NCBI GenBank assembly: GCA_043800535.1
Contig: JAZDMV010000023.1
Location: 27,264-91,263, forward strand
Source: a bacterium
Lineage (GTDB): Bacteria; Patescibacteriota; Minisyncoccia; Portnoybacterales; GWB1-42-6
Direction: 5' to 3'
DNA: 64,000 nucleotides
Part shown: positions 1-64,000 of the stretch, one piece after another
How the letters are laid out: the number at the start of each line of letters is the position of its first letter
Position numbering within the stretch: position 1 is the stretch's first letter
Made by a program: the position numbers and the translations under genes
The notes under the pieces: model-generated
What the model was told of the DNA's origin: nothing
Database searches by the model: none
The model's input: the letters and a program-made list of their open reading frames with translations, nothing else

Positions 1-2167
1 CGACCCTAAAACTCATAATGGAGCCAACGTTGCCAAACACCGCGTTTTTTATTTTATCGGTCAGCTGGCCGATGAACTGATGCGCAATAGTCAGATCCAA
101 ACGATATTTTCTTGCTTCGGACAAAATTGTCGCTATGCTTTCTGTGGCAAAGTTTTGAAATTCATCAACATAGAGATAAAAATCGCTACGCGCTTCTTCG
201 GCCAAGTCAATGCGCGAAAAAGCGGCCATCAGAAGTTTGCCCACGTTTATCAAACCTAGCAAACTGCTGTTTATATCGCCAAGCCGTCCTTTGCTTAAAT
301 TTACCAATAAGATTTTTTTGCTGTCCATCAGCTGGCGGTAATTTATCGTGCTTTTTGCCTGCCCGATTATCGGCCGCATGTAGTCGTTGGCGATAAAAAC
401 ATTAAATTTGGAAGTGATATAAGGCACGATATTCTGCAAAGCGGCATCCCCGCCCGCCTTCTCCGCTTCTTTTTCCCAAAAATCCCTGACAACCGGATTT
501 TTGCATTTGGAAAGAAGACGCATCCGGAATTCCTTATCCGCTAACACCTTTGGCACTTCCATTAAAGTGGCCTGTGTTGAAGGATCGTCCATCAGAAGCA
601 GGAGCGCGTTTCTTGCGTATTGCTCAAAAATCGGGCCGCCGGTCGTTTTTAAATCATACAGCTTGTCAAAAATATTCATCAACTCATTAATTATGAAAGT
701 TTTTTGTTCAGGATACGCAGGGTCATATTCAAGCATATTGAGCCCAAAAGGCCGTTCAAGGTCCGAAGGATCAAGCAAAACAACATCTTCAGCGCGCTGA
801 GGCGGAATGATTGCCAAAATTTTTTCTATCAGGTCGCCGTGAGGATCAAGCATGGCCACACCTTTCCCAGCCAAAATATCCTGGGCCACAAGATTGTAAA
901 TCAACGTTGATTTACCCGTACCGGTCTGGCCAACGATGTATAGATGCCTGCGCCGATCGTCCTCCTGCAAACGGGCTTCAGTTTCCTGGCCGCGATAGAT
1001 ATTTTTCCCCAGCACCAGTCCTTGCTTTGGAAGATTTATCGGCGCGGCTGCCTGTTTTGCTTTCAAAAATTTAAGCTCGGGAATCGCCAGCGCCACGACA
1101 GGCAAGTGATATATGCTTGTCAGCTCTTCTGTATTCAAAATCATTTTCTGGCCAGGGTCATAGGTTCGGAAAGAAAAATTATAGACAAGACTTTTGAACG
1201 CACGACCTGATGCTCTTACTATTTTTAGGGTGTTAAAATTGGGGTTGTTGAATTGCGCGAAAGCTCCTTCAAGCTGCGCCAAAATCTCTTCTGCTCTAAC
1301 TTGCGTTGCGCCGGAAGCAAGCAGACGGATATTTGTTTCAAATCCTATTTTGCTTGCTTTTTCTTCAAGCGATTTTACCTGTTCCTGCTGAAGCGGAGTC
1401 AAACCAGACACCAGCGCCTGCGGCTGGGACGGATTTTTATTTTCCCCGCCAAAATTCTTCGTAAAGCCTTTCAATGCTGAAGTTTCTTTTAACGCCTGTT
1501 CAAAAGTCCTGTTTTTCTGCATTTCCTGGGCGATTTTTAGCGCCCTCTTCTGCCAATTGCCTGACGCAGGACGAAAAACTATCTGAAGCGCCGCGCCTTC
1601 ATCCTCTTCTTTCAGTTTGCTGAAAGCGTTTACGATTTCGCCGAGCGGATCTGTTTCCAGATTTTTATACGTTTTAAACGGCCAAAAATCGCTCCTCTCC
1701 AAAGTTATGAACGAGCCGGCGGCGGCGCCCTGCGGATTGAAAATATTATAGTCCTTAACCTTTTCAACCTGCGCCTCCGGGAAAAAACCGTGAATCTGTT
1801 TTTCTACGATGCCCTCTATTTGCTTTGAGGCCGCCATATAAAAACAGACTTCTTGACCGATGTGTGGCACCGCCATCTCAAAAACTACGACCGGCTGGCC
1901 GTAGACAAATTTATCCTTATCTTTGCTCTTGAAGCTGGCCAGCGCCGAATAAAGCTGCTCCATAACCGCTATCAACTCCTTATCGCTTTTCCCCTGGCCT
2001 TCCTGTTTTTTGGCGCGCGGCAGAGTAATTAAAAAAAGGCTCATGGAAAGAGCCCGAAAAATGCTGCCTTTGCTTTTAATGGCCGCTATCAGCAACCACA
2101 TTCCCAAAAGCCCTGCGCACAAACCCAGGCCAATGGTCAGAGGGACGAGAATTAGATTGAGATCCAT
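1..2167 (-). CDS. Membrane-anchored P-loop ATPase of the FtsK/HerA/VirB4/VirD4 (AAA_10/TrwB-like) superfamily. The N-terminal TM domain is fused to the ATPase. The gene is partial, and its 3' end lies beyond the window start.
   Basis: Hand translation of the reverse strand gives MDLNLILVPLTIGLGLCAGLLGMWLLIAAIKSKGSIFRALSM, which is an N-terminal TM helix. A Walker A segment RLQEDDRRRHLYIVGQTGTGKS was verified by reverse-complementing 900-962. The protein is a paralog of 44254..46068 (ATPase) plus 46139..47314 (membrane domain). No long ORF is present on the plus strand. Confidence 0.7.
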   Translation of the reverse strand, partial: MDLNLILVPLTIGLGLCAGLLGMWLLIAAIKSKGSIFRALSMSLFLITLPRAKKQEGQGKSDKELIAVMEQLYSALASFKSKDKDKFVYGQPVVVFEMAVPHIGQEVCFYMAASKQIEGIVEKQIHGFFPEAQVEKVKDYNIFNPQGAAAGSFITLERSDFWPFKTYKNLETDPLGEIVNAFSKLKEEDEGAALQIVFRPASGNWQKRALKIAQEMQKNRTFEQALKETSALKGFTKNFGGENKNPSQPQALVSGLTPLQQEQVKSLEEKASKIGFETNIRLLASGATQVRAEEILAQLEGAFAQFNNPNFNTLKIVRASGRAFKSLVYNFSFRTYDPGQKMILNTEELTSIYHLPVVALAIPELKFLKAKQAAAPINLPKQGLVLGKNIYRGQETEARLQEDDRRRHLYIVGQTGTGKSTLIYNLVAQDILAGKGVAMLDPHGDLIEKILAIIPPQRAEDVVLLDPSDLERPFGLNMLEYDPAYPEQKTFIINELMNIFDKLYDLKTTGGPIFEQYARNALLLLMDDPSTQATLMEVPKVLADKEFRMRLLSKCKNPVVRDFWEKEAEKAGGDAALQNIVPYITSKFNVFIANDYMRPIIGQAKSTINYRQLMDSKKILLVNLSKGRLGDINSSLLGLINVGKLLMAAFSRIDLAEEARSDFYLYVDEFQNFATESIATILSEARKYRLDLTIAHQFIGQLTDKIKNAVFGNVGSIMSFRV

Positions 2168-2440
2168 AAATTAAAAAATCCAAATGTCAAAATCCCCGCC
2201 CGCCAAAGCCGATTGGGCAGACAATGGGATATTGATGATAAGTGGCAGACACGGGTATAATTTATTAAAACCGCTCGCTCGCTTTGGCAATCGGCGGGCA
2301 GACAAATTGCTCCAAATCAATGACTAAAGCCCAAAATCCAAAACAAATTTAATTTAGTCATTTGAGCTTTGTCTGGTTATGCCAGATCTCGCGCAGCGAG
2401 AGATCTGATTTGACATTTGAACTTTGGATTTTGGATTTTT

Positions 2441-2833
2441 CTACACTTCTTTTAGTTTCCCCTTTTCCACTAATTGCTGTCTCAATTCGTCAATCAAAGT
2501 ATCATGAAATTTATCTATCAAGTACGCGTCGCTCGTCGCATTAACCGCCTCAACCGCTTTATCTATGCCTTGAGAAAAAGCCAAATCCACCAGCATTTTA
2601 AGCTGGCGGTCTTTTTCGGTCTGTAAAACCTGACTGGCTGGCGCAGCGGCCTGCGCCGGCACTGCGGGTATCGCGGAGGGCGACGGTGTCGGCTTTAGAG
2701 CTTCTTCGGCAGGAGCTGTCTTTGGCATTTCGGCCATCTTCTCCGTTTTTTCCGTCATCTCCGGCTCGGATGGTTTCTCAATCCGCGGCTCAGCCGTTCC
2801 TCCTTCAGTTGGTTCACGATACGGATCTGCCAT
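2441..2833 (-). CDS. Hypothetical small protein of 130 aa with a Pro/Ala/Glu-rich N-terminus.
   Basis: ORF on the same strand as the ATPase, in a run of tightly spaced genes. No recognisable domain. Confidence 0.4.
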   Translation of the reverse strand: MADPYREPTEGGTAEPRIEKPSEPEMTEKTEKMAEMPKTAPAEEALKPTPSPSAIPAVPAQAAAPASQVLQTEKDRQLKMLVDLAFSQGIDKAVEAVNATSDAYLIDKFHDTLIDELRQQLVEKGKLKEV

Positions 2834-2849
2834 ATTTGATATCGATATT

Positions 2850-3164
2850 TTACAAGTTTAAATCTTTTATCCGGTCAAGAACCTCTTTTTTGAATTTAAT
2901 CACCTCTTCCTCTGTTATTTGCTCGATCTCAGGAACTTTAGAAATCAAAAAACGATATATCTCCTGGTCGTTTTCCTTGCCCAAAAGCTTATTAAATTGT
3001 TCTTTGTCTGCCACTGACAAACTTTTAATCACCTGCAGAAGCACCCGCGTCTGTATAAGGTTGCTCATTTTATTTAAAAGCTCAAATTTTCGTTCGTCAG
3101 CCAGGTCCTGCAATCCTAATTCCGTGATTATGTTTTTATTCATCAGATCACTATTTTGTGCCAT
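2850..3164 (-). CDS. Hypothetical small protein of 104 aa.
   Basis: Same strand as the ATPase and separated from its neighbours by 6-16 nt, which is an operon-like arrangement. Confidence 0.4.
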   Translation of the reverse strand: MAQNSDLMNKNIITELGLQDLADERKFELLNKMSNLIQTRVLLQVIKSLSVADKEQFNKLLGKENDQEIYRFLISKVPEIEQITEEEVIKFKKEVLDRIKDLNL

Positions 3165-3170
3165 AGATTT

Positions 3171-3398
3171 TTAGAAATACTTCTCCGGATTAAATATATG
3201 CCTGCTCCTCGATTGCTGGACTATCGTCCGCAAGTCCTCCGGAAGTTCGCTTATTGCCCTATTCTGCTCTGCACCTTTTTCGTCAAGAAATCGTTTAAAG
3301 CGCTCAAATTTATTTTCCGCTGGTTTTTCTTTTTCAACAGATACGTCCCCGCCTAAATCCTGACCCTCCGCCTTCCCAAAAAAACTAAAAAGTCCCAT
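3171..3398 (-). CDS. Hypothetical small protein of 75 aa.
   Basis: First gene of the minus-strand run that ends in the ATPase. Confidence 0.35.
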   Translation of the reverse strand: MGLFSFFGKAEGQDLGGDVSVEKEKPAENKFERFKRFLDEKGAEQNRAISELPEDLRTIVQQSRSRHIFNPEKYF

Positions 3399-3555
3399 AG
3401 TTAGTTCTCCTTTTTTAATAATAAAAAACTATACCTAAAAATTAGCATCCTTACGGCCTTTCCTCTATTCTAGCACAAAAAAATTAAGCAAGTAAGGCGG
3501 CGCTTTCCAGTTATCCACACGACATGCGTTTTTATCCTGTGATATAATATGCTAT

Positions 3556-5226
3556 ATGGATCAACCAACAAAAAAACTCGGATTGACCCTGCTTTTGCTC
3601 ATTTTAGCAATTGCAGTTTTTTTTAGATTCTATAAGCTGGACCAGATCCCGCCCGCCCTTTATCCAGATGTGGCGATTAACGGAACCGACGCGTTAAATG
3701 CCCTGCAAAATGATGATTTCAGAATTTTTTACCCGGCTAACAACGGCCGCGAGGGATTATTTATGAATCTTATAGCGCTCAGCTTTTCTGTTTTTGGCGC
3801 GAGCGTCTGGGCGATAAAGGTCGTAGCGGCGATGTTTGGTACGCTGACGGTGCTAGGCCTTTATTTAATGATCAAAGAAATGTTTAAAAACGGCTCAAAG
3901 AACGGCGAGTATATTGCGTTGCTTTCCGCTTTTTTTATTGCTGTTTCTTTCTGGCACGTCAATTTTTCACGGATCGGCTTCCGCGCTGTTATGGTGCCGT
4001 TTTTCCTCGTCTGGAGTTTATATTTTTTGTTTAAAGCTAGTAACTCGACACCAATACAAGAAATTTCCACGAATGACACGAAAAAAAATCCTCTTATTCC
4101 TTATTTCCTATTTCTTGTTTCTGGTTTATTATTTGGCCTCGGCTTCCATACATACATCGCTTTCCGCGTCGCGCCTCTGGTTTTAGTGCCGATCTTTATT
4201 TTTGACATGATAAAAAACTGGCCGCGGGTTAAGCTGGGCCGCTGGTTTATTTTTGCGTTCGGCATAATTTTGGCCGTCTCGCCACTTGCTTATTATTACT
4301 TAAATAACCCGGCTGACTTTATGGGCCGGGCGGGACAGGTTTCAATTTTTGCCTCTGCCAGCCCCATAAAGGCACTCTTTGACGCGACGCTCAAAACTTT
4401 AGGCCAGTTCGTTTTCCGCGGCGACTATAACTGGCGGCACAATCTTTCGGGCGCGCCGCAGGTGTTCTGGCCGCTCATTCCTTTCTTTTTGCTCGGCCTT
4501 GCTTATTCACTTATTCAAATATTCAAAAAACAAAATTATATTCAAAGATCCTGGGCTTTGCTTTCCTGCCACTGGTCACTCGTTTTTCTCTGGGGAACGA
4601 TGCTTTTACCCTCAATTCTGACCAACGAAGGCCTGCCTCATGCCCTGCGTTCTATCGGCGCAATTCCCGCCACCTTTATTTTTGTGGGTGTGGGCGTTTA
4701 TTTGGCCATTGATTATCTAAATTCAAAACTATTAAAATACGAACATCTTCTTTTTGCTTATAAATACGCGGCCGCCGGGCTGTTTGTCTTGCTTTTGATT
4801 AGCATTGCCGGCTTTTCTTATTACCAGTATTTTATCTACTGGGGCGAGCATCCAGAAACCGAAGGCGCTTTCACTAAAAAATTTGTTGACGAGGCCTTAT
4901 ATCTTAAATCCCTGCCTTCCGCTGTAAAAAAATATGTGGTGGTCAATGAAAACGGCACGGCTGTGCCATATCCTGACGGCATTCCCATGCCTGCCCAGAC
5001 CATAATGTTCCTTACACAAACAAGCCAACCGCCTGTCCAGGTACAGTATATTAAACACAATCAACTGGCGGATTTGGCGCAAATATCTGATCTTAGCTCG
5101 CCCGTCGTTATATTGCCCATGAAATACGACCAAGAAATCTTCCGGCAGCTCTGGAATATGTTTCCGTATTCGCAAACAGAAATAATGGAAGCCAGCGGCT
5201 TCGCTGTTCTAAAAATCAATTTCTAA
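3556..5226 (+). CDS. Polytopic membrane glycosyltransferase of the ArnT/PMT family (GT83/GT39-like).
   Basis: There are 12 or more hydrophobic segments. The N-terminal region YPDVAINGTDALN...NGREGLFMNLIA is typical of ArnT-like undecaprenyl/dolichyl-phosphate-sugar transferases. Confidence 0.65.
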   Translation: MDQPTKKLGLTLLLLILAIAVFFRFYKLDQIPPALYPDVAINGTDALNALQNDDFRIFYPANNGREGLFMNLIALSFSVFGASVWAIKVVAAMFGTLTVLGLYLMIKEMFKNGSKNGEYIALLSAFFIAVSFWHVNFSRIGFRAVMVPFFLVWSLYFLFKASNSTPIQEISTNDTKKNPLIPYFLFLVSGLLFGLGFHTYIAFRVAPLVLVPIFIFDMIKNWPRVKLGRWFIFAFGIILAVSPLAYYYLNNPADFMGRAGQVSIFASASPIKALFDATLKTLGQFVFRGDYNWRHNLSGAPQVFWPLIPFFLLGLAYSLIQIFKKQNYIQRSWALLSCHWSLVFLWGTMLLPSILTNEGLPHALRSIGAIPATFIFVGVGVYLAIDYLNSKLLKYEHLLFAYKYAAAGLFVLLLISIAGFSYYQYFIYWGEHPETEGAFTKKFVDEALYLKSLPSAVKKYVVVNENGTAVPYPDGIPMPAQTIMFLTQTSQPPVQVQYIKHNQLADLAQISDLSSPVVILPMKYDQEIFRQLWNMFPYSQTEIMEASGFAVLKINF

Positions 5227-5344
5227 TTTTTTATTTCTTGCATCTGAAAATTTTGTAAGAAAATTTTCTTTAAAAATCGCGCATGGCGAAAAATTTATAA
5301 GAAAATCGAGACAAGCGAGGCGTGTAGAAAATTGGCGACGGAGC

Positions 5345-5367
5345 CGCGCCGCCGCAACGGCGGCGCG
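5345..5367 (+). other. Perfect GC hairpin in the intergenic region (10-bp stem CGCGCCGCCG / CGGCGGCGCG, loop CAA).
   Basis: Read directly. It is flanked by the repeated TCTTGCATCTGAAAATTTTGYAAGAAAAT motif (5237..5265). Confidence 0.5.
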
Positions 5368-5481
5368 AGTGCGACTTTACGAGCCAATTTTTAGCCGAAC
5401 GAATCCGATTTTCTAAAATTTTTGCGCCCTGCGCGTGGTCTTTTGTTACTTTTCTGCCATCAGAAAAGTAACAATAAAACT

Positions 5482-7602
5482 ATGTCTGAAACCTTAACCA
5501 AATCTATCGCCGCCTTGCTTTTAATTTTCATGATCTCCGTGGCCTATTACTCCATGCTTGATGATTCTGCCATCATGGACGAAGTTTCGCATCTGCCGGC
5601 CGGATATTCATATGTCAGCCAGGGCGATATGCGCATTAACCCCGAACATCCGCCGCTTGTCAAAGACCTTGCCGGCGGCGCTGTATGGCTCGCTTCAAAA
5701 ATTTATAATATCCAAATTGCTTTCCCTTCAAGCAGCCCTGCCTGGCTCGCCGAAACACGAGGCGCTATAAACAGCCAGTGGAATTTTGGCTTTGATTTTA
5801 TGTATGGCCAGGGCAATCCGGCTGATTTTATGCTTTTTGTCGGCCGCCTGCCTATGCTTTTTATCCTGCTGGTTCTGGGCATTTATATTTTCCGCTGGAC
5901 AAAAGAAATTTTTGGCAAACAGGCGGCGCTTCTGGCTTTATTTCTTTTCGCTTTTTCGCCGACCTTTCTTGCGCACGGCCGGCTCGTTACCACTGATGTG
6001 GCCGCCTCTGCCGCAGTTTTTATCGCTACCTACTATTTTATCCACTGGCTGAAAAAACCAACTGTCTGGACTCTGTTTTTTGCCGGTCTTTGGTTTGGCA
6101 TCGCGCAGCTCGCAAAATTTTCGATGTTTCTGCTCGTATTGCTATTTGGATTTATGGTTATTGCCTGGATAATACATAAATTAATCAGCAATAGAGTCCA
6201 AGCGCCCGAACCTCTTTCTGACGCTTTATACAAAACGCCCGGCAAAGATAATAAAAAAGCGACATCATTCAAGATCGCATGGCGGCATCTTGGTGGCCTT
6301 GTCTTTATCTTTCTTTTTGGCTATGGTTTTGTCGTCACGCCTGTATACTATTTTCACATAAAGAATCTTCCCGCGGAAAAACAACGCCAGGAAGCTGTCT
6401 GCGTTCTTGCGTCCTACGCGGGCGGACCGCTGGATGTAAAAACTCTGGAACAAAAGTCAAGCGAGTGGTGCATGCAAAAGCCGGAGATTGAATTAGCCGC
6501 CTGCAAAACCCCAAGCCGTATCACGCGCTGTCCTGCCGACATTGCCGTTTGGATGTCTGATAAAGCCACACCCTTGCGTGCCTTTGGCCATTATCTTTTG
6601 GGTCTTGTCATGGTTGTCCAGCGGGCAAGCGGAGGCAACACAACTTTCTTCTTAGGCCAGATTTCTGCTGCGGGCTGGAAATCATATTTCCCGATTATTT
6701 ATCTGATCAAAGAACCTCTGACATTGCATATTTTTACACTCATTGCTCTTATCACCCTTGCATATTACTTTGTCCAAAAGAAAACAAAAAAGACAGAGAT
6801 TCCTTTACCGCCGAGCCAAGCCAGCATGCTTAGTAAAATTTCTGGCTGGCTTGAAAAAAATATCGATGCCTTTGCCATGCTCGTTTTTATCGCGCTTTAC
6901 TGGATAACCAGCTTAAGCTCTAACTTAAACATCGGAGTCCGCCACATCCTGCCGACTTTTCCGCTCATCTACACGCTTGTTTCCGGCCAAATAATTTATT
7001 GGGCGAGGAATAAAAAACATGAACCGCTGTCTACATTCCAGCCAAATAGCGCCTTGTCAGCGCAACCACACGTATTATATGATACACGGATTAGTAAACA
7101 AACCAATTTCACGCCTCTAGTGAAGAAACAAAAAACTTACCTTTACGCAAAATACGGAGCAATTTCCGCTTTGGTCGGCTGGCAGGCGGTTTCCGTTATG
7201 GCCGTTTTCCCGTCATTTTTGGCATATTTCAACGAAAGCGTCGGTGGGCCGGGACAGGGATATAAATATGTGGCTGATTCAAATCTTGACTGGGGACAAG
7301 ATTTAGTACGCCTCAAAAGCTGGGCCAGTCAGCAAGGTATCCAGAGACTTTATGTTGACTATTTTGGCGGCGGAGATGCCAAATATTATTTGGGCGATAA
7401 GTTCCAGCCCTGGTGGGGAGACCGAAATCCGTCTGACCTGAAAAGCGGCGACTGGCTTGCTGTTTCAGCCACGTTTCTGCAGGGCGGCCGCGGAAAACCC
7501 GCGCCTGGTTATAAAGACAAAACGGGCTACTACGACTGGCTTAACAACTTGCAGCCAAAAGCGGTTATCGGATATTCCATCTTTGTTTATCAGATACCCT
7601 GA
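5482..7602 (+). CDS. Phospholipid-carrier-dependent glycosyltransferase of the PMT/GT39 family.
   Basis: A DEVSH...PEHPPLVK first-loop motif is present, with many TM helices. The likely start is the ATG at 5482 (MSETLTK) rather than the ORF-track start at 5422. Confidence 0.65.
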   Translation: MSETLTKSIAALLLIFMISVAYYSMLDDSAIMDEVSHLPAGYSYVSQGDMRINPEHPPLVKDLAGGAVWLASKIYNIQIAFPSSSPAWLAETRGAINSQWNFGFDFMYGQGNPADFMLFVGRLPMLFILLVLGIYIFRWTKEIFGKQAALLALFLFAFSPTFLAHGRLVTTDVAASAAVFIATYYFIHWLKKPTVWTLFFAGLWFGIAQLAKFSMFLLVLLFGFMVIAWIIHKLISNRVQAPEPLSDALYKTPGKDNKKATSFKIAWRHLGGLVFIFLFGYGFVVTPVYYFHIKNLPAEKQRQEAVCVLASYAGGPLDVKTLEQKSSEWCMQKPEIELAACKTPSRITRCPADIAVWMSDKATPLRAFGHYLLGLVMVVQRASGGNTTFFLGQISAAGWKSYFPIIYLIKEPLTLHIFTLIALITLAYYFVQKKTKKTEIPLPPSQASMLSKISGWLEKNIDAFAMLVFIALYWITSLSSNLNIGVRHILPTFPLIYTLVSGQIIYWARNKKHEPLSTFQPNSALSAQPHVLYDTRISKQTNFTPLVKKQKTYLYAKYGAISALVGWQAVSVMAVFPSFLAYFNESVGGPGQGYKYVADSNLDWGQDLVRLKSWASQQGIQRLYVDYFGGGDAKYYLGDKFQPWWGDRNPSDLKSGDWLAVSATFLQGGRGKPAPGYKDKTGYYDWLNNLQPKAVIGYSIFVYQIP

Positions 7603-7641
7603 TAAGATCTGAAATTTCTTATCGCCTTGTCTTATAAGCTA

Positions 7642-7664
7642 ATGCCCCGCACGGTGCGGGGCAT
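7642..7664 (+). terminator. Intrinsic terminator after the PMT-family gene. It is built on the recurrent CCCCGCACGGTGCGGGG palindrome.
   Basis: ATGCCCCGCAC-g-GTGCGGGGCAT followed by TTTATAATTATTT. Confidence 0.6.
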
Positions 7665-7710
7665 TTTATAATTATTTCCTTTAAACTATCAGCTGTTTTT
7701 TATTAACTGT

Positions 7711-8565
7711 TTACTGCCAATATTTATAATACACCCTATCCTCAACCCTTAAATCCACATACTCCAACAGGGCGCGTTTTTCCTTTATTTTTTCCTCCAA
7801 TACTCTTTTTAAAGCGTTGATCTGCGATGACGGCGATTTAGTTGTATCCAGCAGAATTCGCCAGCCCTCCGGCGTCAAAATCTCCAAATCGCCAAGCGTC
7901 TGCGAAGCGATTATAAAATCAGTCAAAATCATGTTCACGCCAGCCAGCTCTTTTTTTACCGCCAGGATAAATTTTAAGCGTTCCGGATTTGCGACCGTGC
8001 GGCGCAAATCAAGATCCTGGGAAGTTTTATCATAGACAGTCGGCACTGCCCCGCCACTTAAAATTGGAGCGTTTTTAAAGATAAACCCTTCTGAGTCGAC
8101 AAAAAAACAACTTTCAGCCGATGGTAAACTCGCCTGAACTGCTTGCGTGACCGATGAGGTGGAAATTTCTTCGTTCTCGGGCGCAGGTACACGACACCAG
8201 ATGGCAGATGCCTGCCGTTCCTCAATTTTAATTATGGCCGAGTGCTCAAAGGGCTTTTCTGTCAAAACAACGCTTTTAATCTCTGGAAACGCTCGAATGA
8301 TTGCGCCGATTATTTTTTTCTGGGGAAAAAGAATTAAATTATCTTTGGGAATTTTGTTAAAAAATTTTTCTCCGATTATCGAACGGCTTATTTCTTCGAT
8401 GCTCTTTGCGTCAACCTCTTTTGTTCCTTCTACCTTTATGTTGCTGATTTTGGCAAAAGACGTGAAAACTATCAGGTAAAAAATGCTGGCAATTAAAAAC
8501 AAAAGGAAACCGCCCGCAACGGCTATTTTCCAAACCCATTTTTTACTTCCTCCTTTAGATTTCAT
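7711..8565 (-). CDS. ftsQ: Cell division protein FtsQ/DivIB (POTRA domain).
   Basis: There is an N-terminal TM followed by a POTRA-like region, and the gene sits directly upstream of ddl in a division and cell-wall context. Confidence 0.6.
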   Translation of the reverse strand: MKSKGGSKKWVWKIAVAGGFLLFLIASIFYLIVFTSFAKISNIKVEGTKEVDAKSIEEISRSIIGEKFFNKIPKDNLILFPQKKIIGAIIRAFPEIKSVVLTEKPFEHSAIIKIEERQASAIWCRVPAPENEEISTSSVTQAVQASLPSAESCFFVDSEGFIFKNAPILSGGAVPTVYDKTSQDLDLRRTVANPERLKFILAVKKELAGVNMILTDFIIASQTLGDLEILTPEGWRILLDTTKSPSSQINALKRVLEEKIKEKRALLEYVDLRVEDRVYYKYWQ

Positions 8566-8591
8566 TTTCCATGTTTCTTATTTATAGACTT

Positions 8592-9512
8592 TCATTTTTC
8601 CATCGCTAATTCGATCAACCTGTCCAGCAGTTCCGGAAAGCTAATTCCTGCTGCCGCGGCTGCCTGCGGCACAAGCGATGTTTCGGTCATGCCCGGAATC
8701 GTGTTTATTTCAAGCACAAACGGTTTTGAGCCGTGTAAGATCATATCTGTCCTCGTCACGCCGCGACACCCGAGGCTCATGTGCGTTTTCACTGCCAGTG
8801 CCTGTATTTTTTTTGTCAAAACCGAGTCAATGCGAGCGGGACAAATTTCTTCCGAGCCGCCCTTGTCATACTTTGCTTTGTAATCAAAAAAACAGGAGAC
8901 TTTGGGCTTTATCTCAATAACCGGCAAGGCGCGGGGCTTGCTGTTGCCAAGAACCGCAACGGTCATCTCGCGACCTTCAATAAAATCCTCAACCAAAACT
9001 TTTTGCCCGAAAACCATCGCTTTTTTTATCGCACCCTTGAATTGTCCCGGCCCTTGCACAATTGTCACGCCGACAGACGAACCCTGCGCCAGCGGTTTGA
9101 CAACGCAGGGAAACTTTACTTTTTTCAGCGAAATGTGATTGTTTTTTGCAAAAATAAAATATTTTGGGCTGGCGATTTTTTCCTTCTTGAAAATCTTTTT
9201 TGCCATCTCTTTGTCCATCGCTAAAGCCGAAGCCAAAACGCCGGAAAAGACATAAGGTATCCCAAACAATTCAAACATCCCTTGAATCGTGCCGTCCTCG
9301 CCAAAAGAGCCGTGCAAAGCCGGGAAAACTACATCAACTTTTTTTCTTCTCAAAAGATCAACCAGCTTGAGCAGGTGTTTTGCCGGATCAAACAAAAAAA
9401 CCTCGTACTTATCTTTGGCGAGATTCTTCTTTATCATCTGCCCGGTCTTAATTGAAATATCCCGCTCGGCTGATTTCCCTCCGCTCAGCAAAGCGACTCT
9501 AATTTTTTTCAT
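8592..9512 (-). CDS. ddl: D-alanine--D-alanine ligase.
   Basis: The sequence MKKIRVALLSGGKSAERDISIKTG...HGSFGEDGTIQG shows an ATP-grasp ligase pattern. Confidence 0.85.
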   Translation of the reverse strand: MKKIRVALLSGGKSAERDISIKTGQMIKKNLAKDKYEVFLFDPAKHLLKLVDLLRRKKVDVVFPALHGSFGEDGTIQGMFELFGIPYVFSGVLASALAMDKEMAKKIFKKEKIASPKYFIFAKNNHISLKKVKFPCVVKPLAQGSSVGVTIVQGPGQFKGAIKKAMVFGQKVLVEDFIEGREMTVAVLGNSKPRALPVIEIKPKVSCFFDYKAKYDKGGSEEICPARIDSVLTKKIQALAVKTHMSLGCRGVTRTDMILHGSKPFVLEINTIPGMTETSLVPQAAAAAGISFPELLDRLIELAMEK

Positions 9513-9518
9513 GTCTCG

Positions 9519-10811
9519 CTATTTTTTCTCAATTTTCTTAAACCCGCATAAATCGCGCAAAACTTTAGGAATTTCCACGCTTCCGTCTTTTTGCTGACAA
9601 TTTTCCAAAATCGCGATTAAGATCCTGGGCGAAGCAATAACCGTATTGTTTAACGTATGGACGTATTTTGCGACACCTTCGGCATCTTTATATTTTATAT
9701 TCAGACGCCGCGCCTGCCAATCCGTTAAATTGGAATCCGAATGCGTCTCTCCGTATTTGCCGCGCGAAGGCATCCAAGTTTCAATATCGTACATCTTATA
9801 TTTGCCCGCCCCCATATCGCCGGTACTGCTCAAAATAACATGATACGGCAGCTTCAAATCCCGCAGAACACCCTCTGAAATTTCTCGCATTTTTTCAAGC
9901 CAACCGCTTGATTCGTTAATATCATTCTTGCAAAGCACAACTTGTTCCACTTTCATAAATTCATGCACTCGATAGAGACCTTTTGTGTCCTTGCCATAAC
10001 TGCCGATCTCGGAACGATAGCTCTGCGAAAATCCGCAAACTTTTATCGGCAGATCTTTTTCGTTCAAAGTTTTATCGGAAAAATATGCCAAAAGCGTCGG
10101 CTCTGATGTTCCAGCAAGATAAAGCGGATCTTCTATCACCTCGCCGCTTACCAGTTTGCCCGGGTTGCCAATTTGATATATTTCGTCTTTTCCAAACGGG
10201 AAATGTCCGCTGCCAAACAAAACAAAATCTTTAATAAGTGTTGGGCCAAGCAGCGGTGAAAAACCGCTTTTAATCATTCTCTGCCAGCAGTACCAAATAA
10301 CCGCAAGATGCAGCCGCGCCCCTTCATTTTTTAGATAATAGCCGCGGAACCCGGAAACTTTAACCCCTGCCTCCGTGTCAATAATATCCAGATCGCGGCC
10401 CAGATCCATATGGTCTTTTATTTCAAAATCAAACTCCGGCAAATCGCCCCATTTAGCCACTTCCTTATTTGCTGATTCATCTTCGCCAACAGGCGCGTCT
10501 TGCGCGGGAATATTTGGCACAAGCATCATTAAATAACTATATTCTTTTTCAACGACGGCCAGTTTTCTTTCAAACTCCTTAAATCTTTCTTTCAATTCTT
10601 TTGATTTTTCCAGAAGAGATTCGTTTTTTTCCTTTGCCAGCTCTTTGGAAAACTTATTCTGCTCCGCCTTCAGGGCTTCTGACTTCTGAATTAGATTACG
10701 CCGATTTTGGTCCAATTCCAAAAGCCGGTCTATATCAACCTTCAAAAACTTCTTCTTAACCGCGTCTTTTACCAGATCAGCGTTTTGGCGGATGAATTTA
10801 ATGTCCAGCAT
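9519..10811 (-). CDS. serS: Seryl-tRNA synthetase.
   Basis: An N-terminal coiled coil (MLDIKFIRQN...) is followed by a class II catalytic core. Confidence 0.85.
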   Translation of the reverse strand: MLDIKFIRQNADLVKDAVKKKFLKVDIDRLLELDQNRRNLIQKSEALKAEQNKFSKELAKEKNESLLEKSKELKERFKEFERKLAVVEKEYSYLMMLVPNIPAQDAPVGEDESANKEVAKWGDLPEFDFEIKDHMDLGRDLDIIDTEAGVKVSGFRGYYLKNEGARLHLAVIWYCWQRMIKSGFSPLLGPTLIKDFVLFGSGHFPFGKDEIYQIGNPGKLVSGEVIEDPLYLAGTSEPTLLAYFSDKTLNEKDLPIKVCGFSQSYRSEIGSYGKDTKGLYRVHEFMKVEQVVLCKNDINESSGWLEKMREISEGVLRDLKLPYHVILSSTGDMGAGKYKMYDIETWMPSRGKYGETHSDSNLTDWQARRLNIKYKDAEGVAKYVHTLNNTVIASPRILIAILENCQQKDGSVEIPKVLRDLCGFKKIEKK

Positions 10812-10931
10812 ACATTAACAGATTAAACACGGATTTATTACGGATTTTACACAAATTACACGGATTCCGCTAACTGACAGATTTATATATGTAATCTGCG
10901 CCCATCAGTAAACAATCTGTGTGGCATCTAT

Positions 10932-12371
10932 TTATTTTGGCTTCATCGTCGGAAACAAAATTACTTCTCGGATATTAAAACTGTTTGTCAAAAGTTGAAC
11001 GAGCCGGTCAACCCCCAAGCCAAGGCCGGCGGCGGGCGGCATGCCGTATTCCAGCGCGTCTATAAAGTCCTGGTCAAAACGTTGCACGTCTTCGTCTCCA
11101 CGATGCGCTTCCTGCTCTTTCATTCTTTTTGCCTGCTCAATCGGGTCATTAAGTTCAGAATACGCGTTCATCAATTCAAGCCCTCCCGCAATAAACTGGA
11201 ATCTGGCCGCCTCCTTTGGATTTTTTTCGGACTCTTTTGCCAGAGGCGACATTTCAAGCGGATGATTTGTGACAAAGGTCGGCTGGATGATTTTTGGCCT
11301 GATAGTTTTGAATAGCTCGTCTGTCAGCTTGCAATCATGCATATCATTTTCGGCTTTGCCTCCCGCTTTGGCCAACGCCGCTTCCAGTTCCCCCCGGCCT
11401 GCTCTTCCGATATCCAGGCCGTAATGTTCCATTATTAAATCACACATAGAAACTCTTTTAAACGGCGGCGAAAAATTTATTTTTTGTCCCTGAAATTCAA
11501 TTTCTTTATGTGGTATCAAAAATTCAAATAATTTTTCAACCAGTGCAATTAAATCTTCGTAGTCGGCGTACGCCCAGTAAAATTCCAGCATCGTAAAATC
11601 AGGATTGTGAAGCTTATCCATCCCTTCATTGCGAAAACAGCGACCGATTTCATAAACTTTTTCAAACCCACCCACTAGTAGTCTTTTAAGGTATAGTTCC
11701 GGCGCCACTCGCATGAAAAGTTGCATATCAAGCGCATTTAAATGAGTGACAAAAGGATTTGCCAGCGCGCCGCCCGGCAGGGGCTGCAGGATCGGCGTCT
11801 CTACTTCAACAAAATCTTCCGAATCAAAAAAGGTGCGCAAACCTCGGATTATCTTGCTCCGCAGCAGAAAACGGCGCAAAACATCCTTATTCATCAGCAA
11901 ATCAAGATACCGCTTACGGAATCTTTCTTCAACGTCTTTCAGGCCGTGCCATTTTTCCGGCAGCTGATTCATGGATTTTGCAAGAAGCTGGAATTTTTTA
12001 ACCAAAAGTGTACGCTCGCCTTTCTGGGTCTTAAAAGGCTCGCCCGAAACCCAAATAAAATCACCGACATCAATATTGTCGGCAAAAAAATCATAATCTT
12101 TTTCTCCTATTTCATCTTTTTTAAAAAAAAGCTGGATTTGGCCAGAAGAATCCTCGATGTTGGCAAAGGTTGAGCCGCCGTGGCCACGAAGCGAGCGCAG
12201 GCGGCCAGCCAGGCTAACATGCATCTTTTCTTTTTCCAAAATATCAAATTCATCAAGAACTTCCGCAACAGACATTTTTGTGCCGGTTTTGCCCGGATAC
12301 GGATTTACGCCGGCGGCTTTGATTTGCTCCAGTTTTTTCAGCCGGTCAGATTTTATTTTATCTAAAGACAT
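10932..12371 (-). CDS. lysS: Lysyl-tRNA synthetase (class II).
   Basis: An OB-fold anticodon-binding domain is followed by class II motifs. The length of 479 aa is appropriate. Confidence 0.85.
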   Translation of the reverse strand: MSLDKIKSDRLKKLEQIKAAGVNPYPGKTGTKMSVAEVLDEFDILEKEKMHVSLAGRLRSLRGHGGSTFANIEDSSGQIQLFFKKDEIGEKDYDFFADNIDVGDFIWVSGEPFKTQKGERTLLVKKFQLLAKSMNQLPEKWHGLKDVEERFRKRYLDLLMNKDVLRRFLLRSKIIRGLRTFFDSEDFVEVETPILQPLPGGALANPFVTHLNALDMQLFMRVAPELYLKRLLVGGFEKVYEIGRCFRNEGMDKLHNPDFTMLEFYWAYADYEDLIALVEKLFEFLIPHKEIEFQGQKINFSPPFKRVSMCDLIMEHYGLDIGRAGRGELEAALAKAGGKAENDMHDCKLTDELFKTIRPKIIQPTFVTNHPLEMSPLAKESEKNPKEAARFQFIAGGLELMNAYSELNDPIEQAKRMKEQEAHRGDEDVQRFDQDFIDALEYGMPPAAGLGLGVDRLVQLLTNSFNIREVILFPTMKPK

Positions 12372-12657
12372 AAATATTATGTAAAAAATACTAACTGCGA
12401 ATAAATTAATCTACTCTTGCATCTGAAAATTTTGCAAGAAAATCGCGGCAAGACGAGCGTAGCGAGAAGTTTACGAAGTAATTTTTAGTGAGACAAGCTA
12501 TGATTTTATCAAAATTTTCAGCTGCAAGCAGTCTTTTGGCTACCCCGGCACCAGAACGCCTATGGCGTTCGGTGCGGGGCATGCTTTTCTACTTTACCCC
12601 GTACCGAGCTTGCTCTGGTACTGGGGCTGCCAGAAAAGTAGCTCCTACGGAAAAAAA

Positions 12658-13107
12658 TTACTTAATAGATATTATTTTATATGTCGCCTTGCCTCTAGGT
12701 GTTTCCACTTCCACCATCTCCCCCACCTTGCGCCCCAGAAATGCTTTTCCGAGCGGCGATTCATTTGATATTTTGCCATCAGATGGCTTTGCTTCTTCAG
12801 AACCAACAATGGTAAAATTGTATTTTTCGCCCTGCGAACTCACTTCAATAGTGCCTCCGATCTGCACAGCTGAACTTCCGCCGTTTTTGCTGATGACAAC
12901 GGCATTTTTAAGCAATTCTTCCAGCTCTAAAATTTTGCCCTCGTTAAACGACTGGGCTTCTTTGGCCTGCAAATATTCCGTATTTTCAGATAGATCACCC
13001 AAAGATTTAGCGTCTTCAAGGCGCTGTGCTATTTCCTGCCGTTTGAGCTTTAGCTCCTCCAGCTCTTTTTTTATCTGCTCCAATCCTTCTTTGCTGAGAT
13101 ATTTCAT
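12658..13107 (-). CDS. greA: Transcription elongation factor GreA.
   Basis: A coiled-coil N-terminus (LEDAKSLGDLSENTEY) is followed by a GreA C-terminal domain. Confidence 0.85.
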   Translation of the reverse strand: MKYLSKEGLEQIKKELEELKLKRQEIAQRLEDAKSLGDLSENTEYLQAKEAQSFNEGKILELEELLKNAVVISKNGGSSAVQIGGTIEVSSQGEKYNFTIVGSEEAKPSDGKISNESPLGKAFLGRKVGEMVEVETPRGKATYKIISIK

Positions 13108-13209
13108 ATTATTGACGGATTATGCGAATGGCTTCGCCTGCAAATCTTGCGAATAATTATTCGCATAATTAGCAACCGTAGCAACGACATTCGCGCTATT
13201 CGTTAACCT

Positions 13210-15147
13210 CTACCTTGTAAAATAATATTTAAATACTTGATTGGCCACGGGCACCGCATAGGAAGATCCCTCGCCTGCGTTTTCAAGCATGATCACCAAA
13301 GCAACCTTCGGATCATCATACGGCGCAAATCCGACAAACCAGGCGTTTTCCCGCGCCTGGCCTGCAACCTGAGCGGTCCCTGTTTTGCCTGCCACTTTAA
13401 CTGGCAAGTCATTGAGCGCCGCCGCTGAACCGCTTGTCACTGCTTCGCGCATGCCCTTTCTCACCGCTATCAGATTGTCACTGTTCACAAGATTTTCGCG
13501 CCTCACCTGCGGTTCAAACACTTTAATACTATTTTTATCTGAATCTACGATTTTGTCAACCAGGCGCGGCACAAACAGTTTCCCTCCGTTGGCAACTGCG
13601 GAAATTGCAGACGCCATCTGAAGCGGCGTAACCAGCAAGTCGCCCTGGCCTATTGATACATGATATGTATCGCCGATAAACCAGCTTTCATTTTTTGCTT
13701 TTTGCTTCCATTCACCATCCGGAACAAGACCGGTTTTCTCACCAGGCAAATCAATGCCCGTCAGCTCTCCTAAGCCAAACAGGTTTAAATATTTTTTGAT
13801 CCGGTCAATTCCGAGCCCGTCTATGTTTCCCCAGCCGCCGCCGACTGTGTAAAAATAAACATCGCATGACTGGGCAATGGCCGAATATAGATTGACCGAA
13901 CCGTGCGCCTTCCAGTCCGGAAAATTATAAACGATGCTCGGATTAAATTGACTGACAATAGTTATCTGGCCCGCGTCATAAATCACGGTTGATGGCGTCA
14001 CCACTTTTTCCTGCAGGGCCGCCGCCGCCATCATCGGTTTTATCGTTGAGCCCGAGGCATACTGGCCGGCGATCGCCCGATCAAACAATGGCCCCGATGG
14101 GTCTTCATACAATTTATTCAGATCTCCTGGGTCGGTATTTTTTTCAAAAAGATTATTATCAAAGCTCGGCAAACTGACCAGCCCGAGAATTTCGCCGCTT
14201 TGAACATCCATTGCCACGGCCGAAGCGCGGCTGATATTTAAGTTTTTTGCCATCCCCCTGAGCTCTGAAAAAATCTTTTGCTGCAAGCCCAAATCAATGC
14301 TCGTCACTATGTTTTGACCTGCTATCGGTTCTTTTACTCCCATCTCTTTAATTTGACGCCCAAAAGCGTCAATCTCCGCCAATTGCTCTCCTGCTTGCCC
14401 CTTGAGAATATCCTCATATTGCGCCTCCAGCCCGCTTTTGCCTAATCGATCGCTAAATTCGTAATTATCAGGCAGGCTCTCAATTTCTTCTTTCGTGACG
14501 CGGCCTGTATAGCCAAGGATGTGACTTAATGTTTCTGCAAATGGGTATTGGCGGACTACTCCTTTTTCCAGGCGCAGGGCAGGAAAATCCTGCAGCCGCG
14601 ACTCCAGGTCCAGAATTTTTTCCTGCTCAAGGTCGGAGACCAAAAGTATCCGCTGATTTTTTTCAAAATTAAATTCAACAAGTTCTTGATTTATATCCCG
14701 GGGGTTCAAGCCCAATAAAAAACTTATCTGCTCAATCATTGTGTCACGCTCTACTTTATCCTTGGGCAGATCCTGAGGCAAAAGAAAAATATCAAAACTG
14801 GGCATATTATTCACCAACACCTCCAAATCCCGGCTATAAATTAGCCCTCTTGGCGCCATCACAGGATAAGCCCGTAAGCTATTACGTTCTGCCAATTTTC
14901 CATAAAGCTCGTCTTTTAAAATCTGCAGATACCCCGCTCTTCCTGCCAACATAAGAAGCGCCAAAACAATTAGCCCAAAAAACAACAAAAAAATCCTCGG
15001 CCGCAAAGGGGTTTCTATTCTTTGCTCGGCAAAATCAGCCGATTTTTCAGCATCCAACAAAACTTCTTCTGCTTCAATATCTTCCCCAAACGAACGTTTT
15101 ATCTTCAGGCCTTTCAACTCTTTTTTAAATTCGGATAAGTAGTCCAT
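13210..15147 (-). CDS. mrdA: Penicillin-binding protein 2 / peptidoglycan D,D-transpeptidase (MrdA-like).
   Basis: An SGSTIKP (SxxK) motif is present within a transpeptidase domain. The gene lies downstream of mreBCD. Confidence 0.8.
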   Translation of the reverse strand: MDYLSEFKKELKGLKIKRSFGEDIEAEEVLLDAEKSADFAEQRIETPLRPRIFLLFFGLIVLALLMLAGRAGYLQILKDELYGKLAERNSLRAYPVMAPRGLIYSRDLEVLVNNMPSFDIFLLPQDLPKDKVERDTMIEQISFLLGLNPRDINQELVEFNFEKNQRILLVSDLEQEKILDLESRLQDFPALRLEKGVVRQYPFAETLSHILGYTGRVTKEEIESLPDNYEFSDRLGKSGLEAQYEDILKGQAGEQLAEIDAFGRQIKEMGVKEPIAGQNIVTSIDLGLQQKIFSELRGMAKNLNISRASAVAMDVQSGEILGLVSLPSFDNNLFEKNTDPGDLNKLYEDPSGPLFDRAIAGQYASGSTIKPMMAAAALQEKVVTPSTVIYDAGQITIVSQFNPSIVYNFPDWKAHGSVNLYSAIAQSCDVYFYTVGGGWGNIDGLGIDRIKKYLNLFGLGELTGIDLPGEKTGLVPDGEWKQKAKNESWFIGDTYHVSIGQGDLLVTPLQMASAISAVANGGKLFVPRLVDKIVDSDKNSIKVFEPQVRRENLVNSDNLIAVRKGMREAVTSGSAAALNDLPVKVAGKTGTAQVAGQARENAWFVGFAPYDDPKVALVIMLENAGEGSSYAVPVANQVFKYYFTR

Positions 15148-15631
15148 TTATTTTTTTATAAATTAAAAGCATCGCGAACGAAAACAAAATATTCAACGCC
15201 ACCTCTAAGGGAACAATCCGCCAAAGCGCGAACCAGAAATAGACCTGACTACCAGAGGAAACCCAATAAAAAAATTTTATCAAAAATATATTTAATATGC
15301 TAAATGTCGTGCATGCCAAAACAATCAGCGTGGCCTGACCGAAAAGATCCGTCATTTTCAGAATATTTTTGCCCAAAACCGAGGCGAGCCAGCCGACGAA
15401 CACAAAACTCAGTGAATAAACGCCAAACGCTTCGCTTGAAAATAAATCAAGCGCTAACCCGACTGCAAGCGCCCATACAAGAACTGATGGCGTGTCTTTT
15501 TTTATAACCAATATCAAAGCGGCCGCGAACAAAAAATTCGGGGACACGCCAAAAATATTCAGACGAGGCGCAAAAGCCAGCTGAAAAATTAAAAGCAAAA
15601 AAAATATTAAAAAAATAAAAAATGATTTCAT
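15125..15631 (-). CDS. mreD: Rod shape-determining protein MreD.
   Basis: A small polytopic membrane protein located between mreC and pbp2. It overlaps the pbp2 start by 23 nt. Confidence 0.65.
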   Translation of the reverse strand: MKSFFIFLIFFLLLIFQLAFAPRLNIFGVSPNFLFAAALILVIKKDTPSVLVWALAVGLALDLFSSEAFGVYSLSFVFVGWLASVLGKNILKMTDLFGQATLIVLACTTFSILNIFLIKFFYWVSSGSQVYFWFALWRIVPLEVALNILFSFAMLLIYKKINGLLIRI

Positions 15632-15644
15632 ACGCTTACTCCCG

Positions 15645-16454
15645 CTATTCGGCCCCCAAAATCACTAATACCGACTCTATCTCCTTATAATTTATCAAGG
15701 GCTTAACTATAAATCTTTGGAATACTTCGCTTTCGCCAGAAATTTTCTTTTCTACCTTGCCGATGACGAGACCCCTCACTATTTTGCTGTCCAGGCCCGA
15801 AGACACAATTAATTCGCCCAGTTTTATCTCTTTTTCTGGCGGCACCATATCAAGAATAAGCCCGACCCCGTGGTCACCTTTTATTACGCCACCCTCTCTT
15901 GAATCCTGGCCCAGCACAAAAACAGTACTGTCAGAATCGGTCAAGGCAAGCACCTTGCTGGAATTTACGCTGACCTCCGCAACCTTTCCCACCAGAAACC
16001 CACCGGCAAAAATAACTGCCCGGCCTGTTTCAATGCCGTCATTTGAACCTCGGTCTATTAAAAAATACCTGCCCAAATTGCCCGGGTCAAAACCTATCAG
16101 ATGAGCCAACACGAGTTTCGATTTAAGCGCCGGCCTCATATCCAGTTGCTTGCGCAAAAAATCATTTTCCTGTTTGATTTCGGATAGATTTACAAGTTTT
16201 AAAATTAGTTCACGATTTTCCTGCTCCAGCTGCGAACTTTCCCGGATTATACTTTTTAGGTTAAAAGTTGCTCCAAAAACATCAGAAATCTTTATGCCCG
16301 CTGCCACAAACGGCCTGGCTATTGGAGCGGCGACTGAATAAAAAATCTTTTTTGGCCAGCCCAGCCACCCGATTGAATTAAAAAAAATCAGCAACGCAAT
16401 TGCTGCTAACAGGCCCCCAAGAATATAAAATTTTGAAAAATCATTTTTCCGCAT
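15645..16454 (-). CDS. mreC: Rod shape-determining protein MreC.
   Basis: An N-terminal TM, a coiled coil and MreC beta-domains are present, and the gene is downstream of mreB. Confidence 0.75.
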   Translation of the reverse strand: MRKNDFSKFYILGGLLAAIALLIFFNSIGWLGWPKKIFYSVAAPIARPFVAAGIKISDVFGATFNLKSIIRESSQLEQENRELILKLVNLSEIKQENDFLRKQLDMRPALKSKLVLAHLIGFDPGNLGRYFLIDRGSNDGIETGRAVIFAGGFLVGKVAEVSVNSSKVLALTDSDSTVFVLGQDSREGGVIKGDHGVGLILDMVPPEKEIKLGELIVSSGLDSKIVRGLVIGKVEKKISGESEVFQRFIVKPLINYKEIESVLVILGAE

Positions 16455-16489
16455 TTAAATTAACTGACTATTTTGCTATCTTGATTTTA

Positions 16490-17542
16490 CTATCTTGGCG
16501 GCTCCTGATATTGCGTTGTCACCAGAACATTTTTAACAGCGTCTATGTCTTCCAGAACCACTCCACAACCCCGCACAACTGCCGTTAACGGATCTTCCGT
16601 TATCTTAACCGGCATTTGCGTTTCCTGCGCCACAAGCTTATCCAGGCCACGCAATAAACTCCCGCCTCCAGCAAGAATAATTCCTCGCTCCATGATGTCG
16701 GCCACCACCTCCGGCGGCGCTTCTTCTATGGTTGAGCGGACAGCATTAACTATTGTTTTCACGGAACGCTTCATTGCTTCGCGAATATCATCAGAATCAG
16801 CGATTACTTCTTTGGGCAGGCCGGAGACAAGATCGCGGCCGCGAAGTGATGCTTCCATTTTATCTTCCAGAGGGAAAGCCGAACCAATAGCGATCTTAAC
16901 ATCTTCGGCGGTTTTCTCTCCAAGAAGCAATTTAAATTCGTCACGCGCATATTGTATGATATCTTCGTTTAGCTTGTCGCCCGCAATGCGCAAGCTTTTG
17001 CAGACCACTATCCCGCCAAGCGAAATGATCGCAACCTCGGTTGTCCCGCCGCCAATATCAACTATCATATTGCCGGCTGCTTCCTGCACGGGCAGGCGCG
17101 AGCCGATTGCCGCGGCCATCGGCTCTTCTATCAAATAAACTTCGCTTGCGCCGGCATTGCGTGTCGCGTCTTCAACCGCCCTTTTTTCAACCTCTGTAAC
17201 TCCCGAAGGCACGCCGATAACGACTCTTGGCCGTGAAAAAAATCTAAAGCCGGGCTTGCAAACCTGGCCTATAAAATATCTCAGCATTTGCTCCGTTATC
17301 TCAAAATCGGAAATTACGCCTTCAACCAGCGGCCGTGAAGCAACGATATGCCCGGGCGTTCTGCCGACCATTCTTTTGGCTTCTTGGCCTATTGCCAAAA
17401 TCTGGCCAGTCTTATTATTGACCGCCACCACCGACGGTTCATTAATAACAATACCCCGGCCTTTGACGTAAACCAGAGTATTGGCGGTTCCCAAATCAAT
17501 CCCGATGTCTTTTGAGAATTGACCGAGCAGTTTCGCAAACAT
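16490..17542 (-). CDS. mreB: Rod shape-determining protein MreB (actin homolog).
   Basis: DIGIDLGTANTLVYV...GGGTTEVAIISLGG are canonical MreB motifs. Confidence 0.9.
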   Translation of the reverse strand: MFAKLLGQFSKDIGIDLGTANTLVYVKGRGIVINEPSVVAVNNKTGQILAIGQEAKRMVGRTPGHIVASRPLVEGVISDFEITEQMLRYFIGQVCKPGFRFFSRPRVVIGVPSGVTEVEKRAVEDATRNAGASEVYLIEEPMAAAIGSRLPVQEAAGNMIVDIGGGTTEVAIISLGGIVVCKSLRIAGDKLNEDIIQYARDEFKLLLGEKTAEDVKIAIGSAFPLEDKMEASLRGRDLVSGLPKEVIADSDDIREAMKRSVKTIVNAVRSTIEEAPPEVVADIMERGIILAGGGSLLRGLDKLVAQETQMPVKITEDPLTAVVRGCGVVLEDIDAVKNVLVTTQYQEPPR

Positions 17543-17639
17543 AATACGACACCGTATCTAAAAATTAATACTTATTAAGTATAACACTTGAGCTTTTAGG
17601 GTCAATGACCTGCCGAATGAAATTTTTAAGAAAAGAAAA

Positions 17640-17670
17640 GGGCGGAATGAGAATTCTTCTCGTTCCGCCC
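17640..17670 (-). terminator. Rho-independent terminator downstream of rseP.
   Basis: Hairpin GGGCGGAAYGAGAA / TTCTCGTTCCGCCC, followed on the minus strand by TTTTCTTTTCTT. A second short GC hairpin with a T-run lies at 17725..17738. Confidence 0.55.
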
Positions 17671-17766
17671 ACATGATTTATAGCTTGTCGACTATATAAA
17701 GGTATGTCAATAGCTAACAAAAAAGCCCCTTTTGGGGCCTTTACGCCATGTTTCTAAAAATTTCTC

Positions 17767-18855
17767 TTAAAATATTTTCGTAATATCCCTGAAAGTAATG
17801 AAAACCATCAGCGCGATGAGCAGAGCAAAGCCGATAGAATTTACAAGATTAGCTGTCTTGGCTTTCATGGGCGAGCCTTTTATTTTTTCGATCAGCAGGA
17901 ACAGTCCCCTTCCGCCGTCAAGCGCCGGAAAAGGAAACGCGTTTATCACTGCCAAATTTATGGAAAGCATGGCAGTCAGTTGTAATAAATAAATAAATCC
18001 CATGGTCACCGCCTGACCAGTAATATTAAATATGCCGACCGGCCCGACAACATCAACTCCCGCCCTTCCGGTCTTAAACACATTTGCAATAATGAAAAAT
18101 AAAGTTGAAATTAAAAGCCAGGCAAGGGAGACAGTCGTCAAAAATCCCTGCCAGATGGCCTGATACCAGGACAGACGAATGTTAGCAACGCTAGCCATTT
18201 CAACGCCCAGTGGCCCCTCGTCCGAAGGCGGATTAGCCCTTGGAGCCATAACAAGTTCTATTTTTGAGCCACCACGCTCAATAACAACTTTCACCTCTTT
18301 CCCTTTTTCGCCTGCAATAAACTGCTGAAATTCGCTCGTCGTTTTGATACCGGCCAAAATCCGGCCTTCGGAATTCTTTACAGAAACAATAAAATCACCA
18401 GCCAGTATTCCGGCGTTAAAAGCCGGTGAATCCGCCGCCAGCCCCACTATCTGGAGTTTTGTATTCGGATATTGGCCGACCTGGCTTTCGTCAATGGCTG
18501 TGGGCAGACCGATAAAGTGGCCCAAAGAAAACAAAAAAACCGCCAGAAAAAAATTCATTAAAACACCGGCGAACAATATCCGTGCTTTCTGCCAGGCGCC
18601 TTTTGACATGAACGAACGCGGTTGGCTTGCACCTTCTCCTTCTTCGCCGTAAATTTTGACAAAGCCGCCAAGCGGTATCGCATTTATGGAATAGAGGGTT
18701 TCTCCTTTTTTTATTCCAAAGATCCTCGGCGGAAATCCAAAACCAAATTCATCCACCCTCACCCCGTTTCGCTTGGCAATCCAAAAATGCCCTAGCTCGT
18801 GGACAAAAACTAAAAGGCCAAGAATTAAAATGAATGTAATAATAGTTAAAACCAT
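17767..18855 (-). CDS. rseP: RIP metalloprotease RseP (site-2 protease, PDZ domain).
   Basis: A HELGH zinc motif sits in the first TM region, and a PDZ domain is present. Length is 362 aa. Confidence 0.8.
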   Translation of the reverse strand: MVLTIITFILILGLLVFVHELGHFWIAKRNGVRVDEFGFGFPPRIFGIKKGETLYSINAIPLGGFVKIYGEEGEGASQPRSFMSKGAWQKARILFAGVLMNFFLAVFLFSLGHFIGLPTAIDESQVGQYPNTKLQIVGLAADSPAFNAGILAGDFIVSVKNSEGRILAGIKTTSEFQQFIAGEKGKEVKVVIERGGSKIELVMAPRANPPSDEGPLGVEMASVANIRLSWYQAIWQGFLTTVSLAWLLISTLFFIIANVFKTGRAGVDVVGPVGIFNITGQAVTMGFIYLLQLTAMLSINLAVINAFPFPALDGGRGLFLLIEKIKGSPMKAKTANLVNSIGFALLIALMVFITFRDITKIF

Positions 18856-18892
18856 GAATTTCTATACTCAATCATTAATCCTTTTTAGACAC

Positions 18893-18972
18893 CCTACTAA
18901 TTTACTAATCTTTTACAAATATTACCAATAATACTAATAAATCCATATTTGCAGTATTTGTAAATTAGTAGA
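18893..18972. repeat. AT-rich palindromic intergenic element, family CCTACnAATTTACTAA...TTAGTAGG (copy 3, diverged).
   Basis: Shares the ACCCTACTAATTTACTAAT...TTTACAAATATTAC...ATTTGTAAATTAGTAG architecture with the elements at 30521..30600 and 32786..32880. Confidence 0.5.
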
Positions 18973-18976
18973 TAAA

Positions 18977-19534
18977 CTATACCGTCATTATCTCTTTCTC
19001 TTTCTTTTCGCCTATCTCTTTTATTTTCCCGTTGTATTCATCGATCAATTTCTGCAGTTCTTCCTTGCCGCGGAATTTATCGTCTTCACGGATTTTTCCC
19101 GCATCCGCCAGATCCTGCATCTGCCTCCAGGCGCCTTCTCTTGCCTGCCTGATTGATATACGGCCTTCTTCCAGTTTCTGATGCAGGGTTTTAACCAGTT
19201 CTTTTCGCGTTTCCTCGCTCGGCACGGACAAATTAATTCTTATGGAATCGCCGTCAACAGCCGAGCTTAGCCCCGGCGCAGAACTAATAATTGCTTTTTC
19301 TATGTTTTTGACGATTGTTTTATCCCACGGCTGGATGATTAAAGTCCGTGAATCCCTCAAATTAATCGCGGCAAGCTGTTTCAACTGCATTTTGCTGTTA
19401 TAACAGTCAACCATAACGTTTTCTATGAGCGCGGGGCTTGCGTGGCCCGTACGCAGAACTGAAATTTCTTGCTTCGCTTTTTCAATAATCTTCTCTAAAT
19501 TCGGCTTGAGATTTTTAATAATTTCTCCGTACAT
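18977..19534 (-). CDS. frr: Ribosome recycling factor.
   Basis: ISVLRTGHASPALIENVMVDCYN is an RRF signature. Confidence 0.9.
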   Translation of the reverse strand: MYGEIIKNLKPNLEKIIEKAKQEISVLRTGHASPALIENVMVDCYNSKMQLKQLAAINLRDSRTLIIQPWDKTIVKNIEKAIISSAPGLSSAVDGDSIRINLSVPSEETRKELVKTLHQKLEEGRISIRQAREGAWRQMQDLADAGKIREDDKFRGKEELQKLIDEYNGKIKEIGEKKEKEIMTV

Positions 19535-19565
19535 ATTTTATTTTTATATTTTATTTTTTATATTT

Positions 19566-20633
19566 TTACTCACTCGTCCCCAAATAAATAAGATTCGGAG
19601 ACATCGGGTCAATCTTAATCAGCTCAATCTTACGCGAAGTAGAAATCTGTTGAGTGGTCCAGGTCTGGCCGCTATTGGCTGACCGGTAAAAAACAGAGCC
19701 AGCGGCATAATATATCGTCTCCGGATTTAACTGGTCTTGAATAATTGCCGAAATCGCAGTTGAGCTTTCAGGCATCAAAATTTTAAGGTCCTGCCAGGTC
19801 TGGCCAGCGTCCCCCGACTTCATTATAGCGTCCGCCAATGCTGCGTATAAAATCCCAGAGTCGCGCGGGTCAATAACAAATCCAATCGCCTTTTTCGTCC
19901 CTAAAAAATCTTTGGCACCCAAGGGAAGTTCCTGCCAGGTTTGGCCAAAATCAGAGCTTTTTTGCAGGCCGTTATTTTCCGTATTTACATAAATTATCTG
20001 GCTGCTTTTTGGATCAATTTTAATATCAGAAATTCCGCTCGAGAACCATTTGAGCGACTGCCAACTGGTACCGTAATCCATGCTTTTCAGCAGGCCTCCT
20101 TCCGAAGTGCCAATATATAAGAATCCTTCATTACGCCGGTCTGCCTCAACGGCCGTCACCGCTGCTCCTTCTTTTGAAATAACATACCCCTCCTGCCAGC
20201 TGACGCCTCCGTCTTGGCTCCGCAAAAGCTTGCCAAAACTATTTTGCAAAACCGCCGCGAAAATGTAATTAGGATTTTTATTGTCAATTTCAACATCATA
20301 AACATCCGCCCTTTTATATAATACGTTGTTGTTATCAGAAAGTTGCTGCCACGTCTCTCCTTCGTTTTCGCTTTTATAAATACCGTTTCCCTGCGTGCCC
20401 ATAAAAAGAATGCTGGGCCTTGCATTGTCTATTGCTAATGACAAGACACCCATACGCCCGATATCCTGTTTTGCACTAATTTTAACTTTCTGCTGCCAGG
20501 TTGAGCCAAAGTCATCCGAACGGAAAATCCCTCCGTCCTTTGACAAGTTGCAGCTAAATGGCAAAACAGCGGCTGTAAAAACAAAAACTGGCGCAATAAA
20601 TATAAAATTTGCTTTTTCAAAAAATTTTGGCAT
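19566..20633 (-). CDS. Secreted BNR/Asp-box repeat protein (sialidase/Ycf48-like beta-propeller).
   Basis: Seven SxDxGxTW-type Asp-box repeats are present (SDDFGSTWQ, SENEGETWQ, SQDGGVSWQ, ...), with an N-terminal signal or anchor sequence. Confidence 0.7.
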   Translation of the reverse strand: MPKFFEKANFIFIAPVFVFTAAVLPFSCNLSKDGGIFRSDDFGSTWQQKVKISAKQDIGRMGVLSLAIDNARPSILFMGTQGNGIYKSENEGETWQQLSDNNNVLYKRADVYDVEIDNKNPNYIFAAVLQNSFGKLLRSQDGGVSWQEGYVISKEGAAVTAVEADRRNEGFLYIGTSEGGLLKSMDYGTSWQSLKWFSSGISDIKIDPKSSQIIYVNTENNGLQKSSDFGQTWQELPLGAKDFLGTKKAIGFVIDPRDSGILYAALADAIMKSGDAGQTWQDLKILMPESSTAISAIIQDQLNPETIYYAAGSVFYRSANSGQTWTTQQISTSRKIELIKIDPMSPNLIYLGTSE

Positions 20634-20635
20634 AT

Positions 20636-21673
20636 TTAAAATTTTAACAATAAATTTTCTAAAATTAGCCTGGCGTTGAAGCTGCTTTCACCAAGTAACC
20701 TTTGCGTCTCCTGAATATTTTTTATCAGGACACAAATTTTGCTAAACGGATATAAGCCGCTTTTTTCTTCCAGAATAGTCAGATTTTTTGCACCAACGCC
20801 CGCCAGCATCTGATCCCGAAACCAAACCAACCACTGCCCCAAAGCTTCTTGGGCTTCGGGCGTATTTTGCGCCATTTTCTGGGCATATCTGAACCTCTCG
20901 GAAAAATCTTTTTTTATCAGGTATTTCAGGTCGTCAACTAGTTTTTCCTGCCTCTGCCACGCCTCGTCTTCATTTAAAAGCGATACTGCCGCGCCCGGCC
21001 TGCCGGCTGATAATCTAGCCGCTTGTTTTATTTTTTTGTCATTTCCTGCACCAAGTTTTTTTAATCCTTCGGCGATCAAATTTTCTTTTACTGGCAGAAA
21101 TTTTATCAATTGGCAGCGCGAAACAATTGTTGCAAGAAGCGCCTGCGGCCGGCTCGTTATCAAAATCAACAAACTTTTTTGCGGTGGTTCTTCAAGCGTT
21201 TTTAAAAGGCAATTAGCCGCTTCCTGCGTCATTTTATCTGCTTCGTCAATAATTATCACTTTTTTTGTCGCAGAAAAAGGCGTTAAGTTCAGCTGATGCT
21301 GCAATTCGCGGATCTGGCCGATTTTTATTTCCTTATTTTTTACTTGTTCTTCCTCTTTCTCACCATTAATTGCTGCTTTGCTGCTTTCGCCGCCTGGTAC
21401 AACAAATAAAACATCGGGGTGCCTCCCTTGTTCAATCAGCAAACAGTTACGACACTTGCCGCCACGCTCAGCGTGGCTAGAGACGCGCTCAGCGCGCTCG
21501 CAAGCGCCGGAACCATCCGCCGCGTTTTGACATAAAAGCGCCTTTATAAATTCAAATGCGACTATTTTTTTTCCAACCTTCGGCGGACCGGCAAAAAGAT
21601 AAGCATGCGCCATGCGCCCGGTCTTTATGCTTCGCGACAAAAAATCAATAATTTTTTGATGGCCGATAATCAT
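20636..21673 (-). CDS. holB: DNA polymerase III subunit delta' (HolB).
   Basis: HAYLFAGPPKVGKK...LLCQ...GKCRNC...HPD. It carries a 15-aa palindrome-encoded insertion in the zinc-module loop (see findings). Confidence 0.75.
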   Translation of the reverse strand: MIIGHQKIIDFLSRSIKTGRMAHAYLFAGPPKVGKKIVAFEFIKALLCQNAADGSGACERAERVSSHAERGGKCRNCLLIEQGRHPDVLFVVPGGESSKAAINGEKEEEQVKNKEIKIGQIRELQHQLNLTPFSATKKVIIIDEADKMTQEAANCLLKTLEEPPQKSLLILITSRPQALLATIVSRCQLIKFLPVKENLIAEGLKKLGAGNDKKIKQAARLSAGRPGAAVSLLNEDEAWQRQEKLVDDLKYLIKKDFSERFRYAQKMAQNTPEAQEALGQWLVWFRDQMLAGVGAKNLTILEEKSGLYPFSKICVLIKNIQETQRLLGESSFNARLILENLLLKF

Positions 21674-21725
21674 ACAAACTCAAAACCATAGCCATAAAAA
21701 TCAAAACTTCAAGCTGTTCTGCGAT

Positions 21726-21756
21726 CTTGACATTTGAGTTTTGACATTTGAACTTT
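21726..21756. promoter_or_regulatory. Tandem TTGACATTTGA(G/A) motif in the holB upstream region.
   Basis: cTTGACATTTGAGTTTTGACATTTGAACTTT. The 16-mer TTGACATTTGAACTTT recurs at 2409..2424. Confidence 0.4.
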
Positions 21757-22863
21757 TTATATATTATACCCCACTTTCTTCAAAAAATCTATCAGCTCCC
21801 GCCTGAATCTTTCTTCTGAAAACTTCTCCGCCCGTTTATGGATAACAAGAGGGCTATAATTGGTGAGATTCTCGCGCAGGCGGCGGACTCCGTCCGCCAA
21901 AATCTCCGGCACCGCGTCGTAAAAAAATTCACCCGTTACGCCCGGAATTATTGTTTCAAGCGCGCCACCTCTGCCAAAAGCCAGAACCGGCTTGCCCCAA
22001 CCCATTGCCTCAACGGGCGCTATGCCAAAATCATCTTCGCCCGCAAAAACGAAAGCGGTGCAATTCTTCAGGTATTTATTTTTTTCCTCCTCGTTTCTTT
22101 CGCCTAAGAATTTAATTGTCGGGCCAGCCAGCTCCTCTAATTTTTCTCTTTCCGGCCCGTCACCGATTATTAAAAGCAGCAATTTCAAACGATTAAACGC
22201 CTCAATTGCCAGGTCAATGCGTTTATAGGGTGTCAGCTGCGATACAATCAGAAAATAATTTTCATCTTTTGCTGTCCTGAATTGTCCAAACGTCGGCAGA
22301 CAAACAGGCGGGTAAATAATAAAAGCGTTTCGGCGATAATACTTTTGTATTTTTTCTCTTGTCGCTCTGGAATTAGCGATAAAATAATCGGGCCGCCGCG
22401 ATGAGGATTTATCCCATATCCTCAAATAATGTACTACTAAAGTTGCCAAGGCCCGGCGAACTGGCCCAAAGTCTTGCTCGCGGATATATTGCTTGTTCCA
22501 GTCCCACAGAAACCTTGAAGGCGCGTGACAGTAGCAAATGTGCGTGGTGCCGGGCCGGGTGATTATGGATTTGGCGAAAGCCGAAGACGAAGAAATAACC
22601 AGATCGAATTCCCGCAGATCAAATGTTTCGGCCGCTACTGGTAAAAATGGCAGAAGGTGTTTCTGCCGGCGCCTGATAAATTTGGGCAGCTTTTGCAAAA
22701 AAGATGGCCGTATGTCTGCCCCTGCCAAAACTCCGCCCATTTTTTCTTCGTCGTATAAAAGAGTGTAAATCGGAGCTTCAGGAAAAATTTCATGCAATTT
22801 TAAAAGAACCCTCTCCGCCCCTCCTAATCTAATTAAATAATCGTGGACTAAAGCGACCTTCAT
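21757..22863 (-). CDS. Glycosyltransferase family 4 (GT-B).
   Basis: The C-terminal EX7E-like region is FVFAGEDDFGIAPVEAMGWGKPVLA. The start was chosen at the ATG that abuts the upstream stop, whereas the ORF track extends to 22908. Confidence 0.7.
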   Translation of the reverse strand: MKVALVHDYLIRLGGAERVLLKLHEIFPEAPIYTLLYDEEKMGGVLAGADIRPSFLQKLPKFIRRRQKHLLPFLPVAAETFDLREFDLVISSSSAFAKSIITRPGTTHICYCHAPSRFLWDWNKQYIREQDFGPVRRALATLVVHYLRIWDKSSSRRPDYFIANSRATREKIQKYYRRNAFIIYPPVCLPTFGQFRTAKDENYFLIVSQLTPYKRIDLAIEAFNRLKLLLLIIGDGPEREKLEELAGPTIKFLGERNEEEKNKYLKNCTAFVFAGEDDFGIAPVEAMGWGKPVLAFGRGGALETIIPGVTGEFFYDAVPEILADGVRRLRENLTNYSPLVIHKRAEKFSEERFRRELIDFLKKVGYNI

Positions 22864-23993
22864 TTTTCCGTCAAAAATTGCAGCGTCTCCTTCGCGCATT
22901 TTTTCCAACTAAACCGTTTTAAATTTTCGTATCCCAATTCTATCAGCTTATCACGCGCCTGCTTGTCGTCAATCAATTTGTAAATAGTTTCCGCGATCTC
23001 TTCAGAGTTTTTTGGACTAACAAGCAATGCCGAATTGTTTACCACTTCCGGCATGCTTGATATATTCGAAGTGACTACGGGAATACCAGCGGCCTGCGCC
23101 TCCAAAATCGGCATGCCAAAACCCTCATAGAGCGAAGGGAAAAGAAATACGTCTGCACCGGACAACAATTTTTGCTTTTCATCTTCGCTGACATAGCCAA
23201 GTTCGTGGACTTGAAACTTGAAACTTGAGACTTGAGACCTTATTTTATCATAGCCGAATCCCGGCGAGCCGACCAAAACCAATTCATGCGGGATTTTGTA
23301 CTTCTCTTTTAATGTATTATACGCCTCAAGAATCCCCAAAACATTCTTTTTCAATTCAATTCGTCCTATATACAACAAATATGGTCTGTCTACATCTGTC
23401 ATCCCGGGCTTGACCCGGGATCCAGGCTGTGGACTCTGACTTTTGTCAGATTTGCAAAATGACACTCCGTGATGTACTACGGTAATTTTTGATTCATCTG
23501 CCTCATATAGCTTCATCAAATCATTTTTCGTACTTTGGGACACCGCAATAATTTTTCTTGCATGCTTGACCGCATATTTTGTGCTCCATCGCAAATATTG
23601 CCGGTGACGCCACGGATACATTTCGGGAAAATACTCGTATTCCAGGCCATGAATCGTAACGACTGAATTTTTCGGATGCACCAACGGCAAAACATGCACT
23701 GGAATAAAAAGCGCATCGGGCTTATTAAAAACCATCTCCGACGCCAATCTCAACTGCGTCCACATCGGCAAAGGCCATTTTAATTTTTTGACCTGAAAAT
23801 TCTCGGGCAATTCAAAGTCAAATCTGGGTAAACCCGCCTCCGCTCTTCGAGCTACGGCGGGCAAGTATAACAAAAATCGATGCTCCCCAGCTTCTGGCAG
23901 CATCGTTAAATGTTTTATCAACTGGTATACATACTCTTCAACGCCCGTTCGCGGCTGTTTTATCGCCGCCGCAGCGTTAATTCCGATAGTCAT
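22860..23993 (-). CDS. Glycosyltransferase family 4 (GT-B) with an in-frame palindromic insertion in the interdomain linker.
   Basis: FLFPSLYEGFGMPILEAQAAGIPVV. The 66-bp GC-rich element at 23398..23463 lies inside the ORF. Confidence 0.7.
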   Translation of the reverse strand: MTIGINAAAAIKQPRTGVEEYVYQLIKHLTMLPEAGEHRFLLYLPAVARRAEAGLPRFDFELPENFQVKKLKWPLPMWTQLRLASEMVFNKPDALFIPVHVLPLVHPKNSVVTIHGLEYEYFPEMYPWRHRQYLRWSTKYAVKHARKIIAVSQSTKNDLMKLYEADESKITVVHHGVSFCKSDKSQSPQPGSRVKPGMTDVDRPYLLYIGRIELKKNVLGILEAYNTLKEKYKIPHELVLVGSPGFGYDKIRSQVSSFKFQVHELGYVSEDEKQKLLSGADVFLFPSLYEGFGMPILEAQAAGIPVVTSNISSMPEVVNNSALLVSPKNSEEIAETIYKLIDDKQARDKLIELGYENLKRFSWKKCAKETLQFLTEK

Positions 23994-24047
23994 ATGCTTA
24001 TATTTTACAAAAAAAGGGGGGATTGGAATATCCCACTTTTGCGGGTT

Positions 24048-24491
24048 TTAATCTTTCCATCCATATTCACCATATGCAATTCCCTTCAAATAGAGCCTAA
24101 ATACTTCTTTGATATAATCAACTGTATTCTTTGGCGGTTTTTTTATTGGGAAAAATCTCATATCATCACATTTATGTGGCTCCATAATTTTTGGCTCACC
24201 CTTCCAGTTCTTTACTGTAAAGAAAATATCTATTCTTTCTCCATCGTCTGCCCTTCTGCTCAAAACATGCACAAGACGAACATCTTTTAATCTAATTGAA
24301 ATCCCAATTTCTTCTTTTATTTCACGTATTAATGCTTGACCTATTGATTCCTTCCCTTCCAGATGGCCGGAAGGTAGCCCATATTGACCATCACAAAAAC
24401 CTGTTTGAAATCTTCGTATCAAAAGAACTTCATCTTTTTTTGTTAAAATAAGGTACACTGCGGGTATTATCTTGAATCTTTGTTTTTTCAT
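24048..24491 (-). CDS. Nudix hydrolase.
   Basis: Nudix box GHLEGKESIGQALIREIKEEIGI. Confidence 0.8.
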   Translation of the reverse strand: MKKQRFKIIPAVYLILTKKDEVLLIRRFQTGFCDGQYGLPSGHLEGKESIGQALIREIKEEIGISIRLKDVRLVHVLSRRADDGERIDIFFTVKNWKGEPKIMEPHKCDDMRFFPIKKPPKNTVDYIKEVFRLYLKGIAYGEYGWKD

Positions 24492-24501
24492 TTTACCTCC
24501 G

Positions 24502-24915
24502 TTATTTTATTTTTTCCAAATCGCCATTTATTATAACGGGCTTCATCGCTTCAGTTTCAGTCCTATAAAATTCAAACTCCGGCAAAGGATTTAATATAAA
24601 TATTTTTTGGTTCAATACATGCGCAAAACCAATTTCCAAGAAAGTGTTTGCACCGATATAATTTTTCACGCCGTTTTTATCATAATTTAAAACCAAAACC
24701 GCATCCGCACCTTGCATTTGCCGCCAAAATTCACGAATCGCGTCCATATTGTATTTTTGGTGCAACTTAATCTTTTCCTTCTCTTCGTCGCTTTTTCCTA
24801 TTAAATTATAATGCAACGGGGTCAAAAAACCTTCATGCCCATACGTTTTCAGCGCATCACATACCTCCAGCATTTTCTCCGTAAATTGCATACTGCCGAT
24901 AATCCCAATTTTCAT
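24502..24915 (-). CDS. Hypothetical Rossmann-like protein, possibly related to nucleoside 2-deoxyribosyltransferase or LOG.
   Basis: MKIGIIGS...YIGANTFLEIGFA. The similarity to a named family is weak. Confidence 0.3.
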   Translation of the reverse strand: MKIGIIGSMQFTEKMLEVCDALKTYGHEGFLTPLHYNLIGKSDEEKEKIKLHQKYNMDAIREFWRQMQGADAVLVLNYDKNGVKNYIGANTFLEIGFAHVLNQKIFILNPLPEFEFYRTETEAMKPVIINGDLEKIK

Positions 24916-24926
24916 ATGTTAAAAAA

Positions 24927-25940
24927 TTATTTTTTACTCATCACACTTCTCTTATACACATCAAGATGGTCTAGCGCAATGCCTGCGCCTTTGGCCACGC
25001 ACAGAAGCGGGTCTTCGGCCACAAAACAGGGCACGCCCGTCGCCTGCGTGATAAGCTCGTCAAGGTTGCGCAGGAGCGCCCCGCCGCCCGATAAAATCAT
25101 ACCTTTGTCCATCACGTCAGCCGAAAGTTCTGGCGGCGTATCGTGCAAAACAATTTTTACCGTCTGCACTATCTCCCGCAGACTGTCCGCAATCGCATCG
25201 GTAATTTCGTTGGTCTTGACCGTTATATTCTTTGGCAGACCGCTTATTAGATCACGGCCTCTTGTTTCAAAACTCAGCTCGTTTTTCTGCGGCAAGGCGC
25301 TGCCCACCGCAATTTTTATTTCTTCGGCTGTCCGTTCGCCCACTGCCAGATTATATTTTTTACGCAAAAATTCGGCAATCGCCTGGTCAAGCTTATTTCC
25401 GCCTATTCTGACCGAAGCCCAGGCAACGATTCCGCCAAGCGAAATCACGGCTACTTCAGAAGTGCCTCCGCCAACATCAATTATCATATGGCCAACCGGC
25501 TCGTTAATGGGAATGCCTGCACCAATTGCGGCCAGCACCGGCTCTTTAACGATATAGGCGGCCTTGGCTCCTGCATTTAAAGTCGCGTCAACCACGGCAC
25601 GCCTCTCTGTTGAAGTAATGCCGGCCGGCACAGCTACCATCACATCCGGCCTAAAAATTCTTACAGAACCCGTGGTCTTGTTGATAAAATAACGCAGCAT
25701 TGCCTCGGTCACCCGATAGTCGGCAATTACTCCGTCTCTCATGGGCCTGGAAGCCACAATCGTGTCGGGCGTCCGGCCAAGCATCTCCCGCGCTTCGTTG
25801 CCAACAGCCAAAATCCGGTTATCGTCCAACGATACCGCCACGACCGTCGGCTCGTTTATGACAAGCCCCTTGCCCGGTACATAAACCAGGGTGTTGGCCG
25901 TGCCAAGGTCAATGCCGATTTTTTTGATGAAAAACGCCAT
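24927..25940 (-). CDS. MreB-like actin homolog (second paralog).
   Basis: IGIDLGTANTLVYV...DVGGGTSEVAVISLGG. It is distinct from the mreB at 16490..17542. Confidence 0.85.
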   Translation of the reverse strand: MAFFIKKIGIDLGTANTLVYVPGKGLVINEPTVVAVSLDDNRILAVGNEAREMLGRTPDTIVASRPMRDGVIADYRVTEAMLRYFINKTTGSVRIFRPDVMVAVPAGITSTERRAVVDATLNAGAKAAYIVKEPVLAAIGAGIPINEPVGHMIIDVGGGTSEVAVISLGGIVAWASVRIGGNKLDQAIAEFLRKKYNLAVGERTAEEIKIAVGSALPQKNELSFETRGRDLISGLPKNITVKTNEITDAIADSLREIVQTVKIVLHDTPPELSADVMDKGMILSGGGALLRNLDELITQATGVPCFVAEDPLLCVAKGAGIALDHLDVYKRSVMSKK

Positions 25941-25945
25941 ATTTT

Positions 25946-27217
25946 TTATGCACTAACTTTTTTTATATCCGCCCCCAACCCCGACAACCTTTCTACTAAC
26001 GCCTCATACCCCCGTTCGATCTGATAAATATTATCTATCTCTGTTTTCCCTTCGGCGATCAATCCTGCCATAACCAGCGCCATCCCGGCTCTTAAGTCAG
26101 GACTGACCAATTTGCGGCCATGCAATTTTGTCGGTCCGTTAACAACAATGCGATGAGGGTCGGCCAGGATAATATTTGCACCCATTTGTGTCAGCAGGTC
26201 CGCAAAGAGCAGGCGACGATCGTAAAGCGTTTCATGAATTAAGCAGGAATCACGCGCCTGCGTCATTAGGACAGTATAGGCTGATTGCAAATCTGTGGCA
26301 AATCCCGGGTATTCGTGAGTTTTCAGATCAAAGGCTAATATATTTTTGCTCGGGGAAACTTTTATGCTGTCTCTGCCTAATTTGTAATTTACACCTGTTT
26401 TATTAAACTGCGCCCACAGTGCCTCAAGATGCATCGGCTCACATTTCTTTATTAAAATACTGCCAGAATTTGAAGCGGCCGCCAGCATCGCAAAAGTACC
26501 TGCCTCTATCCTGTCAGGAATAATTTTATACTCGCCGCCGCCCAATTTTTTGACTCCTTTAATTTTTATCGTTGAAGTTCCAGCACCATCAATTTTTGCC
26601 CCTATTTTATTTAAAAAACCAGCCAACGCGGGAATTTCCGGCTCCATGGCACAGTTTTTTAAAATTGTCACGCCTTCGGCGAGACAAGCCGTTGTCATCA
26701 AACTTTCCGTGCCCGTCACTGTCATTTTTCTGAAAAATATTTCCGCTCCTTTTAATTTTTTTGCGGTTAGCCGGTAGTGATTATCAAATATCTTAACTTT
26801 CGCGCCCATTTTTTCAAAACCATCCAAAAATTCATCGATCGGCCTAGTTCCCGCGCCGATGACACAACCGCCCGGATGCGGAAAATAAACCTCCTGGCAG
26901 GTTGCTAAAAGCGGGCCCACAAACATGATTGAGGCCCGAAACTTGTTAATAAGCGCTGATGACAAATTAACGCAAACTTTGCTTTTGAACTGGATCTCAT
27001 CTACTCCTTTTTTTATTTTTTTTACGTTGTGCCCTAAAGCCACAAGCATCTCCTCTGCCCGCCTGCAGTCCTCAATTTCGGGCAGATTTGTCACTAAAAT
27101 CGGCTCCTGTGTCAAAAGAGCCACGGGAAAAATTTTAAGCGCCGCGTTTTTTGCGCCTCTGACCTCAATTTCCCCTTCGAGCGCCTTGCCGCCATTGATG
27201 ATAAATTTATCCATCAC
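25946..27217 (-). CDS. murA: UDP-N-acetylglucosamine 1-carboxyvinyltransferase.
   Basis: MMDKFIINGGKALEGEIEVRGAKNAAL is an MurA/EPSP-synthase-fold N-terminus. Length is 423 aa. Confidence 0.85.
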   Translation of the reverse strand: MMDKFIINGGKALEGEIEVRGAKNAALKIFPVALLTQEPILVTNLPEIEDCRRAEEMLVALGHNVKKIKKGVDEIQFKSKVCVNLSSALINKFRASIMFVGPLLATCQEVYFPHPGGCVIGAGTRPIDEFLDGFEKMGAKVKIFDNHYRLTAKKLKGAEIFFRKMTVTGTESLMTTACLAEGVTILKNCAMEPEIPALAGFLNKIGAKIDGAGTSTIKIKGVKKLGGGEYKIIPDRIEAGTFAMLAAASNSGSILIKKCEPMHLEALWAQFNKTGVNYKLGRDSIKVSPSKNILAFDLKTHEYPGFATDLQSAYTVLMTQARDSCLIHETLYDRRLLFADLLTQMGANIILADPHRIVVNGPTKLHGRKLVSPDLRAGMALVMAGLIAEGKTEIDNIYQIERGYEALVERLSGLGADIKKVSA

Positions 27218-27307
27218 AAAAACAATAATTTATGATTTTATCTTATACCAAATGCCGCCTTTTGACAATCTTGAAAAATATTCAAAAGTGCGCTATATTT
27301 GTAATTA

Positions 27308-28384
27308 ATGACTCTGCGCACAAGACGCTTGCTTTTTTGCTTTTTTGTTCTCGTATTCCTAGTCGCCACCCCGGGCGTTTTGTTTTATGCTGCTGGCTAT
27401 TCGTTTGACTGGCAGAATGCCCGCCTTATTAAGACCGGCGCTTTTTATTTTGACAGCCTGCCCAAAAACGCACAAATTTTTGTTGATAATGAACTATCGG
27501 GCGTAACTCCCAATTTTATCAGCCGCCTTTCACCAGAACAATATCTGGTTAGAATAAGTAAAAACGGCTACACCACCTGGCAAAAAAGTCTTCCGGTAGA
27601 AGAACAAATAACAACCGAAGCCAGAAATATTTTATTAATCCCGAAAAGTCCAAATATAACATGGGTAGCCGATACCGCCAGCTCGACAGAAAAATATTTT
27701 TTGACGCAGGCACAAAAATCTGCAAAACAACTAACTGATAAAATAGCCACCTCGACAAAGTTAAATTTTGCAAATCAGGCCATCTATCAGAATAATCTTT
27801 ATGTTCTGCAAAAACCCAATCTGATTCTTTATCGCGCAGACCTTTCAGGCGCAGTAAAACAACAGCTTTCGCGCGAACCATTGGCCACTTCCACTATTCC
27901 TTACCAGATAAAAATGTCACCGGAACAGACAGCCGTGTTTGAACCGGACGGCAAACTTTATCTTCTTAATAAAGACACCGGTACCTTTAAATTTTTGGCC
28001 GACGGCGTCCAGGGCGCTGATTTTTCTCCAGACAACGAAAAGATGTTTTGGTGGACCGCTCATGAGATCTGGGTCTACTGGCTGAAGGATGTTTATGGCC
28101 AGCCATACCGCAAGGCGGGCGACAGAGAACTCATCACCAGATATTCGGATAAAATAACCCAGGCCGTCTGGTTTGCCAAAACCAGCGAGAACATAATCTA
28201 TGGTGCGGCCGACAGCAACGGCCAAACCCAAATTAAAATCACGGAGCTTGACGGCCGCGACCAAAGAAACACTTTTGACATTTGGACAGCCAAAGACCCT
28301 GATATCTACTGGAACCAAAACAACGATTTGCTCTATGTTTTAACGGAAGGTAAACTGTATTCGGCTGACCTGCTTTCCAGCTAA
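27308..28384 (+). CDS. Membrane-anchored PEGA-domain protein.
   Basis: An N-terminal TM is followed by a PEGA-like motif AQIFVDNELSGVTPNFISRLSPEQYLVRISKNGYTTWQK. Confidence 0.55.
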   Translation: MTLRTRRLLFCFFVLVFLVATPGVLFYAAGYSFDWQNARLIKTGAFYFDSLPKNAQIFVDNELSGVTPNFISRLSPEQYLVRISKNGYTTWQKSLPVEEQITTEARNILLIPKSPNITWVADTASSTEKYFLTQAQKSAKQLTDKIATSTKLNFANQAIYQNNLYVLQKPNLILYRADLSGAVKQQLSREPLATSTIPYQIKMSPEQTAVFEPDGKLYLLNKDTGTFKFLADGVQGADFSPDNEKMFWWTAHEIWVYWLKDVYGQPYRKAGDRELITRYSDKITQAVWFAKTSENIIYGAADSNGQTQIKITELDGRDQRNTFDIWTAKDPDIYWNQNNDLLYVLTEGKLYSADLLSS

Positions 28385-28414
28385 TCCGTGAGCTTTTTGA
28401 CTTTGCAAATTTAA

Positions 28415-28441
28415 AGACCCCGCAGAAATTCTACGGGGTCT
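28415..28441. terminator. Bidirectional intrinsic terminator between convergent genes.
   Basis: AGACCCCG-cagaaattcta-CGGGGTCT with T-runs on both strands. Confidence 0.6.
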
Positions 28442-28443
28442 TT

Positions 28444-29085
28444 CTATTTCTCAAAAACAAAGTGGCCAATTATGCCGATGACCTTAGGCAACTGGGGTTT
28501 CGATATGGATGTGGAAATCCGTAACACTGAAAATCCATCTTCCAGCTGGTGCATAGGCCATGACGACCCGATAACATGCCTTTCCCGGCAATCGCGCATA
28601 AAGCTTACCCACTCGTCCGCCGTCATAACATTAATTCCGTAATAATGATATGATCGGCCTGATTCCAGCAAAAATCCTTTTCGCTGCCCAAGCCAGTCAA
28701 GCGCTCTTATCGCTTCGGTTAGCCCCTCCTCACAGCAAGGACACTGGAAATCGATCATTGGAATATGCCTGATTTTTTCGTCATCCATCCTTACAAGAGA
28801 AACCAATCCCATATTTTCGCGTTTCCTTTTTCGGCACAGCTTTGCCGTCGCCTCAAATGATTCTCCCAGTTCATCCTCCCCGATCCTGAACATCCGCACT
28901 CTTCTGTCGTAATTCCGCTCTGGATCATCATACGCTTCCATTCGCGGCAGTCGCCTGCCTGTTCGGTAAAAGATCAGCTCAAACTTTGCCACGCCATTAA
29001 AGCGAAGGATGAAACCGATAACCTGCTCCAGCGAAACATCATCAATTCTTTTGAAGCTTATTGCCCTTGGATCCAACGCCACCAC
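28444..29085 (-). CDS. Hypothetical protein of 213 aa with a CPCC motif.
   Basis: ORF with a GTG/TTG start region preceded by AAGGAGG. No recognised domain. Confidence 0.4.
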   Translation of the reverse strand: MVALDPRAISFKRIDDVSLEQVIGFILRFNGVAKFELIFYRTGRRLPRMEAYDDPERNYDRRVRMFRIGEDELGESFEATAKLCRKRKRENMGLVSLVRMDDEKIRHIPMIDFQCPCCEEGLTEAIRALDWLGQRKGFLLESGRSYHYYGINVMTADEWVSFMRDCRERHVIGSSWPMHQLEDGFSVLRISTSISKPQLPKVIGIIGHFVFEK

Positions 29086-29102
29086 CTCCTTTTTTAAAAA
29101 AG

Positions 29103-29232
29103 AACAAAAAAAGTGCTCTAAAAGTTACTGCCAGGGACACCATTTCATACACCGGGTTCTCCCTACAGGCCGTTCGCGCCTGACGCGCCCCAGCTTCACC
29201 TCGCCTACGCCACCTGACACAATAACTAAAAG
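29103..29232 (-). ncRNA. Candidate small structured RNA or palindromic element (~130 nt) closed by an 8-bp terminal stem (AGTGCTCT/AGAGCACT). Its identity is unknown.
   Basis: GC-rich interior with nested hairpins (GCGC-ctgac-GCGC and others) in an AT-rich context, located between rpsI and the next gene. There are weak SRP-RNA-like words (GTCAGGT, GAAGC, CUGGCAG) on the minus strand. Confidence 0.3.
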
Positions 29233-29262
29233 AGCACTTATTTTTATTTACCGACTGCTGGA

Positions 29263-29790
29263 TTACCTCTTCGCCCACTGCGGAGATTTGCGCGCGGCCT
29301 TCAAGCCATATTTCTTCCTTTCTTTCATTCTCGGGTCGCGTTTAAGGTAGCCGGCCCGTTTCAGTTTTTTGCGGAAGTCAGCATTAAACTTAACCAGTGT
29401 CCTTGCAATGCCGTGCCGCAATGCTTCTGCCTGGGCGTGAATACCGCCACCAGAAACCTTCGCGACAACTTCAAATCTGTTAAGGGATTTTAACTTTCTC
29501 AAAGACGCCTCGGCTGTCTGCTGGAGTTCTTCCAGCGGGAAATATTCTTTGTATGTTTTCCCGTTGACGGTAATTTTCCCTTCGTCTTCCTCTAAGGGTT
29601 TTATGGTAAAAAGGCGGACTCTGGCAATCGCAGTTTTCCGGCGGCCAACAGCTTCATAATACTTTCTGAGCTTGCCGTTTTTTTCTTCCACTTCCTCTTC
29701 CTGCTTTTCAATCTCAATTTTCTCCTCAACAACGGCAGGAGCCGGCTTAGCCGTTTTTTTCGGTTTTGCGGTTTTCTTTTTAGTAGGCAT
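29263..29790 (-). CDS. rpsI: 30S ribosomal protein S9 with a Lys/Glu-rich N-terminal extension.
   Basis: The C-terminus is ...KKYGLKAARKSPQWAKR. Confidence 0.9.
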   Translation of the reverse strand: MPTKKKTAKPKKTAKPAPAVVEEKIEIEKQEEEVEEKNGKLRKYYEAVGRRKTAIARVRLFTIKPLEEDEGKITVNGKTYKEYFPLEELQQTAEASLRKLKSLNRFEVVAKVSGGGIHAQAEALRHGIARTLVKFNADFRKKLKRAGYLKRDPRMKERKKYGLKAARKSPQWAKR

Positions 29791-29792
29791 TT

Positions 29793-30143
29793 TTATAAGT
29801 TGATTTTTAGGCGCTTGATGACTTTGGCTCTAGTTTTATTCTTCGGCAGCATCCCGAGCACCGCCAGGCGCAGGACTTCGGCCGGATTTTTCGCAAATTT
29901 TTTTTCCAGCGTTTCTTTTCGCAAACCGCCCGGGTAACCTGAATGTTTATAGTAAATTTTCTGGCGCAATTTCTTGCCGCTGAATTTTAATTTTTCCACG
30001 CCAGAAACCTCAACGATATCGCCCGCGTCAACATGTTTTAAAAAAGATGGCTTCCCTTTTCCGCGCAAAAGCACAGACACATCGGCTGCCAAGCGTCCCA
30101 AAATTTTTCCCGTTGCGTCTATTTTATGTATTTTTGTTTCCAT
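29793..30143 (-). CDS. rplM: 50S ribosomal protein L13.
   Basis: Located immediately upstream of rpsI, with the expected L13 length and sequence pattern. Confidence 0.85.
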   Translation of the reverse strand: METKIHKIDATGKILGRLAADVSVLLRGKGKPSFLKHVDAGDIVEVSGVEKLKFSGKKLRQKIYYKHSGYPGGLRKETLEKKFAKNPAEVLRLAVLGMLPKNKTRAKVIKRLKINL

Positions 30144-30168
30144 AATGATTTTATCAATCGTCTCACGC

Positions 30169-30516
30169 TTATACTAGCTCAATTATCACCACCGCCGCGG
30201 CATCAGTTGTCCTTTGCCCCAGTTTTATGATTCTTGTATATCCACCAGCTCTTTCTTTGTATTTTGGCGCGACCTCTTTAATTAATTTTGCCACCGCCGG
30301 CTTTGGCAGAAACTTTTCTGCATTTCTTGCGCCTTCAATACCTCCTTTTTTTGCTTTCGTAATCAAACGTTCAACAAACCCGCGCATTTCTTTGGCCCGC
30401 GCTTCGGTCGTTTTTATTTTTCCGTTCATTATTAAATTCGCCGCCAGGCCTTTTAAGAATGCCTTGCGCTTGTCTCTCGTCCTGCCAAATTTTCTGCCTT
30501 TGTTTGCGTGTCTCAC
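30169..30516 (-). CDS. rplQ: 50S ribosomal protein L17 (GTG start).
   Basis: MRHANKGRKFGRTRDKRKA... The first codon is GTG. Confidence 0.85.
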   Translation of the reverse strand: MRHANKGRKFGRTRDKRKAFLKGLAANLIMNGKIKTTEARAKEMRGFVERLITKAKKGGIEGARNAEKFLPKPAVAKLIKEVAPKYKERAGGYTRIIKLGQRTTDAAAVVIIELV

Positions 30517-30520
30517 GTCA

Positions 30521-30600
30521 CCCTACGAATTTACTAATTTCTACAAATATTACGGATATAATATTTGTAAGATTGGTAATGATTCGTAATTTAGTAGGGT
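30521..30600. repeat. AT-rich palindromic intergenic element, family CCCTACGAATTTACTAA...TTAGTAGGG (copy 1).
   Basis: About 85% identical to 32786..32880. It has an internal perfect inverted repeat TACAAATATTA / TAATATTTGTA. Confidence 0.6.
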
Positions 30601-31541
30601 TATTTTAATTCAAAACCGTGCTTCTTCAACGCTTTTTTGATCTCTTTTATACCCTTATCTCCCATGCCCTCGATCTCTTTCAAAGACCCTTCGCTTTTTT
30701 TTGCCAAGCCGCCGAGCGTCTTTATTCCTGTCTCGACCAACGCATTAACTGTCCTGGTTGAAAGCTTTAATTCTTCAATTTTTATTTTAGTTGCTTCATC
30801 GCCCGCTTTTTCATCTTTGACCACGGCTTCTTTTTTTTCTTCTTCCTCCTCGCCTTTTTCCATCTCTAAAAATAGACCGAACTGGTCAACTAAAATTTTC
30901 GCTGCCTGAATAAACGCTCCTTCAGGCGAAATGCTGCCATCTGTTTCTATCTCGATTTTCAGCCGGTTAAAATCCGTTTGCTCGCCCACGCGCATATTCT
31001 CAACCTGAAAATTTGCTTTTGTCACCGGCGTGAAAAATGAGTCAATCGCAATCATTCCTATTTCCAGCTTCTCTTTTCTCCGTTTCTCCACCGGCACAAA
31101 TCCAAGCCCTTTTTCAACTTTTATTTCTATTTCCAGTTCCGCTTTTTTGTCGGATAGGCTTACGATGTGCGCATCTTTGTTTATAACTTCTATTTCAGAA
31201 CTTATTTTAATGTCGCCTGCTTTTACATCTTTCTGCCCCTTAGCCGAAAGAAAAACAGTTATCGGTTCTTCGCCATAATATCTGAATCTTATTTTCTTTA
31301 AATTTAAAATAATCTCAATCGCATCCTCGATCACGCCTGGAATTGTGGAAAATTCGTGCTGGACACCCTTGATTTTAAAACCGGTGGCCGCTGCACCAAC
31401 TAGAGAAGACAAAAGAACACGACGCAACGCATTACCCAACGTTATCCCATAACCAGGGTAACATCCCTCAATTTCAAAAACGGCGCGGTTTCCCTGCTTC
31501 TCAATGACCTTTGGTTTTTGAGGGAGAGGTATGTTTTGCAT
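30600..31541 (-). CDS. rpoA: DNA-directed RNA polymerase subunit alpha.
   Basis: N-terminal domain sequence YGITLGNALRRVLLSS plus a C-terminal alphaCTD. Confidence 0.9.
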   Translation of the reverse strand: MQNIPLPQKPKVIEKQGNRAVFEIEGCYPGYGITLGNALRRVLLSSLVGAAATGFKIKGVQHEFSTIPGVIEDAIEIILNLKKIRFRYYGEEPITVFLSAKGQKDVKAGDIKISSEIEVINKDAHIVSLSDKKAELEIEIKVEKGLGFVPVEKRRKEKLEIGMIAIDSFFTPVTKANFQVENMRVGEQTDFNRLKIEIETDGSISPEGAFIQAAKILVDQFGLFLEMEKGEEEEEKKEAVVKDEKAGDEATKIKIEELKLSTRTVNALVETGIKTLGGLAKKSEGSLKEIEGMGDKGIKEIKKALKKHGFELK

Positions 31542-31637
31542 AAACTCGCCACTAATCCACGAATTGTCACGAATATCACGAATAAAGATTTAATTTATTA
31601 GCGTCATTCGTGTGTCATTTGTGTATTGGTGTCGCTA

Positions 31638-32267
31638 TTATCTTGAGTAAAACTCAACCACGAGAGACGCCGGATTTAAATCACCCAGGTCCTCGGCAGT
31701 TGGAACATTTAAAATTTTACCTTCTAATTTTTCTTTATCCAAAGAGATCCAGGCGGGAGTTTCGTATTTTTTCAATGTAGCCACCAAATCTTTCATCAAG
31801 TTTGATTCTTTTATTCTCGGCCTTAATTTAATTATCTGCCCTTTTTTTGTCTGATAAGAAGGGATGTCTACTCTTTTATCGTCAACTAAAATATGGCCGT
31901 GGTTGACCAGCTGTCGCGCCATTGCCCGCGATTTTGCCCAACCCAGACGGAATACCACGTTATCAAGCCTTGTTTCAAGCCGCCTCATGAAAATTTCGCG
32001 GGTATCTTTCTTTTCGGCTATCGCGTCTCTTACGTATTTGGCGAATTGGCGTTCAAGCACTCCGTAAGTTCTTTTCACCCGCTGTTTTTCCGCCAATTGT
32101 TTTCCGTATTCCGAGCCGCCGCCCCGGCGCTTTCTGCCACCTTTTCCGTGGATTCCCGGCGGATCAGGTCGTTTTACCATGGCGCATTTTTGCCCAAAAC
32201 AACGGTCTCCCTTCAAAAAGAGCTTTCCTCCTGCCCGTCTGCATTTTTTGCATGTTGCGTCTGCCAT
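31638..32267 (-). CDS. rpsD: 30S ribosomal protein S4.
   Basis: An N-terminal zinc-ribbon-like region CKKCRRAG...C is followed by an S4 domain (RLDNVVFRLGWAKSRAMARQLVNHGHI). Confidence 0.9.
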   Translation of the reverse strand: MADATCKKCRRAGGKLFLKGDRCFGQKCAMVKRPDPPGIHGKGGRKRRGGGSEYGKQLAEKQRVKRTYGVLERQFAKYVRDAIAEKKDTREIFMRRLETRLDNVVFRLGWAKSRAMARQLVNHGHILVDDKRVDIPSYQTKKGQIIKLRPRIKESNLMKDLVATLKKYETPAWISLDKEKLEGKILNVPTAEDLGDLNPASLVVEFYSR

Positions 32268-32318
32268 TGTTGTCTGACTTTATTAGAATAAACACTTCCG
32301 TCAAAATGTAACAAGACT

Positions 32319-32780
32319 TTAGACACGCCTAACTTTCGGCGGCCGGCATCCGTTATGCGGAATAGGCGTTACGTCCTTAATCGCTGCAATTTCAAGGCCG
32401 TGCGAGGCAAGCGCCCGGATAGCCGCTTCCCGGCCACTGCCAATTCCTCTCACATAAACCACCACTTCCCTCACTCCCATCTTTTTTACTTTTTCAATCA
32501 CCGCCTCAACAACTTTTGAAGCAGCAAAAGGCGTTGCCTTTTTCGGCCCCTTAAAACCCAAACCGCCTGAGCTTGCCCATCCCAAAACATCGCCAGCCAT
32601 ATCAGTCATGGTCAGCATAGTATTGTTATAACTTGATTTAATATATGCTTTTGCTTTCTCAACCCTTCTGCCCTTCACTTTTTCCACACCCGATACCGCC
32701 TTTTTCTGCGCGGCTGATACTTCCTGTTCTTCCTTTAGGGCTTCTTCTTCGGATTGAGCAATAATTTTTTTCTTTCCCAT
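32319..32780 (-). CDS. rpsK: 30S ribosomal protein S11.
   Basis: C-terminal GCRPPKVRRV. Confidence 0.9.
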   Translation of the reverse strand: MGKKKIIAQSEEEALKEEQEVSAAQKKAVSGVEKVKGRRVEKAKAYIKSSYNNTMLTMTDMAGDVLGWASSGGLGFKGPKKATPFAASKVVEAVIEKVKKMGVREVVVYVRGIGSGREAAIRALASHGLEIAAIKDVTPIPHNGCRPPKVRRV

Positions 32781-32785
32781 GGCGT

Positions 32786-32880
32786 CCTACGAATTCACTA
32801 ATTTTTACATATATTACCTGCCGGCAGACAAACGAATATAATATTTGTAAAATTGGTAATGATTCGTAATTTAGTAGGGT
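32786..32880. repeat. AT-rich palindromic intergenic element, family CCTACGAATTCACTAA...TTAGTAGGG (copy 2).
   Basis: The 3' 45 nt (ATATAATATTTGTAAAATTGGTAATGATTCGTAATTTAGTAGGGT) are nearly identical to the copy at 30521..30600. Confidence 0.6.
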
Positions 32881-32881
32881 T

Positions 32882-33292
32882 TTAAGTTTTTTCCGCCCCT
32901 GCCTTTCTTCCGCTGCCCATCGTCTTTCTTACATTCCCCCGGACGGTTCTGGTATTGGTCCGCGTGCGCTGGCCTCTGACCGGCAGACCTTTTATATGAC
33001 GGATTCCGCGGTATGAACCGATGTCTTTTAGTCGTTTAATATTCATCATTCTTTCCCTTCGCAGCTCACCTTCAATTTTATAGCTTTTTTCAACAATTTC
33101 TTTAAGAACGTTCAGCTGTTCGGCCGTCAGTTTATTGGCACGTAAATTCGGGTCAATTTTAGCCTGCGCCAAAATTTTGTTGCTCAAAGTCCGCCCTATG
33201 CCATAGATATAGGTAAGCGCGATTTCAATACGTTTATTGTCTGGTATGTTTATACCTGCAATACGTGGCATTGTTTTAAATTCAATATCCAA
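32882..33292 (-). CDS. rpsM: 30S ribosomal protein S13.
   Basis: MPRIAGINIPDNKRIEIALTYIYGIGRT. Confidence 0.9.
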   Translation of the reverse strand: MDIEFKTMPRIAGINIPDNKRIEIALTYIYGIGRTLSNKILAQAKIDPNLRANKLTAEQLNVLKEIVEKSYKIEGELRRERMMNIKRLKDIGSYRGIRHIKGLPVRGQRTRTNTRTVRGNVRKTMGSGRKAGAEKT

Positions 33293-33366
33293 ATTTCCTA
33301 ATTTCTAAATTTTCGGCCTATCGGCGGAAAAAACAAGAAATTGGAAAATAAATAAGCTATAGAAAA

Positions 33367-33480
33367 TCATCCTTGCCTTTGTTTGTGTTTCTTGTTCACA
33401 CAGATAACATAAATTTTCCGCTTGCGGCGAACAATTTTGCATTTTGCACAAATCTTTTTAACTGATGCTCGAACTTTCAT
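33367..33480 (-). CDS. rpmJ: 50S ribosomal protein L36.
   Basis: Not in the ORF track. Hand translation gives [37 protein letters not shown] (37 aa, with the C-x2-C-x12-C-x4-H pattern). Confidence 0.85.
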
Positions 33481-33617
33481 GACAATAAAAATACGGATAC
33501 TTTAGGCGCAAAGCGCTTTATCCGTCTTTTGAGGATTCTGAACTGCAGATCTAGTGAACGCCTTTTCCTTCCAATAACCGGAAGGGTTAAGGCCTGATCT
33601 GCGTTCCGAAAGCCCTT

Positions 33618-33839
33618 TTAAGATAATCGAAGGATAATTCTACCTCTGTTTAAATCGTATTGGCTTATTTCTACCTTAACCCTGTCACCCGGCAAAATTC
33701 TTATGTGATTCATCCGCATCCGGCCCGATAAATGAGCCAGAATCTCTTCGCCGCCCTCCAACCGAACCTTGAAAACCGTGCTTGGCAAAGCCTCAATCAC
33801 TTCCCCTAATTTTGTTGTTTTATCGTTTTTATTAGCCAA
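33618..33839 (-). CDS. infA: Translation initiation factor IF-1.
   Basis: S1-like OB fold: [46 protein letters not shown]. Confidence 0.9.
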
Positions 33840-33940
33840 TTTCGCTTATATTTAAATATATAACGGAATCTTTAATTAGTCAACCCCTCACATGGATGTT
33901 ACGTCGAATGGGCGTATTTGTATAAATTTTACACTGATTT

Positions 33941-35818
33941 TTAGTTTTCGCCATGTGAGGGGTCAACAGTAACCCTTATTTTATCCAGTTGTTTGGGAAT
34001 TTTGCTGCTCCAGAATGGCCAGAGAGAAAAACGTGCTTCTTTTATCTCGGGCCGGCCAAACAGTACATCTTTTATTTCCTGCTCCTTCTTGCCAGCCGTA
34101 ATTTTTTTGATCTCTTCCGTGTCAACCTTCCAGACAACCTCTTGGCTCCCCTGCACTTTAAAGCTTAATTGCCCCTTTTCCATGTCAACTTTGATATCCT
34201 TATATTCAACCTGCGTCCGTTTTTGTATTTCTTTTGTGTCTGACAGAATATCCGCTAAATCGTTCTGAATCAGCCGCCAGATGTCTTCTTCCAAAAATAT
34301 AAGGGCTCGCGCCGTCGCTTTGATGGTCAGAGTAAATTTTTCTGCCTTGCCACCCACCTCAACCGACGGCTTAACTTCGCCCATCTGCGTGGCAAGCGCG
34401 CCCGAAACAAGCTTATACCCATTGGGAATTTGATCGGTTAATTCCTTCTCTGCCTTTTGCTTCAATAAGCCCCAAACTTTTTCTTTCGCCTTGTCAAAAT
34501 CCTCCTGCGTCATTACCCTGACGTTTTCAGTAGACCCGCCAGTCATTGCGTTCTGCGACTTGCCGTAAAAACCAGTATATTTTGGCGAGCCCTTGAATCC
34601 CGGAATGGTGAAATCAGCCGACCCTATATTATAGTCAACTCCTGGCTGATCTGCTTCAACATTTACGTCAAGCGAGCTTGCGATAATTTTTGCATCCTGT
34701 ACCTTTGCGCCCGGAATAGTGACTGTTTTTGTTAGACGATAGATTTTTCCCTGCGGGGAGAGGAATCGCGTTGTCTCAACCAATGTCTGCGGCTCGGAAC
34801 TATACGCGTTAAAAACTGTTATTACGCCTTTGGCTTTATCGTTCAGCTGCCGCTGGCCAGAAGCCGAAAATTCCGCAGTTTCCTTTTCCTCAAGTTTTAC
34901 AATCTGGCCGGGAATTTTATTGGCCGCGACATCCGCCTGGCCAACGTTTTTATCAGCAGTAATCTTAAGATCAATAGTAGCGTTGTCTCTCTTCGCGGCA
35001 ATTGTAATTTCCGCACTTGGCAGCATAAGTAAAAATACGAGACCTGCGATAACAATTGCCGCACCAATAAAAATTCCGAATATTTTAAGAGGCAATGCCT
35101 CCATAAGTCTGCCTGGCAGCAAACGACCTATGCCGCGTCCTTCTTGCATGTCTTCGCTTTTTGCGCGGCCTTTGTGCCGCCACATATAATTGCTGTAATC
35201 TTCCCGTGCCATCTCTGCTTTTTTTACACGCGGCTGTTCTTCTGATGTTTCTTCTGATTCTCTTTGCTTATGCAAAAATTTGGCTGCTCTTCCAAAAATA
35301 CTATTTTTGCCTGCCACAAATTTGCCGCTAGCAGGCCTGACGCCTCTGACAATGTCGCTCATCCGCGCCGGTATGCGTTTCCTTTCTTCTTTCAGCAAAC
35401 CAGCAAATTCATTTTCCGTAAGCTGTTCTTCCATAACTGTCTCGTTATCTTCTTCCTCCTCACTTTCCTCGTCCTGGCCTTCTTCGTTAGTTTCTGACGC
35501 ATATTCTTCATCTTTTTTTTCTTTTTCTTCCTCCTCCGTTTCGTCCTCCACCCCTGCCAGTTCATCAAGCGATTCACTCGCCTGAAAATCCGCTTTTTTA
35601 GCGAGACGAATCGCCGTCGGGTCTTGAGAAATAATAGTTACCTGTTTTCTTAAATTATCCGCTTCCCGTTTAAGCAATTTCAGATTTACCAAGCTCTGCG
35701 TGATTACGGCAGATATCGGAATAACCAAAAATACATCTCGTTTTTTTGCTTTTACGAGCCTGTCAATTACAGACGTAATTTCCTCGTCCGGCCTGATATA
35801 AATTATCTTTTCGTTCAT
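33941..35818 (-). CDS. Hypothetical large membrane-anchored protein. A cytoplasmic acidic low-complexity region is followed by a single TM and a ~380-aa extracytoplasmic domain.
   Basis: EDETEEEEKEKKDEE...EESEEEEDNET acidic tract. TM helix ALPLKIFGIFIGAAIVIAGLVFLLMLP. No recognised domain. Confidence 0.5.
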   Translation of the reverse strand: MNEKIIYIRPDEEITSVIDRLVKAKKRDVFLVIPISAVITQSLVNLKLLKREADNLRKQVTIISQDPTAIRLAKKADFQASESLDELAGVEDETEEEEKEKKDEEYASETNEEGQDEESEEEEDNETVMEEQLTENEFAGLLKEERKRIPARMSDIVRGVRPASGKFVAGKNSIFGRAAKFLHKQRESEETSEEQPRVKKAEMAREDYSNYMWRHKGRAKSEDMQEGRGIGRLLPGRLMEALPLKIFGIFIGAAIVIAGLVFLLMLPSAEITIAAKRDNATIDLKITADKNVGQADVAANKIPGQIVKLEEKETAEFSASGQRQLNDKAKGVITVFNAYSSEPQTLVETTRFLSPQGKIYRLTKTVTIPGAKVQDAKIIASSLDVNVEADQPGVDYNIGSADFTIPGFKGSPKYTGFYGKSQNAMTGGSTENVRVMTQEDFDKAKEKVWGLLKQKAEKELTDQIPNGYKLVSGALATQMGEVKPSVEVGGKAEKFTLTIKATARALIFLEEDIWRLIQNDLADILSDTKEIQKRTQVEYKDIKVDMEKGQLSFKVQGSQEVVWKVDTEEIKKITAGKKEQEIKDVLFGRPEIKEARFSLWPFWSSKIPKQLDKIRVTVDPSHGEN

Positions 35819-35868
35819 TTTCAGACTATATTTTTAAAATTTATCTTGCCGCAAAGTAGTTTTTTAAG

Positions 35869-37128
35869 TTATGTCTGCATGAGCCGGATCGCCCTTTTCA
35901 ACATCGGCGCAAAAATGCCTTCATCGCCCAAAAGCTGGACCGATAAGCTGGCCAGCGCCAGAGGCGTCACGTCTTTTGGCTCCTTCAACTTTCCTGTTTT
36001 ATCTTCTATGCCTACAACCTGAGCCGGATCAATAAAATTAACTTCCGGCACCTGTAAAAGCGGCAAATCTTTTGCCCAGTCACCCGATTCCAGAGCTTTT
36101 TTTATTCCCGGCAAACTGCTGCCGCCGCCGCAAAGCAGAATTTTTGAAGGCAACGGGCTTAATTTGGAAAATTCGCTTAAGGCCAGACCCACCCCGCCGA
36201 GCCACACCTTTATGTCCTGTTTAAAAATATCAGAAATTTTTTTCTTAACGCCGCTCGAAATTTCTCCACGGCTATATTTTAGCTTTATCTGCTCGCCTTC
36301 TGTAAAATTAACCGCCAGATTATCACAAAGACGCTTGGTAAAAGCACGGCCGCCCAGAGCAAATGATTTTATTCCTTCAAGTCCGCCCTGGCGCAGAAGT
36401 GCGATATCCGTTGTGCCACCGCCGATATCAATAAAAATCACGTCGTTTTGATTTTCAATATCAATGCCTCTGGCAATCGCATATGGTTCGGCAGCTACAA
36501 AAAGCAGATCGAGATTCAAGGTCTTAGCAATAGAATTTATCGCGCCAAGATGGAGAAGCGGGGCGTAGGCATTAAAAATGCTGAGCGTTATCTCCTTGCC
36601 CTGAAAACCCAAAGGATTTGTCACCTGATATCCGTCAATTTTTACTTCAACGATTGTCGCGTTTATCATTTTTACCTCAATTTCGGAAATTCCGCTTTCC
36701 TCGGCCAGTTCCTGACGAATTTTATTGAACGCCTTCCATTGTATTTTCTGGATAATATTTTTGAGCTCCGGCATTTCTATCTTTTCCTTCGGCTCTTCCC
36801 GTTCGCAGGCAAAACTAAAAGTCGCTCCTTTGACAAATTCTCCGGCAATACCAATTATCGCCTGGCTGACTTTGGTTTTGGCCTCGGCCTCAACCGCCAA
36901 AATCGCTTTTTTACATGTGTCGGCCACGCCTTCTATGTCAGTCACCGCACCAGCTATCATATGCGCGATTTTTTGCGGCTCCAAAACCGCCCCCACGATC
37001 TGGCCGGCTCTTTTTTTCTCGTCTACTTTAACAATGAGTGCTTTTACAAATTCGGTGCCGATATCCAAAACCAAAACGCAATCGCCTTTTATTTTCCTTT
37101 TTCCGAAAATCTTATCAAAAATGCTCAT
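35869..37128 (-). CDS. Actin-like ATPase of the FtsA/PilM family (ASKHA fold).
   Basis: VLVLDIGTEFVKALIV...VIFIDIGGGTTDIALL phosphate-binding motifs. Length is 419 aa. Confidence 0.6.
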   Translation of the reverse strand: MSIFDKIFGKRKIKGDCVLVLDIGTEFVKALIVKVDEKKRAGQIVGAVLEPQKIAHMIAGAVTDIEGVADTCKKAILAVEAEAKTKVSQAIIGIAGEFVKGATFSFACEREEPKEKIEMPELKNIIQKIQWKAFNKIRQELAEESGISEIEVKMINATIVEVKIDGYQVTNPLGFQGKEITLSIFNAYAPLLHLGAINSIAKTLNLDLLFVAAEPYAIARGIDIENQNDVIFIDIGGGTTDIALLRQGGLEGIKSFALGGRAFTKRLCDNLAVNFTEGEQIKLKYSRGEISSGVKKKISDIFKQDIKVWLGGVGLALSEFSKLSPLPSKILLCGGGSSLPGIKKALESGDWAKDLPLLQVPEVNFIDPAQVVGIEDKTGKLKEPKDVTPLALASLSVQLLGDEGIFAPMLKRAIRLMQT

Positions 37129-37195
37129 TGAATTTTTCTCTCTTTCATTATACTAAAAACCGCCCCGCCAAACAATCATAAATATCCACCGCTCG

Positions 37196-39028
37196 TTATT
37201 CCAAAACGGCCTTGATGCGCCTAACCCCAGCCGAACTTGCCTCTTCCTTAACTATTTTGAATCTTCCTAATGCACTAGTCCGCTCAACGTGAGGACCGCC
37301 GCAAATTTCGCGACTGAAATTTCCGATACTATAAACCTTGACCCTCTCCCCGTATTTTGATTCAAACACGCCCATCGCGCCTTTGGCTTTTGCTTCGTCC
37401 AGCCCCATTTCTTTCATTGCCACCGGTAAGTCAGCCATAATTTGTTCATTGACAATCTCTTCAACTTTTTTAATTTCTTCTGGCGTCACTTTTTGTGGAT
37501 GCGAAAAGTCAAAACGCAATCTTTCGGCCGTGATATTTGAACCTTTCTGCGTGACATGATTGCCAAAGACTTGCCGCAACGCCTCAAGCATAAGGTGCGC
37601 GGTTGTATGATATTTGACCACTTGCTCGGAATGGTCCGCCAGCCCGCCTTTGAATTTCTGCTCTGCTCCGGCGCGAGAAAGTTCCTGATGCCTGATCAGC
37701 TCTAAATTGAATTCCTCCCTTAACTTCTTATCATTCGACCAATATCCATGATGCTCAAAGTATTCTTTCGTCATTTCGTAAGGGAAACCGTACGTTTGGT
37801 AAAAATCAAAAATTAATTTACCTGTTAAATCACCCTCTTTGATTTTCTCAATAAATTTTAGAGCCTTGTCTAGAGTAACAACAAACTTTTCTTCTTCCCT
37901 TACGAGCCGCTCTTCAATGAACGCACGATTATTATGCAACTCTGGATAAACGTTTCGGTACATTTCTATAACAACATCCGCGACCTTAAATGTAAAAATC
38001 TCACTAATGCCAAGCTGTTTGCCGTATCGCACAGCGCGGCGGATAAGACGTCGAAGCACATAGCCGCGTTCAACGTTTGACGGCTCAAGCCCTTCGGCCA
38101 AAATAAACGTCGCCGCTTTTATATGATCCGCTACAATGCGCACGGCGCGTGTTATTTCCAGCGTTTCGCCGTGTTTTTTCCCCGAAAGCTCCTCAGTCTT
38201 TTCAAAGATCGGATAAAATAATTCATTATCAAAAGTATCTGTTTTGCCGTTTAGAACAGAAATTGTCCTTTCGAGCCCCATGCCTGTGTCCACGTTCTGC
38301 TGTGACAATTTTTCATAAGTTCCGCCTTCGGTCTTATTGAATTCCATAAATACGTCGTTCCAAACTTCCATGATCCTGCCCGCATCCGCTTCTTCGCCAA
38401 AAGTTTTTTGAAGTGCGCCCAAATCCGGCGAAACGTCGTAAAACATTTCCGTGTCCGGCCCGCAGGGCCCGGTTTGGCCAGCCGGCCCCCACCAGTTATC
38501 TTTTGCGGGCAGGGGAAAAATCCGAAAATTTTCATTGCCGGCGATCGTTGTGCCAAACGCACAGACCTCGGCATTAATGCCCGCTTTGGCGAACTGCGTT
38601 TTCCAGGCATCAATTGATTCCTGGTCAATCGGCGAATTTTCGTCACCCATAAAAACACTTATGTATAACCTTTGCGGTTCAAGCCCCAGCCATTTTTTGT
38701 CAGTTAAAAATTCCCAGCTCCACTCAATCGCCTCTTTTTTAAAATAATCACCGAGCGACCAATTGCCCAACATCTCAAAAAAAGTTAAATGACGGTTGTC
38801 GCCAACGTCGTCAATATCGGTTGTGCGGATGCACTTTTGCGCGTCAGCCAGCCGCTTGCCGGCCGGATGGCTCTGTCCCAAAAGATACGGCACGAGCGGA
38901 TGCATTCCGGCAGTCGTAAAAAGTACGGTTGGGTCGTGTTCGGGAATCAAAGGAGCCGAGGGAATTACTGCATGCCCCTTTTCTTTCATAAAATCCAGGA
39001 ATTTTTTACGTAGTTCGTTTGCGGACAT
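37196..39028 (-). CDS. alaS: Alanyl-tRNA synthetase, short form. The catalytic, tRNA-recognition and editing domains are present, but the C-terminal C-Ala domain is absent.
   Basis: N-terminus FTTAGMHP...NWSLGDYFK, and editing-site sequence HTTAHLMLEALRQV...GGPHVERTS. At 610 aa it is shorter than the ~870 aa typical of bacteria. Confidence 0.8.
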   Translation of the reverse strand: MSANELRKKFLDFMKEKGHAVIPSAPLIPEHDPTVLFTTAGMHPLVPYLLGQSHPAGKRLADAQKCIRTTDIDDVGDNRHLTFFEMLGNWSLGDYFKKEAIEWSWEFLTDKKWLGLEPQRLYISVFMGDENSPIDQESIDAWKTQFAKAGINAEVCAFGTTIAGNENFRIFPLPAKDNWWGPAGQTGPCGPDTEMFYDVSPDLGALQKTFGEEADAGRIMEVWNDVFMEFNKTEGGTYEKLSQQNVDTGMGLERTISVLNGKTDTFDNELFYPIFEKTEELSGKKHGETLEITRAVRIVADHIKAATFILAEGLEPSNVERGYVLRRLIRRAVRYGKQLGISEIFTFKVADVVIEMYRNVYPELHNNRAFIEERLVREEEKFVVTLDKALKFIEKIKEGDLTGKLIFDFYQTYGFPYEMTKEYFEHHGYWSNDKKLREEFNLELIRHQELSRAGAEQKFKGGLADHSEQVVKYHTTAHLMLEALRQVFGNHVTQKGSNITAERLRFDFSHPQKVTPEEIKKVEEIVNEQIMADLPVAMKEMGLDEAKAKGAMGVFESKYGERVKVYSIGNFSREICGGPHVERTSALGRFKIVKEEASSAGVRRIKAVLE

Positions 39029-40449
39029 ACAAAAATAGACAGAAAATTTTTACTTTATTAATAAATCTTAAAACCAAATCTCGCCCGCCATGGCTTTAGC
39101 GGCGGCGGGGCGGAGTTCGTTTGCCGTCATGCCTGTAATTTATCACAAAATCGCAATTTCGACAACCACGGCATCACATAATGGCGTCTCGCGCCGCAAA
39201 CTAGACAACCCTATGCCAAAAGTCAAAGGTTGTCTTGTGGATGCGCCATCTTTACAACAAAACCGCCATATGTTATATATTAATTGTACCTTTCAAATAC
39301 TCATTTCTTAGGCTATTTTATTCCGATATTCTATTAGGACACTCTATTTTTCCTATTTCACAGGAAAGGAGGTGTACATGAGACATTCCGAGCGTTTCTT
39401 TTCACATTATCTGGCCTTTTTCGACTCCAGAGCAGGTCCTACGATAGTGCCTACATTCCGCAAGAATGAAAGGGGGTGATAAAAATATGCGGGGCCGTGT
39501 TATCGGTCCTGAATGTTCATTTTTTACTTCGCCTTTTTGGAGGCATGATGCGTAATAGATTCCTCTGACAATTGAATGTATTTTCTTGCCGACTTCTTCT
39601 GAAGCCGGGGCCAAAATGAGCGACTAGCGTCGCACAGGCCGGTCCGACAAGCTCGGACACGAAAAACGGCCAAAAAGAAAAGAACGGGAAAAGAGGGGTG
39701 CAAGGACGTATAGCAAGGCGTAACAGCAAGAAACACACAAGCAAAGGCCATCAAGGTCATCAGGCGGAGCGGCCTTGAGCCAACAGACCGCCTCCGGACA
39801 GTGGGCATGTTAAAATCCGGGATTTTAGGACCGAGGTCTGGCTGTGCACGTGCACGCGCCAAAGAAATGCTTCGGTCGCGCAGAAGAAAGCGCTGCCAGA
39901 CGCCTGCTGCCGATTTCGAGCGAAGCGCAGAGACATCCGGCCCAGTGCCTGTTCTCTCAAAGGCTTTGCCGTCGTCATGCGCTCTCATTTTGTTCCCTCG
40001 TCTCATACTACAGTTCTTGCCCCCTCAATTCCCAACAAAAAAGACCTTCATCGTAAGGTCTTTTCTTTTACCCCCACACCAAGTTTTGGTGTGGGGGTTT
40101 ACAAAAAATTTTCCTGCCTGTGGATAATATTCTTTACAAAAACCCGTCAAAATGATATAAAGGAAATAGGTAATAGTTCTCTAACAAGAAAGGGAGAGGC
40201 GGGGCGCGAATACCAATAAATCTTCATTGCAACACTGAACTTATTTTAATACTCCCTCCTCACCACGGGGGCCACCTCCTCCCCCATCACCCATATCCGG
40301 CACCTCCTTTCTAGCCGCCTCGCCTCTTCCCTTTCTTTCTATATAAAAGCTCCCACCATCGGGAGCTTTTTCTTTTTTATTTAGACACCAAAACAAGCCA
40401 CATTCTGACAGAAATACCCGCGCTCTGGAGCGCGGGTATTTCTGTCACG
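39029..40449. other. Roughly 1.4 kb apparently non-coding, GC-enriched region with multiple hairpins and terminators and two tiny SD-preceded ORFs.
   Basis: No ORF with a plausible protein in any frame. Plus-strand terminator-like hairpins lie at 40042..40060, 40071..40097 and 40348..40380. Mini-ORFs at 39378 (26 aa) and 39476 (21 aa) each follow an AAGGAGG/AAGGGGG box. Confidence 0.5.
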
Positions 40450-41802
40450 TTACTGAATTACTCCTCCACCCAATAGTTCACCTTTTTTGCTATAGAACAC
40501 CGCGCTCTGTCCCGGCGTCACCGCCCGCTGGGGCTTGCCGAAAATTACACGCACAGTGTCATTGCGAGCCCCGACGTGAAATCGGGGCGTGGCAATCCTG
40601 TAAATAACAGCCGGACTAGCTTCGCTCTTATATCTTATTTTTATCAAAACTTCCTGCGGCAATTTTGCCTGCCCTCCGTAGCCTTGCCTGCCCGCAGTAG
40701 CTTTAGCGAAGGAGGGGCGGAGGCGGGGCGCTTGCCTGCTTGTCCAATTTATATTGCCCGCCGCCAGTTCTTTGCTATACAGATCTTTTTCATCGTTGCT
40801 GACATATAAAATATTTTTGCGCGTGTCTTTTTTAACCACCCACCACGGCCCCTGGTTCAATGGAATATTTTTACGCTGCCCGATGGTATAAAACGCTAGA
40901 CCCTGATGTTCACCCAAAATTTTACCATCTTTCAATTTGTCATTCCCGCGAAAGCGGGAATCCAGACTGGATACCGGATCAAGTCCGGCATGACACGAAT
41001 TATAATCTACTATTTTTCCTAGCTTCATTTTTATATATTTTTTCAAAAAGCTTTCAATATCGCGCGCCACAAAACAAAGATCAAAGCTCTCGCCCCGCCT
41101 GAAAGACAGTCTCCATTTTTTTGCTAATTTATACACTTCCTCTTTCGTATAGTCGGCCAAAGGAAATAATACGCGACTCAATTGCCTCTGTGTCAACGCA
41201 TACAAAAAATATGACTGATCCTTATCTTTATCCTTGGCCTTAAAAATTGTATACGTGTCATTGCGAGGAGCCCCGCACCGTGCGGGGCGACACGGCAATC
41301 CCAAAATGATATCGCCAACGGCTGTTTGCCTCGGGATTGCTTCGCCCCGACTTACATCGGGGCTCGCAATGACGCTACTTTGTATTTTCGCATAATGCCC
41401 GGTGGCAATATAATCAGCCCCCATGCCGAGCGCTTTTTTGAATAAAAGCCCAAACTTAATTTTTTTATTGCACACAACGCACGGATTTGGCGTTCGCCCG
41501 GCGTCGCTCTCGCGCAAAAAATGATCAACTACTTCTTTTTTAAATTCTTTCCCCAGGCGCAGGATATAAAAAGGGATGTCTAGTTTTGAAGCCACGTCTC
41601 TAGCCGCCTGCTCTGCACCCGCGCTACAGCAAGTATTTGTAGCCGCAAAGCGTGCATTCGGCTCTGCCCAGAAACGCATAAAAACGCCAACGACATCATA
41701 TCCTTGCTTTTTTAATAACGCCGCTGCCACAGAAGAATCAACCCCACCAGACATTGCAACTATTACTTTTCCCTTTGATTTGCGCATATTCTCTTCTATC
41801 AT
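40450..41802 (-). CDS. mnmA: tRNA-specific 2-thiouridylase MnmA carrying four in-frame palindromic-element insertions.
   Basis: VIVAMSGGVDSSVAA PP-loop...GADYIATGHYA...KDQSYFLY...AVTPGQSAVFY. It is about 83 aa longer than E. coli MnmA. The ORF-track start at 41970 is probably too far upstream, and the ATG at 41802 (MIEENMRKSKGKV) follows a terminator. Confidence 0.75.
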   Translation of the reverse strand: MIEENMRKSKGKVIVAMSGGVDSSVAAALLKKQGYDVVGVFMRFWAEPNARFAATNTCCSAGAEQAARDVASKLDIPFYILRLGKEFKKEVVDHFLRESDAGRTPNPCVVCNKKIKFGLLFKKALGMGADYIATGHYAKIQSSVIASPDVSRGEAIPRQTAVGDIILGLPCRPARCGAPRNDTYTIFKAKDKDKDQSYFLYALTQRQLSRVLFPLADYTKEEVYKLAKKWRLSFRRGESFDLCFVARDIESFLKKYIKMKLGKIVDYNSCHAGLDPVSSLDSRFRGNDKLKDGKILGEHQGLAFYTIGQRKNIPLNQGPWWVVKKDTRKNILYVSNDEKDLYSKELAAGNINWTSRQAPRLRPSFAKATAGRQGYGGQAKLPQEVLIKIRYKSEASPAVIYRIATPRFHVGARNDTVRVIFGKPQRAVTPGQSAVFYSKKGELLGGGVIQ

Positions 41803-41843
41803 TTTATTTTTTAGAATAACATCATTTTTGCCAAAAAGAAAAG

Positions 41844-41870
41844 CCCCGGATGAACATTGTTCATCCGGGG
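41844..41870 (-). terminator. Intrinsic terminator after the MYG1-like gene.
   Basis: Perfect 13-bp inverted repeat CCCCGGATGAACA-t-TGTTCATCCGGGG, followed on the minus strand by CTTTTCTTTTTGG. Confidence 0.6.
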
Positions 41871-41884
41871 CCACAAAAAGGGTA

Positions 41885-42979
41885 CTAAGCGGCTTTCTTA
41901 TGATAAAGATTGAACCGCTTATCCCTGCACTTTCTGAGCCCCCAGACATACTTTTCGCACCACCGCCCATTGCACTTTACCTCCTTGCATGGATCAACTA
42001 AGGGTGCACAAGCCAAAGCAATTGCCCCAGCCACTTCCATAAAAGAGAGGGCTGTTGGTTCCTTATCGGGCGCCGAGAAGCTCCCATTAAGAAGCTGACT
42101 CTTGTCCTTTTTGGAATAATACCAAAAATGGCATTTATCGCAATCCTCGGCCACCTCCATCTCCTGCCAGTCTGGCAGAATAATCTTACGTTTTACCAGC
42201 TCCTGCATCCGTACAATCCTTACCACATCAATAAAATTAATTTTCCGCTGAAAATCTGGCGTGGTGAAGATTGCCGTATTGCCAGTGGTGCGCCGCTGAA
42301 TTATAATATCAACCATGTCGCCAAATCTCCAACGGATCCATTTGTTCATCTTACGGCTATCTGATTCAACAACCGCGATTCCAACCGGACCTTTGATAAT
42401 CCGGCCTTTTTCACGAAATTCGTCTTCGCATTTAAAAAAGCGAATTTGGCCGCGCAGATGACGACGAATCCCATCCACCGCCCAATCAAACGCTGCTGGT
42501 AATTCCTTGTCACTCTCGCAATCATCCCAACCATCATTTAAAAGCGAGTGGATATCAAATGGCATACTTCGGCCTTCATCATCCACCCTTTTGCAAAATT
42601 GCAGGATCTTCTGCAGCTCTGGTTTGTGAGAAATCTGTAAAATTTCCGCCGCCAGATGCGCGCAGGAGGAAATACCTTTTCCGTGCTCGTCTAAAATTCC
42701 TCCCCCGATACCGATCGGGAGAATTTTGTCCTTTAATAAGATCTCGTCACCGCTCTTGCCTTTTGCATCCTCTGGCACGCGGCCTTCCGTCCAAAATTCC
42801 ATCCTTGCCTTTTCAACGCCAGGGAAGATTCCTCTGCCCCACGTCACACATTCTACGTATGCCAGAACCTCATCAAAATGCGGCATATTGTGAGTTGCAA
42901 TTTTCTTGACTGGCCACGGGCCAACACCTCCTAACCGCTTCTGCCACCATTTCAACTCTGTGCTCGCCATTGTCGCCAT
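41885..42979 (-). CDS. MYG1/UPF0160-family metal-dependent hydrolase with a Cys-rich C-terminal tail.
   Basis: IATHNMPHFDEVLAYV resembles the MYG1 N-terminal HxxxHxDE motif. The C-terminus is CDKCHFW...CAPLVDPCKEVKCNGRWCEKY. Confidence 0.5.
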   Translation of the reverse strand: MATMASTELKWWQKRLGGVGPWPVKKIATHNMPHFDEVLAYVECVTWGRGIFPGVEKARMEFWTEGRVPEDAKGKSGDEILLKDKILPIGIGGGILDEHGKGISSCAHLAAEILQISHKPELQKILQFCKRVDDEGRSMPFDIHSLLNDGWDDCESDKELPAAFDWAVDGIRRHLRGQIRFFKCEDEFREKGRIIKGPVGIAVVESDSRKMNKWIRWRFGDMVDIIIQRRTTGNTAIFTTPDFQRKINFIDVVRIVRMQELVKRKIILPDWQEMEVAEDCDKCHFWYYSKKDKSQLLNGSFSAPDKEPTALSFMEVAGAIALACAPLVDPCKEVKCNGRWCEKYVWGLRKCRDKRFNLYHKKAA

Positions 42980-43162
42980 TTTCGCACCCTCCTTAAATGA
43001 TATTTTAAGGTTAAATTTTAAAGAACCCTATCACCTGTTCACCAAGAACTCCCATTTTTCCCTCCTTTTGGTTGAATTTTGAATACACATATTATAATAG
43101 ATAGCTAACCATATGTCAAGAAAAGTTGCCTCCCTCAAAAAATCATGCTATAAATATAATAC

Positions 43163-43735
43163 ATGTTAAATTACAACGACCTGCGCCCCGGCACTTTTTT
43201 TATTTTGGACGGCCAGCCCTATGAGGTGCTGGAGTTCAGTTTCCTGCGTATGCAGCAAAGAAAACCGGTTGCCCAGACAAAAATAAAGAATCTTATTTCC
43301 GGCAAGATCATCAGCCGTAATTTTCAGCCCAACGAAACTTTTGAAGCCGCCGACATCAACTATAAAGATGTCAAATTTTTATATGCCCATCGCGGCAAAT
43401 TTGTGTTTTCCGAAACCAAAGACCCGTCAAAAAGATTTGAATTGGAAGAACAGCAAATTGGCCAGCTGCACAAGTTTTTAAAACAAAACAGTGAAGTAGA
43501 AATGATAGAATTTGAAGGAAAAATCATTAATACAGCACTCCCGATAAAAATGGAATTTAAGGTGATTGAGGCGCCACCGGGCATAAAAGGCGACACCGCG
43601 CAGGGAGGCGTCAAAGCCGTTAAAATAGAAACGGGCGCTATGATTAACACTCCTTTCTTCATTGAAGAAGGCGACGTCATCCGGATCAACACACAGACCG
43701 GAGATTATACAGAACGGGTAGAAAAGTCAAAATAG
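43163..43735 (+). CDS. efp: Elongation factor P.
   Basis: Three-domain EF-P, 190 aa (…FILDGQPYEVLEF…PGIKGDTAQGGVK…). The loop at the E. coli K34 position reads RMQQRKP rather than KPGKG. Confidence 0.85.
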   Translation: MLNYNDLRPGTFFILDGQPYEVLEFSFLRMQQRKPVAQTKIKNLISGKIISRNFQPNETFEAADINYKDVKFLYAHRGKFVFSETKDPSKRFELEEQQIGQLHKFLKQNSEVEMIEFEGKIINTALPIKMEFKVIEAPPGIKGDTAQGGVKAVKIETGAMINTPFFIEEGDVIRINTQTGDYTERVEKSK

Positions 43736-43752
43736 CCTCATAAAATTTAAAA

Positions 43753-43782
43753 AGAGGGCACCGGATATTTCTGATGCCCTCT
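43753..43782. terminator. Bidirectional intrinsic terminator (efp and the convergent 133-aa gene).
   Basis: AGAGGGCA-ccggatatttctga-TGCCCTCT with T-runs on both strands. Confidence 0.6.
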
Positions 43783-43789
43783 TTTGTTA

Positions 43790-44191
43790 TCAATCTATTT
43801 TCTCTTGTTTTAAAATCTTTAAGAATCTTTCCTCCAGTATCCAAACGGCGCCCAGCGCCGCCTTGCCGTGATGTTCTTCAAATTTTTCCAATATGATCTG
43901 ACCCATTCTCTCGTTCATGGTGAATGATGACATTTGAGGTCCGGTTCGTAACAGACAGCCAGCACCCCTAAAAAGAACGTCTTCAAACTCGCCACAATAC
44001 GGAAATCTGCTTGATGGCAAAATCCCGAAAGTCCACTCTCCAAAATCATCAGAAAATTCTTTTGCCAAACGACTAAAGATAGTGTAGACAGATCTTTCCG
44101 TAATTATTCTTGAACCTCCCTGAAAAAATAGAGCCATAACCGCAAGCATTATCTCGGCACCGGGAATTTTATTACCATCTTTGCCTCTCAT
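43790..44191 (-). CDS. Hypothetical protein of 133 aa, the last gene of the ATPase operon.
   Basis: ORF 62 nt downstream of the ATPase gene on the same strand. Confidence 0.4.
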   Translation of the reverse strand: MRGKDGNKIPGAEIMLAVMALFFQGGSRIITERSVYTIFSRLAKEFSDDFGEWTFGILPSSRFPYCGEFEDVLFRGAGCLLRTGPQMSSFTMNERMGQIILEKFEEHHGKAALGAVWILEERFLKILKQEKID

Positions 44192-44253
44192 ATTTACCCT
44201 CCTTCCACCAAATTTTCAAGAACAACTTTTTATATATTTTTTCCTGGCATATC

Positions 44254-46068
44254 TTATAATTTTACCGCTTCTCCTTCATTCAAAGCGCCTCCATTCCCAT
44301 TTTCTTCTTTCTTTATCTCTGGCTCTTTCTCTTTCTCCTCCTCGGTTCTATCTCCCAAAACCTCGCTTAACGTTTCGCGAAGTTCGCTTAAATTGACCTC
44401 TTTCTTTTTCCGCCTCATATCAGAAAACTTTGACGGCTCTTTTTTTGCCGCCTCGGCTAAAGAAACCGGCGCGCCCGTGTCTTTTATTAAAACTTCGCCC
44501 GAAGCGCTTGGATTTGACGGCCGCCTCGGCGGGTTAGAATTTTGCGCAAAATTATCCCGTCTTGGAAAATCGCCATGCGGCTGCGGCGTCCCTTTTTGCT
44601 CCTGCGAACGCACCTGAGCCAAACAATCCTGACAATAGACGGGCCTGACGCCGTCGGGCTTAAATTTCAAGCGGATTTTTTTGCCACAGCTACTGCAAAC
44701 CGCATCAAACGAGGGCTCTTCTGGATGAAATTCTGCCTTGTGCGCCGGCGAAATTTCGTGGCTCAAGACCATTTTTCCTTCTTTCTCACTTTCTATCACT
44801 CCGCTCCACTTGGCAATTTTTTCTTCAACTTCCTGGCGGCTCGTGCTGTAGCGTTCCCTAGAGACACGAATTATTGTTTCGCGGTGTGAAATTTCCGGCG
44901 GTGCGATCGGCGGCAGAGTCGTGGCGGAAAAGGGCCGCGAAGCAATGCCGTCTATCATTAATTTCAGATATATCTGGGCAAATCCTAAATTAACAAGGTC
45001 ATTAGCCGAAAACTCGGGCATAAATTCTTTTTCAAGAAATTCAGCATCAGTCGCGCCGACCCGAAAAGTAAGCATGCTCCCCACGTTCCCAAAAACCGCA
45101 TCAGCCACCGGTTCAACCATCTGCGTTATATACTGATGCGCCAAAACCAGATCAAGACGGTATTTCCTGGCTTCTGACAAGATCGCGGCAAAAGATTCTG
45201 TGGCAAAATTCTGAAATTCGTCAACGTAAAGATAAAAATCCTTGCGCTCTTCCTCGGGAACATCAATACGCGACATGGCGGCTAATTGCAGCCGAGTAAT
45301 CAGCATTGCGCCCAGCAGCGCCGAATTATCCTCGCCAATGCGGCCTTTGGACAAATTCATTATAAGAATTTTTTGCGAATCCATCGCCTCTCTGATATTG
45401 ATGGATGACGTTGTCTGGCCGACGATATTACGAATTAATGGACTTGTCAAAAACTGACCTACTTTATTTTGAATAGGCGCCACTGCTTCGGCCATGAATC
45501 TGTCCGGATATTTTGCAAATTCATCAACCCAAAATGCCTTAACAACCGGGTCAGCAATTTTTTCCACCACTTTTTTCCGGTATTCTTTATCGACTAAAAT
45601 TCGCATCGTTCCAAGAAGGGTTGAGCCGGGGTATTCAAGAAGCGCTAAAATCGCGTTGCGCAAAACGTATTCCAGCCGCGGCCCCCAGGATTCGGCCCAC
45701 AACTTTTTAAAAACGCCGACCAGGCCAGAGGCGACAAGGTGCCTGTGTCCAGGGTCAACTTTTTCAATGACATTAAAAGCTATCGGAAAATCGAGGTCCG
45801 CCGGATTAAAATATATGACATCATTCAATCTGTTTGACGGAATAAAATCAAGCATCTTCTCGGCAAATTCGCCGTGCGGGTCCACTATCCCGATCCCTTT
45901 GCCCGACTGGATATCCTGAATTGCCATATTTTCCAAAAGCGTAGTTTTGCCCATGCCAGTTTTACCAATAACATAAAAATGGCGGCGGCGATCGGCCGTT
46001 TTTATTCCGAATTTTACCCGCTGGTCGCGGAAATTCGTTTCAGCAAAAAATGTGATATCGTCAGCCAT
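44254..46068 (-). CDS. P-loop ATPase of the FtsK/HerA/VirB4/VirD4 (AAA_10/TrwB-like) family with a C-terminal CxxC-x17-CxxC zinc ribbon and a disordered acidic tail.
   Basis: KTADRRRHFYVIGKTGMGKTTL Walker A, and IVDPHGEF. It is a clear paralog of the ATPase half of 1..2167. Zinc ribbon: CSSCGKKIRLKFKPDGVRPVYCQDC. Confidence 0.75.
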   Translation of the reverse strand: MADDITFFAETNFRDQRVKFGIKTADRRRHFYVIGKTGMGKTTLLENMAIQDIQSGKGIGIVDPHGEFAEKMLDFIPSNRLNDVIYFNPADLDFPIAFNVIEKVDPGHRHLVASGLVGVFKKLWAESWGPRLEYVLRNAILALLEYPGSTLLGTMRILVDKEYRKKVVEKIADPVVKAFWVDEFAKYPDRFMAEAVAPIQNKVGQFLTSPLIRNIVGQTTSSINIREAMDSQKILIMNLSKGRIGEDNSALLGAMLITRLQLAAMSRIDVPEEERKDFYLYVDEFQNFATESFAAILSEARKYRLDLVLAHQYITQMVEPVADAVFGNVGSMLTFRVGATDAEFLEKEFMPEFSANDLVNLGFAQIYLKLMIDGIASRPFSATTLPPIAPPEISHRETIIRVSRERYSTSRQEVEEKIAKWSGVIESEKEGKMVLSHEISPAHKAEFHPEEPSFDAVCSSCGKKIRLKFKPDGVRPVYCQDCLAQVRSQEQKGTPQPHGDFPRRDNFAQNSNPPRRPSNPSASGEVLIKDTGAPVSLAEAAKKEPSKFSDMRRKKKEVNLSELRETLSEVLGDRTEEEKEKEPEIKKEENGNGGALNEGEAVKL

Positions 46069-46080
46069 AATCAGAATAAA

Positions 46081-46130
46081 GATTTAAGATCTATGATTTA
46101 AGAATAAATTCAAAATTCTTAAATCTATAT
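46081..46130. promoter_or_regulatory. Palindromic element in the 70-nt gap between the membrane-domain gene and the ATPase gene.
   Basis: ATTTAAGAA-taaattcaaaa-TTCTTAAAT (9-bp perfect inverted repeat) plus a GATTTAAGA direct repeat. Confidence 0.35.
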
Positions 46131-46138
46131 TCCCAAAT

Positions 46139-47314
46139 CTACACCGTCGGCAAACTTATCGGCGGCTCGCCTTTTTTGGTCGCCAGCCACGGCGTCATCG
46201 GCGCCTTAATAGATGAGGAAGGAAAGTGATACAAGCTAGCCAACTCTTCAATGTTTAAAGTGAACCCCTTATCCCAGAATGTCCTTTGGCGCAAGAATCT
46301 TATCAGCTTTCTCTGTTTATAAATTTTTCTCTGTTTGGCAAAAAGATAATTAGCTTTGGTCATATTTTTCGCGTCCGGCAAAATGGTGTTTCCATTCAAA
46401 GCCGCAAACTGGTTAAAAAATCCCATGCTAGCGCTAACATTTGCCATTGACATAATTTCGCGCCTTGCCACATAAGCGAACTGGACTTTTGTTTCGTAGG
46501 CCTTTTTTGTGGCTTTCATTTCAACCAGCCCAATACTCTCTCTCTGTCCGGGAGAAAGCATCGGAAAAGGAACAGTGACACCTTCCGGCGCGGCAGGCGC
46601 AGGTCTTGCCTGTTCCATCAATTTTACAGCAAATTTTTTTGCTTCTTCGGCCCATTTGTCCGGTTGCGGCCTGATGAAAAACTGAATCCATATTTGTTCG
46701 CCTTGCCTAAGTTTGCTCATTACTTCCATAAGCCCGCCCAAAGGGTCTATAAATTGCGAGATGCCCTTGGAAGAAATGACATCAAGCTGCATCATGTAGG
46801 TTCGCAAAGGATAAGCATCCGGCTGGGCCAGTTTCATTTTTGTCGCCCAAAAATCCCAATTTTTATTAGGGATATCGGCCGGAATATTTTTTACATAATC
46901 TTCAACTTCCTTAACTTCTGTCTGTGGGTAATGACTCCAAATATGCGATTCTATCAGATTCCTGAACTTTGCGGGCGCCCTGACAAAAAAATGAATGCCC
47001 CCGTCAATCCCGACAATTTCAAACACAAAGTAATCCTGGATGAATCCTTTTACATATTTTTGATATTTTGTCGCGATAGTGCCAAAAATCCCCCAAAATC
47101 CCGCAAAAACCTGCTCCATAATTTTTGGACTCTGCTCCATGTCGCGGGGTGGCTTAATTTCAAGCAGAACCCACTGGATTCCCTGCCAGTAAACACGCCT
47201 GATATAATACATCCAGGTATCAAAAAAGGCTATGGCCAAAACAACCGGCAGCCATAGCCACCAAACATCCAAAAGGTAATTAAATATCACTTTTGAAAGC
47301 TCGAAAGGTGTCAT
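46139..47314 (-). CDS. Membrane-anchored protein, homologous to the N-terminal domain of the fused ATPase at 1..2167.
   Basis: A single N-terminal TM (LLDVWWLWLPVVLAIAFF) is followed by EIKPPRDMEQSPKIMEQVFAGFWGIF. The fused gene has the matching segment ITLPRAKK...IAVMEQLYSALASF. Confidence 0.6.
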   Translation of the reverse strand: MTPFELSKVIFNYLLDVWWLWLPVVLAIAFFDTWMYYIRRVYWQGIQWVLLEIKPPRDMEQSPKIMEQVFAGFWGIFGTIATKYQKYVKGFIQDYFVFEIVGIDGGIHFFVRAPAKFRNLIESHIWSHYPQTEVKEVEDYVKNIPADIPNKNWDFWATKMKLAQPDAYPLRTYMMQLDVISSKGISQFIDPLGGLMEVMSKLRQGEQIWIQFFIRPQPDKWAEEAKKFAVKLMEQARPAPAAPEGVTVPFPMLSPGQRESIGLVEMKATKKAYETKVQFAYVARREIMSMANVSASMGFFNQFAALNGNTILPDAKNMTKANYLFAKQRKIYKQRKLIRFLRQRTFWDKGFTLNIEELASLYHFPSSSIKAPMTPWLATKKGEPPISLPTV

Positions 47315-47359
47315 TCCTTGTAATAGACACTGTTAAAGATCCTGATTGGATTTAAAATT

Positions 47360-48424
47360 TTATACTAGCGCGTAACGGCCGTCCTCCAATTTTTTGAAGG
47401 CCTTTTTGTTCTGCAAATTTATAAGGATGGTATTTTCTTTTATCTGGCGCTTGGCCAAAACATTCTTTACAACCTCTCCTTTGGCCATCGGCCCTTTCTC
47501 TTTGATTATATCACGGATAACATCAACAACGGTACCGGGCGCATATCCCCATTCGGCCAAAGCATAAATCCCGCGGCCGATAAGAACAAACCGCGGGTCT
47601 TTTATGAGCTCGTTGTGAACCGTCTGCACATAAGCCGGCTTATTCTGCGGCAATTGTTCATTGATCTGATTGGTAACTTCTGAAAAATGAAACGGCTGGC
47701 CGGCTTTTTTGAATACTAAATAGGCCTTGTCGCGCACGCCACGCGGAGAAATTTCCGGCCAGACAACCAATCCGAATTCGCCAAAACGATTTTGGTCTAT
47801 GATCTTGGAAGCATCAATATAAGAAAAAGTCGCCTTGTCAGAAATATTCGGCAACTTGCTTTTAACAACTCTATAAAGCTCCTCGTCTTTTAAAACCTTG
47901 GGATTCTTATCAAAATATCTGACAGCCGAGTCCACTGCCCGTTCCGCCTTTTGAATGGCACTGCTGTTAACCGCCCAGAATGTATGAAATTCATCAGTTT
48001 CAGGATAACGGCTAAACCGCTCTCCCAGGGTCAAAACAAGATTAAGTGCCGCTTTGCACAAGCTAAGTTCTGCTTCGGCTTTTTTCTGTAATTCAGCTAT
48101 CTGACTCGCAGGAAAACAATAACAGACCAAGTCGTCAAACGCCCTGTCTTCACGCCGCAACTCGCCGTACTGCTTAAAATAATCGTGAATTTCATCTTCA
48201 AGAGGCCGTACCTTTTCGCGCACGCCCGGCTGCAATAAATAATCAAGGCCGTTCTTCTCGATCTGCCGCACTCTCTCTCTTGTTATGTTATACTGGTCCC
48301 CGATTTCCTGAAGCGTTTGCGGAGTTCCGTTTTCAAGACCAAAACGCCGCCTGACCACATCCTGTGTCCGGCGGTTGTCTATTCCGCTAATAAGTTCTGA
48401 TATCAAATAATAAGGATTTTCCAT
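47360..48424 (-). CDS. Sigma-70 region-4-like HTH domain fused to a ~280-aa domain of unknown function. It is the first gene of the ATPase operon.
   Basis: RRTQDVVRRRFGLENGTPQTLQEIGDQYNITRERVRQIEKNGLDYL matches the sigma-70 r4 / LuxR-like HTH pattern. The upstream sequence has TTGACA-17-TATCTT. Confidence 0.55.
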   Translation of the reverse strand: MENPYYLISELISGIDNRRTQDVVRRRFGLENGTPQTLQEIGDQYNITRERVRQIEKNGLDYLLQPGVREKVRPLEDEIHDYFKQYGELRREDRAFDDLVCYCFPASQIAELQKKAEAELSLCKAALNLVLTLGERFSRYPETDEFHTFWAVNSSAIQKAERAVDSAVRYFDKNPKVLKDEELYRVVKSKLPNISDKATFSYIDASKIIDQNRFGEFGLVVWPEISPRGVRDKAYLVFKKAGQPFHFSEVTNQINEQLPQNKPAYVQTVHNELIKDPRFVLIGRGIYALAEWGYAPGTVVDVIRDIIKEKGPMAKGEVVKNVLAKRQIKENTILINLQNKKAFKKLEDGRYALV

Positions 48425-48596
48425 ATCTTTCTCTTTCTAATAAGATATCATAATAAGGCAATATTGTCAACCCAGTTAGAGATTTCCCCACAAATCCTAT
48501 GTTTTTATAAAAGGAAGCCGTAGGCGGTTCGCCAAAAAAACTTTCACATATTTCGATTACTCGTTGAAATTCTAACAGGGTCAACGGGCCATGCTT

Positions 48597-49502
48597 TTAC
48601 CTTACCGAGACCAGCCGTTTTCGCCTAAAACGCTCCCAACTGACCAAAAGGGTACTGGCAATAAAAATTGAAGAATACGTCCCGAAAAACAGCCCTATGA
48701 TCAGCACCAAAGAAAAATATCTTGTACTTTCCCCGCCAAAAAGAAATACTGCCAGCATCGTCAGGAGCACCACAAGGGATGTATTTATTGAACGGCCCAG
48801 TGTCTGGTTGACGCTGACCTCAACCGTGTTTTCAAAATCAGAACCAACGCCCTTGCGCAGATTTTCGCGGATACGGTCAAACACAACTATTGTGTCGTGG
48901 ACAGAAAAACCAAGAATAGTGAGCAAAGCAGTCACAAAAAGCAGGCCAACTTCAACGTCCATAAAATGCCCGAGCACCGCAAAAAAACCGGTCGGAATGA
49001 CAACGTCATGCAAAAGAGCAATGATTGCCGCCACTCCATATCGCCAAGAAGCAACGGGTTTGGAAACCTTGCGAAATGCATATGCTATATATATGACAAT
49101 CATAAGAAGTACGAAAACGATTGCGTAAACAGCCCGCCGCTGCAATTCCTGGCCTATGACCGGGCCGACTGATTCAAAGCTTTTTTCTTCAACAACGGAA
49201 GAACCGCCCAGATCAGTAATTATTTTTTGATGGGTTTCTTCGTTGATATCACGAAACTTTAAAATGGCACCTTTATCTCCTACCGGCTGAATGCTGATAT
49301 TGCCCAAATCTATCTCAGCCAGCTTCTGCTCAATTGCGGAATTGGCCGGCCGCTCCCCCTTAAACTCAACCTGCAAAAGCGAACCACCGGTAAAATCAAT
49401 GCCTAGTTTCAAACCCCACAAAATCAACGCCAAAATACTGGCGCATAAAAGAATGCCCGAAATTGAGTAGAATATTCGACGATGACTAATGATTGGTATC
49501 AT
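48597..49502 (-). CDS. secF: Protein translocase subunit SecF.
   Basis: Six-TM SecDF fold, with FTGGSLLQVEF in the periplasmic loop. Confidence 0.85.
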   Translation of the reverse strand: MIPIISHRRIFYSISGILLCASILALILWGLKLGIDFTGGSLLQVEFKGERPANSAIEQKLAEIDLGNISIQPVGDKGAILKFRDINEETHQKIITDLGGSSVVEEKSFESVGPVIGQELQRRAVYAIVFVLLMIVIYIAYAFRKVSKPVASWRYGVAAIIALLHDVVIPTGFFAVLGHFMDVEVGLLFVTALLTILGFSVHDTIVVFDRIRENLRKGVGSDFENTVEVSVNQTLGRSINTSLVVLLTMLAVFLFGGESTRYFSLVLIIGLFFGTYSSIFIASTLLVSWERFRRKRLVSVR

Positions 49503-49518
49503 AAAAATTTCTAATTTC

Positions 49519-51039
49519 CTAATTCCCTGACTTCTTCACGCCAAACAGCCAAAGCGAATTTTCAAGCCCCGGCCTCATAATAAGTTTCAAAAATATCCTC
49601 GTGACAGTTATGGCTGAAAACATACTTACAAAAATGCCCAGCGCCAAAGTTAAAGCAAACCCTTTGATGATGCTTGTGCCGAGCCAGAATAAAATCGCGC
49701 ATGTTATAAGCGAAGAAACATTAGAATCACGAATGGAAGTCCATGCTCGCTTAAACCCCTCATCAACTGCAGTGGCCAGGCCTCTGCCCCAGCGCAATTC
49801 TTCTTTGACGCGCGCAAATATCAATATATTAGCGTCAACCGCCATTCCAATTGATAAAATAACGCCCGCAATGCCTGCTAGAGTCAAGGTGACAGAAAAT
49901 AATTTAAAAAGTGTAAGCACGATTGCCGTATATATCAAAAGCGCAGCAACGGCCACGAGGCCAGGCAGACGATACCAGAAAATCATAAAAAGTATAACCG
50001 CTGCCAGGCCGATAATTCCGGCAAGCAAGCTGGCACGAAGCGATATCTCGCCCAAAGACGGGCCGATTGTCTCTTGGTTTATCAAATTTATCGGCACGGG
50101 CAGAGCGCCGGCATTAAGCCGCTGCGCAAGAGTCTTTACCTCTGCGTCAGTGAAATTGCCGGTTATCTGCGCCTTGCCTCCTGTTATTGCATCCTGGACG
50201 CGCGGAATGCTTATCGGTTCGTCATCAAGATAGATTGCCACGGGTTTTCCGACGTTGCGTTTCGTGATTTCTTCAAAAAGCTTAGCACCTTCGTCATTGA
50301 ACTGAAGCGAAACCATCGACCGGTATGTCGTGTTATCAAAATTGACCTGGGCGTTTGCCAGATACTTGCCATTCAGCCCTGTTGACATAAAACATGGGTC
50401 ATTAGCCGAACCATATAAACGCAAGAAAGTAATAAACTCCGTCGGGTTGTCACAAATTGCATCTTTGATCTGCGCCGCGGTCGTTGTGCCAACCGTTTTA
50501 TCCAAAATCTGGTCGCGCTGGTCTGCCGGCCGCTCTTCCTTAAATTCCAGGAAAGGCGTCTCGCCTATCATTTTTATCGCCTGATTAATATCCTTGACGC
50601 CAGCCAGTTCAACTATTAAACGATGGTGCTCGCCAACAGTGTCTATCTGCACTACCGGCTCGGCGATGCCAAAAGCATTTACCCTTCGCTCGATGACGTC
50701 ACGCACGCCCTGCATTGCGTCGTTTATGCTAGCGGAGCCGATTTGACTTAAATCCGCCTCATATACCAGGTGTGTTCCGCCCAAAAGGTCAAGGCCAAGA
50801 CGGAATGGTTTATTGAAAAAATGCGGGATGTTGGGCAGACTTTTTAAAAAACTGACGTTATTTTTGCCGGCGTTCAGCCAGTCAGCCCCTTTGTCCCAGG
50901 CCCTCGGGTAATCCAAAAATGCGCAAAAAAGCGCGACCGCCACAACCAAGATCGCGATCCAGGCGTTGCGTGATATTTTGCCTTGGCTAAAAAATAAAAA
51001 CCTGAAAGGTTTTAAAATTATTTCGGTTATTTTTGCCAT
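49519..51039 (-). CDS. secD: Protein translocase subunit SecD.
   Basis: A large periplasmic domain plus a C-terminal 6-TM region. It is adjacent to secF. Confidence 0.85.
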   Translation of the reverse strand: MAKITEIILKPFRFLFFSQGKISRNAWIAILVVAVALFCAFLDYPRAWDKGADWLNAGKNNVSFLKSLPNIPHFFNKPFRLGLDLLGGTHLVYEADLSQIGSASINDAMQGVRDVIERRVNAFGIAEPVVQIDTVGEHHRLIVELAGVKDINQAIKMIGETPFLEFKEERPADQRDQILDKTVGTTTAAQIKDAICDNPTEFITFLRLYGSANDPCFMSTGLNGKYLANAQVNFDNTTYRSMVSLQFNDEGAKLFEEITKRNVGKPVAIYLDDEPISIPRVQDAITGGKAQITGNFTDAEVKTLAQRLNAGALPVPINLINQETIGPSLGEISLRASLLAGIIGLAAVILFMIFWYRLPGLVAVAALLIYTAIVLTLFKLFSVTLTLAGIAGVILSIGMAVDANILIFARVKEELRWGRGLATAVDEGFKRAWTSIRDSNVSSLITCAILFWLGTSIIKGFALTLALGIFVSMFSAITVTRIFLKLIMRPGLENSLWLFGVKKSGN

Positions 51040-51084
51040 ACAATATTATATTGGCAATATACTACATAAATGCTTTTTTGTCCA

Positions 51085-51210
51085 CCCCGCCTAGAAGTTA
51101 CTCAAAAAATTGCCGACATTTACAAGAGCAAGCCGCAGGCGATTCGCTGGAAAACATTCACCAACCAAACACGTTGTCGAACTTCTGGCGGGGTCAAAAC
51201 TTTTTTTGTT
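51085..51210 (+). ncRNA. Candidate ~125-nt structured RNA closed by a 14-bp terminal stem and followed by a U-run. Its identity is unknown.
   Basis: CCCCGCCtAGAAGTT...(90 nt)...AACTTCTGGCGGGG, then TCAAAACTTTTTTTGTTG. It lies in the secD upstream intergenic region and has internal GCGATTCGC and GGAAAAC features. Confidence 0.3.
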
Positions 51211-51215
51211 GTTGA

Positions 51216-51244
51216 GCGGCGCCCCGCACGGTGCGGGGCGCCGC
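51216..51244. repeat. GC-rich palindrome GCGGCGCCCCGCAC-g-GTGCGGGGCGCCGC.
   Basis: The CCCCGCACGGTGCGGGG core recurs at 7645..7661 and, with the central GG replaced by CC, inside the mnmA insertion (41271..41287). Confidence 0.6.
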
Positions 51245-51319
51245 GGCTATCTTCCCTGTAATGATCAGACGCCTGAAAAAAATCAGGCCGGACAAAAATG
51301 TCCGACCTGCCTTTACAAC

Positions 51320-52048
51320 TTACCTGATTTTTTTCATCAGGGCTCTGATCTTTACAATCTGATCCCCTAGGTTTTCTCTCTTAGCAATTCCCATCGCCTC
51401 CAAACAAAAGGACATAGCCACTATTTTGTAATCCACGGGCCGGCTTTTTTTCCGGCGCAGCATATGCGCTCCTAACGCCCTAAGGACCCTGACGCGGGTG
51501 TCGCTTTTTACACTTACCATCCTCTGTGCCTCACCAAAATAAATTCCCCCGTCATCAGCTTTCTGCCTGTCTCTTATCTCGCCAAGTTTTATCTTAAGCA
51601 GAGCCAAGCTGTCAGTACAGATATCACTCCTTGACAGTGCTTCGTTGATGCATTTAAGCGCATCTTCGTAATGCCCGGGCCTGAAAAACGCGGCGGCCAG
51701 AATGCTTGCTCTGATATCAAGCTGGCCCACGGTCATGTTTTTAAGACCGACAACCTCGTCCGACAATCTTAACGCCTTGCACAGCGCCCAGATCGCCCTT
51801 GGCAGCCAAAAAATAGCCAGCAGCCAATTCTGCCTTGCCCGTGCCAAAGCATTGCCCCAGGCAGTATAATACGTGCTTGAAAGCGCCATCAAACCCTCAA
51901 GCTCCTTACCCTTCGCCTTCAGATATTTATAGCGCAGGCGACTCCAGGCAATCGCGCCACCCTTGCCCCAAAGTTTCCCCTGCCGGGTCAATGTATAGAC
52001 CTTCTGTCCTACATCATCTCCGTAATCATCTCTTGCTTTTTCGTCCAT
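51320..52048 (-). CDS. Hypothetical protein of 242 aa.
   Basis: ORF with no recognised domain. Confidence 0.4.
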   Translation of the reverse strand: MDEKARDDYGDDVGQKVYTLTRQGKLWGKGGAIAWSRLRYKYLKAKGKELEGLMALSSTYYTAWGNALARARQNWLLAIFWLPRAIWALCKALRLSDEVVGLKNMTVGQLDIRASILAAAFFRPGHYEDALKCINEALSRSDICTDSLALLKIKLGEIRDRQKADDGGIYFGEAQRMVSVKSDTRVRVLRALGAHMLRRKKSRPVDYKIVAMSFCLEAMGIAKRENLGDQIVKIRALMKKIR

Positions 52049-52150
52049 TTTATCCCTCCTTTATAAAAATAGTATGTACAAAATTCAGATATAATAATAT
52101 ACCATGTGCTGTATTTCTTGTCAAAAAAAGGCCCCTGACTTAGCGGGCCT

Positions 52151-52681
52151 TTAATTTAATGAATCAACCACCGTAACCTCCCATTTAAGAACTTCGCACC
52201 CCTCTGGACTGTTAAACAGCGCCTTGCCACGAAACTTATCGCGTCTCAGGAGTAACGGAAGCCAATACCTATCAACCTGCCACATGTCATCATAAGGAAT
52301 ATCTTCGATTCTGAATTTTTGTGGGCGCATCTCGTTTGTTTCTTCCGCCTTCCCTTCCCATTTATCCGCCAGATAAGCATGCATCTCCACGATCAGCGGC
52401 ACTTCTGTAAATTCAAATTCCATAATTCCCTGCTTCTCTAATCTTTGTACTGAAATCCCGGCGCCTTCGAGGCCTCCTGTTTCCTCCCACACCTCCCTCA
52501 CTGCAATTGTGTCAATCCACTCGTCCGCCTCCTGTTTGCCTCCAAAACCATTCCATTTTCCGGCACCGAACAATCCCTCTTTTTTCATCCCCAACCAGAT
52601 CTCTCCTGTTTCAGGAATTGTGACGAAACACACCGTCGCTACTATTCTTTTCTTCTCCATAAATCCCTCCTCTTTTTTCAA
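52151..52681 (-). CDS. Nudix hydrolase.
   Basis: Nudix box GGKQEADEWIDTIAVREVWEETGG. Confidence 0.7.
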   Translation of the reverse strand: MKKEEGFMEKKRIVATVCFVTIPETGEIWLGMKKEGLFGAGKWNGFGGKQEADEWIDTIAVREVWEETGGLEGAGISVQRLEKQGIMEFEFTEVPLIVEMHAYLADKWEGKAEETNEMRPQKFRIEDIPYDDMWQVDRYWLPLLLRRDKFRGKALFNSPEGCEVLKWEVTVVDSLN

Positions 52682-52701
52682 AAAACAAATTTATCAGCAA
52701 A

Positions 52702-53250
52702 TTATTTGCTCGTATTTTGACCAACCGCCGGAAGCTCTGACAACTGCGACTTGCCGATAGCGAAGATTAATTTGTCAGAAAACGGATTCCCTTCCTTGCC
52801 CATTAAGGCAAGCGCGCAGGTCCGGTGCATTCCCTCTACCACGAAAATCCGGCCATCGCTCAAATGAAGAGCGGATACAACTGATTCTTTCGGATAATTC
52901 TCCATCATTGCCCGAATGGTAACGTTATTGGCAATAGCGGCACGGGAAGCCAGGTCAGAAAATGACTTTGTTTTTTCTCCATCATACTGCCTTTCTATCC
53001 AGGTCCTGAAAGGCCCTCCAAACCAATCACAGACCACCAAAGAAGGATCTAAAACTTCATAGAAGCCCCAGCTGGCTTTGGCGCATTCAAAGCGTCTTGC
53101 ATATCCTTTTATACGCCATTCGGCCCAGGAAGCAAATCCTCTTTCCTTGGCAAGCTGATTCCAGTTTGCCTTTTCTCCCTCGCTCTTATACCAGCAAAGA
53201 AAAACTTCCTCCCATTCACATTCTCTTATTAATTTAATCTGCTCGTTCAT
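52702..53250 (-). CDS. Hypothetical protein with a ParB/Sulfiredoxin-like GxHR motif.
   Basis: RIFVVEGMHRTCALALMG resembles the ParB/Srx DGhHR core. The assignment is weak. Confidence 0.35.
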   Translation of the reverse strand: MNEQIKLIRECEWEEVFLCWYKSEGEKANWNQLAKERGFASWAEWRIKGYARRFECAKASWGFYEVLDPSLVVCDWFGGPFRTWIERQYDGEKTKSFSDLASRAAIANNVTIRAMMENYPKESVVSALHLSDGRIFVVEGMHRTCALALMGKEGNPFSDKLIFAIGKSQLSELPAVGQNTSK

Positions 53251-53298
53251 TTTTTCCTCCTTTCTATTTTATTATTTATTATTTTTATTAAAGCATCC

Positions 53299-53694
53299 CT
53301 ATTCCAGCCCAAACGCTATCAAACCGTATTTTTTGATTTTTTCACGGTAATTCGGAAAGCTATGATAAATTTTTTCCAGTTCTTCTTTCGTTTTTAACCT
53401 CGGATCAATGTCTTTAACCTTATATCTTTTCAGCATTGCAGCTATGGATCTGAAAGTTTGCACCCGCTTAACTTTTTTCTCAAAATTTTTCTTCCCGCAG
53501 ACCAAAACCAGCGTGTCTCCGGCTTTAATGTCCCTGTATTTTTCCGTCCCCGCCCGCGTTTCAATTTTTTTCCGGCCATCGCGGATCGCCTCAAAAATAT
53601 CTTTGTTGACTGCACGGAATTTTAATATCGCAATTTTATTTGCCATAGCGTTTCTTATATTTATTTCAGCGTCCGCAGGAATTACATCAGTCAA
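53299..53694 (-). CDS. ASCH (PUA-like) domain protein.
   Basis: 131 aa beta-barrel pattern ...DIFEAIRDGRKKIETRAG...GDTLVLVCGKK... Confidence 0.45.
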   Translation of the reverse strand: MTDVIPADAEINIRNAMANKIAILKFRAVNKDIFEAIRDGRKKIETRAGTEKYRDIKAGDTLVLVCGKKNFEKKVKRVQTFRSIAAMLKRYKVKDIDPRLKTKEELEKIYHSFPNYREKIKKYGLIAFGLE

Positions 53695-54217
53695 TACTTA
53701 TCTCGCTAAAAATCTGCTCTGATGATTTGTCTGTAGCATCTATAAATTTAATACCGAGTTCATTCGCCTTCCGTTCTATTTCTTCAGCATACCTTAAAGC
53801 ATTCTCAAGCTGATAATCAGTTCTGCCCATAGGGTTTTCCCTACTCGCGTGACGTAAATTTTTGGCAAGAATTTGCGAGTCAACTTTCAAAAAGTATACC
53901 CTATCAAACAAATCGATAACGCTGAAAATATTTCCCGATAATCCAAACAGATAAATTTCTTTCTGCTTGTCGAGGAATTCTTTTAAGAATTTCCTATCCC
54001 AGAGAAATTTGTGATTATCGAGAAATTCTTTACTGGCATCCTTTGGATATTCAACCTTATCTCCTTTCCCATCAAACCAGTCAGATAAACCATCAATTAA
54101 ATCTGCGTCAACAGCGTTAATACCACGCCTTCTTAATTCAGCCGAAACATGAGTCTTGCCCGAACCAGATGAACCAATAATTAATATTTTCTTGCGCATA
54201 TTCTTGTTATCTCCCAT
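53687..54217 (-). CDS. Small P-loop NTPase/kinase (adenylate- or shikimate-kinase-like).
   Basis: KKILIIGSSGSGKTHVS Walker A at the N-terminus. Length is 176 aa. It overlaps the ASCH gene by 8 nt. Confidence 0.55.
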   Translation of the reverse strand: MGDNKNMRKKILIIGSSGSGKTHVSAELRRRGINAVDADLIDGLSDWFDGKGDKVEYPKDASKEFLDNHKFLWDRKFLKEFLDKQKEIYLFGLSGNIFSVIDLFDRVYFLKVDSQILAKNLRHASRENPMGRTDYQLENALRYAEEIERKANELGIKFIDATDKSSEQIFSEISID

Positions 54218-54252
54218 GACATTTTTTGAATTTATTTCTGCGTCCGCAGGAA

Positions 54253-54672
54253 TTATTTGTTCTTCAAGGCATCTTTTACCTGATTTATGTGATGCTCGAA
54301 ATGTGGTTCATCTCCTTCGTCAAATACCCAACTCATATGCGGCCTCTGCCTAATTTTATTTTCGCCGAATTTTTGGATATTATCTTCCAGTATTACCTGC
54401 CATTTTTCCAATTCAGATATAAGTGCCACTGGAGAATAGTTTTCGAACTCACGATAAATTCTGTCATTGAATTTATCGTAATTGTCCGTCGACATAAACC
54501 ATGGTTCCTTTCCTGTTTCAAAAACCTTTTCCAACTCATTAGCACACTCTCTTTCCCATCCGACTAAATGAGATAAAACATCTTTTACCTGCCATTTTTT
54601 CGTTACAGAAACTTTCCAATCTGATTCTTTAAGGGTTTTAAAAAAGGTTATTGTGTCCATGCTATTTTCCAT
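54253..54672 (-). CDS. Hypothetical DinB/YfiT-like protein.
   Basis: Helical bundle with HLVGWE...H pattern. The start was chosen at MENSMD (54672), which abuts the secA stop. Confidence 0.35.
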
Positions 54673-57391
54673 GGCACTTCTTATATTTCTTTCCACTTCC
54701 GCACCAGCAAGGGTCGTTGCGGCCCAGCTTAGCTGGGCTTGAGCCCCGCTGAGCGGGGCGGCCAATGTTTTTGTTACCTGAGGCAGAAGCAGATGGGTCG
54801 GTGCCACGATTTTCGCGCGCTTGCGCCAAAGGCAATTCTTGTCGCGGAGCGTCTTTTGCCAGCACGACTTTATAGATTGATTTTACAATATTTGACTCAA
54901 TCGCCGCCAGCAGATCCCGAAATAATCTGTGGCCTTCGTTTTTGTATTCAACCAGCGGGTCTTTCTGGCCATAAGCTCTTAATCTGACGCTGTCGCGCAG
55001 ATGCTCCATATTATCCAAGTGATCCATCCAGAAAATATCGATCGTCCGCAGGGTTAAAAACTTTTCAATTTCGCGCATGCTTTGCGGCCCGACTTCTTTT
55101 TCTTTCAGTTCATAGGCATTTCTGGCGGCTTCCAGCAAATAATTTATTATCTCATCCCGCTCTTTTAATTCCCGAATTTTTTGCTGGGCGTTAATTGGCA
55201 AAGGAAATATGGAATTTGCCGCTTCATAAATTTCTTTCAGATTCCATTCGCTCGCGTCTCCGGCCGTATTAAATTCCACCAGCCCCCGAACTTCTTTTCC
55301 TATCCATTCGCTGACCTGTTCGCGCAGATCAGCCCGTTTGTCATCGCGAGGAGCCGAGTCATCGAGGTGACGCGGCGATCCCGTGTTATGATTTTCTGCG
55401 GGATTGCTTCGCTCGCCCCCTCCAAGCGGGGTCTCGCTCTCAATGACACGACTTTTGCTTTCCAATATTTCTTTTCTCCATCTATAGATCCTCTCTCTCT
55501 GCTTATTCATCACGTCATCGTAATCAAGGACGTGTTTCCTGACATCAAAATTATATCCCTCGATCTTGGCCTGCGCGCCTTCAATCGCTTTTGATATCAT
55601 TCCGTTTTCTATTGCTTCGTCTTCCGGCATTTTCAAAACTTCCATCATCCGCTTAATTCTGTCCGAGCCAAAAATACGCATTAGATCGTCCTCCAACGAA
55701 ACAAAAAATTGTGAAGAACCCGGGTCGCCTTGACGTCCCGCTCTGCCGCGCAACTGGTTATCAATTCTCCGCGCCTCATGGCGCTCCGTGCCCAAAATAT
55801 GTAGGCCACCTGCCTCCACAACGCCTTCGCCAAGTTTAATATCAACGCCGCGGCCCGCCATATTGGTTGCCACTGTCACCGCGCCTTTTTGCCCTGCCTG
55901 CGCGATGATCTGCGCTTCCTGTTCGTGGTTTTTAGCATTCAAAAGCTGATGCGGAATGCCTTCTTTTTTAAGATAAGCGGATAAAAGTTCGTTTTTTTCT
56001 ATGGAAACAGTGCCCACAAGCACTGGCTGGCCAATTTTGTGTTTCTCTTTTATTTCCCGAACCACGGCGATAAATTTGCCGTTTTCCGTGCGATAGATCC
56101 TGTCACGCAGATCCTGACGCACCATGGGCTTGTTTGTCGGCGCAACCACCACCTCAAGCTTATAAACTTTGAAGAATTCCTCCGCGTTTGTTGCCGCGGT
56201 TCCCGTCATGCCGGCCAATTTATCATACATACGAAAATAATTCTGGAACGTAATTGTGGCCAATGTGCGCGACTCCTGCTGAACTTTAACGCCTTCTTTT
56301 GCCTCGATCGCCTGATGAAGGCCTTCTGAATACCGGCGGCCAAACATCAAACGGCCCGTAAAATCGTCCACAATGATAGCTTCACCATCTTTCACCACAT
56401 AATCCTTATCAAGTTTGAAAAGCACTTCCGCCCGCAATGCCTGTTCTAAATGATGAACATATCTTATGCCGCCTTCATTATAAATATCCATGCCCAGAAT
56501 TTTTTCAACTTTCGCAATGCCTTCCTCGCTTAAGCTAACCGTCCGCATTTTTTCATCAATTGTGTAATCTTCTTCTGCTTTTAATTTGGGCACGATCCTG
56601 GAAAAAGTTTCATATAGTTTTCCGGAATCAGCATCCGGCGCTGAAATAATAAGCGGCGTCCGCGCCTCGTCGATCAAAATTGAATCCACCTCGTCCACTA
56701 TCGCGTAGTGATGGCCTCGCTGAGCCATTTGCGACAGATCCTGCACCATGTTGTCCCGCAGATAATCAAATCCAAATTCGTTATTTGTGCCGTAAGTAAT
56801 ATCTGCCTGATAAGCAAGCGGGCGCGGCACTTCTTTTAAATTTTGCATTTCAACTGTGACTTCGTTTCTGTCCGGGCCGGAATGCGGTTCAAAAAGATAT
56901 GCTTTATCATGCACGACACAGCCGACCGAAACACCGAGTGCCTGATAAATCGGCCCCATCCAGTTGGTGTCACGTTTGGAAAGATAGTCGTTGACAGTGA
57001 CAACGTGCACGCCTTTGCCTTCCAGAGAGTTTAAATAAATTGCCAGGGTTGAGGCCAAAGTTTTGCCTTCGCCTGTTTTCATTTCCGCGATACGCCCCTG
57101 ATGTAAGACAGTCCCACCAAGAAGCTGCACATCAAAATGCCGCTGACCAAGCGTTCGTTTTGAAGCCTCGCGCACCGCGGCAAATGCCTCGGGCAGAAGC
57201 TCGTCCAGCGCCTCACCTCCGCCAACTGGCGGATTCAGGCGCTTACGAAATTCTTCAGTTTTTCCCTTAAGCTGCGGATCAGAAAGCGCCTCAAATTCTT
57301 TTTCCAACCCGTTGATCTTTTCAACCAACGGCATAAGTCTTGAGGCCTGCCGCTCATCCGCACTGCCGAAAATTTTAGATAGAATAGACAT
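54662..57391 (-). CDS. secA: Preprotein translocase ATPase SecA. It carries an in-frame 36-codon palindromic-element insertion and a C-terminal zinc finger.
   Basis: 909 aa. DEAD-like motor, and the C-terminal [15 protein letters not shown]. The segment [38 protein letters not shown] is encoded by 55340..55447. Confidence 0.9.
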
Positions 57392-57569
57392 TGATCAAAA
57401 TTCAGAATTAAGAATTTAGAATAAACTATACTCTTAAATCTTCTTTATCATTCTACTCTCATTTGACAAAAAATCAATCCTTCGACATAGCTTGAAATTA
57501 TGCAAAAATAAAAGGCAGAAAGGCCTTTTTCTATAACAGGCCTCCCTGCCTTATCTCTATAAAAAATCC

Positions 57570-57779
57570 TTACAGCTGCATAGCCTTTGCCACGCGTGGT
57601 ATTATTACTCCCTGAAGATAGTTCCTCCTAAATATCAATTTCTCCTTCTTCCCCTCGGGCAGCGCCTTACGTTTCAATTTTGCCTCAATGGCAGTTACTT
57701 CTCGCTGGTGCCCTTCAAATCTTTGCCACGTCTTTCTTACTATGTTTTCTTCATCTACCATCATTTCACCCCCTAATTT
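57570..57779 (-). CDS. Possible small protein of about 70 aa, of uncertain validity.
   Basis: ORF MMVDEENIVRKTWQRFEGHQREVTAIEAKLKRK... lying between secA and the agmatinase terminator. No recognised domain. Confidence 0.2.
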   Translation of the reverse strand, partial: KLGGEMMVDEENIVRKTWQRFEGHQREVTAIEAKLKRKALPEGKKEKLIFRRNYLQGVIIPRVAKAMQL

Positions 57780-57911
57780 AATTTCCTCTACCAGTCTACC
57801 AGGTCTAGAAAAACTCATTATTCCGCAACCGAAATCATTAACCAAAACACCACCTCCTTCCTCTATTAAAATACACACTCAAACTATATGTGCTGTAAGT
57901 AAAAGAACCAA

Positions 57912-57933
57912 AAATCTGGCCTAAGCCAGATTT
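57912..57933 (-). terminator. Intrinsic terminator after the agmatinase gene.
   Basis: AAATCTGGC-cta-GCCAGATTT, followed on the minus strand by TTTTGGTTCTTTT. Confidence 0.6.
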
Positions 57934-58002
57934 ATTATTACTCGCCTGTTCAATTTTGTCAACAACATTATCAACAACCGCAAAAAGCACAGACGATTAT
58001 CT

Positions 58003-58932
58003 TTAGCTCTGCTTGGCCGCTTCTGCCAGAATGGCCCGCCCGAACTCTGCCACTTTTGAAACAAACACGTATCCGATGATCTTATAAACCAGCTTTGCCG
58101 CTACAAAATCAGGCGCGGCCAGGCCTTCTATCGGCGCCAGCTCCACTACGTCCGCACCAATGATATTTTTCTTGCTTGCCACGGCTTTCAGGATCTCCAT
58201 CGCCTGAATCCACTGCAGTCCACCTGGCTCCGGCGTCCCGGTTGACGGCATTAGGCTTGAATCAAAAACATCAACATCAAAAGTCAGGTAAACATTCTTA
58301 CCAAGAGACCTGACGATCTCCGCGATTTTCCATTTTTTCATGTCTTTGGCCCAGAATGTTTTTATTCTTTTCTGATTTTGCTTCCAGAAACCGAATTCAT
58401 TTGTGTCGGTGCCTATATTTCTTATGCCGACCTGGGTTAAGATAACATTATTTAATTTCAGGCACTGCCGCATAACACAGGCATGGCTAAAAATACTTCC
58501 TTCATATTCGTCGCGCAGGTCCGCGTGCGCGTCAAACTGCAGAATGGAAATTTCTTTATATTTTTTCAGCGCCGCGCGCAGAGCACCCAAAGTCAAAGAA
58601 TGTTCGCCGCCCAAAACAAGCGGGAATTTATCCAGTTTATAAATTTCGTCAGCAATCTGTTCAACCTGCCCAATCGCGGCTTCTTGCGTTTTTTCTATCA
58701 CCGGCTCAGCTAAGGTTGATATCTTAACTTTTTTATAGACATCCGCTTCCAGCTCCTCATCAAACGCTTCAAGGTTCGGGCTCACCTCAATAATTCTTTG
58801 CGGCCCTTTGGCCGTCCCTCTGCCAAAAGTCACGGTTTTTTCCAGCCCGAAAGGCACAATGACAACATCGCTTTTTTCAACCGGAATACTTTCTATATCT
58901 AAAAAGTTTCTTTTTGCCAACCTTAATTCCAT
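58003..58932 (-). CDS. speB: Agmatinase/arginase-family ureohydrolase.
   Basis: DAHADL...FDVDVFD...STGTPEPGG are the manganese-binding motifs. The start was chosen at ATGGAATTAAGG (MELRL), which is preceded by GGAGAA. Confidence 0.75.
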   Translation of the reverse strand: MELRLAKRNFLDIESIPVEKSDVVIVPFGLEKTVTFGRGTAKGPQRIIEVSPNLEAFDEELEADVYKKVKISTLAEPVIEKTQEAAIGQVEQIADEIYKLDKFPLVLGGEHSLTLGALRAALKKYKEISILQFDAHADLRDEYEGSIFSHACVMRQCLKLNNVILTQVGIRNIGTDTNEFGFWKQNQKRIKTFWAKDMKKWKIAEIVRSLGKNVYLTFDVDVFDSSLMPSTGTPEPGGLQWIQAMEILKAVASKKNIIGADVVELAPIEGLAAPDFVAAKLVYKIIGYVFVSKVAEFGRAILAEAAKQS

Positions 58933-58987
58933 GATTCTCCAAACGCACATAAACTTCCGTGCTCCCGAGCACGGAAGTTTATGTCTA

Positions 58988-60079
58988 TTAGTTTTTATAT
59001 TTAACACGGACAGGAAAAGTACTCCAGTCAAAAACCGGCTTCTTTCTCCTTTTAGCGTCCGTTAATGATTTTTCAAACAATGTCTGGGCCACAAACGGCA
59101 AAGCAAGAGTGATGTCAGCAAAACACTGCACTTTCTTTGCGCCTTGGCGAACCTTGCCCCACGATTGCGCCTCCTCAAACGTGCAGCCCGAAAGCCCGCC
59201 CCAGTGCGGCGCATCCGTTGTTATTTGAATGGCGTAGGAGTGCGGCTTGCGGAAACCTTCTTTTTCAGGGAACGGGGTATCACTTTTTATATATGAAGGG
59301 TCGGCCAAATCACCAGTCACCTCAGCTGTCTGCTGAATATAATTTTTAGGCACGCCGCCGCCAAGATACACAACTCCGGTTTTTTCAGAATTACGAGTCA
59401 AATAAGCGGACTCGGACAAATCCTTGATCGTATCAACAATAAATTTTTTATTATTTTTCATCGCGCTGTACCAGACAGCGATCCCAATGTAGCTGTCGCC
59501 AAAAGAAGGAATAAAAACCGGCACGCCTTGCTTGTAAGCGTTTATTAAAATAGAATCGGGGTCTTTGGAAATTTTTGACAATTCCCTGCCCATAAGTTCC
59601 GTGATTTCACGCGAAGAATAAACCTGTCCGTCTTTTAAATACTGCGATGCCATGCGTTTTATGAAAAATTCTCCGGTCAGAAGATCCATTTCTTCTGCCA
59701 GGATGTCATATATCCTGACAATGCCTTCTTTGAATAACCGCATATCGTCCATCACCGGCTCGCCGATAAAATGTTCCCTGCCCAACGTCTCAAAGGTTTC
59801 ATGAAACATCTGGGCGCCGGTTGAGACAATCGCATCAACAAATCTGTTCTTGACCAGAAACGCGATAATTTTGCGCATTCCGGCAGGAATAATCGCGCCG
59901 GAAATTCCAAGCCAAATAGTGATCTTTTTTTCCTTCATCATTTCCCGCCAAATTTTTGTTATCTCGCCAAGCTTTCTTCCCTGAAATCCAGCCGACGCCA
60001 AATTCTCCACCAGATCCGAGGTTAATTGTTCTTTTATTTCAACAGGTTTTGTTTTGTGTTGTAGAAAATCTTTTTTCAA
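58988..60079 (-). CDS. Deoxyhypusine synthase homolog (DHS-like, NAD-dependent aminobutyl transferase).
   Basis: VYLGGGVPKNY matches the eukaryotic and archaeal DHS ILGGGVVKHH region (catalytic Lys conserved). EAQSWGKVR matches EAVSWGKIR. Confidence 0.75.
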   Translation of the reverse strand: MKKDFLQHKTKPVEIKEQLTSDLVENLASAGFQGRKLGEITKIWREMMKEKKITIWLGISGAIIPAGMRKIIAFLVKNRFVDAIVSTGAQMFHETFETLGREHFIGEPVMDDMRLFKEGIVRIYDILAEEMDLLTGEFFIKRMASQYLKDGQVYSSREITELMGRELSKISKDPDSILINAYKQGVPVFIPSFGDSYIGIAVWYSAMKNNKKFIVDTIKDLSESAYLTRNSEKTGVVYLGGGVPKNYIQQTAEVTGDLADPSYIKSDTPFPEKEGFRKPHSYAIQITTDAPHWGGLSGCTFEEAQSWGKVRQGAKKVQCFADITLALPFVAQTLFEKSLTDAKRRKKPVFDWSTFPVRVKYKN

Positions 60080-60085
60080 AGTTGT

Positions 60086-60168
60086 CTACGGATTACGAAT
60101 TTATTACGGATATACGGATTTACATTATGCATTTTATCTGTATATCTGTACTCATCCGTATTCTGTAG
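60086..60168. repeat. AT-rich palindromic intergenic element, family CTACGGATTAC...GTATTCTGTAG (copy 1).
   Basis: It shares its 5' 11 nt and 3' ~40 nt (TTTTATCTGTATATCTGTA..CATCYGTATTCTGTAG) with 62144..62223. Confidence 0.6.
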
Positions 60169-60175
60169 TTAAATT

Positions 60176-61549
60176 TTACCACCCAAACAGCCGTCCCACA
60201 TCTTCAGATGTTTCGCGGCGTCTGGCTATGGTCAGAACTCCGTTTTGCGCTATTATTTTAGCCGGCGAAGAAAGAAGACAGTGGTGCGAAGCGAGAGGAT
60301 CCTGATAGGCACCTGAATCAAAAAGCGTAATATTAAAATATCCGTTGCCGTTCATATCTTCCAGGCGCGGCAATAAAATATAAGCGCCGCCGGCCGTATA
60401 TCGATCGTCAGAGTCACAGGAAGAACCGGCCAGCCAGACTTTTGTCATTTTTTCCGCATCAAGATTAGTCACCGGAACAATGTGCCATTTTTGGTGAACC
60501 GTCCAGGTATCGATCAGATCATTCATGAAACTGCCGTCAATAATGTACCACTTTGAGGCCGCGGCGTTTTGGATCGGCTTTTCGCACAAAACCTTAAAAA
60601 TGGTTATTTGCGTTGGTCCCATAATATACCTGCCCCACTCGGCGATAATATGAGGGTGCGCGATCTCGCGCTCATCGCAAACTTTTTTTATTACTGAGAT
60701 TATCCTTTTTACGATCGTGCTGGGATTATAAAGTTTTTTCTTTTCATAGGGGATTGCCATCCCGCCGCCAATGTCCAAAGTATCCAATGTGGGATTATAT
60801 TTTTTTATCCTGGCATATATCTCAATCGCTTTTCCCACGGCTTCGATTATGCCTTTTTGGTCAGTTGTCTGCGAGCCGACATGATAATGCAAAACTTTCA
60901 AATTCCTGATCCGTCCAAGCTCATAAATTTCTTCCGGCGCCAAGCCGTAACGGTCATTCTTTTTATTCCAGTGGGATTTCGCTTTAATTTCCATTTTCGT
61001 CCTGATACCCACCTCGCCGCGGTAATTTTTCAACGATTCGTATTCATTTTGATCCTCTATGATCGGAATGATGGAAAGCCCTTTTTCTTTCAGCTCCTGG
61101 ATCAGTCCAAGATATTTTTCTGTTTTTGGACCGTTGCAGATGACTCTTATTCTTGAATTAAACTGATCTTGCTCCCAAAGTTTACGCACCAGCCAAAGTT
61201 CATTATATGAGCTTGTTTCCAGGTTGGCGCCTTCGGAGATCAGCGGCAAAACAAATTCTTTGTTCTGATTCACTTTCATCGGATAATGATAGAAGAATCT
61301 CCCTTTATAATCCTGACCCTTGATGTGGAAATTAAAGGTTTGCATCAGGTCTAGATACCGTTTTTCGATCATGAACGGGAATGCGATCTCAAGAGGCGTA
61401 CCGAATTTTGCCACAATGTCGGCGATATTATACTGATAGTTCCCTTCTCTCACAACAAGTTCGTTGTCTTTCGAAATACCAAAAAACTGGGTATTGAATT
61501 CCTCTTTACCCAATTTCCAAAATTTTTCAAACTTTTTTTGTTTTTTCAT
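60176..61549 (-). CDS. speA: PLP-dependent fold-III decarboxylase, SpeA-like arginine decarboxylase.
   Basis: HYPMKVNQNKEFV resembles the SpeA YPIKVNQ motif, and the TIM-barrel-plus-beta-sandwich length is appropriate. A carboxy(nor)spermidine decarboxylase is not excluded. Confidence 0.6.
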   Translation of the reverse strand: MKKQKKFEKFWKLGKEEFNTQFFGISKDNELVVREGNYQYNIADIVAKFGTPLEIAFPFMIEKRYLDLMQTFNFHIKGQDYKGRFFYHYPMKVNQNKEFVLPLISEGANLETSSYNELWLVRKLWEQDQFNSRIRVICNGPKTEKYLGLIQELKEKGLSIIPIIEDQNEYESLKNYRGEVGIRTKMEIKAKSHWNKKNDRYGLAPEEIYELGRIRNLKVLHYHVGSQTTDQKGIIEAVGKAIEIYARIKKYNPTLDTLDIGGGMAIPYEKKKLYNPSTIVKRIISVIKKVCDEREIAHPHIIAEWGRYIMGPTQITIFKVLCEKPIQNAAASKWYIIDGSFMNDLIDTWTVHQKWHIVPVTNLDAEKMTKVWLAGSSCDSDDRYTAGGAYILLPRLEDMNGNGYFNITLFDSGAYQDPLASHHCLLSSPAKIIAQNGVLTIARRRETSEDVGRLFGW

Positions 61550-61637
61550 TTTTTAGCCGAATACCTCCTGTACGAATTTACCGTTGTTCTCTGAATTTTC
61601 AATCCCGCAAACGGGATAAAAGCTTAGAGAAAGTCTT

Positions 61638-62027
61638 TTATTCATTCTTTCTAAATCTCGCCAGCGGCGAAATGCTGTATAATTTTTTAACACTTCGGGC
61701 TCCCCGTTTAAACATTGTTTCTTTCTTTGTCTTAAATTTTCGGATCTCGTCCTCGAGCTCTTCTTTGGCGTCATCCATCATGGAATAAGGGTTGCCGCCA
61801 ATCACTTCGCTTCGGAAAAATTTTCCGGGAATCCGTAAATTTACGTCTGCCTGAAAAATATTTCCTTGCCTCTGACCGCCGACTGCTTTAAAAAATTCAA
61901 TTGTCGCTTCAACCAAATTGGGGTCTACGTTTTCCAAAAACTTTTCTAATTTGCCGATCCTTTTTTCTGCGTAGGAATACAGATCGTCTGAAATTTTTAT
62001 TTCTTTACTTTTTATAATAACACGCAT
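61638..62027 (-). CDS. hpf: Ribosome hibernation promoting factor (short HPF/RaiA).
   Basis: MRVIIKSKEIKISDDLYSYAEKRIGKLEKF... S30AE fold. Confidence 0.8.
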   Translation of the reverse strand: MRVIIKSKEIKISDDLYSYAEKRIGKLEKFLENVDPNLVEATIEFFKAVGGQRQGNIFQADVNLRIPGKFFRSEVIGGNPYSMMDDAKEELEDEIRKFKTKKETMFKRGARSVKKLYSISPLARFRKNE

Positions 62028-62143
62028 AATTTTTTTTACAATAGATTTTTTTATTTTTAAATATTTATTCCCTATTTATTATATTACGCTTGATTTTAAA
62101 AAATGCAACACTTTTTGCAAAAAAATCGCTGTGGATAAAAAAA

Positions 62144-62223
62144 CTACGGATTACAGAATTGTACTTACATACAGAATAAATTTATTTTTATCTGTATATC
62201 TGTAATTCATCTGTATTCTGTAG
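62144..62223. repeat. AT-rich palindromic intergenic element, family CTACGGATTAC...GTATTCTGTAG (copy 2).
   Basis: See 60086..60168. It lies between the murB stop and the hpf start. Confidence 0.6.
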
Positions 62224-62228
62224 CTAAT

Positions 62229-63170
62229 CTAAAATCCGACGTATCGCGTTTCTTCTTCTAAATCAACATCAAATTTTTCTTTTACTTTTTCTTTGCAGAT
62301 TTCTGCCAGTTCCAGAACCTCTTTCGCTTTTGCGCCGCCTGTATTAACTATAAAATTTGCGTGCTCATCGGCAATTTTTGCCCCGCCAACCATCCTGCCC
62401 TTAAGGCCGGCCTGTTCGATAAAATAAGCGGCCGCAATTTTTCCGCCTTTTATTTTGTCTGACAGTTCCGGAAATTTTTTGATCAAAGGATCGCCATTTT
62501 TGACCAAATAGTTTTTAAAAAAGCTCCCTGACGAAGCAAGCGGCGGAATTTTGGCGCTCCGCGTCGTCAAGATTTCTTTCATCCTTTCTTTTGCCTTTCC
62601 TCTTTCATCAACCGCCAATTGCAGCTCAACTTCAAAAATTATTAAATTATCCATTTTTTCTTTAAAAGCACTGCCCCGATAACAAAAACAACAGGCATTT
62701 TTATCAAAATTCACGATCTGGCCGTCTACCATCATTGCTTTTGCACCCTTAACACTTTCTGAAATGCTATGACCATAGGCGCCTGCGTTTCCACAGACAG
62801 CTCCGCCGATAGTGCCGGGAATCCCGATCGCCCATTCCAAACCAGCTAAATCATTGTTGACTGACTCAACCACCAATCTTGCCAGCGGTACACCAGCGTC
62901 GGCTTCTATAATACCAAACTCTTGCCCTGAGCGAAGTCGAAAGGTTGAACTTTGAACTTTTATGACCAGACCGTCAAAACCATCATCGCTGACTAGCAAA
63001 TTACTGCCGCCGCCCATAACAAAATAAGGCACGCCTTTTTCTTTCGCCCATAAAAGCGCCTCCTTAATTTCGCCCGTTGTTTTTGCTTCGTAAAAATATC
63101 TGGCCGGCCCGCCGATGCGAAAAGTCGTGTAATCTGCCAACGAAATATTTTCTTTAATTTGGATTTCCAT
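62229..63170 (-). CDS. murB: UDP-N-acetylenolpyruvoylglucosamine reductase.
   Basis: FAD-binding sequence FRIGGPARYF...GGGSNLL, and a MurB C-terminal domain. Confidence 0.85.
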   Translation of the reverse strand: MEIQIKENISLADYTTFRIGGPARYFYEAKTTGEIKEALLWAKEKGVPYFVMGGGSNLLVSDDGFDGLVIKVQSSTFRLRSGQEFGIIEADAGVPLARLVVESVNNDLAGLEWAIGIPGTIGGAVCGNAGAYGHSISESVKGAKAMMVDGQIVNFDKNACCFCYRGSAFKEKMDNLIIFEVELQLAVDERGKAKERMKEILTTRSAKIPPLASSGSFFKNYLVKNGDPLIKKFPELSDKIKGGKIAAAYFIEQAGLKGRMVGGAKIADEHANFIVNTGGAKAKEVLELAEICKEKVKEKFDVDLEEETRYVGF

Positions 63171-63205
63171 TTTAATTCATCTTACAATAAAATTCGCCAA
63201 ATAAA

Positions 63206-63239
63206 AAGGCCTGGAGAGAAGTTTATCTCCGAGGCCTTT
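63206..63239 (-). terminator. Intrinsic terminator after the saccharopine-dehydrogenase-like gene.
   Basis: AGGCCTGGAGA-gaagtttatc-TCTCCGAGGCCT, followed on the minus strand by TTTTTATTTGG. Confidence 0.55.
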
Positions 63240-63245
63240 GAAAAA

Positions 63246-64000
63246 TCAAAAAACATTTTTGAGCGGTTCCGGGACATCTTCCAGCTCTTTGACTGTCCAT
63301 GGCAATCCCATTACCGCCAATTCCTGCAAAAAAACTTTTGAGCTAAACACTTCATCTTCCGTATTCCTGACTCCCGTCACGCCTTTTCCCCATCTGCCTT
63401 CAAGCAGTAATTTTGCGGCAGTGACTGTGGGAATAGCCGTCGTGTACCCTATCGCGTTACCGCCTGTTTCCAGAAAAGCTTCGCGATGATCACACACCTG
63501 ATATATAAACACGACTTTTTTCTTGCTGCCCTTTATGCCGGATATGACACAGCCGATGCAGGTTTTACCGGTGTAGGTCTGATTGAACTCGTCGCCCTTA
63601 GGCAGGAGCGCCTTTAGAAACTTGATCGGAACGATCTGGTGGCCATCAAACTCAACTGGCTCAATCCCAATCATTCCAATGTTTTTGAGGACCCGCAGAT
63701 ACCAGAGATAGGAGTCACCAAAGGTCATAAAGAAACGGATGCGTTTCAGGTGCGGCAGATGCTTGACCAAACTTTCCATCTCCTCGTGATAGATCATGCA
63801 TGTTTGTTGCCGTCCTGCTTCGGGATAAAAAAAATCAAATTTGACAGGGTTTTCATCGATCAAACGGCCCCGTTCCTTCCATTCTCCGTTCTCCCAAAAA
63901 CGGATCGGCAGGATCAGTTCCCGCAAATTTATTTCCGGGTCAAAGTTAGGAGCAAATTTGAATTTTGCGTCTTTGGTGCCGGCATTACAATCCAAGATGT
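63246..64000 (-). CDS. Saccharopine-dehydrogenase-family protein (bacterial homospermidine synthase or carboxynorspermidine dehydrogenase-like). Only the C-terminal part is visible, and the gene continues beyond the window end.
   Basis: The C-terminal domain resembles the SDH / CANSDH / homospermidine-synthase fold, and the context is a polyamine cluster. This is a weak by-eye assignment. Confidence 0.35.
   Translation of the reverse strand, partial: ILDCNAGTKDAKFKFAPNFDPEINLRELILPIRFWENGEWKERGRLIDENPVKFDFFYPEAGRQQTCMIYHEEMESLVKHLPHLKRIRFFMTFGDSYLWYLRVLKNIGMIGIEPVEFDGHQIVPIKFLKALLPKGDEFNQTYTGKTCIGCVISGIKGSKKKVVFIYQVCDHREAFLETGGNAIGYTTAIPTVTAAKLLLEGRWGKGVTGVRNTEDEVFSSKVFLQELAVMGLPWTVKELEDVPEPLKNVF

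Follow-up and report, generated by a model that had tools for sequence, protein, structure and literature searches.

Mobile intergenic foldback repeats are a known kind of element. Among the described systems that come closest to the repeats discussed here are Correia/NEMIS (Neisseria), ERIC/IRU (enterobacteria) and RUP (pneumococcus), dispersed MITEs of ~80-150 bp that are non-coding, AT-rich and imperfectly palindromic over their whole length, lie between co-transcribed genes, are present or absent at orthologous sites, and form long hairpins once transcribed. The Rickettsia palindromic elements (RPEs), ~100-150 bp long and with a consensus of their own, insert in frame into genes of a reduced genome and are translated. 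Two further designs are built from short words: the kilobase-scale, eukaryotic foldback elements have inverted arms of short tandem repeats, and the cyanobacterial STRRs (tandem heptamers) and small dispersed repeats consist of short intergenic words that can pair as hairpins, the STRRs for the most part forming simple arrays, not one mirrored hairpin that fills an operon spacer. Both designs come from other organisms and differ from the present repeats in size and sequence. "Streamlined" is the usual description of CPR (Patescibacteria) genomes, which are densely packed and measure ~1 Mb. Full-text literature searches for such elements in CPR returned no description, and mobile intergenic foldback repeats do not seem to have been described before in this group. 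A 2024 review of prokaryotic MITEs, which notes that transcribed Correia hairpins are cut by RNase III, makes no mention of Patescibacteria (PMC10969869).

The window examined here is a 64-kb stretch of DNA from a Portnoybacteria-like CPR genome. A sequence-only reading had pointed to two families of short palindromes, and to looser word repeats, in the gaps between minus-strand genes. All of the repeats and listed sequences were found where it placed them, and its gene labels at the junctions agree with NCBIfam/Pfam assignments (rplQ, rpoA, rpsD, rpsK, rpsM, rseP, frr, serS, lysS, greA, pbp2, speA-like and hpf), which add dhys and murB. The flagged spacers are filled by AT-rich imperfect palindromes of 59-115 nt (Table 1), reaching 130 nt in the relative L025 and thus about 60-130 bp overall, with a GC content of 17-45% against ~44% for the window. 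The coordinates given earlier needed small corrections (the rpoA stop codon already takes up position 30600, one base past the end of F1a; F1b and F1c are bounded as tabulated). The sites described as loose, L1, L2 and L3, do carry the repeats and are in fact full hairpins, and the last four features of the table had been missed.

Table 1. Foldback elements and word hairpins of the window (positions in nt of the 64-kb stretch)
Feature	Position	Strand	Description
F1a	30521-30599	-	79-nt foldback filling the rpoA/rplQ spacer; nhmmer F1 profile E=2.5e-19, minus strand
F1b	32786-32879	-	rpsM/rpsK spacer; nhmmer E=9e-19
F1c	18888-18972	-	diverged Family 1 copy, frr/rseP spacer; nhmmer E=1.6e-10
F2a	60086-60168		83-nt CTAC...GTAG foldback, speA-like/dhys spacer; TACGGAT/TACAGAT words
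F2b	62144-62223		5 nt after the murB stop, before the hpf upstream region; fold z = -6.4 on both strands
L1	10817-10931		115-nt word hairpin filling the lysS/serS spacer; ACGGATT, ACAAATT, ACAGATT words
L2	13111-13207		97-nt word hairpin, pbp2/greA spacer; GCGAAT, ACGAAT, ACGGAT words; apex GCGAATAATTATTCGC
L3	31547-31634		88-nt word hairpin, rpsD/rpoA spacer; three CACGAAT words and one CACTAAT word
Extra word hairpin	46074-46132		TTAAGAAT/AGATTTAAG words between two minus-strand genes; z = -3.7, -3.8
Further word hairpin	57392-57460		
Further word hairpin	2168-2440		
Intragenic arm	4046-4086	+	single L3-like arm, in frame in a GT39/PMT_2 glycosyltransferase gene (3556-5226)

The elements are non-coding, with no intrinsic open reading frame; the plus-strand ORF 30227-30589 that crosses F1a is spurious. 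Each whole element is an imperfect inverted repeat whose arms string together 3-5 degenerate words in tandem, (T/C)AC(G/A/T)(G/A)AT, mirrored as reverse complements on the opposite arm, spaced mostly by 8 nt with a tail out to 11 nt, and joined by a variable apex in an AT-rich stem of 30-40 bp. Families 1 and 2 end in (CC)CTAC...GTAG(GG), that is, CCCTAC/GTAGGG in F1 and CTACGG/CTGTAG in F2, so that GTAG pairs with CTAC and stands at the 3' end of each strand; L1, L2 and L3 lack this tag. The "terminal inverted repeat" of the sequence-only reading is perfect for the 6 nt of CCCTAC/GTAGGG, beyond which the words are register-shifted. This word-repeat design of the arms is unusual and is not a feature of described MITEs; Correia, ERIC and RUP arms are made instead of a unique TIR and a core.

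Every element folds as one long hairpin, the z-scores against 200 dinucleotide shuffles ranging from -2.4 to -6.4 (sense) and from -1.3 to -6.5 (antisense), whereas the control spacer between rpsK and rpsD has no hairpin excess (z = +0.1 and +0.9). Shuffle scores were relied upon because a sliding-window MFE scan was unusable as a detector, reporting a "hairpin" nearly everywhere; a strict Watson-Crick palindrome aligner returned only 12 palindromes and missed most elements. Words matching AC[GAT][GA]AT occur at 6.8/kb in intergenic and 1.2/kb in coding sequence, and 7 of the 8 clusters of at least three words in the window lie inside flagged elements. Taken together, the shuffle scores, the intergenic enrichment and the clustering argue that the hairpins are not a product of chance. 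Rfam 15 covariance models gave no match at the gathering score anywhere in the window.

Family 1 had been credited with three copies, and all three stand. F1a and F1b, which separate unrelated gene pairs, share 46 nt at 98% identity and a further 32 nt at 91%; F1b has the same arms as F1a and carries an extra GC-rich apical insert (CTGCCGGCAG). On the sense strand F1a follows the rpoA stop codon without a gap and runs to within 4 nt of the GTG at which rplQ starts, and its fold has z = -4.95 (sense) and -5.43 (antisense); the corresponding values for F1c on its two strands are -3.4 and -4.3. The 11-nt inner perfect inverted repeat, TACAAATATTA/TAATATTTGTA, is present as claimed, as is the motif at the apex of L2. 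An nhmmer profile of the family finds, besides the three copies of the window, two in L025 and one each in L002, L003 and L013, all at different loci. F1c is 93% identical to an L025 copy over 54 nt, and one L025 copy is antisense, i.e., inverted relative to transcription (by a 30-bit margin). The L025 contig, only 4.6 kb long, holds two copies of another family as well. The sequence-only reading would have put the likeness down to local chance had the elements been absent elsewhere and not conserved in relatives; the families recur in other contigs. Covariation within F1 is uninformative, the pairs being mostly invariant. A contig scan with RAAATTAGTRAATTCGTARG gave 17 matches, about the number of a rough chance estimate; only those in L003 and L013 are true word hairpins, and the remainder are coding, many in Bacteroidota. 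Viral contigs scanned with the F1 and F2 arms yielded only chance matches in unrelated contexts, with no sign of phage carriage.

The two proposed copies of Family 2 were likewise borne out, F2a and F2b being 92% identical over 38 nt, and F2a folds with z = -5.4 and -5.9 on its two strands. F2a is missing at the orthologous junction in five contigs of close relatives (L254-L258; SpeA identity 84-89%). Comparison of the empty L257 spacer (21 nt) with the filled site of the window places the insert edges at CTAC/GTAG, and reveals no target-site duplication; F2a has no flanking direct repeat, and no direct repeat of at least 2 nt adjoins the CTAC/GTAG edges in any of the 5 copies in the window. 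F2b is followed on the sense strand by T7 (62137-62143) and then the hpf upstream region. At the same site L256 has a different hairpin, CTACGAAAT...CCGTAG, followed by T6, and L254 has none.

Exact CTAC/GTAG edges in F1, F2 and several relatives, the lack of target-site duplication and a whole-element hairpin of ~80-110 nt bring to mind REPINs, in which a RAYT (Y1 HUH) transposase mobilises GTAG-tagged palindromes by way of single-stranded hairpins; an extragenic position between unidirectional genes, with occasional intragenic copies, is shared with REPs too (PMC3733652). The anatomy differs, and on that ground a REP/RAYT system was rejected. The REP unit is 20-40 bp long, has a stem of 6-13 bp and bears at one end a GTAG tag that is left unpaired (PMC3733652); REPs are GC-rich, a REPIN consists of two REPs, and a RAYT gene goes with them. 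None of this is seen here, where GTAG is paired with CTAC, half-elements are not themselves palindromic, the stems are AT-rich word arrays, and L1, L2 and L3 have no tag at all. Searches by tblastn with IS200 TnpA and E. coli RAYT turned up no Y1/RAYT gene, either in the window or in the Patescibacteria part of ~0.95 Mb of loci, a weak negative with these queries; the sole match was a chance Bacteroidales locus, so the IS200 query is able to find a homologue. A REP/REPIN-type origin is accordingly judged quite unlikely.

Comparison with relatives reveals how differently elements and genes behave. The closest relative, L020, is ~88% identical to the window in nucleotide sequence (86-90% in rpsD and rpoA, 82% in rplQ), and its rpoA/rplQ spacer has been wholly replaced by a hairpin of CTGATAAA words; in other relatives this spacer measures 3 (L026), 21, 34, 126, 184 or 240 nt, the junctions of 3-34 nt being empty. 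At the F1b site, the rpsM/rpsK spacer is 11-28 nt in L024, L026 and L034. L1 (fold of -38.8 kcal/mol, sense z = -5.5, with a 5-word cluster) is replaced in L259 by an extra ORF and a GC-rich terminator, and at the junction of L2 (z = -3.35 and -5.0 on the two strands) L259 carries an unrelated AAATGTA-word hairpin. L3 (z = -2.7 and -3.8) is 94% conserved in L020 over 99 nt, two substitutions changing G:U to Watson-Crick pairs; elsewhere its junction is occupied by an F1-type element (L002) or measures 33-37 nt (L021, L026). The comparison of orthologous junctions that had been proposed thus did bring out presence/absence differences, at rpoA/rplQ and at the F2a, L1 and L2 sites. Among ribosomal-protein junctions, 28 of 57 are at least 60 nt long in the clade delimited by an RpoA identity of 62% or more, against 21 of 188 in other Patescibacteria, and 19 of the 28 have z < -2.5. 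Judged by these alignments, turnover is much quicker for the elements than for the genes on either side. The conservation of L3 in L020, where neighbouring spacers are not conserved, could reflect host selection on that copy.

Copies are found within coding sequence as well. Over 41 nt, the arm at 4046-4086 is 76% complementary to that of L3; it encodes ..TPIQEISTNDTKKN... within the GT39 protein. When GT39 orthologues are aligned the segment is present in some and missing in others, with the reading frame kept; in-frame word segments occupy aa158-184 in the window, aa110-172 in L259, and aa110-152 and aa192-216 in L260. Insertion of this kind resembles the behaviour of RPEs, a likeness of behaviour and not membership by sequence; the difference is that most copies in the window are intergenic, in operon spacers. 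We know of no sequence relationship between RPEs and these elements.

Could the hairpins instead be host cis-regulatory RNAs, i.e., processing or stability hairpins, coupling devices or attenuators that evolve in place and are kept by selection? Every copy lies between co-directional genes, with stems that span from the upstream stop codon to 4-12 nt before the next start; the substitutions in L020 improve L3 pairing; the T-run after murB is common to F2b and the different L256 element; and no stretch of the F1 junctions matches the anti-SD better than the GTAGGG 3' end of the element (-3.8 to -5.8 kcal/mol). Evolution in place cannot, however, produce arms that are nearly the same at unrelated junctions and across genomes, nor does such an origin account for the F1 copy inverted relative to transcription, for orthologous junctions that are empty or hold unrelated elements, for in-frame intragenic copies, or for the lack of an Rfam match. 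A sense-fold advantage is lacking too: over 57 long junction inserts the sense RNA gains nothing in stability on the antisense (mean +1.8 kcal/mol favouring antisense), and G:U pairs number 112 sense vs 146 antisense. Selection on the sense-strand RNA was rejected on this G:U asymmetry test, which detected no sense bias and slightly favoured antisense folding. Since folds are significant on both strands with no advantage to the sense strand, the element is best regarded as a palindrome at the level of DNA. In-place evolution of regulatory RNA is therefore considered unlikely, and RNA processing or stability, which the sequence-only reading had offered among its options, is not supported as an explanation of why the elements exist, the sense strand not being favoured and orientation not being fixed; such effects are plausible as a consequence of co-transcription.

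Regulatory signals proper were sought as well. Consensus scans of F1 and L3 revealed neither promoter nor terminator, and no IHF-binding or promoter modules were detected; the suggestion of attenuators has no support. Intrinsic terminators were rejected as a general role, U7 being found only in F2b, after a long AT-rich stem; the clear terminators of the window are separate GC-rich hairpins, e.g., 28385-28443 and 7645-7661. F2b, with its hairpin and T7 after murB, looks terminator-like, and a terminator role for that copy is plausible from its sequence. Supply of a Shine-Dalgarno sequence by the element 3' end was rejected because SD use is weak throughout the operon and no different between short spacers (mean -1.7 kcal/mol) and long ones (-2.0).

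The words themselves suggest two other explanations. One is that replication slippage, together with fold-back template switching, builds every element anew in its own junction, yielding self-organising quasi-palindromes with no transposition. This is in keeping with the homogeneous word set that each element has for itself, in tandem at 8-11-nt spacing, with possible over-expansion of one arm (L020 has five CTGATAAA words vs about two on the other arm), and with analogous hairpins built from unrelated words in distant Patescibacteria. It leaves unexplained why copies of F1 and F2 are 92-98% identical over 38-54 nt across loci and genomes, why one copy is inverted and why the CTAC/GTAG edges are sharp, and is held to be very unlikely. 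Short repeated words might also represent iteron-like binding sites for a DNA- or RNA-binding regulator, or guide arrays of the TIGR or CRISPR kind, TIGR-Tas being known in Parcubacteria (PMC12045711). A TIGR array has 5-15 tandem ~36-nt units (edge repeat, spacer A, loop repeat, spacer B) and a Nop-domain Tas gene (PMC12045711). Units of 36 nt are absent here, as are box C/D-type UG...CCA motifs spaced by 8-12 nt, and the adjoining genes are housekeeping genes, none of them with a Nop domain; each element is a single dispersed hairpin rather than an array. TIGR arrays and uptake-signal sequences were both rejected on anatomy, and the protein-binding sites that had been suggested have no support, word sets differing between elements of one genome. 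Binding-site or guide arrays are exceedingly improbable.

The elements are probably a superfamily of MITE-like foldback repeats in a Portnoybacteria-like CPR clade that are tolerated in operon spacers, as the small-MITE option of the sequence-only reading had allowed. This assignment draws on multi-copy families in both orientations, orthologous junctions that are filled, empty or swapped, and in-frame copies within a gene. Small size, AT-richness and lack of coding capacity, terminal inverted repeats, multiple copies at unrelated loci (three F1 and two F2, counted over the 64-kb window) and presence/absence in relatives are all as in prokaryotic MITEs; a flanking target-site duplication is lacking. 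It is important to emphasize the differences from the classical families: unlike Correia elements, which duplicate TA, the copies here have no such duplication, neither a cognate IS nor a transposase was found for them in the sequence covered, IHF-binding and promoter modules were not detected, and no sequence likeness to Correia, ERIC or RUP was apparent. The elements occupy spacers of a few nucleotides between co-transcribed genes. That they recur from one junction to another, in either orientation, across genomes and even in frame inside a gene demonstrates, as far as sequence can, duplicative spread at the DNA level.

How such MITE-like elements would move and persist can be outlined. Mobilisation would be in trans, by some enzyme; given the lack of duplication and the hairpin design, a route that recognises single-stranded hairpins appears a better candidate than classical DDE cut-and-paste. 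The genes of the window and ~0.95 Mb of loci yielded neither an autonomous partner element nor a transposase, and a search of the clade loci for a 0.7-4-kb segment bracketed by matching termini gave nothing convincing. Arm symmetry may be kept by slippage and intra-hairpin template switching. Once transcribed, the element would fold into a stem of 30-40 bp that loops the insert out and brings the upstream stop codon beside the downstream start, so that translational coupling survives; this preserved stop-start proximity is proposed as the reason why the elements persist in tightly packed operons. The same stems could serve as RNase III substrates or 3' stabilisers, and F2b with its U7 as a terminator; an RNase III site or a coupling hairpin is a plausible role. 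A bolder version, tentative and on balance doubtful, is that these are a previously undescribed Patescibacteria superfamily of foldbacks grown by slippage and template switching, which move without duplication by an unrecognised enzyme specific for single-strand hairpins or with no transposase, and which can saturate even the ribosomal-protein junctions and coding loops of streamlined genomes because the folded transcript keeps stop-start coupling.

In this Portnoybacteria-like clade, half of the rpsM-rpsK-rpsD-rpoA-rplQ-rplM spacers carry structured inserts of 60-240 nt. The rpsM-rplM operon is among the most conserved and tightly coupled in bacteria, and the inserts nonetheless vary between close relatives. 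If the MITE-like reading is true, they would constitute a natural experiment on the tolerance of translational coupling, and of mRNA processing in operons, for long hairpins, and would supply a marker that evolves fast enough to type uncultured CPR at strain level. They would also be a source of annotation artefacts such as spurious ORFs (30227-30589) and "hypothetical" peptides (..TNDTNKK..), and would make domain models that span them score below threshold. Finally, they would offer a lead to mobilisation without target-site duplication in a phylum whose mobile-element biology is almost unknown.

The window has a GC content of 44%, and its minus strand carries nearly all genes. The genes flanking the elements were identified with NCBIfam and Pfam as rplQ, rpoA, rpsD, rpsK, rpsM, frr, rseP, lysS, serS, pbp2, greA, murB, hpf, a speA-like decarboxylase gene and the deoxyhypusine synthase gene (dhys); RpoA neighbors in protein comparison are Candidatus Portnoybacteria, within Parcubacteria/Patescibacteria. 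The sequence-only reading had placed palindromes in gaps between minus-strand genes, and an AT-rich imperfect palindrome indeed fills the spacer at every site it named. No Rfam or tRNA matches were found in the window.

Positions of elements and other features in the window
Feature	Position	Location or character
F1a, Family 1	30521-30599	rpoA/rplQ
F1b, Family 1	32786-32879	rpsM/rpsK
F1c, Family 1	18888-18972	frr/rseP
F2a, Family 2	60086-60168	speA-like/dhys
F2b, Family 2	62144-62223	after murB
L1, word hairpin	10817-10931	lysS/serS
L2, word hairpin	13111-13207	pbp2/greA
L3, word hairpin	31547-31634	rpsD/rpoA
Additional hairpin, other words	46074-46132	
Additional hairpin, other words	57392-57460	spacer 3' of secA; weaker; TTAAGAAT, TTTAGAAT, TTCAGAAT words
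Foldback, other words	2168-2440	273 nt; intergenic; GC-rich core
AAATCC/AAATGTC words	21700-21756	
Match to L3 arm	4046-4086	41 nt, in frame, GT39/PMT_2 gene
Spurious ORF	30227-30589	plus strand, 120 aa, crosses F1a
rplQ start	30514-30516	GTG
dhys start	60077-60079	TTG
mnmA	40450-41970	minus strand
Inverted 23-mers	40555-40577; 41354-41376	within mnmA
17-nt perfect palindrome	7645-7661; 41271-41287; 51222-51238	two terminator-like intergenic, one within mnmA; half copy at about 12572
29-nt module	5236-5264; 12415-12443	in long intergenic regions 5227-5421 and 12372-12657
Three adjacent ORFs	53299-54807	minus strand, 131-184 aa
DUF87/TrwB-like ATPase genes	1-2167; 44254-46068	similar stretch at 76-226 and 45132-45282

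Each element is predicted to fold into one long stem-loop. Against 200 dinucleotide-preserving shuffles, fold z-scores are -2.4 to -6.4 in the sense of the flanking genes and -1.3 to -6.5 in antisense; the non-palindromic rpsK/rpsD spacer, used as a control, gave +0.1 and +0.9. The arms consist of three to five degenerate tandem "words", with the opposite arm built of their reverse complements. Family 1 words include TACGAAT, TACTAAT and TACAAAT, and those of Family 2 TACGGAT and TACAGAT; L3 uses CACGAAT, L1 ACGGATT and L2 GCGAAT. In the window, the word class AC[GAT][GA]AT has an intergenic density 5-6 times that of coding DNA, seven of the eight clusters of at least three such words are flagged elements, and the commonest word spacing is 8 nt, with larger values up to 11. 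The hairpin 3' of secA resembles the other additional one in style. The outer arms of the long foldback are AAATCC/AAATGTC words (AAAAATCCAAATGTCAAAATCC ... GATTTGACATTTGAACTTTGGATTTTGGATTTTT), a class that recurs once more in the window, several times in L075 (a locus with RpoA 45% identical), and in the loci L021 and L002.

The elements spread duplicatively, whatever their orientation. F1a and F1b, between unrelated gene pairs, match over 46 nt (98% identity) and over 32 nt (91%), and F1c is a third, diverged copy; F2a and F2b have in common 38 nt at 92% identity and the left terminus. A profile built from Family 1 detected two in L025, a 4.6-kb contig (RpoA 74% identical), one in L002 (RpoA 78%) at rpsD/rpoA instead of rpoA/rplQ, and, at non-ribosomal loci, one in L003 and half of one in L013. 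One L025 copy is opposite to transcription (minus-strand score 65 bits, plus-strand score 35). Copies outside the window keep the arms, and the apex varies through added words or an inserted small GC-rich hairpin. The L025 ribosomal-protein operon has the highest element density among operons surveyed: every one of its six rpsM-to-rpsI junctions is enlarged to 79-214 nt by palindromic elements, including the two Family 1 copies, in opposite orientations, and a CACGAAT/GGGCAC family present twice.

Insertion sites are operon spacers that are otherwise very short, and loops within coding sequence; the elements have sharp edges without duplication, and turnover is rapid. In L020, the nearest relative (86-90% nucleotide identity in rpsD and rpoA, 82% in rplQ), L3 is retained at 94% over 99 nt, two substitutions converting G:U to Watson-Crick pairs, and at rpoA/rplQ an unrelated hairpin of CTGATAAA words replaces the whole spacer from stop codon to start codon. 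Among relatives with RpoA identity of at least 62%, the rpoA/rplQ spacer measures 3, 12, 21, 34, 83, 101, 103, 118, 126, 184, 194 or 240 nt; in one of them, L026, each junction from rpsM to rplM is just 3-37 nt. Non-redundant junctions in this clade are at least 60 nt long in 28 of 57 cases (median 58 nt), 19 of the 28 having a fold z below -2.5; the corresponding count for more distant Patescibacteria is just 21 of 188 (median 22 nt). Word hairpins from unrelated words (such as AAGTTATA, GTTATTG and GAACTAAG) also occur in some distant relatives. F2a is missing from speA/dhys in five loci, L254-L258 (SpeA 84-89% identical), and alignment of the window flanks with the 21-nt spacer in L257 shows the F2a insert to be exactly CTAC...GTAG. 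Flanking direct repeats are lacking at all five window copies that have CTAC/GTAG termini. At murB/hpf, the place of F2b is taken in L256 by another hairpin, CTACGAAAT...CCGTAG, followed by T6 where the window has T7; judging from sequence, F2b with its U7 tract may be a terminator of murB transcription. The L1 and L2 junctions of L259 hold other elements or none.

Another, multi-hairpin module of 76-240 nt with GC-richer inner stems (TAAAGG(G/A)CTTTGTC... to ...ACATTGGC ATG) is found at rpsM/rpsK and rpoA/rplQ junctions of L002, L021, L024 and L025, and a further GC-rich family, AAAACCGCAGTC...GCTGCTCACGCTCGCC, in L021, L022 and L027. Both are absent from the window.

The match to the L3 arm within a GT39/PMT_2 glycosyltransferase gene encodes a segment (..I[HN]PNDPNKK.. 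or ..ISTNDTKKN..) that is variably present or absent in an alignment of 22 orthologues. A second loop carries inserts of 20-60 residues in some orthologues, which in DNA are complete in-frame word hairpins (L259, residues 110-172; L260, residues 110-152); residues 192-216 of L260 represent one arm of CACGAAT words. In-frame insertion in genes is known behavior of Rickettsia palindromic elements, which the GT39/PMT_2 inserts share. At about 4600-4660 of L013 the upstream gene runs into the half Family 1 element, acquiring a C-terminal ..FIRNSYIRRN tail; together with the spurious ORF across F1a, this indicates that word elements can create or lengthen ORFs and mislead annotation.

Over 57 long junction inserts, folding in the sense direction has no advantage (antisense is favored by 1.8 kcal/mol on average; Wilcoxon p = 0.04), and G:U pairs number 112 in sense versus 146 in antisense. 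Covariation in Family 1 is uninformative because the pairs are almost invariant. A consensus scan revealed no sigma-70-like promoter or intrinsic terminator within Family 1 or L3. The Family 1 3' end, GTAGGG, is the top anti-SD match of its junctions and lies 4-8 nt upstream of the start codon in three of four copies scored; SD use in the ribosomal-protein operon is weak, equally for short and long spacers. Given the strand symmetry, the lack of promoter or terminator consensus and the weak SD signal, the elements look like DNA palindromes that are incidentally transcribed, not strand-specific RNA motifs. The rplQ and dhys genes behind F1a and F2a start with GTG and TTG, and their orthologues in L020 and L257, without these elements, have ATG at the same positions; though anecdotal, the observation is relevant to translation initiation behind the hairpins.

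Mobilization would occur in trans through a putative enzyme, probably acting on single-stranded hairpin DNA, and slippage and quasi-palindrome template switching would keep the arms symmetric. The transcript is expected to fold into a 30-40-bp stem across the entire insert. Stem bases lie mostly 0-5 nt from the upstream stop and 4-12 nt from the downstream start; the elements may be tolerated because the stem keeps these codons adjacent, so that coupling can persist. RNase III cuts hairpin stems in Correia-containing mRNAs (PMC10969869), and word-hairpin stems could, by analogy, be the same kind of substrate.

Other repeats occur nearby. MnmA has 506 residues versus the usual 360 or so, its gene holds inverted 23-mers, and several peptides of a kind usual for GC-rich palindromic repeats lie in frame within it (VIASPDVSRGEAI, ARCGAPRNDT, CHAGLDPVSSLDSRFRGNDK, RLRPSFAKATAGRQGYGGQAK, IATPRFHVGARNDT). 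This suggests a second class of palindromic element, GC-rich and inserted in frame in coding DNA. The 17-nt palindrome, CCCCGCAC(G/C)GTGCGGGG, is a REP-like GC-rich repeat separate from the AT-rich word hairpins. The two 29-nt modules, CTTGCATCTGAAAATTTTG(T/C)AAGAAAAT, are 97% identical, accompanied by GC-rich hairpins, and look like another repeated intergenic family. The three adjacent ORFs share a 56-nt segment at their starts (66-73% identity), suggesting paralogous small genes, and the two ATPase genes are 75% identical over a 151-nt stretch.

REPs (PMC3733652) are GC-rich stem-loops of 20-40 bp that carry an unpaired GTAG tag and are accompanied by a RAYT gene. Identity of the word hairpins with REPs was rejected: GTAG is here paired and at the 3' end, neither half of an element is palindromic by itself, and the GTAG tag is missing from three of the eight elements listed. 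A search for Y1 genes in the window and in Patescibacteria loci among 0.95 Mb gave none, a weak negative. TIGR arrays occur in Parcubacteria as tandem 36-nt units beside a Tas gene (PMC12045711), an arrangement that does not fit these elements. Small MITEs, one option of the initial reading, gain support: the elements have the size, the inverted repeats, the several copies and the polymorphism of sites that are classical for that class. Target-site duplication, another classical feature, is lacking, and no cognate IS was found among window genes or clade loci. The elements are best classed with bacterial intergenic palindromic repeats, or MITEs. Full-text literature searches found no earlier description of such elements in Patescibacteria/CPR. 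They are distinctive in their word-built arms, in the lack of target-site duplication, in their in-frame copies, and in how densely they populate the ribosomal-protein operons of this streamlined CPR lineage.

Follow-up and report, generated by a model that had tools for sequence, protein, structure and literature searches.

In the 64,000-nucleotide stretch of DNA analysed here (the window), which belongs to a member of the Patescibacteria related to Moranbacteria and Falkowbacteria, alaS (37196–39028) and mnmA (ending at 40450) both lie on the minus strand and enclose positions 39029–40449; an earlier note on the sequence had given these coordinates and neighbours correctly. This is the longest non-coding gap of the window, the runner-up measuring 648 nt, and the coding share of the window is 89% in a greedy ORF set. 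The gap has a GC content of 46.7%, compared with 44.3% for the whole window and 36.6% for other intergenic DNA, and its core (39683–40036) reaches 55.9%, 19 points above other intergenic regions. The earlier description of the stretch as GC-enriched and without a credible ORF is borne out by this composition and by the lack of protein homologues. The gap consists of four objects, namely the alaS leader, two putative RNA genes (W_long and W_short) and the mnmA terminator palindrome, whose features are as follows:

39029–39146, minus strand: alaS leader unit, composed of a uORF and a GC hairpin
39029–39067, minus strand: A+U-rich spacer from the uORF stop to the alaS AUG, without SD (sequence and leader alignment)
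39068–39130, minus strand: predicted leaderless uORF MTANELRPAAAKAMAGEIWF with its stop, a direct repeat of the alaS start at 102-nt spacing
39082–39112, minus strand: GC hairpin CG(C)CCCGCC / GGCGGGCG with a 14-nt loop, within the uORF (alignment of 10 sequences)
39137–39145, minus strand: extended -10 box TGATAAATT (alaS promoter), 6 nt upstream of the uORF ATG (motif scan)
39152–39238, no strand: divergent control region with the GACAACC box in three copies, two of them direct and one inverted (repeat search)
39237–39279, plus strand: W_long promoter with GTGGAT box, TTTACA, 17 nt and extended -10 TGTTATATA (motif scan; kept in the related loci L089 and L084)
about 39287–40069, plus strand: predicted W_long RNA, ~0.78 kb (TSS placed from the -10 box, 3' end from T1)
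39364–39374, plus strand: SD1 GAAAGGAGGUG, perfectly complementary to the canonical 16S 3' tail and to 40301–40311
39378–39479, plus strand: mini-ORF 1 (MRHSERFF...), 33 codons (ORF list; not conserved)
39468–39555, plus strand: SD2 (GAAAGGGGGUG) and mini-ORF 2 (ATG at 39487, 22 codons, ending TAA TAG; not conserved as protein)
39686–40033, plus strand: closed structured domain, 55.9% GC (MFE folds of the window and L089)
39686–39707 / 40013–40033, plus strand: P1 (helix shared by both MFE folds)
39716–39720 / 39999–40003, plus strand: P2 (helix shared by both MFE folds)
39762–39767 / 39788–39793, plus strand: P3 (domain helix)
39924–39950 / 39961–39983, plus strand: P5 (helix shared by both MFE folds)
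40043–40069, plus strand: terminator T1, GACCUU-CAUCGU-AAGGUC followed by UUUUCUUUU (inverted repeat, family alignment)
40071–40097, plus strand: 12-bp GC hairpin CCCCCACACCAA / UUGGUGUGGGGG, then only UUU (inverted repeat)
40120–40161, plus strand: W_short promoter with GTGGAT box, TTTACA, 17 nt and TGATATAAA (direct repeat, motif scan)
about 40169–40380, plus strand: predicted W_short RNA, ~0.21 kb (inverted repeats, folding, family alignment)
40186–40206 / 40316–40337, plus strand: 20-bp closing helix of W_short around a C-rich core, its 5' arm formed by the SD-like tract AAGAAAGGGAGAGG
40255–40313, plus strand: three CCUCC (anti-SD-like) motifs (motif search and fold)
40345–40380, plus strand: W_short terminator AAAAGCUCCC-ACCAUC-GGGAGCUUUU with an 11-nt U-rich tail (terminator scan, alignment)
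40406–40447, no strand: mnmA 3' hairpin, a perfect 20-bp palindrome right after the mnmA stop (inverted-repeat search)

Coding potential and known RNA families

The longest ORF of the gap (160 aa, Arg-rich, 39524–40006 on the minus strand) has no Pfam match, gives one low-complexity match among 1.8 billion representatives and is not kept in the closest relative. A 108-aa plus-strand ORF has zero matches among 5.8 billion proteins, and a Pfam search on nine gap ORFs yielded nothing. In addition, a pseudogene, which the earlier note had named as the finding that would count against its view, was looked for, and no frameshifted ORF with homologues was found; this candidate was rejected since tblastn of 77 same-gap ORFs from relatives, together with tblastx, matched only the alaS-leader hairpin. 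The tblastx matches between the window and its relatives are equal across all frames, with no frame-specific conservation, and the indels separating the window from L089 have lengths that are not multiples of 3. The mini-ORFs, earlier given as 26 and 21 aa, actually comprise 33 and 22 codons, and the AAGGAGG box, which had been regarded as unusually strong for this genome, occurs 17 times in the window, several times before real genes.

Known RNA families were searched with Rfam 15, which gave no matches at the gathering threshold in the whole window or in four related loci, and at E ≤ 10 only sub-threshold matches to terminator hairpins. Accordingly, none of the families suggested earlier for checking (tmRNA, RNase P, 6S, SRP, T-box and introns) was matched at either level, and ARAGORN found neither a tRNA nor a tmRNA. 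A match to istR scored 32 bits against a gathering score of 45 and reflects just terminator hairpins; the palindrome at 40406–40447 is the origin of the spurious miRNA/istR matches. RNase P was rejected on the absence of the CR-I/CR-V motifs and of any Rfam signal. For W_short, 6S RNA was likewise rejected, as the 20-bp closing stem surrounds a largely unpaired core of ~105 nt whose halves are non-complementary, and RF00013 was unmatched. A T-box in the alaS leader was rejected on length (only ~100 nt, against ~200–300 nt for Stem I/T-box), with RF00230 unmatched even at E ≤ 10. Furthermore, a mobile-element or phage origin was looked for by blastn of the gap against phage and plasmid collections, which returned no match.

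The paired RNA units and their relatives

W_long and W_short are, judged on their sequences, paralogues. Their common frame comprises a U-rich 5' leader, a perfect SD-like purine tract and a long closing helix, purine-rich in its 5' arm (GAGGGG) and C-rich and anti-SD-like in its 3' arm (CCCCCUC). The GC-rich core enclosed by this helix varies in size; an A-run and a CAUCG-loop terminator complete the frame. In W_long, the order is U-rich leader, SD and mini-ORFs, A-rich linker, closed GC-rich domain and terminator. Both units are preceded by a TGTGGAT box and a strong sigma70-like promoter with near-consensus -35 and extended -10 elements, the W_short promoter being a paralogue of the W_long one and closely similar to that of L084. 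Six copies of the full -35/-10 motif are present in the window, five of them intergenic, with two before real genes and two in the gap. A scan of 1.07 Mb on both strands matched the GTGGA-box promoter pattern at W_long, W_short, L089 and L084 and nowhere else. The region with the GACAACC boxes is a candidate operator. On sequence grounds alone, each RNA has its own promoter and its own Rho-independent terminator on the same strand, with no coding overlap.

The three plus-strand hairpins that had been quoted as terminators with U-runs all exist (40043–40060 with a U-tract, 40071–40097, and 40345–40370 with an 11-nt U-rich tract), but after the second come no more than three U residues (UUU), and it may act as a back-up terminator or protect the 3' end. 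By number, terminator-like sites are not above chance (3 found versus 2.6 expected under the scanner's loose rule). The T1 stem covaries and its CAUCG loop is kept among family members, column counting in the terminator stem being blurred by register shifts. The A-run preceding T1 makes this terminator bidirectional. The W_short terminator would serve mnmA too on the opposite strand, and the palindrome at 40406–40447 belongs to the mnmA 3' end, outside the RNA genes.

Homologues in the same place and orientation were found in the metagenomic relatives L089 (4750 to 4128, minus strand) and L084 (7018 to 6652, minus strand; L084/L085), while L082 (7871 to 7235, minus strand) is probably a family member, recognised by architecture only and not by sequence. 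The relatives carrying homologues thus number two or three, and the family has 4–5 members, all of them from a single locus and a single clade. Scanning JGI metagenomes with a 20-nt pattern returned four chance matches only, a pattern scan of viral contigs gave two, and fuzzy motif searches across related loci gave no further members; three contigs picked via the neighbouring 364-aa protein all stop before the gap.

Family alignments of the 5' and 3' ends place the conservation outside the ORF: it falls on the promoter, the leader, the arms of the helix and the terminator. The conserved non-coding blocks are 74–76% identical, compared with 53–54% at four-fold degenerate sites of the flanking genes. 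Independent MFE folds of the window and L089 share P1, P2 and P5, and their 45 helix pairs include 35 identical, 7 compensatory, 2 one-sided and 0 broken pairs in a hand alignment of just these two sequences that is open to selection bias. This hand alignment was used for the covariation count instead of MAFFT/RNAalifold, which aligned the 2–3 sequences poorly. The conserved sequence motifs of leader and linker are mutually complementary and enclose the SD and mini-ORF in L084 and L089, and the frame of mini-ORF 2 runs on to a GACTAG common to the end of the L089 ORF. The plus strand is favoured by G·U pairs, U-tracts and promoters. With respect to folding, the dense structure claimed earlier is upheld for whole units, with z-scores of -3.7 to -5.7 (-3.7 to -4.7 for the closed domain and -5.2 for W_short without its terminator), whereas local z-scores, taken from a sampled 200-nt scan rather than a full sliding scan, are ordinary except at terminators.

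In W_short, the motifs CACCUCCU (40273) and CACCUCCUUUCUA (40301–40313) are predicted to lie in hairpin loops. Clusters of three CCUCC motifs are not rare (~19 in 1.07 Mb, both strands). Positions 40301–40311 match SD1 perfectly over 11 nt; the duplex, at -25.8 kcal/mol, is equalled by 2.5% of shuffles, and the partner is absent in L089 and L084. No W_short homologue was found outside the host genome, including in L089 and L084, and the long RNA therefore does not need W_short. Two other readings suit W_short just as well: an insertion with hairpin ends (MITE-like), or a minus-strand ORF of 17 codons that has a perfect SD.

The alaS leader

On the minus strand, the earlier note had seen a hairpin just 5' of alaS, and this proved to be a conserved leader element. 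The leader unit lies 98–110 nt ahead of alaS in 11 of ~88 related alaS loci, and blastn and nhmmer searches of the gap against 80 GTDB alaS loci matched the leader alone. The uORF has 20 codons, copies AlaRS codons 1–7 and then enters the GC hairpin, its first 20 nt matching the alaS start (MSANELR) at 17 of 20 positions, as a diverged copy. The mRNA of the uORF would be leaderless, given the position of box TGATAAATT, which recurs 5–9 nt before several gene starts of the window and directly before alaS in insert-free relatives. There is partial similarity between the spacer at 39029–39067 and the promoter region that precedes the uORF. In 10 aligned sequences, 91% of the cells of the hairpin are paired, with 2 compensatory pairs. 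A covariance model further places the hairpin in a dispersed palindromic repeat with multiple copies, also inside genes: matches to the hairpin alone were obtained in mnmA of the window (40687–40718), in L088 (1510–1541 and 15–46) and in L007, L027, L029 and L089. Two exact copies of the core motif lie in the window, where 0.07 would be expected, and the same hairpin is found in-frame inside mnmA (RPSFAKATAG) in both the window and L088.

Palindromic insertions are demonstrably active at the mnmA–alaS hotspot: the near-identical contigs L083 and L086 are distinguished by a palindromic insert of 72 nt at the alaS ATG. A copy of alaS codons 1–7, fused to a GC hairpin of the dispersed palindromic repeat, has displaced the ancestral leaderless start of alaS by ~100 nt, which would make alaS translation dependent on the leaderless uORF and on melting of the hairpin. 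The constant distance of 98–110 nt in 11 divergent genomes suggests retention as a leader rather than mere selfish insertion. Translational bypassing across the leader was rejected, as there is no stop/take-off context and alaS has its own AUG.

The leader attenuator proposed earlier for alaS is not supported, the element offering one hairpin and an inconsistent U-run. A leader-peptide transcription attenuator, in which a terminator hairpin would respond to Ala-tRNA through an Ala-rich uORF, is judged unlikely. It would fit the 20–30% Ala content of the uORF in 9 of 11 loci (4–6 Ala in 18–31 codons), the location of the hairpin inside the uORF and the U-run a few nt past the stem in the window and L089. 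However, the single hairpin has no antiterminator alternative, a U-run near the stem is absent or distant in most loci, the window and L089 being the only ones to have it, L077 carries a hairpin of another sequence and a 9-codon uORF with one Ala, and the L007 uORF has 2 Ala. Since the same hairpin lies in-frame inside mnmA, the Ala-richness follows from the reading frame of the repeat. In comparison with the attenuators of pheST, thr, his and trp, the leader shares a hairpin and, directly upstream of the synthetase gene, a short ORF rich in the cognate amino acid. It differs from these, and from promoter autoregulation of E. coli alaS, in having no alternative hairpins and no consistent U-tract, and from the attenuators also in that its leaderless uORF repeats the N-terminus of the synthetase itself. 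No described alaS leader-peptide attenuator turned up in a text search of the literature.

Rickettsia palindromic elements (RPE) and REP-MITE-like repeats insert into genes. The alaS-leader hairpin resembles them as a dispersed GC palindrome, present in-frame inside mnmA and as a polymorphic insert at the alaS ATG; unlike them, it carries the ~20-nt copy of the alaS start at its constant position. The leader offers a concrete, testable case of a leaderless essential gene coping with, or exploiting, a palindromic insertion at its start codon.

Interpretation of the RNA genes and rival readings

Altogether, the gap most likely holds a structured RNA gene that is restricted to the lineage, has not been described before and is present in two tandem copies, in what looks like a new CPR-specific RNA family. 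It is probable that the gap as a whole represents a small RNA island, with two tandem paralogous RNA genes, in a variable mnmA–alaS hotspot. Of the explanations offered in the earlier note, the evidence favours that of stable or regulatory RNAs, one or several; the two paralogous units and their recurrence in relatives were not visible to its reader.

Both RNAs would be transcribed from the plus strand and could act as riboregulators via SD/anti-SD-type pairing. W_long would display its SD tract, while in W_short the closing helix would conceal the SD-like tract of that RNA and 16S-tail-like CACCUCCU(UUCUA) loops would be exposed; these loops could pair with the W_long SD or with strong SDs generally. 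A bolder version of this scheme is a long shot: the family would mimic both partners of translation initiation, with the W_long SD as a 30S/16S-tail decoy or ribosome 'parking' RNA and the W_short loops CACCUCCUUUCUA as mimics of the 16S 3' tail. Acting together, the two would adjust translation, either globally or where it depends on an SD, in a bacterium whose mRNAs are partly leaderless and partly SD-led. As a separate part of this reading, a leaderless uORF that copies the N-terminus of AlaRS would control alaS.

Several rival readings bear on the RNA genes. The mini-ORFs might be functional small-protein genes, with the GC-rich domain merely a stabilising 3' UTR, and this would agree with the perfect SDs that precede an AUG at proper spacing, twice in W_long and also in L089, L084 and L082, as well as with the use of AAGGAGG for real genes in the host genome. 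This is nevertheless quite unlikely: the ORFs measure 33+22, 51, 6 and 19+23 codons and are dissimilar, one is broken by TAA TAG, W_short has none, searches gave no protein-family or homologue matches, and the conserved elements lie outside the ORF. Because the ORFs after the SD tract are unrelated in sequence and length, the RNA, not a peptide, is the conserved product, and the earlier suggestion of conserved leader or toxin peptides falls with it. A related possibility is a type I toxin-antitoxin-like module, in which W_long would be a toxin mRNA locked by long-range helices and the adjacent W_short an SD-pairing antitoxin sRNA. The long-range helix enclosing SD and ORF and the 11-nt perfect SD complement in a W_short loop agree with it, but no conserved or clearly hydrophobic peptide is encoded (the L084 ORF has 6 codons), W_short is missing in L089 and L084, and the complementarity is that of any SD to an anti-SD sequence, which makes the module very unlikely.

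Neutral or decaying DNA, in which remnants of a lost gene or of a hairpin-ended mobile element carry promoter-like words and hairpins by chance, is decidedly unlikely as well. The hotspot character of the spacer, which ranges from 51 nt to 5.5 kb in relatives and holds various genes (e.g. SLT_2 and small genes), the active palindromic insertions and the ordinary local z-scores are compatible with decay. Against it stand the lack of translated similarity to any gap gene, the excess of block conservation over neutral identity, the preservation of pairing by all substitutions in the 45 helix pairs, and the position and orientation of promoter and terminator, which are kept in 3–4 genomes; furthermore, a reduced genome would be unlikely to retain 1.4 kb of junk.

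The proposed structured RNA family can be set beside the dual-function and SD-targeting regulatory RNAs of Gram-positive bacteria. RNAIII of S. aureus has a short ORF with SD in its 5' part and a structured 3' domain, and Rsa RNAs carry C-rich loops complementary to SDs. Like RNAIII, the Rsa RNAs and SR1 of Gram-positive bacteria, the RNAs described here have their own promoter and intrinsic terminator, and the W_short loops CACCUCCU and CACCUCCUUUCUA resemble the C-rich SD-complementary loops of the S. aureus Rsa RNAs. Unlike these RNAs, they show no sequence or Rfam relationship to them, their mini-ORF is not conserved, the SD tract itself is the most conserved single-stranded feature, and the family is limited to a single locus in a single CPR clade. 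With hok/Sok, aapA1/IsoA1 and tisB/IstR they share a long-range helix around SD and short ORF, a neighbouring sRNA complementary to the SD region, heavy structure and terminator ends; they differ in having no conserved hydrophobic toxin, an ORF as short as 6 codons and a putative partner sRNA in one genome only.

Long GC-rich intergenic regions are the signature used by the GC-IGR pipelines of the Breaker lab for structured ncRNAs (PMC6429828, PMC8632094, PMC8723152). The gap fits this signature, being the longest intergenic region in the window with a GC-rich core. The motif is not reported in those studies, and Rfam 15, which holds their families, was unmatched. A family with strong promoters, conserved structure and a tandem duplication would be among the first lineage-specific ncRNA families defined for the CPR radiation, and it sits between two translation-related genes. 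CPR genomes are ~1 Mb in size and are thought to have lost most regulation; to our knowledge, hardly any regulatory or structural RNAs have been characterised in Patescibacteria/CPR. The hallmark of the family, anti-SD-like arms locking a perfect SD tract that precedes a throw-away ORF, points to control of ribosome recruitment. Should the elements be inert, the locus would still record an active insertion hotspot in a reduced genome.

Setting and composition of the gap

The gap at 39029-40449 is bordered by two genes:

37196-39028, minus strand, alaS, one gap border
ending at 40450, minus strand, mnmA, the other gap border

The window as a whole, part of a Patescibacteria (CPR) genome, is 44.3% GC and 89% coding, with most genes on the minus strand and a largest other gap of 648 nt, in agreement with the earlier note's placement of the segment between alaS and mnmA in ~90% coding DNA. 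The GC enrichment was likewise confirmed (46.7% in the gap and 55.9% in its core, versus 36.6% in the remaining intergenic DNA), and the absence of a credible ORF held, all 27 ORFs of at least 20 aa being short or low-complexity. For a minus-strand ORF of 160 aa, Pfam gave no match, the closest relative has no counterpart, and the single match among 1.84 billion representative proteins is low-complexity; a 108-aa plus-strand ORF gave zero matches among 5.8 billion proteins. Three other intergenic regions (IGRs) of the window are GC-rich (2168-2685, 518 nt; 29086-29262; 51040-51319; 45-47.5% versus the intergenic mean of 36.6%), with no Rfam match at gathering thresholds.

A known RNA family, which the earlier note proposed to look for, was not found in the gap. 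Rfam 15 gave zero matches at gathering thresholds in the window and four related loci, and at E ≤ 10 yielded just sub-threshold matches to terminator hairpins and an mnmA palindrome. No tRNA or tmRNA genes were found, nor any similarity of the gap to phage and plasmid records. Full-text literature searches returned no description of comparable noncoding RNAs in Patescibacteria or of an alaS leader-peptide attenuator. The criterion used by the Breaker laboratory, a long GC-rich IGR (PMC6429828; PMC8632094; PMC8723152), would have picked out the mnmA-alaS gap.

Proposed transcription units and their relatives

The full promoter motif TT[GT]ACA-N16-18-TAWAWW occurs six times in the window on both strands, five times in intergenic DNA, with two occurrences lying 48 and 112 nt upstream of real genes. 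Two others lie in the gap, ahead of the proposed RNA genes W_long and W_short; both were missed by the automatic promoter scan, which requires T at the last -10 position.

39251-39279, plus strand, full promoter motif of W_long
~39287-40069, plus strand, W_long unit, downstream of its promoter and ending in a Rho-independent terminator, with an extra hairpin at 40071-40097
40133-40161, plus strand, full promoter motif of W_short
~40169-40380, plus strand, W_short unit, downstream of its promoter and ending in a Rho-independent terminator

Over 29 nt the W_long and W_short promoters agree at 72% of positions, each with a GTGGAT box ahead of it, and all the terminator-like hairpins quoted in the earlier note are present in the gap. 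The sole other plus-strand full -35/-10 match (62035-62063) lies in a 201-nt IGR of 21% GC (62028-62228) with no plus-strand gene downstream, and may either mark a further small transcript or have arisen by chance in AT-rich DNA. At 39152-39238, where the alaS and W_long promoters diverge, GACAACC occurs three times, as two direct boxes within CGCAAnnTnGACAACC and one inverted box, which make up a candidate regulator binding site; in the related locus L089, GGACAAACC adjoins the RNA-gene promoter.

Comparison of the segment with related genomes by blastn revealed conserved colinear blocks. W_long is colinear with the minus strand of L089 at 4130-4790 (JGI 3300009538), the closest relative by flanking genes (80-83% amino-acid identity), in a 66-nt block of promoter and 5' leader (74% identical), in several short stretches and in the last 140 nt at the 3' end (74%). 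Since four-fold degenerate sites in the flanking genes are 53-54% identical, these non-coding blocks are better conserved than neutral sites. Furthermore, the pattern GTGGA-N5-14-TT[GT]ACA-N16-19-TATAWA has only four matches in 1.07 Mb on both strands, namely W_long, W_short, L089 and locus L084 (L085 covers this region too, in the record of another contig). L084 carries the TGTGGAT box of W_long and W_short, an identical TGTTATATA -10 box, the leader motif UUUAUUUGGCU, AAGAAAGGAGG, the closing helix AUGAGGGGGAGG / CCUCCCCCUCAU, and AAAAAAG followed by a terminator. At the same place and on the same strand, L082 has a TTGACA-17-TGcTAAATT promoter, two SD/mini-ORF pairs, a domain of 258 nt with GAGAAGGAGAGGC / GCCUCUCCUUCUC as its closing arms, and a strong terminator; its sequence has diverged beyond alignment, and it is therefore counted only as a probable member. 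Across the four genomes the RNA gene always occupies the mnmA-alaS spacer, on the strand opposite both genes, and its transcription converges on that of mnmA.

The family features of W_short are its promoter (matching L084 at 20/23 nt in the GTGGAT-box region), the AAGAAAGG(G/A)AG tract and a terminator with a CAUCG loop; judged from these shared motifs, it is a shortened tandem paralogue. The RNA-like stretch singled out in the earlier note is real and more specific than first read: W_long and W_short are probably two paralogues belonging to a new family of structured RNA genes. The gap is best filed as a putative, narrowly distributed bacterial RNA family with a tandem duplicate, beside a conserved leader apparently derived from a palindromic repeat.

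Predicted structure and possible function

Independent folds of the window and L089 sequences agree on a terminal helix (P1a-c), the next helix (P2) and a three-tier hairpin (P5a-c), and the P3 hairpin base (AGGCGG / CCGCCU) is found in both. Hand alignment of eight helices between these two sequences gave 45 comparable pairs: 35 are identical, seven differ at both positions yet remain paired, two differ at a single position (G·U to G-C or A-U), and no pair is lost; the four or five family sequences are too few for a statistical covariation test. RNAalifold, run on part of P5, confirmed two of the compensatory pairs. In addition, the leader motif is complementary to the linker GCCAAA(A)GAAA, both being conserved, and the resulting long-range helix encloses the SD and mini-ORF (13/14 pairs in the L084 MFE structure and 11/12 in L089); by inspection, it is weaker in the window than in these two loci.

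Folding z-scores, with unit boundaries chosen on helices (sampled 200-nt genome windows: mean -0.47, standard deviation 1.41)
W domain: -3.7 to -4.7
L089 domain: -5.7
L084 unit: -6.2
W_short core: -5.2
L082 domain: -2.7 to -3.5

The dense structure claimed at the outset is only partly borne out: z-scores of whole units are low, local folding is unexceptional except at terminators, and by the scanner's rule the gap has no excess of terminator-like sites over shuffled sequence.

The other explanations offered were a decayed element and a small-protein or leader-peptide locus. The best 80 AlaRS-encoding loci of GTDB species representatives are almost all from Moranbacteria, Falkowbacteria and other Parcubacteria MAGs, at 53-66% identity. 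In relatives, the mnmA-alaS spacer measures anything between 51 nt and 5.5 kb and is occupied by assorted small genes, by SLT_2 or by an RNaseH-like gene. No translated remnants of these genes were found in the window gap, which argues against a decayed element or pseudogene. The mini-ORFs, reported as 26 and 21 aa, in fact measure 33 and 22 codons, the second terminating in TAA TAG, and the AAGGAGG box, thought unusually strong, is an ordinary SD in this genome (17 copies in the window, several preceding genes). Across the family, the ORF after the SD varies from 33 and 22 codons in the window to 51 in L089, 6 in L084 and 19 and 23 in L082, and is absent from W_short, while the core ranges over 110-330 nt. 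The conserved parts are the GTGGAT-box promoter, the pairing of leader with linker, a perfect SD-like tract, a purine-rich / C-rich closing helix (GAGGGG / CCCCCUC) and an A-run with terminator. This pattern argues for an RNA-level function rather than a peptide product or toxin.

SD/anti-SD complementarity is a recurring theme. The long RNAs would expose or switch a perfect SD tract, for which their own 3' arm (CCCCCUC), being anti-SD-like, could compete. W_short would hide its SD-like tract in the closing helix and display two sequences, CACCUCCU and CACCUCCUUUCUA, in loops of the predicted fold. Of these, CACCUCCUUUCUA has 13 nt in common with the canonical bacterial 16S 3' tail, the organism's own 16S gene lying outside the window, and includes an exact 11-nt complement of SD1, the SD-like tract of W_long (39364-39374). 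The best W_short-SD1 duplex reaches -25.8 kcal/mol versus -19.9 ± 2.8 for shuffled W_short, equalled by 2.5% of shuffles. The predicted pairing is suggestive only: CCUCC clusters of three are no rarity, and the other genomes lack W_short. Our best guess at a mechanism, speculative and less likely than not, is riboregulation of ribosome access, in which W_long would be a decoy or regulatory RNA bearing an SD and W_short would be its anti-SD antagonist, or a general one. The minus strand of W_short (40241-40294) carries a 17-codon ORF MGDGGGGGPRGEEGVLK with a perfect SD AAAGGAGGTG 6 nt ahead of it, which we consider a by-product of the plus-strand anti-SD motifs, a coding reading being the alternative.

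The alaS leader and palindromic repeats

Upstream of alaS, the following elements were identified:

39137-39145, minus strand, extended -10 box TGATAAATT, 6 nt upstream of the ATG at 39130
ATG at 39130, minus strand, uORF MTANELRPAAAKAMAGEIWF of 20 codons
39082-39112, minus strand, GC hairpin made by uORF codons 7-17

An extended -10 box 5-9 nt ahead of a start codon is common to several window genes (TGnTAWAWW at 3540-3548 and 43146-43154, plus strand; 52688-52696, 30148-30156 and 20641-20649, minus strand), and in relatives such as L084 and L086 it directly precedes alaS itself. These boxes suggest a genome in which leaderless mRNAs are frequent, beside SD-led ones.

The uORF lies 102 nt upstream of the alaS start, and its first 20 nt copy that start (MSANELR) at 17/20 positions. 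The uORF and alaS starts of a given genome resemble each other (both N4 in the window, both K4 in L088, both EIR in L027), a likeness that suggests gene conversion or selection. The unit of uORF and hairpin occurs 98-110 nt upstream of alaS in 11 of ~88 Patescibacteria loci, and a covariance model built from 10 units found full-length matches only at these loci. The hairpin retains 91% of its pairs with two compensatory changes, and in L077 its position is taken by another, longer hairpin, with a uORF of just 9 codons; these observations point to the hairpin, not the Ala-rich peptide, as the conserved feature. The proposal of a leader attenuator stands insofar as a conserved hairpin precedes alaS, and falls in that the leader fits neither a classical attenuator nor a T-box.

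The hairpin alone is a dispersed repeat, with in-frame copies in the mnmA of the window (40687-40718, peptide RPSFAKATAG) and of L088, and further copies elsewhere. Furthermore, a 72-nt palindromic insertion with 20-nt inverted ends lies exactly at the alaS ATG in L083 (8001-8072) and L087 (108-179), reading through in-frame as a 24-aa extension, and is missing in L086 (1395), although L083 and L086 share 99.8% identity in the spacer that precedes alaS. This polymorphism is evidence for currently active insertion or excision of a hairpin element, with the alaS 5' end as an active insertion site. We read the alaS leader as a retained palindromic-repeat insertion or duplication, possibly serving as a translational control element.

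Palindromic repeats of the CCGCCGAAGCTTTAGCGAAGGCG type occur on the minus strand of L089 (4830-5010) and L084 (7100-7170), the L089 copies sitting between the RNA-gene promoter and an SLT_2 (lytic transglycosylase) gene. SLT_2 lies between the RNA gene and alaS in both loci and is missing from the window. The window mnmA (40450-41970) contains several in-frame GC-rich palindromic insertions, encoding the peptides RPSFAKATAGRQGYGGQA, SRFRGNDK-like and IASPDVSRGEAI-like, and its product is ~80-140 aa longer than those of relatives. The longest mnmA ORF has an N-terminal extension with its own AAGGAGG, overlapping the upstream 364-aa ORF by 86 nt.

What the first reader, a model, noticed from the sequence alone, without database searches (positions are those of the whole stretch)
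40450..41802. An essential tRNA-modification gene (mnmA) carries four in-frame GC-rich palindromic insertions, as seen for Rickettsia palindromic elements
The MnmA ORF is intact but about 83 aa longer than canonical MnmA. The extra residues map to four discrete GC-rich, hairpin-forming DNA segments that interrupt otherwise alignable MnmA sequence. Segment 41257..41373 is 117 bp, exactly 39 codons. It has perfect 11-bp terminal inverted repeats GTCATTGCGAG / CTCGCAATGAC enclosing nested hairpins (GCCCCGCACCGTGCGGGGC, GGCAATCC/GGATTGC, CCCCGACTTACATCGGGG). Segment 40558..40598 has the same left terminus plus a hairpin and encodes ...PRFHVGARNDT.... Segment 40939..40994 (GTCAT-TCCCGCGAAAGCGGGA-...-CCGGATCAAGTCCGG-CATGAC) encodes ...SRFRGNDK.... 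The ~80-bp G-rich segment 40664..40745 encodes SRQAPRLRPSFAKATAGRQGYGGQAKL. The encoded peptides are the kind of low-complexity junk expected from translating a palindrome, yet the reading frame is preserved each time.
Basis: partly seen in the sequence, partly recalled or inferred. Interest (0 to 1): 0.85.

Follow-up and report, generated by a model that had tools for sequence, protein, structure and literature searches.

The report
Hairpin repeats translated inside mnmA
A tRNA-thiolation gene of an uncultured Patescibacteria (CPR) bacterium carries, in frame and in four surface loops, short GC-rich DNA insertions; three are hairpin repeats of a family widespread in bacteria, so the "coding palindromes" known from Rickettsia also occur in this group.

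Summary
mnmA (window 40450-41802, minus strand, 450 aa) is an intact MnmA with the PP-loop and three catalytic or cluster cysteines. It is about 90 aa longer than insertion-free relatives. The extra residues sit at four discrete sites, all low-confidence loops in an AlphaFold model whose core superposes on solved MnmA. A syntenic orthologue (361 aa) lacks all four.

- **E1** (41257-41373, 117 bp), **E2** (40939-40994) and **E4** (40558-40599) are true palindromic elements with fold z-scores of -6.6, -4.3 and -3.3.
- **E3**, the G-rich segment (real insert 40666-40725), is not a palindrome (z +1.2) and has no other copy.

E2's left half matches the published Neisseria NTS/dRS3 consensus with one mismatch and fits the published Ssn-related-motif pattern. 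The E1/E4 type is common in sphingomonads, methylotrophs and many environmental contigs.

Further in-frame copies lie in secA and a glycosyltransferase gene in the same window. Related genomes hold intergenic copies. Across 120 CPR MnmA homologues the same loops are occupied repeatedly, in both orientations and with nested inserts.

Verdict: a real, Rickettsia-palindromic-element-like phenomenon. It is a new host group for a known kind. How the elements move is unknown.

The parts
40450..41802 (-). mnmA coding sequence, 450 aa from MIEENMRK. It is intact, with the PP-loop SGGVDS (residues 18-23) and Cys108, Cys111 and Cys243 conserved.
   Evidence: AF2 model: pLDDT 77.6, pTM 0.77. Foldseek to MnmA structures 2hma, 2der and 2deu gives target-normalised TM 0.83-0.84.
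41257..41373 (.). E1: a 117-bp (39-codon) inverted doublet at site A, the tip of the beta-hairpin after ATGHYA. The left unit is 41257-41301 (+), the spacer 41302-41333, and the right unit 41334-41373 (-). Peptide: V144-D182, VIASPDVSRGEAIPRQTAVGDIILGLPCRPARCGAPRND.
   Evidence: 11-nt perfect terminal inverted repeats. Fold -66.2 kcal/mol, z -6.6, as an outer stem plus three hairpins. Absent from L081-L085 and L087. A related element sits at the same site in L086.
40939..40994 (.). E2: a 56-bp inverted doublet at site B, the hairpin tip after KxGKI in the PRC-barrel domain. The left unit at 40938-40965 (+), TGTCATTCCCGCGAAAGCGGGAATCCAG, is NTS-like. The right unit is 40967-40995 (-). Peptide: C270-D288.
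   Evidence: Fold z -4.3. Matches the NTS consensus with 1 mismatch against 0 expected. Matches the published SRM pattern. 53 of 56 nt identical to L081, and 51 of 56 identical to the reverse complement of the L082 element at the same codon.
40666..40725 (-). E3: a 60-bp GC-rich insertion at site C, the loop entering the C-terminal barrel. Peptide: R360-A379, RLRPSFAKATAGRQGYGGQA. It is not a palindrome. It looks like a 30-bp unit (PRLRQGYGGQAK type) plus a further 30 bp.
   Evidence: Fold z +1.2 over 40664-40745. Shared with L084 and, in short form, with L087; absent from L081, L082, L083, L085 and L086. No other copy in the window or the close loci.
40558..40599 (.). E4: a single 42-bp (14-codon) unit of the E1 type at site D, a hairpin tip in the C-terminal barrel. 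Peptide: R402-D415, RIATPRFHVGARND.
   Evidence: Fold z -3.3. L085 and L086 carry GGATTGCCA.GC-[a different, self-complementary hairpin]-GCTCGCAAYGAC at the same site.
55340..55447 (.). A 108-bp (36-codon), partly degenerate E1-type doublet in frame in secA (54662-57391, minus strand). Peptide: [36 protein letters not shown].
   Evidence: Fold z -2.3. The alignment to B. subtilis SecA breaks at query 647-713 against chain 625-652.
23397..23425 (.). A single SRM-type unit, TGTCATCCCGGGCTTGACCCGGGATCCAG, in frame in the inter-domain linker of a GT4 glycosyltransferase (22860-23993, minus strand). Peptide: GSRVKPGMT.
51207..51251 (.). A degenerate intergenic copy of the E1 left unit, 80% identical and with the same inner hairpin, GCCCCGCACGGTGCGGGGC.

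Best explanation
**What it is.** E1, E2 and E4 are copies of dispersed DNA hairpin repeats that landed in the coding sequence of mnmA. A unit is GTCAT, then a stem beginning ATT, a loop or variable inner hairpin, the return stem ending AAT, then CC. Units occur singly or as inverted doublets of about 55-120 bp. Only insertions that kept the frame, carried no stop codon and fell in tolerant surface loops survived. They are therefore transcribed and translated as disordered loop extensions, and the enzyme core stays intact.

**Shown**
- They are insertions relative to orthologues.
- They are palindromic.
- They belong to families repeated in this genome, in related CPR genomes and in other phyla.
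- They lie in loops.
- The gene is under purifying selection.

**Inferred**
- The unit that is recognised and spread is the single-stranded DNA hairpin, handled by a hairpin-specific enzyme. Candidates are an Ssn-type GIY-YIG nuclease, as for Neisseria NTS, or a HUH/Y1 transposase, as for REP elements. No such gene is in the window.
- Site occupancy turns over by repeated gain, nested insertion and possibly gene conversion or inversion.

**E3.** This is a separate, non-palindromic GC-rich insertion of unknown origin at a fourth tolerant loop.
For: **Insertion status**
- phmmer against PDB MnmA splits the protein into four stretches, with the extra residues at 143-182, 266-290 and 357-398.
- Syntenic orthologue L083/P0011 (361 aa) is empty at all four sites.
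- Baselines over 120 homologues are given.

**Loop location**
- The pLDDT<50 segments 149-151, 162-177, 277-289, 362-379 and 409-411 fall in the four inserts. The core matches 2hma and 2der with TM 0.83-0.84.

**Palindromes**
-.

**Repeat family**
- NTS match, and SRM pattern 3 hits against 0.13 expected, with both definitions taken from PMC11893778.
- At least 120 viral-contig loci carry GTCATTGCGAG-N15-45-GCAATCC, with lengths clustered at 33-40 nt. Many are inverted doublets like E1.
- Plasmid BLAST hits include Neisseria (34-35 places per record), Azospirillum, Novosphingobium (40 or more places), Methylosinus and Legionella.
- The inner hairpin covaries: 4 of 5 pairs change on both sides, score 0.153 against 0.044, with 0 of 500 shuffles as high.

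**Mobility within the clade**
- In-frame copies lie in secA and the GT4 gene. Intergenic copies are at L085 2485-2583, L086 1322-1374 and L084 3745-3784.
- The same element types sit at different MnmA sites in different orthologues, for example the E2 type at site A in P0056 and the VIA..RND type at site D in P0037, P0055 and P0067.
- E2 lies in opposite orientation at the same codon in two clades.
- Filled and empty states are patchy on the tree.

**Translation**
- All five GTCAT-type copies in the window are stop-free and frame-preserving.
- Nested inserts in orthologues are 33, 48 and 33 bp.
- Flanking codons show identities of 0.76, 0.80 and 0.51 at positions 1, 2 and 3.

**Independent assemblies**
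- Five projects carry elements at the same sites.
Against: - No transposase, Ssn-type GIY-YIG gene or Y1 gene was found in the 64-kb window or next to the copies examined, so the mobilising enzyme is conjecture.
- No target-site duplication is visible.
- Copy number is low here: about 6 units in 64 kb. They are concentrated in mnmA, with 10 of 16 units in about 6% of the DNA across the window and 7 syntenic loci. A randomly inserting selfish element does not predict that.
- E2 is 95% identical between the window and L081, while third codon positions are 51% identical (P about 1e-12). Simple neutral decay after one old insertion does not explain this.
- E1 and E4 do not fit the published SRM pattern (my check of that pattern against the sequence).
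- E3 has no second copy and no significant fold.
- Translation of the inserts is inferred from frame preservation, not observed.
Confidence: 0.8

Rival explanations
1. The in-gene hairpin repeats are kept by selection for a host-level, DNA-level function, rather than merely tolerated. They could be target sites of an Ssn-like single-strand nuclease that limits recombination or transformation across core genes, or sites for another hairpin-binding protein. This overlaps with the best explanation for their origin and differs on why they persist.
For: - E2 is 53 of 56 nt identical between the window and L081, and 51 of 56 identical to the inverted copy in L082. Gene-wide identity is 0.64-0.69 and four-fold sites are 0.32-0.45 identical.
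- All three window-L081 differences are nonsynonymous, so the constraint is not on the peptide.
- The terminal boxes of E1 and E4 are near-identical in L086 and L085, while the inner stems differ in a compensatory way.
- In Neisseria, NTS repeats are the targets of SsnA and modulate transformation (PMC11893778).
Against: - Recent independent insertion from conserved master copies, or gene conversion from other genomic copies, would give the same conservation.
- Many close orthologues do well without any element (L083; the 61 of 93 homologues with the 7-aa baseline at site B).
- No ssn gene was seen.
Confidence: 0.2
2. The segments are lineage-specific loop extensions that arose in place, by slippage, quasi-palindrome template switching or local duplication. 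On this view they only look like mobile elements.
For: - E3 looks partly like a local duplication of a 30-bp unit and has no other copy.
- Site A carries unrelated simple repeats in other orthologues, for example AATCGCAA tandem repeats in L082. These loops therefore do grow by other routes.
Against: - E1, E2 and E4 share 11-28-nt boxes with copies in other genes, in intergenic DNA and in other phyla, including an exact match to a published consensus.
- The same element occurs in both orientations.
Confidence: 0.05
3. The segments are removed before the mature protein is made, as an intron-like RNA, by translational bypass or as an intein. The enzyme would then be of canonical length.
For: E1 and E2 fold into compact structures closed by a stem exactly at the insertion boundaries.
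Against: - Every copy, and every nested insert, preserves the frame and lacks stop codons. That is needed only if they are translated.
- No Rfam intron or other RNA family matches.
- No intein motifs are present; the peptides are 9-39 aa.
- Elements occur in both orientations relative to the mRNA. That fits a DNA element, not an RNA signal.
Confidence: 0.03
4. The segments are an assembly or binning artefact, with chimeric repeats collapsed into a gene.
For: The source is a metagenome-assembled genome. Repeats are a known cause of mis-assembly.
Against: - Elements sit at the same codons in independent assemblies from JGI, ENA and NCBI samples. P0005 was seen on 13 contigs.
- Synteny is conserved around the gene.
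- The reading frame is kept every time.
Confidence: 0.01

Closest known systems
Rickettsia palindromic elements (RPE; Ogata et al. 2000 and 2002, as summarised in the MITE review PMC10969869)
   Same: Both are short palindromic repeats found in frame inside many unrelated, often housekeeping, genes and also between genes. They are translated as extra peptide segments at positions compatible with the fold. No associated transposase and no target duplication is evident.
   Different: - The host is a Patescibacteria/CPR bacterium, not Rickettsia.
- The units are shorter, at 26-45 nt or doublets of 56-117 bp against about 100-150 bp.
- One gene carries three elements.
- The same loops are occupied repeatedly across orthologues, in both orientations and with nested inserts.
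- Sequence homology to the RPE families was not tested, because I held no RPE sequence.
Neisseria NTS / dRS3 repeats and Ssn-related motifs (SRM), the single-stranded DNA targets of Ssn GIY-YIG nucleases (PMC11893778)
   Same: - E2's left unit equals the NTS consensus CGTCATTCCCGCGMAVGCGGGAATCYRG apart from its first base. It contains the dRS3 core ATTCCC-N8-GGGAAT.
- E2's left unit and the GT4 copy fit the published SRM pattern.
- Both are hairpin-forming and occur as inverted pairs.
- That paper lists Rickettsia and Wolbachia among SRM-rich genomes.
   Different: - NTS/SRM repeats are described as repeats clustering around genes, not as translated inserts.
- No ssn gene was found in the window.
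- E1 and E4 (the ATTGCGAG type, with an inner variable hairpin) do not fit the SRM pattern.
- That paper's main text does not mention Patescibacteria.
REP / REPIN elements with RAYT (Y1/HUH) transposases, and BIMEs
   Same: All are imperfect palindromes of about 30-45 nt with conserved ends and variable, compensating stems. They commonly occur as inverted doublets that fold into one long hairpin.
   Different: - REPs are extragenic by definition and start with GT[AG]G. These start with GTCAT and sit in frame in genes.
- No RAYT is present in the window. The one Y1_Tnp gene seen, in L087, is not flanked by these motifs.
Coding palindromes in mitochondrial genes of Nematomorpha (PMC6649704), and in-frame intragenic MITEs such as ERIC and BOX (PMC10969869)
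   Same: Inverted repeats are embedded in, and translated with, protein-coding genes.
   Different: The genomes, sequence families and sizes are all different. I know PMC6649704 only from its title and abstract.

Membership tests
RPE-like coding palindromes | A palindromic sequence that forms a stable hairpin | tested here: met
   E1 z -6.6, E2 z -4.3 and E4 z -3.3. Not met for E3 (z +1.2).
RPE-like coding palindromes | Inserted in frame in intact genes, at surface positions compatible with the fold | tested here: met
   The ORF and catalytic motifs are intact. The inserts coincide with the low-pLDDT loops, and the core has TM 0.83-0.84 to MnmA structures. secA and the GT4 gene also carry in-frame copies.
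RPE-like coding palindromes | Repeated in the genome, both within and between genes | tested here: met
   The window holds five in-frame units and one degenerate intergenic unit. Related CPR loci hold intergenic copies. Only 64 kb of the genome could be examined.
RPE-like coding palindromes | Sequence homology to Rickettsia RPE families 1-10 | not tested
   No RPE sequence was available in the collections searched, and the plasmid BLAST returned no Rickettsia record.
NTS / SRM repeats (Ssn system) | Match to the NTS consensus with at most 1 mismatch, or to the SRM degenerate pattern | tested here: met
   For E2's left unit, 40938-40965 has 1 mismatch to NTS against 0 expected. The SRM pattern gives 3 hits against 0.13 expected, including 40938-40965 and 23397-23425. 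E1, E4 and E2's right unit do not fit the pattern.
NTS / SRM repeats (Ssn system) | A cognate ssn gene (small GIY-YIG protein, cd10448) in the genome, typically flanked by the repeats | tested here: inconclusive
   A GIY-YIG motif scan of six-frame translations found nothing in the window, the 7 syntenic loci or 2.1 Mb of other loci. This was a motif-level test only, and the rest of the genome is not available.
NTS / SRM repeats (Ssn system) | Hundreds of copies per genome | not testable with these tools
   Only a 64-kb window of a 191,907-bp contig is held.
REP / REPIN-RAYT | A 5' GT[AG]G tetranucleotide, extragenic location, and an associated Y1 (RAYT) transposase | tested here: not met
   The units start with GTCAT and are intragenic. 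tblastn with a Y1_Tnp protein finds nothing in the window or near the other copies. The inverted-doublet architecture is shared.
MITE (non-autonomous derivative of an insertion sequence) | Terminal inverted repeats, target-site duplication, and a parent insertion sequence with the same ends | tested here: inconclusive
   Terminal inverted repeats are present: 11 nt in E1 and 5-8 nt in E2. No duplication is visible at the filled sites compared with the empty ones. No parent insertion sequence was seen.

The most novel reading that the evidence does not exclude
In this Patescibacteria clade, NTS/SRM-type single-stranded-DNA hairpin sites are not passive junk.

- They are re-installed or conserved at particular loop-coding positions of core genes, and mnmA is a strong hot spot.
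- They are kept at 91-95% identity while synonymous sites are near saturation.
- They occur in either orientation and accept nested inserts at one point of the hairpin.

That would imply one of two things. Either a site- and structure-specific insertion or conversion machinery works inside coding DNA, or the host selects for a DNA-level function, such as control of recombination or transformation, embedded in essential genes.
Probability: 0.25. Interest if true: 0.8.

Novelty: new member of a known kind. Interest (0 to 1): 0.55.

Why it matters
- **Scope.** It takes "coding palindromes" out of the Rickettsia special case. The 2024 MITE review still treats RPEs as exceptional and only speculates that other prokaryotes might do the same (PMC10969869).
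- **A link between two literatures.** It ties the phenomenon by sequence to the NTS/dRS3/SRM hairpin repeats, whose partner nuclease family (Ssn) was described only in 2025. It does so in a major uncultured bacterial group with small genomes.
- **Annotation and phylogeny.** These inserts inflate protein lengths and add low-complexity segments to marker genes. They can mislead alignment, tree building and domain annotation of CPR proteins. The deposited annotation of this gene also has an over-extended start.
- **A natural experiment.** Many orthologues carry filled, empty, inverted or nested states at the same codons. That is material for working out how such hairpin repeats move and why they are conserved.

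Tried and rejected
- **Protein search with the E1 peptide**: no candidate shared enough 5-residue words, so nothing was learned.
Only L001 is a CPR relative at 50% identity. It was not useful for counting elements.
- **Rfam**, whole window at gathering threshold and the gene at E<=5: no family matched. An RNA-family explanation was dropped.
- **Y1/IS200 transposase lead.** A Y1_Tnp gene lies two genes from mnmA in L087. There is none in the window or in 2.1 Mb of loci holding the repeats, and its flanks lack the motifs. It is not supported as the mobiliser.
- **GIY-YIG (Ssn) motif scan**: nothing found. This is inconclusive because only a regular expression was used.
- **Text search of papers for the element sequences**: only unrelated primers turned up.
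- **Literature searches for palindromic or in-frame repeats in CPR, Patescibacteria or Parcubacteria**: no report found in the held library.
- **GC-island scan**: not discriminating at 44% genome GC.
- **ORF-occupancy estimate in viral contigs**: 35% of units lie inside stop-free stretches of at least 150 aa, against 70% for random positions. This is only a rough measure because GC-rich contigs have long spurious ORFs.
- **The Ssn paper's supplementary tables** are not held, so I could not see whether any CPR genome was in their survey.
Full report
**The gene.** The minus-strand ORF ending at 40450 translates from 41802 as a 450-aa MnmA.
- Pfam finds the tRNA_Me_trans HUP, PRC-barrel and C-terminal barrel domains.
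- The best PDB sequence matches are MnmA entries 9hln, 2hma and 2der, with E values of 1e-59 to 1e-67.
- The PP-loop SGGVDS and Cys108, Cys111 and Cys243 are invariant across 31 aligned homologues.
- Between orthologues, codon positions 1, 2 and 3 are 0.76, 0.80 and 0.51 identical. This is a gene under purifying selection, not a pseudogene.
- The longer ORF running to 41970, and the 499-aa call in the public record (P0001), are probably over-extended. Homologues start a few residues before the VVVAMSGG motif.
- The closest homologues are named Portnoybacteria, Nealsonbacteria, Staskawiczbacteria and Patescibacteria. The best non-self hit is only 59% identical.

**Are the four segments insertions?** Yes.
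- phmmer against solved MnmA breaks the protein into four alignable stretches. The extra residues fall at 143-182, 266-290 and 357-398. The fourth insert is hidden in a forced alignment.
- I measured the four linkers in 120 CPR homologues. Baselines are 15, 7, 14 and 22-23 aa, against 56, 31, 34 and 32 aa in the window protein.
- Seven orthologous loci were fetched; six keep the same gene order (SecD-SecF-sigma70-DUF8128-TraG-like-EF-P-...-mnmA, five of them continuing into SLT/AlaRS), and the seventh, L082, is a 4.4-kb contig too short to show it.
- L083 (361 aa) is empty at all four sites. The others carry different subsets (codon alignment).
- An AlphaFold2 model (pLDDT 77.6) has its pLDDT<50 segments at 149-151, 162-177, 277-289, 362-379 and 409-411. 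Each lies inside one of the four inserts. The rest superposes on 2hma, 2der and 2deu with target-normalised TM 0.83-0.84.

**Are they palindromes?** Three are.
- E1 (41257-41373, 117 bp) has perfect 11-nt terminal inverted repeats. It folds as an outer stem closing three hairpins, at -66.2 kcal/mol and z -6.6.
- E2 (40939-40994) has the same plan on a smaller scale, z -4.3.
- E4 (40558-40599) is a single unit, z -3.3.
- The G-rich segment does not fold better than shuffles (z +1.2). Relative to orthologues it is a 60-bp insert at 40666-40725. It has no other copy in the window or in the syntenic loci. It is a different kind of insertion.

**What are the elements?** The unit is GTCAT, a stem beginning ATT, a loop or a variable inner hairpin, the return stem ending AAT, then CC. 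E1 and E2 are inverted doublets of such units, and E4 is a singlet.
- E2's left unit, TGTCATTCCCGCGAAAGCGGGAATCCAG (40938-40965), matches the Neisseria Transformation Sequence consensus CGTCATTCCCGCGMAVGCGGGAATCYRG with one mismatch, against none expected.
- That unit also fits the published degenerate Ssn-related-motif pattern. The pattern hits the window 3 times against 0.13 expected.
- Both definitions come from PMC11893778. That paper shows NTS (which contains dRS3, ATTCCC-N8-GGGAAT) is bound and cut, as single-stranded DNA only, by the small GIY-YIG nuclease SsnA. It lists Rickettsia, Wolbachia, Neisseria and Sphingomonas among SRM-rich genomes.
- BLAST of E2 against plasmid records finds Neisseria (34-35 places per record), Azospirillum and Sphingopyxis.
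- The Sphingopyxis hit is an 87-bp doublet lying in frame inside an annotated ileS gene.
- The E1/E4 type does not fit the SRM pattern, but it is just as widespread. Lengths cluster at 33-40 nt, and many hits have the inverted partner CTCGCAATGAC downstream.
- A consensus doublet of the E1 type hits Novosphingobium (40 or more places), Methylosinus, Methylocystis, Aulosira and Legionella plasmids.
- In 27 distinct 33-nt units the inner hairpin covaries. Four of five pairs change on both sides, with a score of 0.153 against 0.044 in shuffles and 0 of 500 shuffles as high. The outer stem was fixed by the search pattern, so it says nothing.
- The commonest inner sequence contains GCGAAGC. From my own knowledge this is a very stable DNA mini-hairpin, which fits a DNA-level structure. 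This is a recollection, not a test.

**Evidence that they move within this clade**
- The window has further in-frame copies. One is a 108-bp doublet in secA at 55340-55447. There the alignment to B. subtilis SecA has 65 residues against 26. Another is a single unit in the inter-domain linker of a GT4 glycosyltransferase at 23397-23425. A degenerate intergenic half-copy lies at 51207-51251.
- Related genomes have intergenic copies: L085 2485-2583 (a full doublet), L086 1322-1374 and L084 3745-3784.
- Among the 120 MnmA homologues the same element types occur at different sites. Examples are the E2 type at site A in P0056 and the VIA...RND type at site D in P0032, P0037, P0055 and P0067.
- At site B, the window and its sister L081 carry the doublet in one orientation, while L082, L084 and L085 carry it reversed at the same codon. 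After reverse-complementing, 51 of 56 nt are identical.
- On a neighbour-joining tree, the window plus P0002 pair is sister to P0011 plus P0014, which are empty at sites B, C and D. Empty genes have a uniform 7-aa linker at site B (61 of 93). Repeated gain is therefore more economical than one gain with many exact losses. Bootstrap values were not displayed, so I hold this loosely.
- L082 and L084 are 84% identical in DNA. Yet they differ by a 63-bp site-C insert and a 48-bp nested insert, so turnover is fairly fast.

**Are they translated?** This is inferred, not observed.
- All five GTCAT-type copies in the window preserve the frame and lack stop codons.
- Nested inserts in orthologues are 33, 48 and 33 bp.
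- This is expected only if the ribosome reads through them. No Rfam family matches.

**What remains unexplained**
- E2 is 53 of 56 nt identical between the window and L081. The genes are 69% identical overall, 51% at third positions and 42% at four-fold sites (P about 3e-6 to 1e-12). All three differences change the amino acid. The constraint, or the homogenisation, therefore acts on the nucleic acid.
- In E1 and E4 the terminal boxes are conserved against L086 and L085, while the inner stems are replaced by different self-complementary sequences.
- A 33-bp palindrome nested in the NTS loop is identical over 45 nt (about 50 nt when the flanking element sequence is included) in L081 and L085. 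Those host doublets are in opposite orientation and the genes lie in different clades.
- mnmA holds 10 of the 16 GTCAT-type units seen in about 175 kb of window plus syntenic loci.
- No Ssn-type or Y1 gene was found in the DNA held. The rest of the genome is out of reach.

**Comparison and verdict.** In behaviour this is the Rickettsia palindromic element phenomenon. By sequence, at least E2 belongs to the NTS/dRS3/SRM repeats. In architecture the doublets resemble REPINs, but they fail the REP definition: they start with GTCAT, they are intragenic, and there is no RAYT.
- I found no report of such coding repeats in CPR or Patescibacteria in the held literature.
- The 2024 MITE review treats RPEs as the exceptional case.
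- I therefore file it as a new member of a known kind. It is real and of moderate interest.
- There is a less likely but more interesting possibility: that the in-gene copies are actively maintained or re-installed.

Noticed in passing
window 55340-55447 (secA, 54662-57391, minus strand): A 108-bp, 36-codon E1-type doublet lies in frame in SecA (VIESE...APRDD), between the scaffold and wing regions. B. subtilis SecA has 26 residues where this protein has 65.
   Followed up: yes
window 23397-23425 (GT4 glycosyltransferase, 22860-23993, minus strand): A single SRM-pattern unit lies in frame (GSRVKPGMT) in the linker between the two Rossmann domains. The identical 29-nt unit forms the right half of the site-B doublet in L084 and L085.
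   Followed up: yes
window 7644-7662 and 51220-51240: The 19-nt inner hairpin of E1, GCCCCGCACNGTGCGGGGC, also occurs between convergent genes, followed by a T-run like a terminator, and in an intergenic degenerate half-element. Inner hairpins seem to be shared between elements and terminator-like sites.
   Followed up: partly
window 40406-40447: A perfect 20+20-nt palindrome, TGACAGAAATACCCGCGCTC / GAGCGCGGGTATTTCTGTCA, starts 3 nt after the mnmA stop codon (-34.8 kcal/mol). It has no obvious U-run and no other copy was seen.
   Followed up: partly
window 41803-41970: The public 499-aa call for this gene (P0001) and the 506-aa ORF extend upstream over a hairpin at about 41846-41873 (read by eye, not checked with the terminator scan) and overlap the end of the upstream gene (41885-42979). 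The likely true start is 41802.
   Followed up: partly
window 41885-42979 (minus strand): The 364-aa protein just upstream of mnmA has no Pfam match. A protein of similar size holds the same position in L081, L083 and L084.
   Followed up: no
homologues P0004, P0008, P0014, P0038, P0091, P0097 (N-termini): Another in-frame insert, PxKSLRDxTGQAGG, splits the PP-loop leader and is flanked by a duplicated VVVAMS coding stretch. It looks like a long target duplication, or an upstream in-frame copy read into an over-extended ORF call.
   Followed up: no
L081, L082, L084 site A (mnmA codons after ATGHYA): The same loop that holds E1 in the window holds unrelated AT-rich simple repeats in other orthologues. 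Examples are IRNPKSENRNKSQIQN and AATCGCAA tandem repeats. The loop therefore also grows by other routes.
   Followed up: partly
L081 10797-10841 and L085 8227-8271: A 33-bp palindrome, CTGCGCTTCGCCGAAGGCTTCGGCAAGGCGAGC, is nested at the same point of the NTS hairpin and is identical over 45 nt (about 50 nt with flanking element sequence) in two genomes of different clades. A related copy sits in the centre of the site-A element of L086.
   Followed up: partly
L087 8291-8671: An IS200-like Y1_Tnp gene (126 aa, HUH motif) is inserted between the TraG-like gene and efp, two genes from mnmA. It is not flanked by GTCAT-type units.
   Followed up: yes
L208 1501-1587 (Sphingopyxis indica plasmid pMC4, ileS): An 87-bp (29-codon) NTS-type inverted doublet lies in frame inside an annotated isoleucyl-tRNA synthetase gene of an alphaproteobacterium (RHPRESGNP...DSRFRGND). 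In-frame copies of this family are therefore not confined to CPR.
   Followed up: partly
window secA residues about 160-189: There is a second extra segment of about 22 aa relative to B. subtilis SecA ([28 protein letters not shown]). No GTCAT-type box or terminal-repeat element was detected in it by the window-wide scans.
   Followed up: no
window 52595-52625: This is a third match to the SRM pattern (CGTCACAATTCCTGAAACAGGAGAGATCTGG), inside an ORF. The stem is weak and it is probably a chance match.
   Followed up: no
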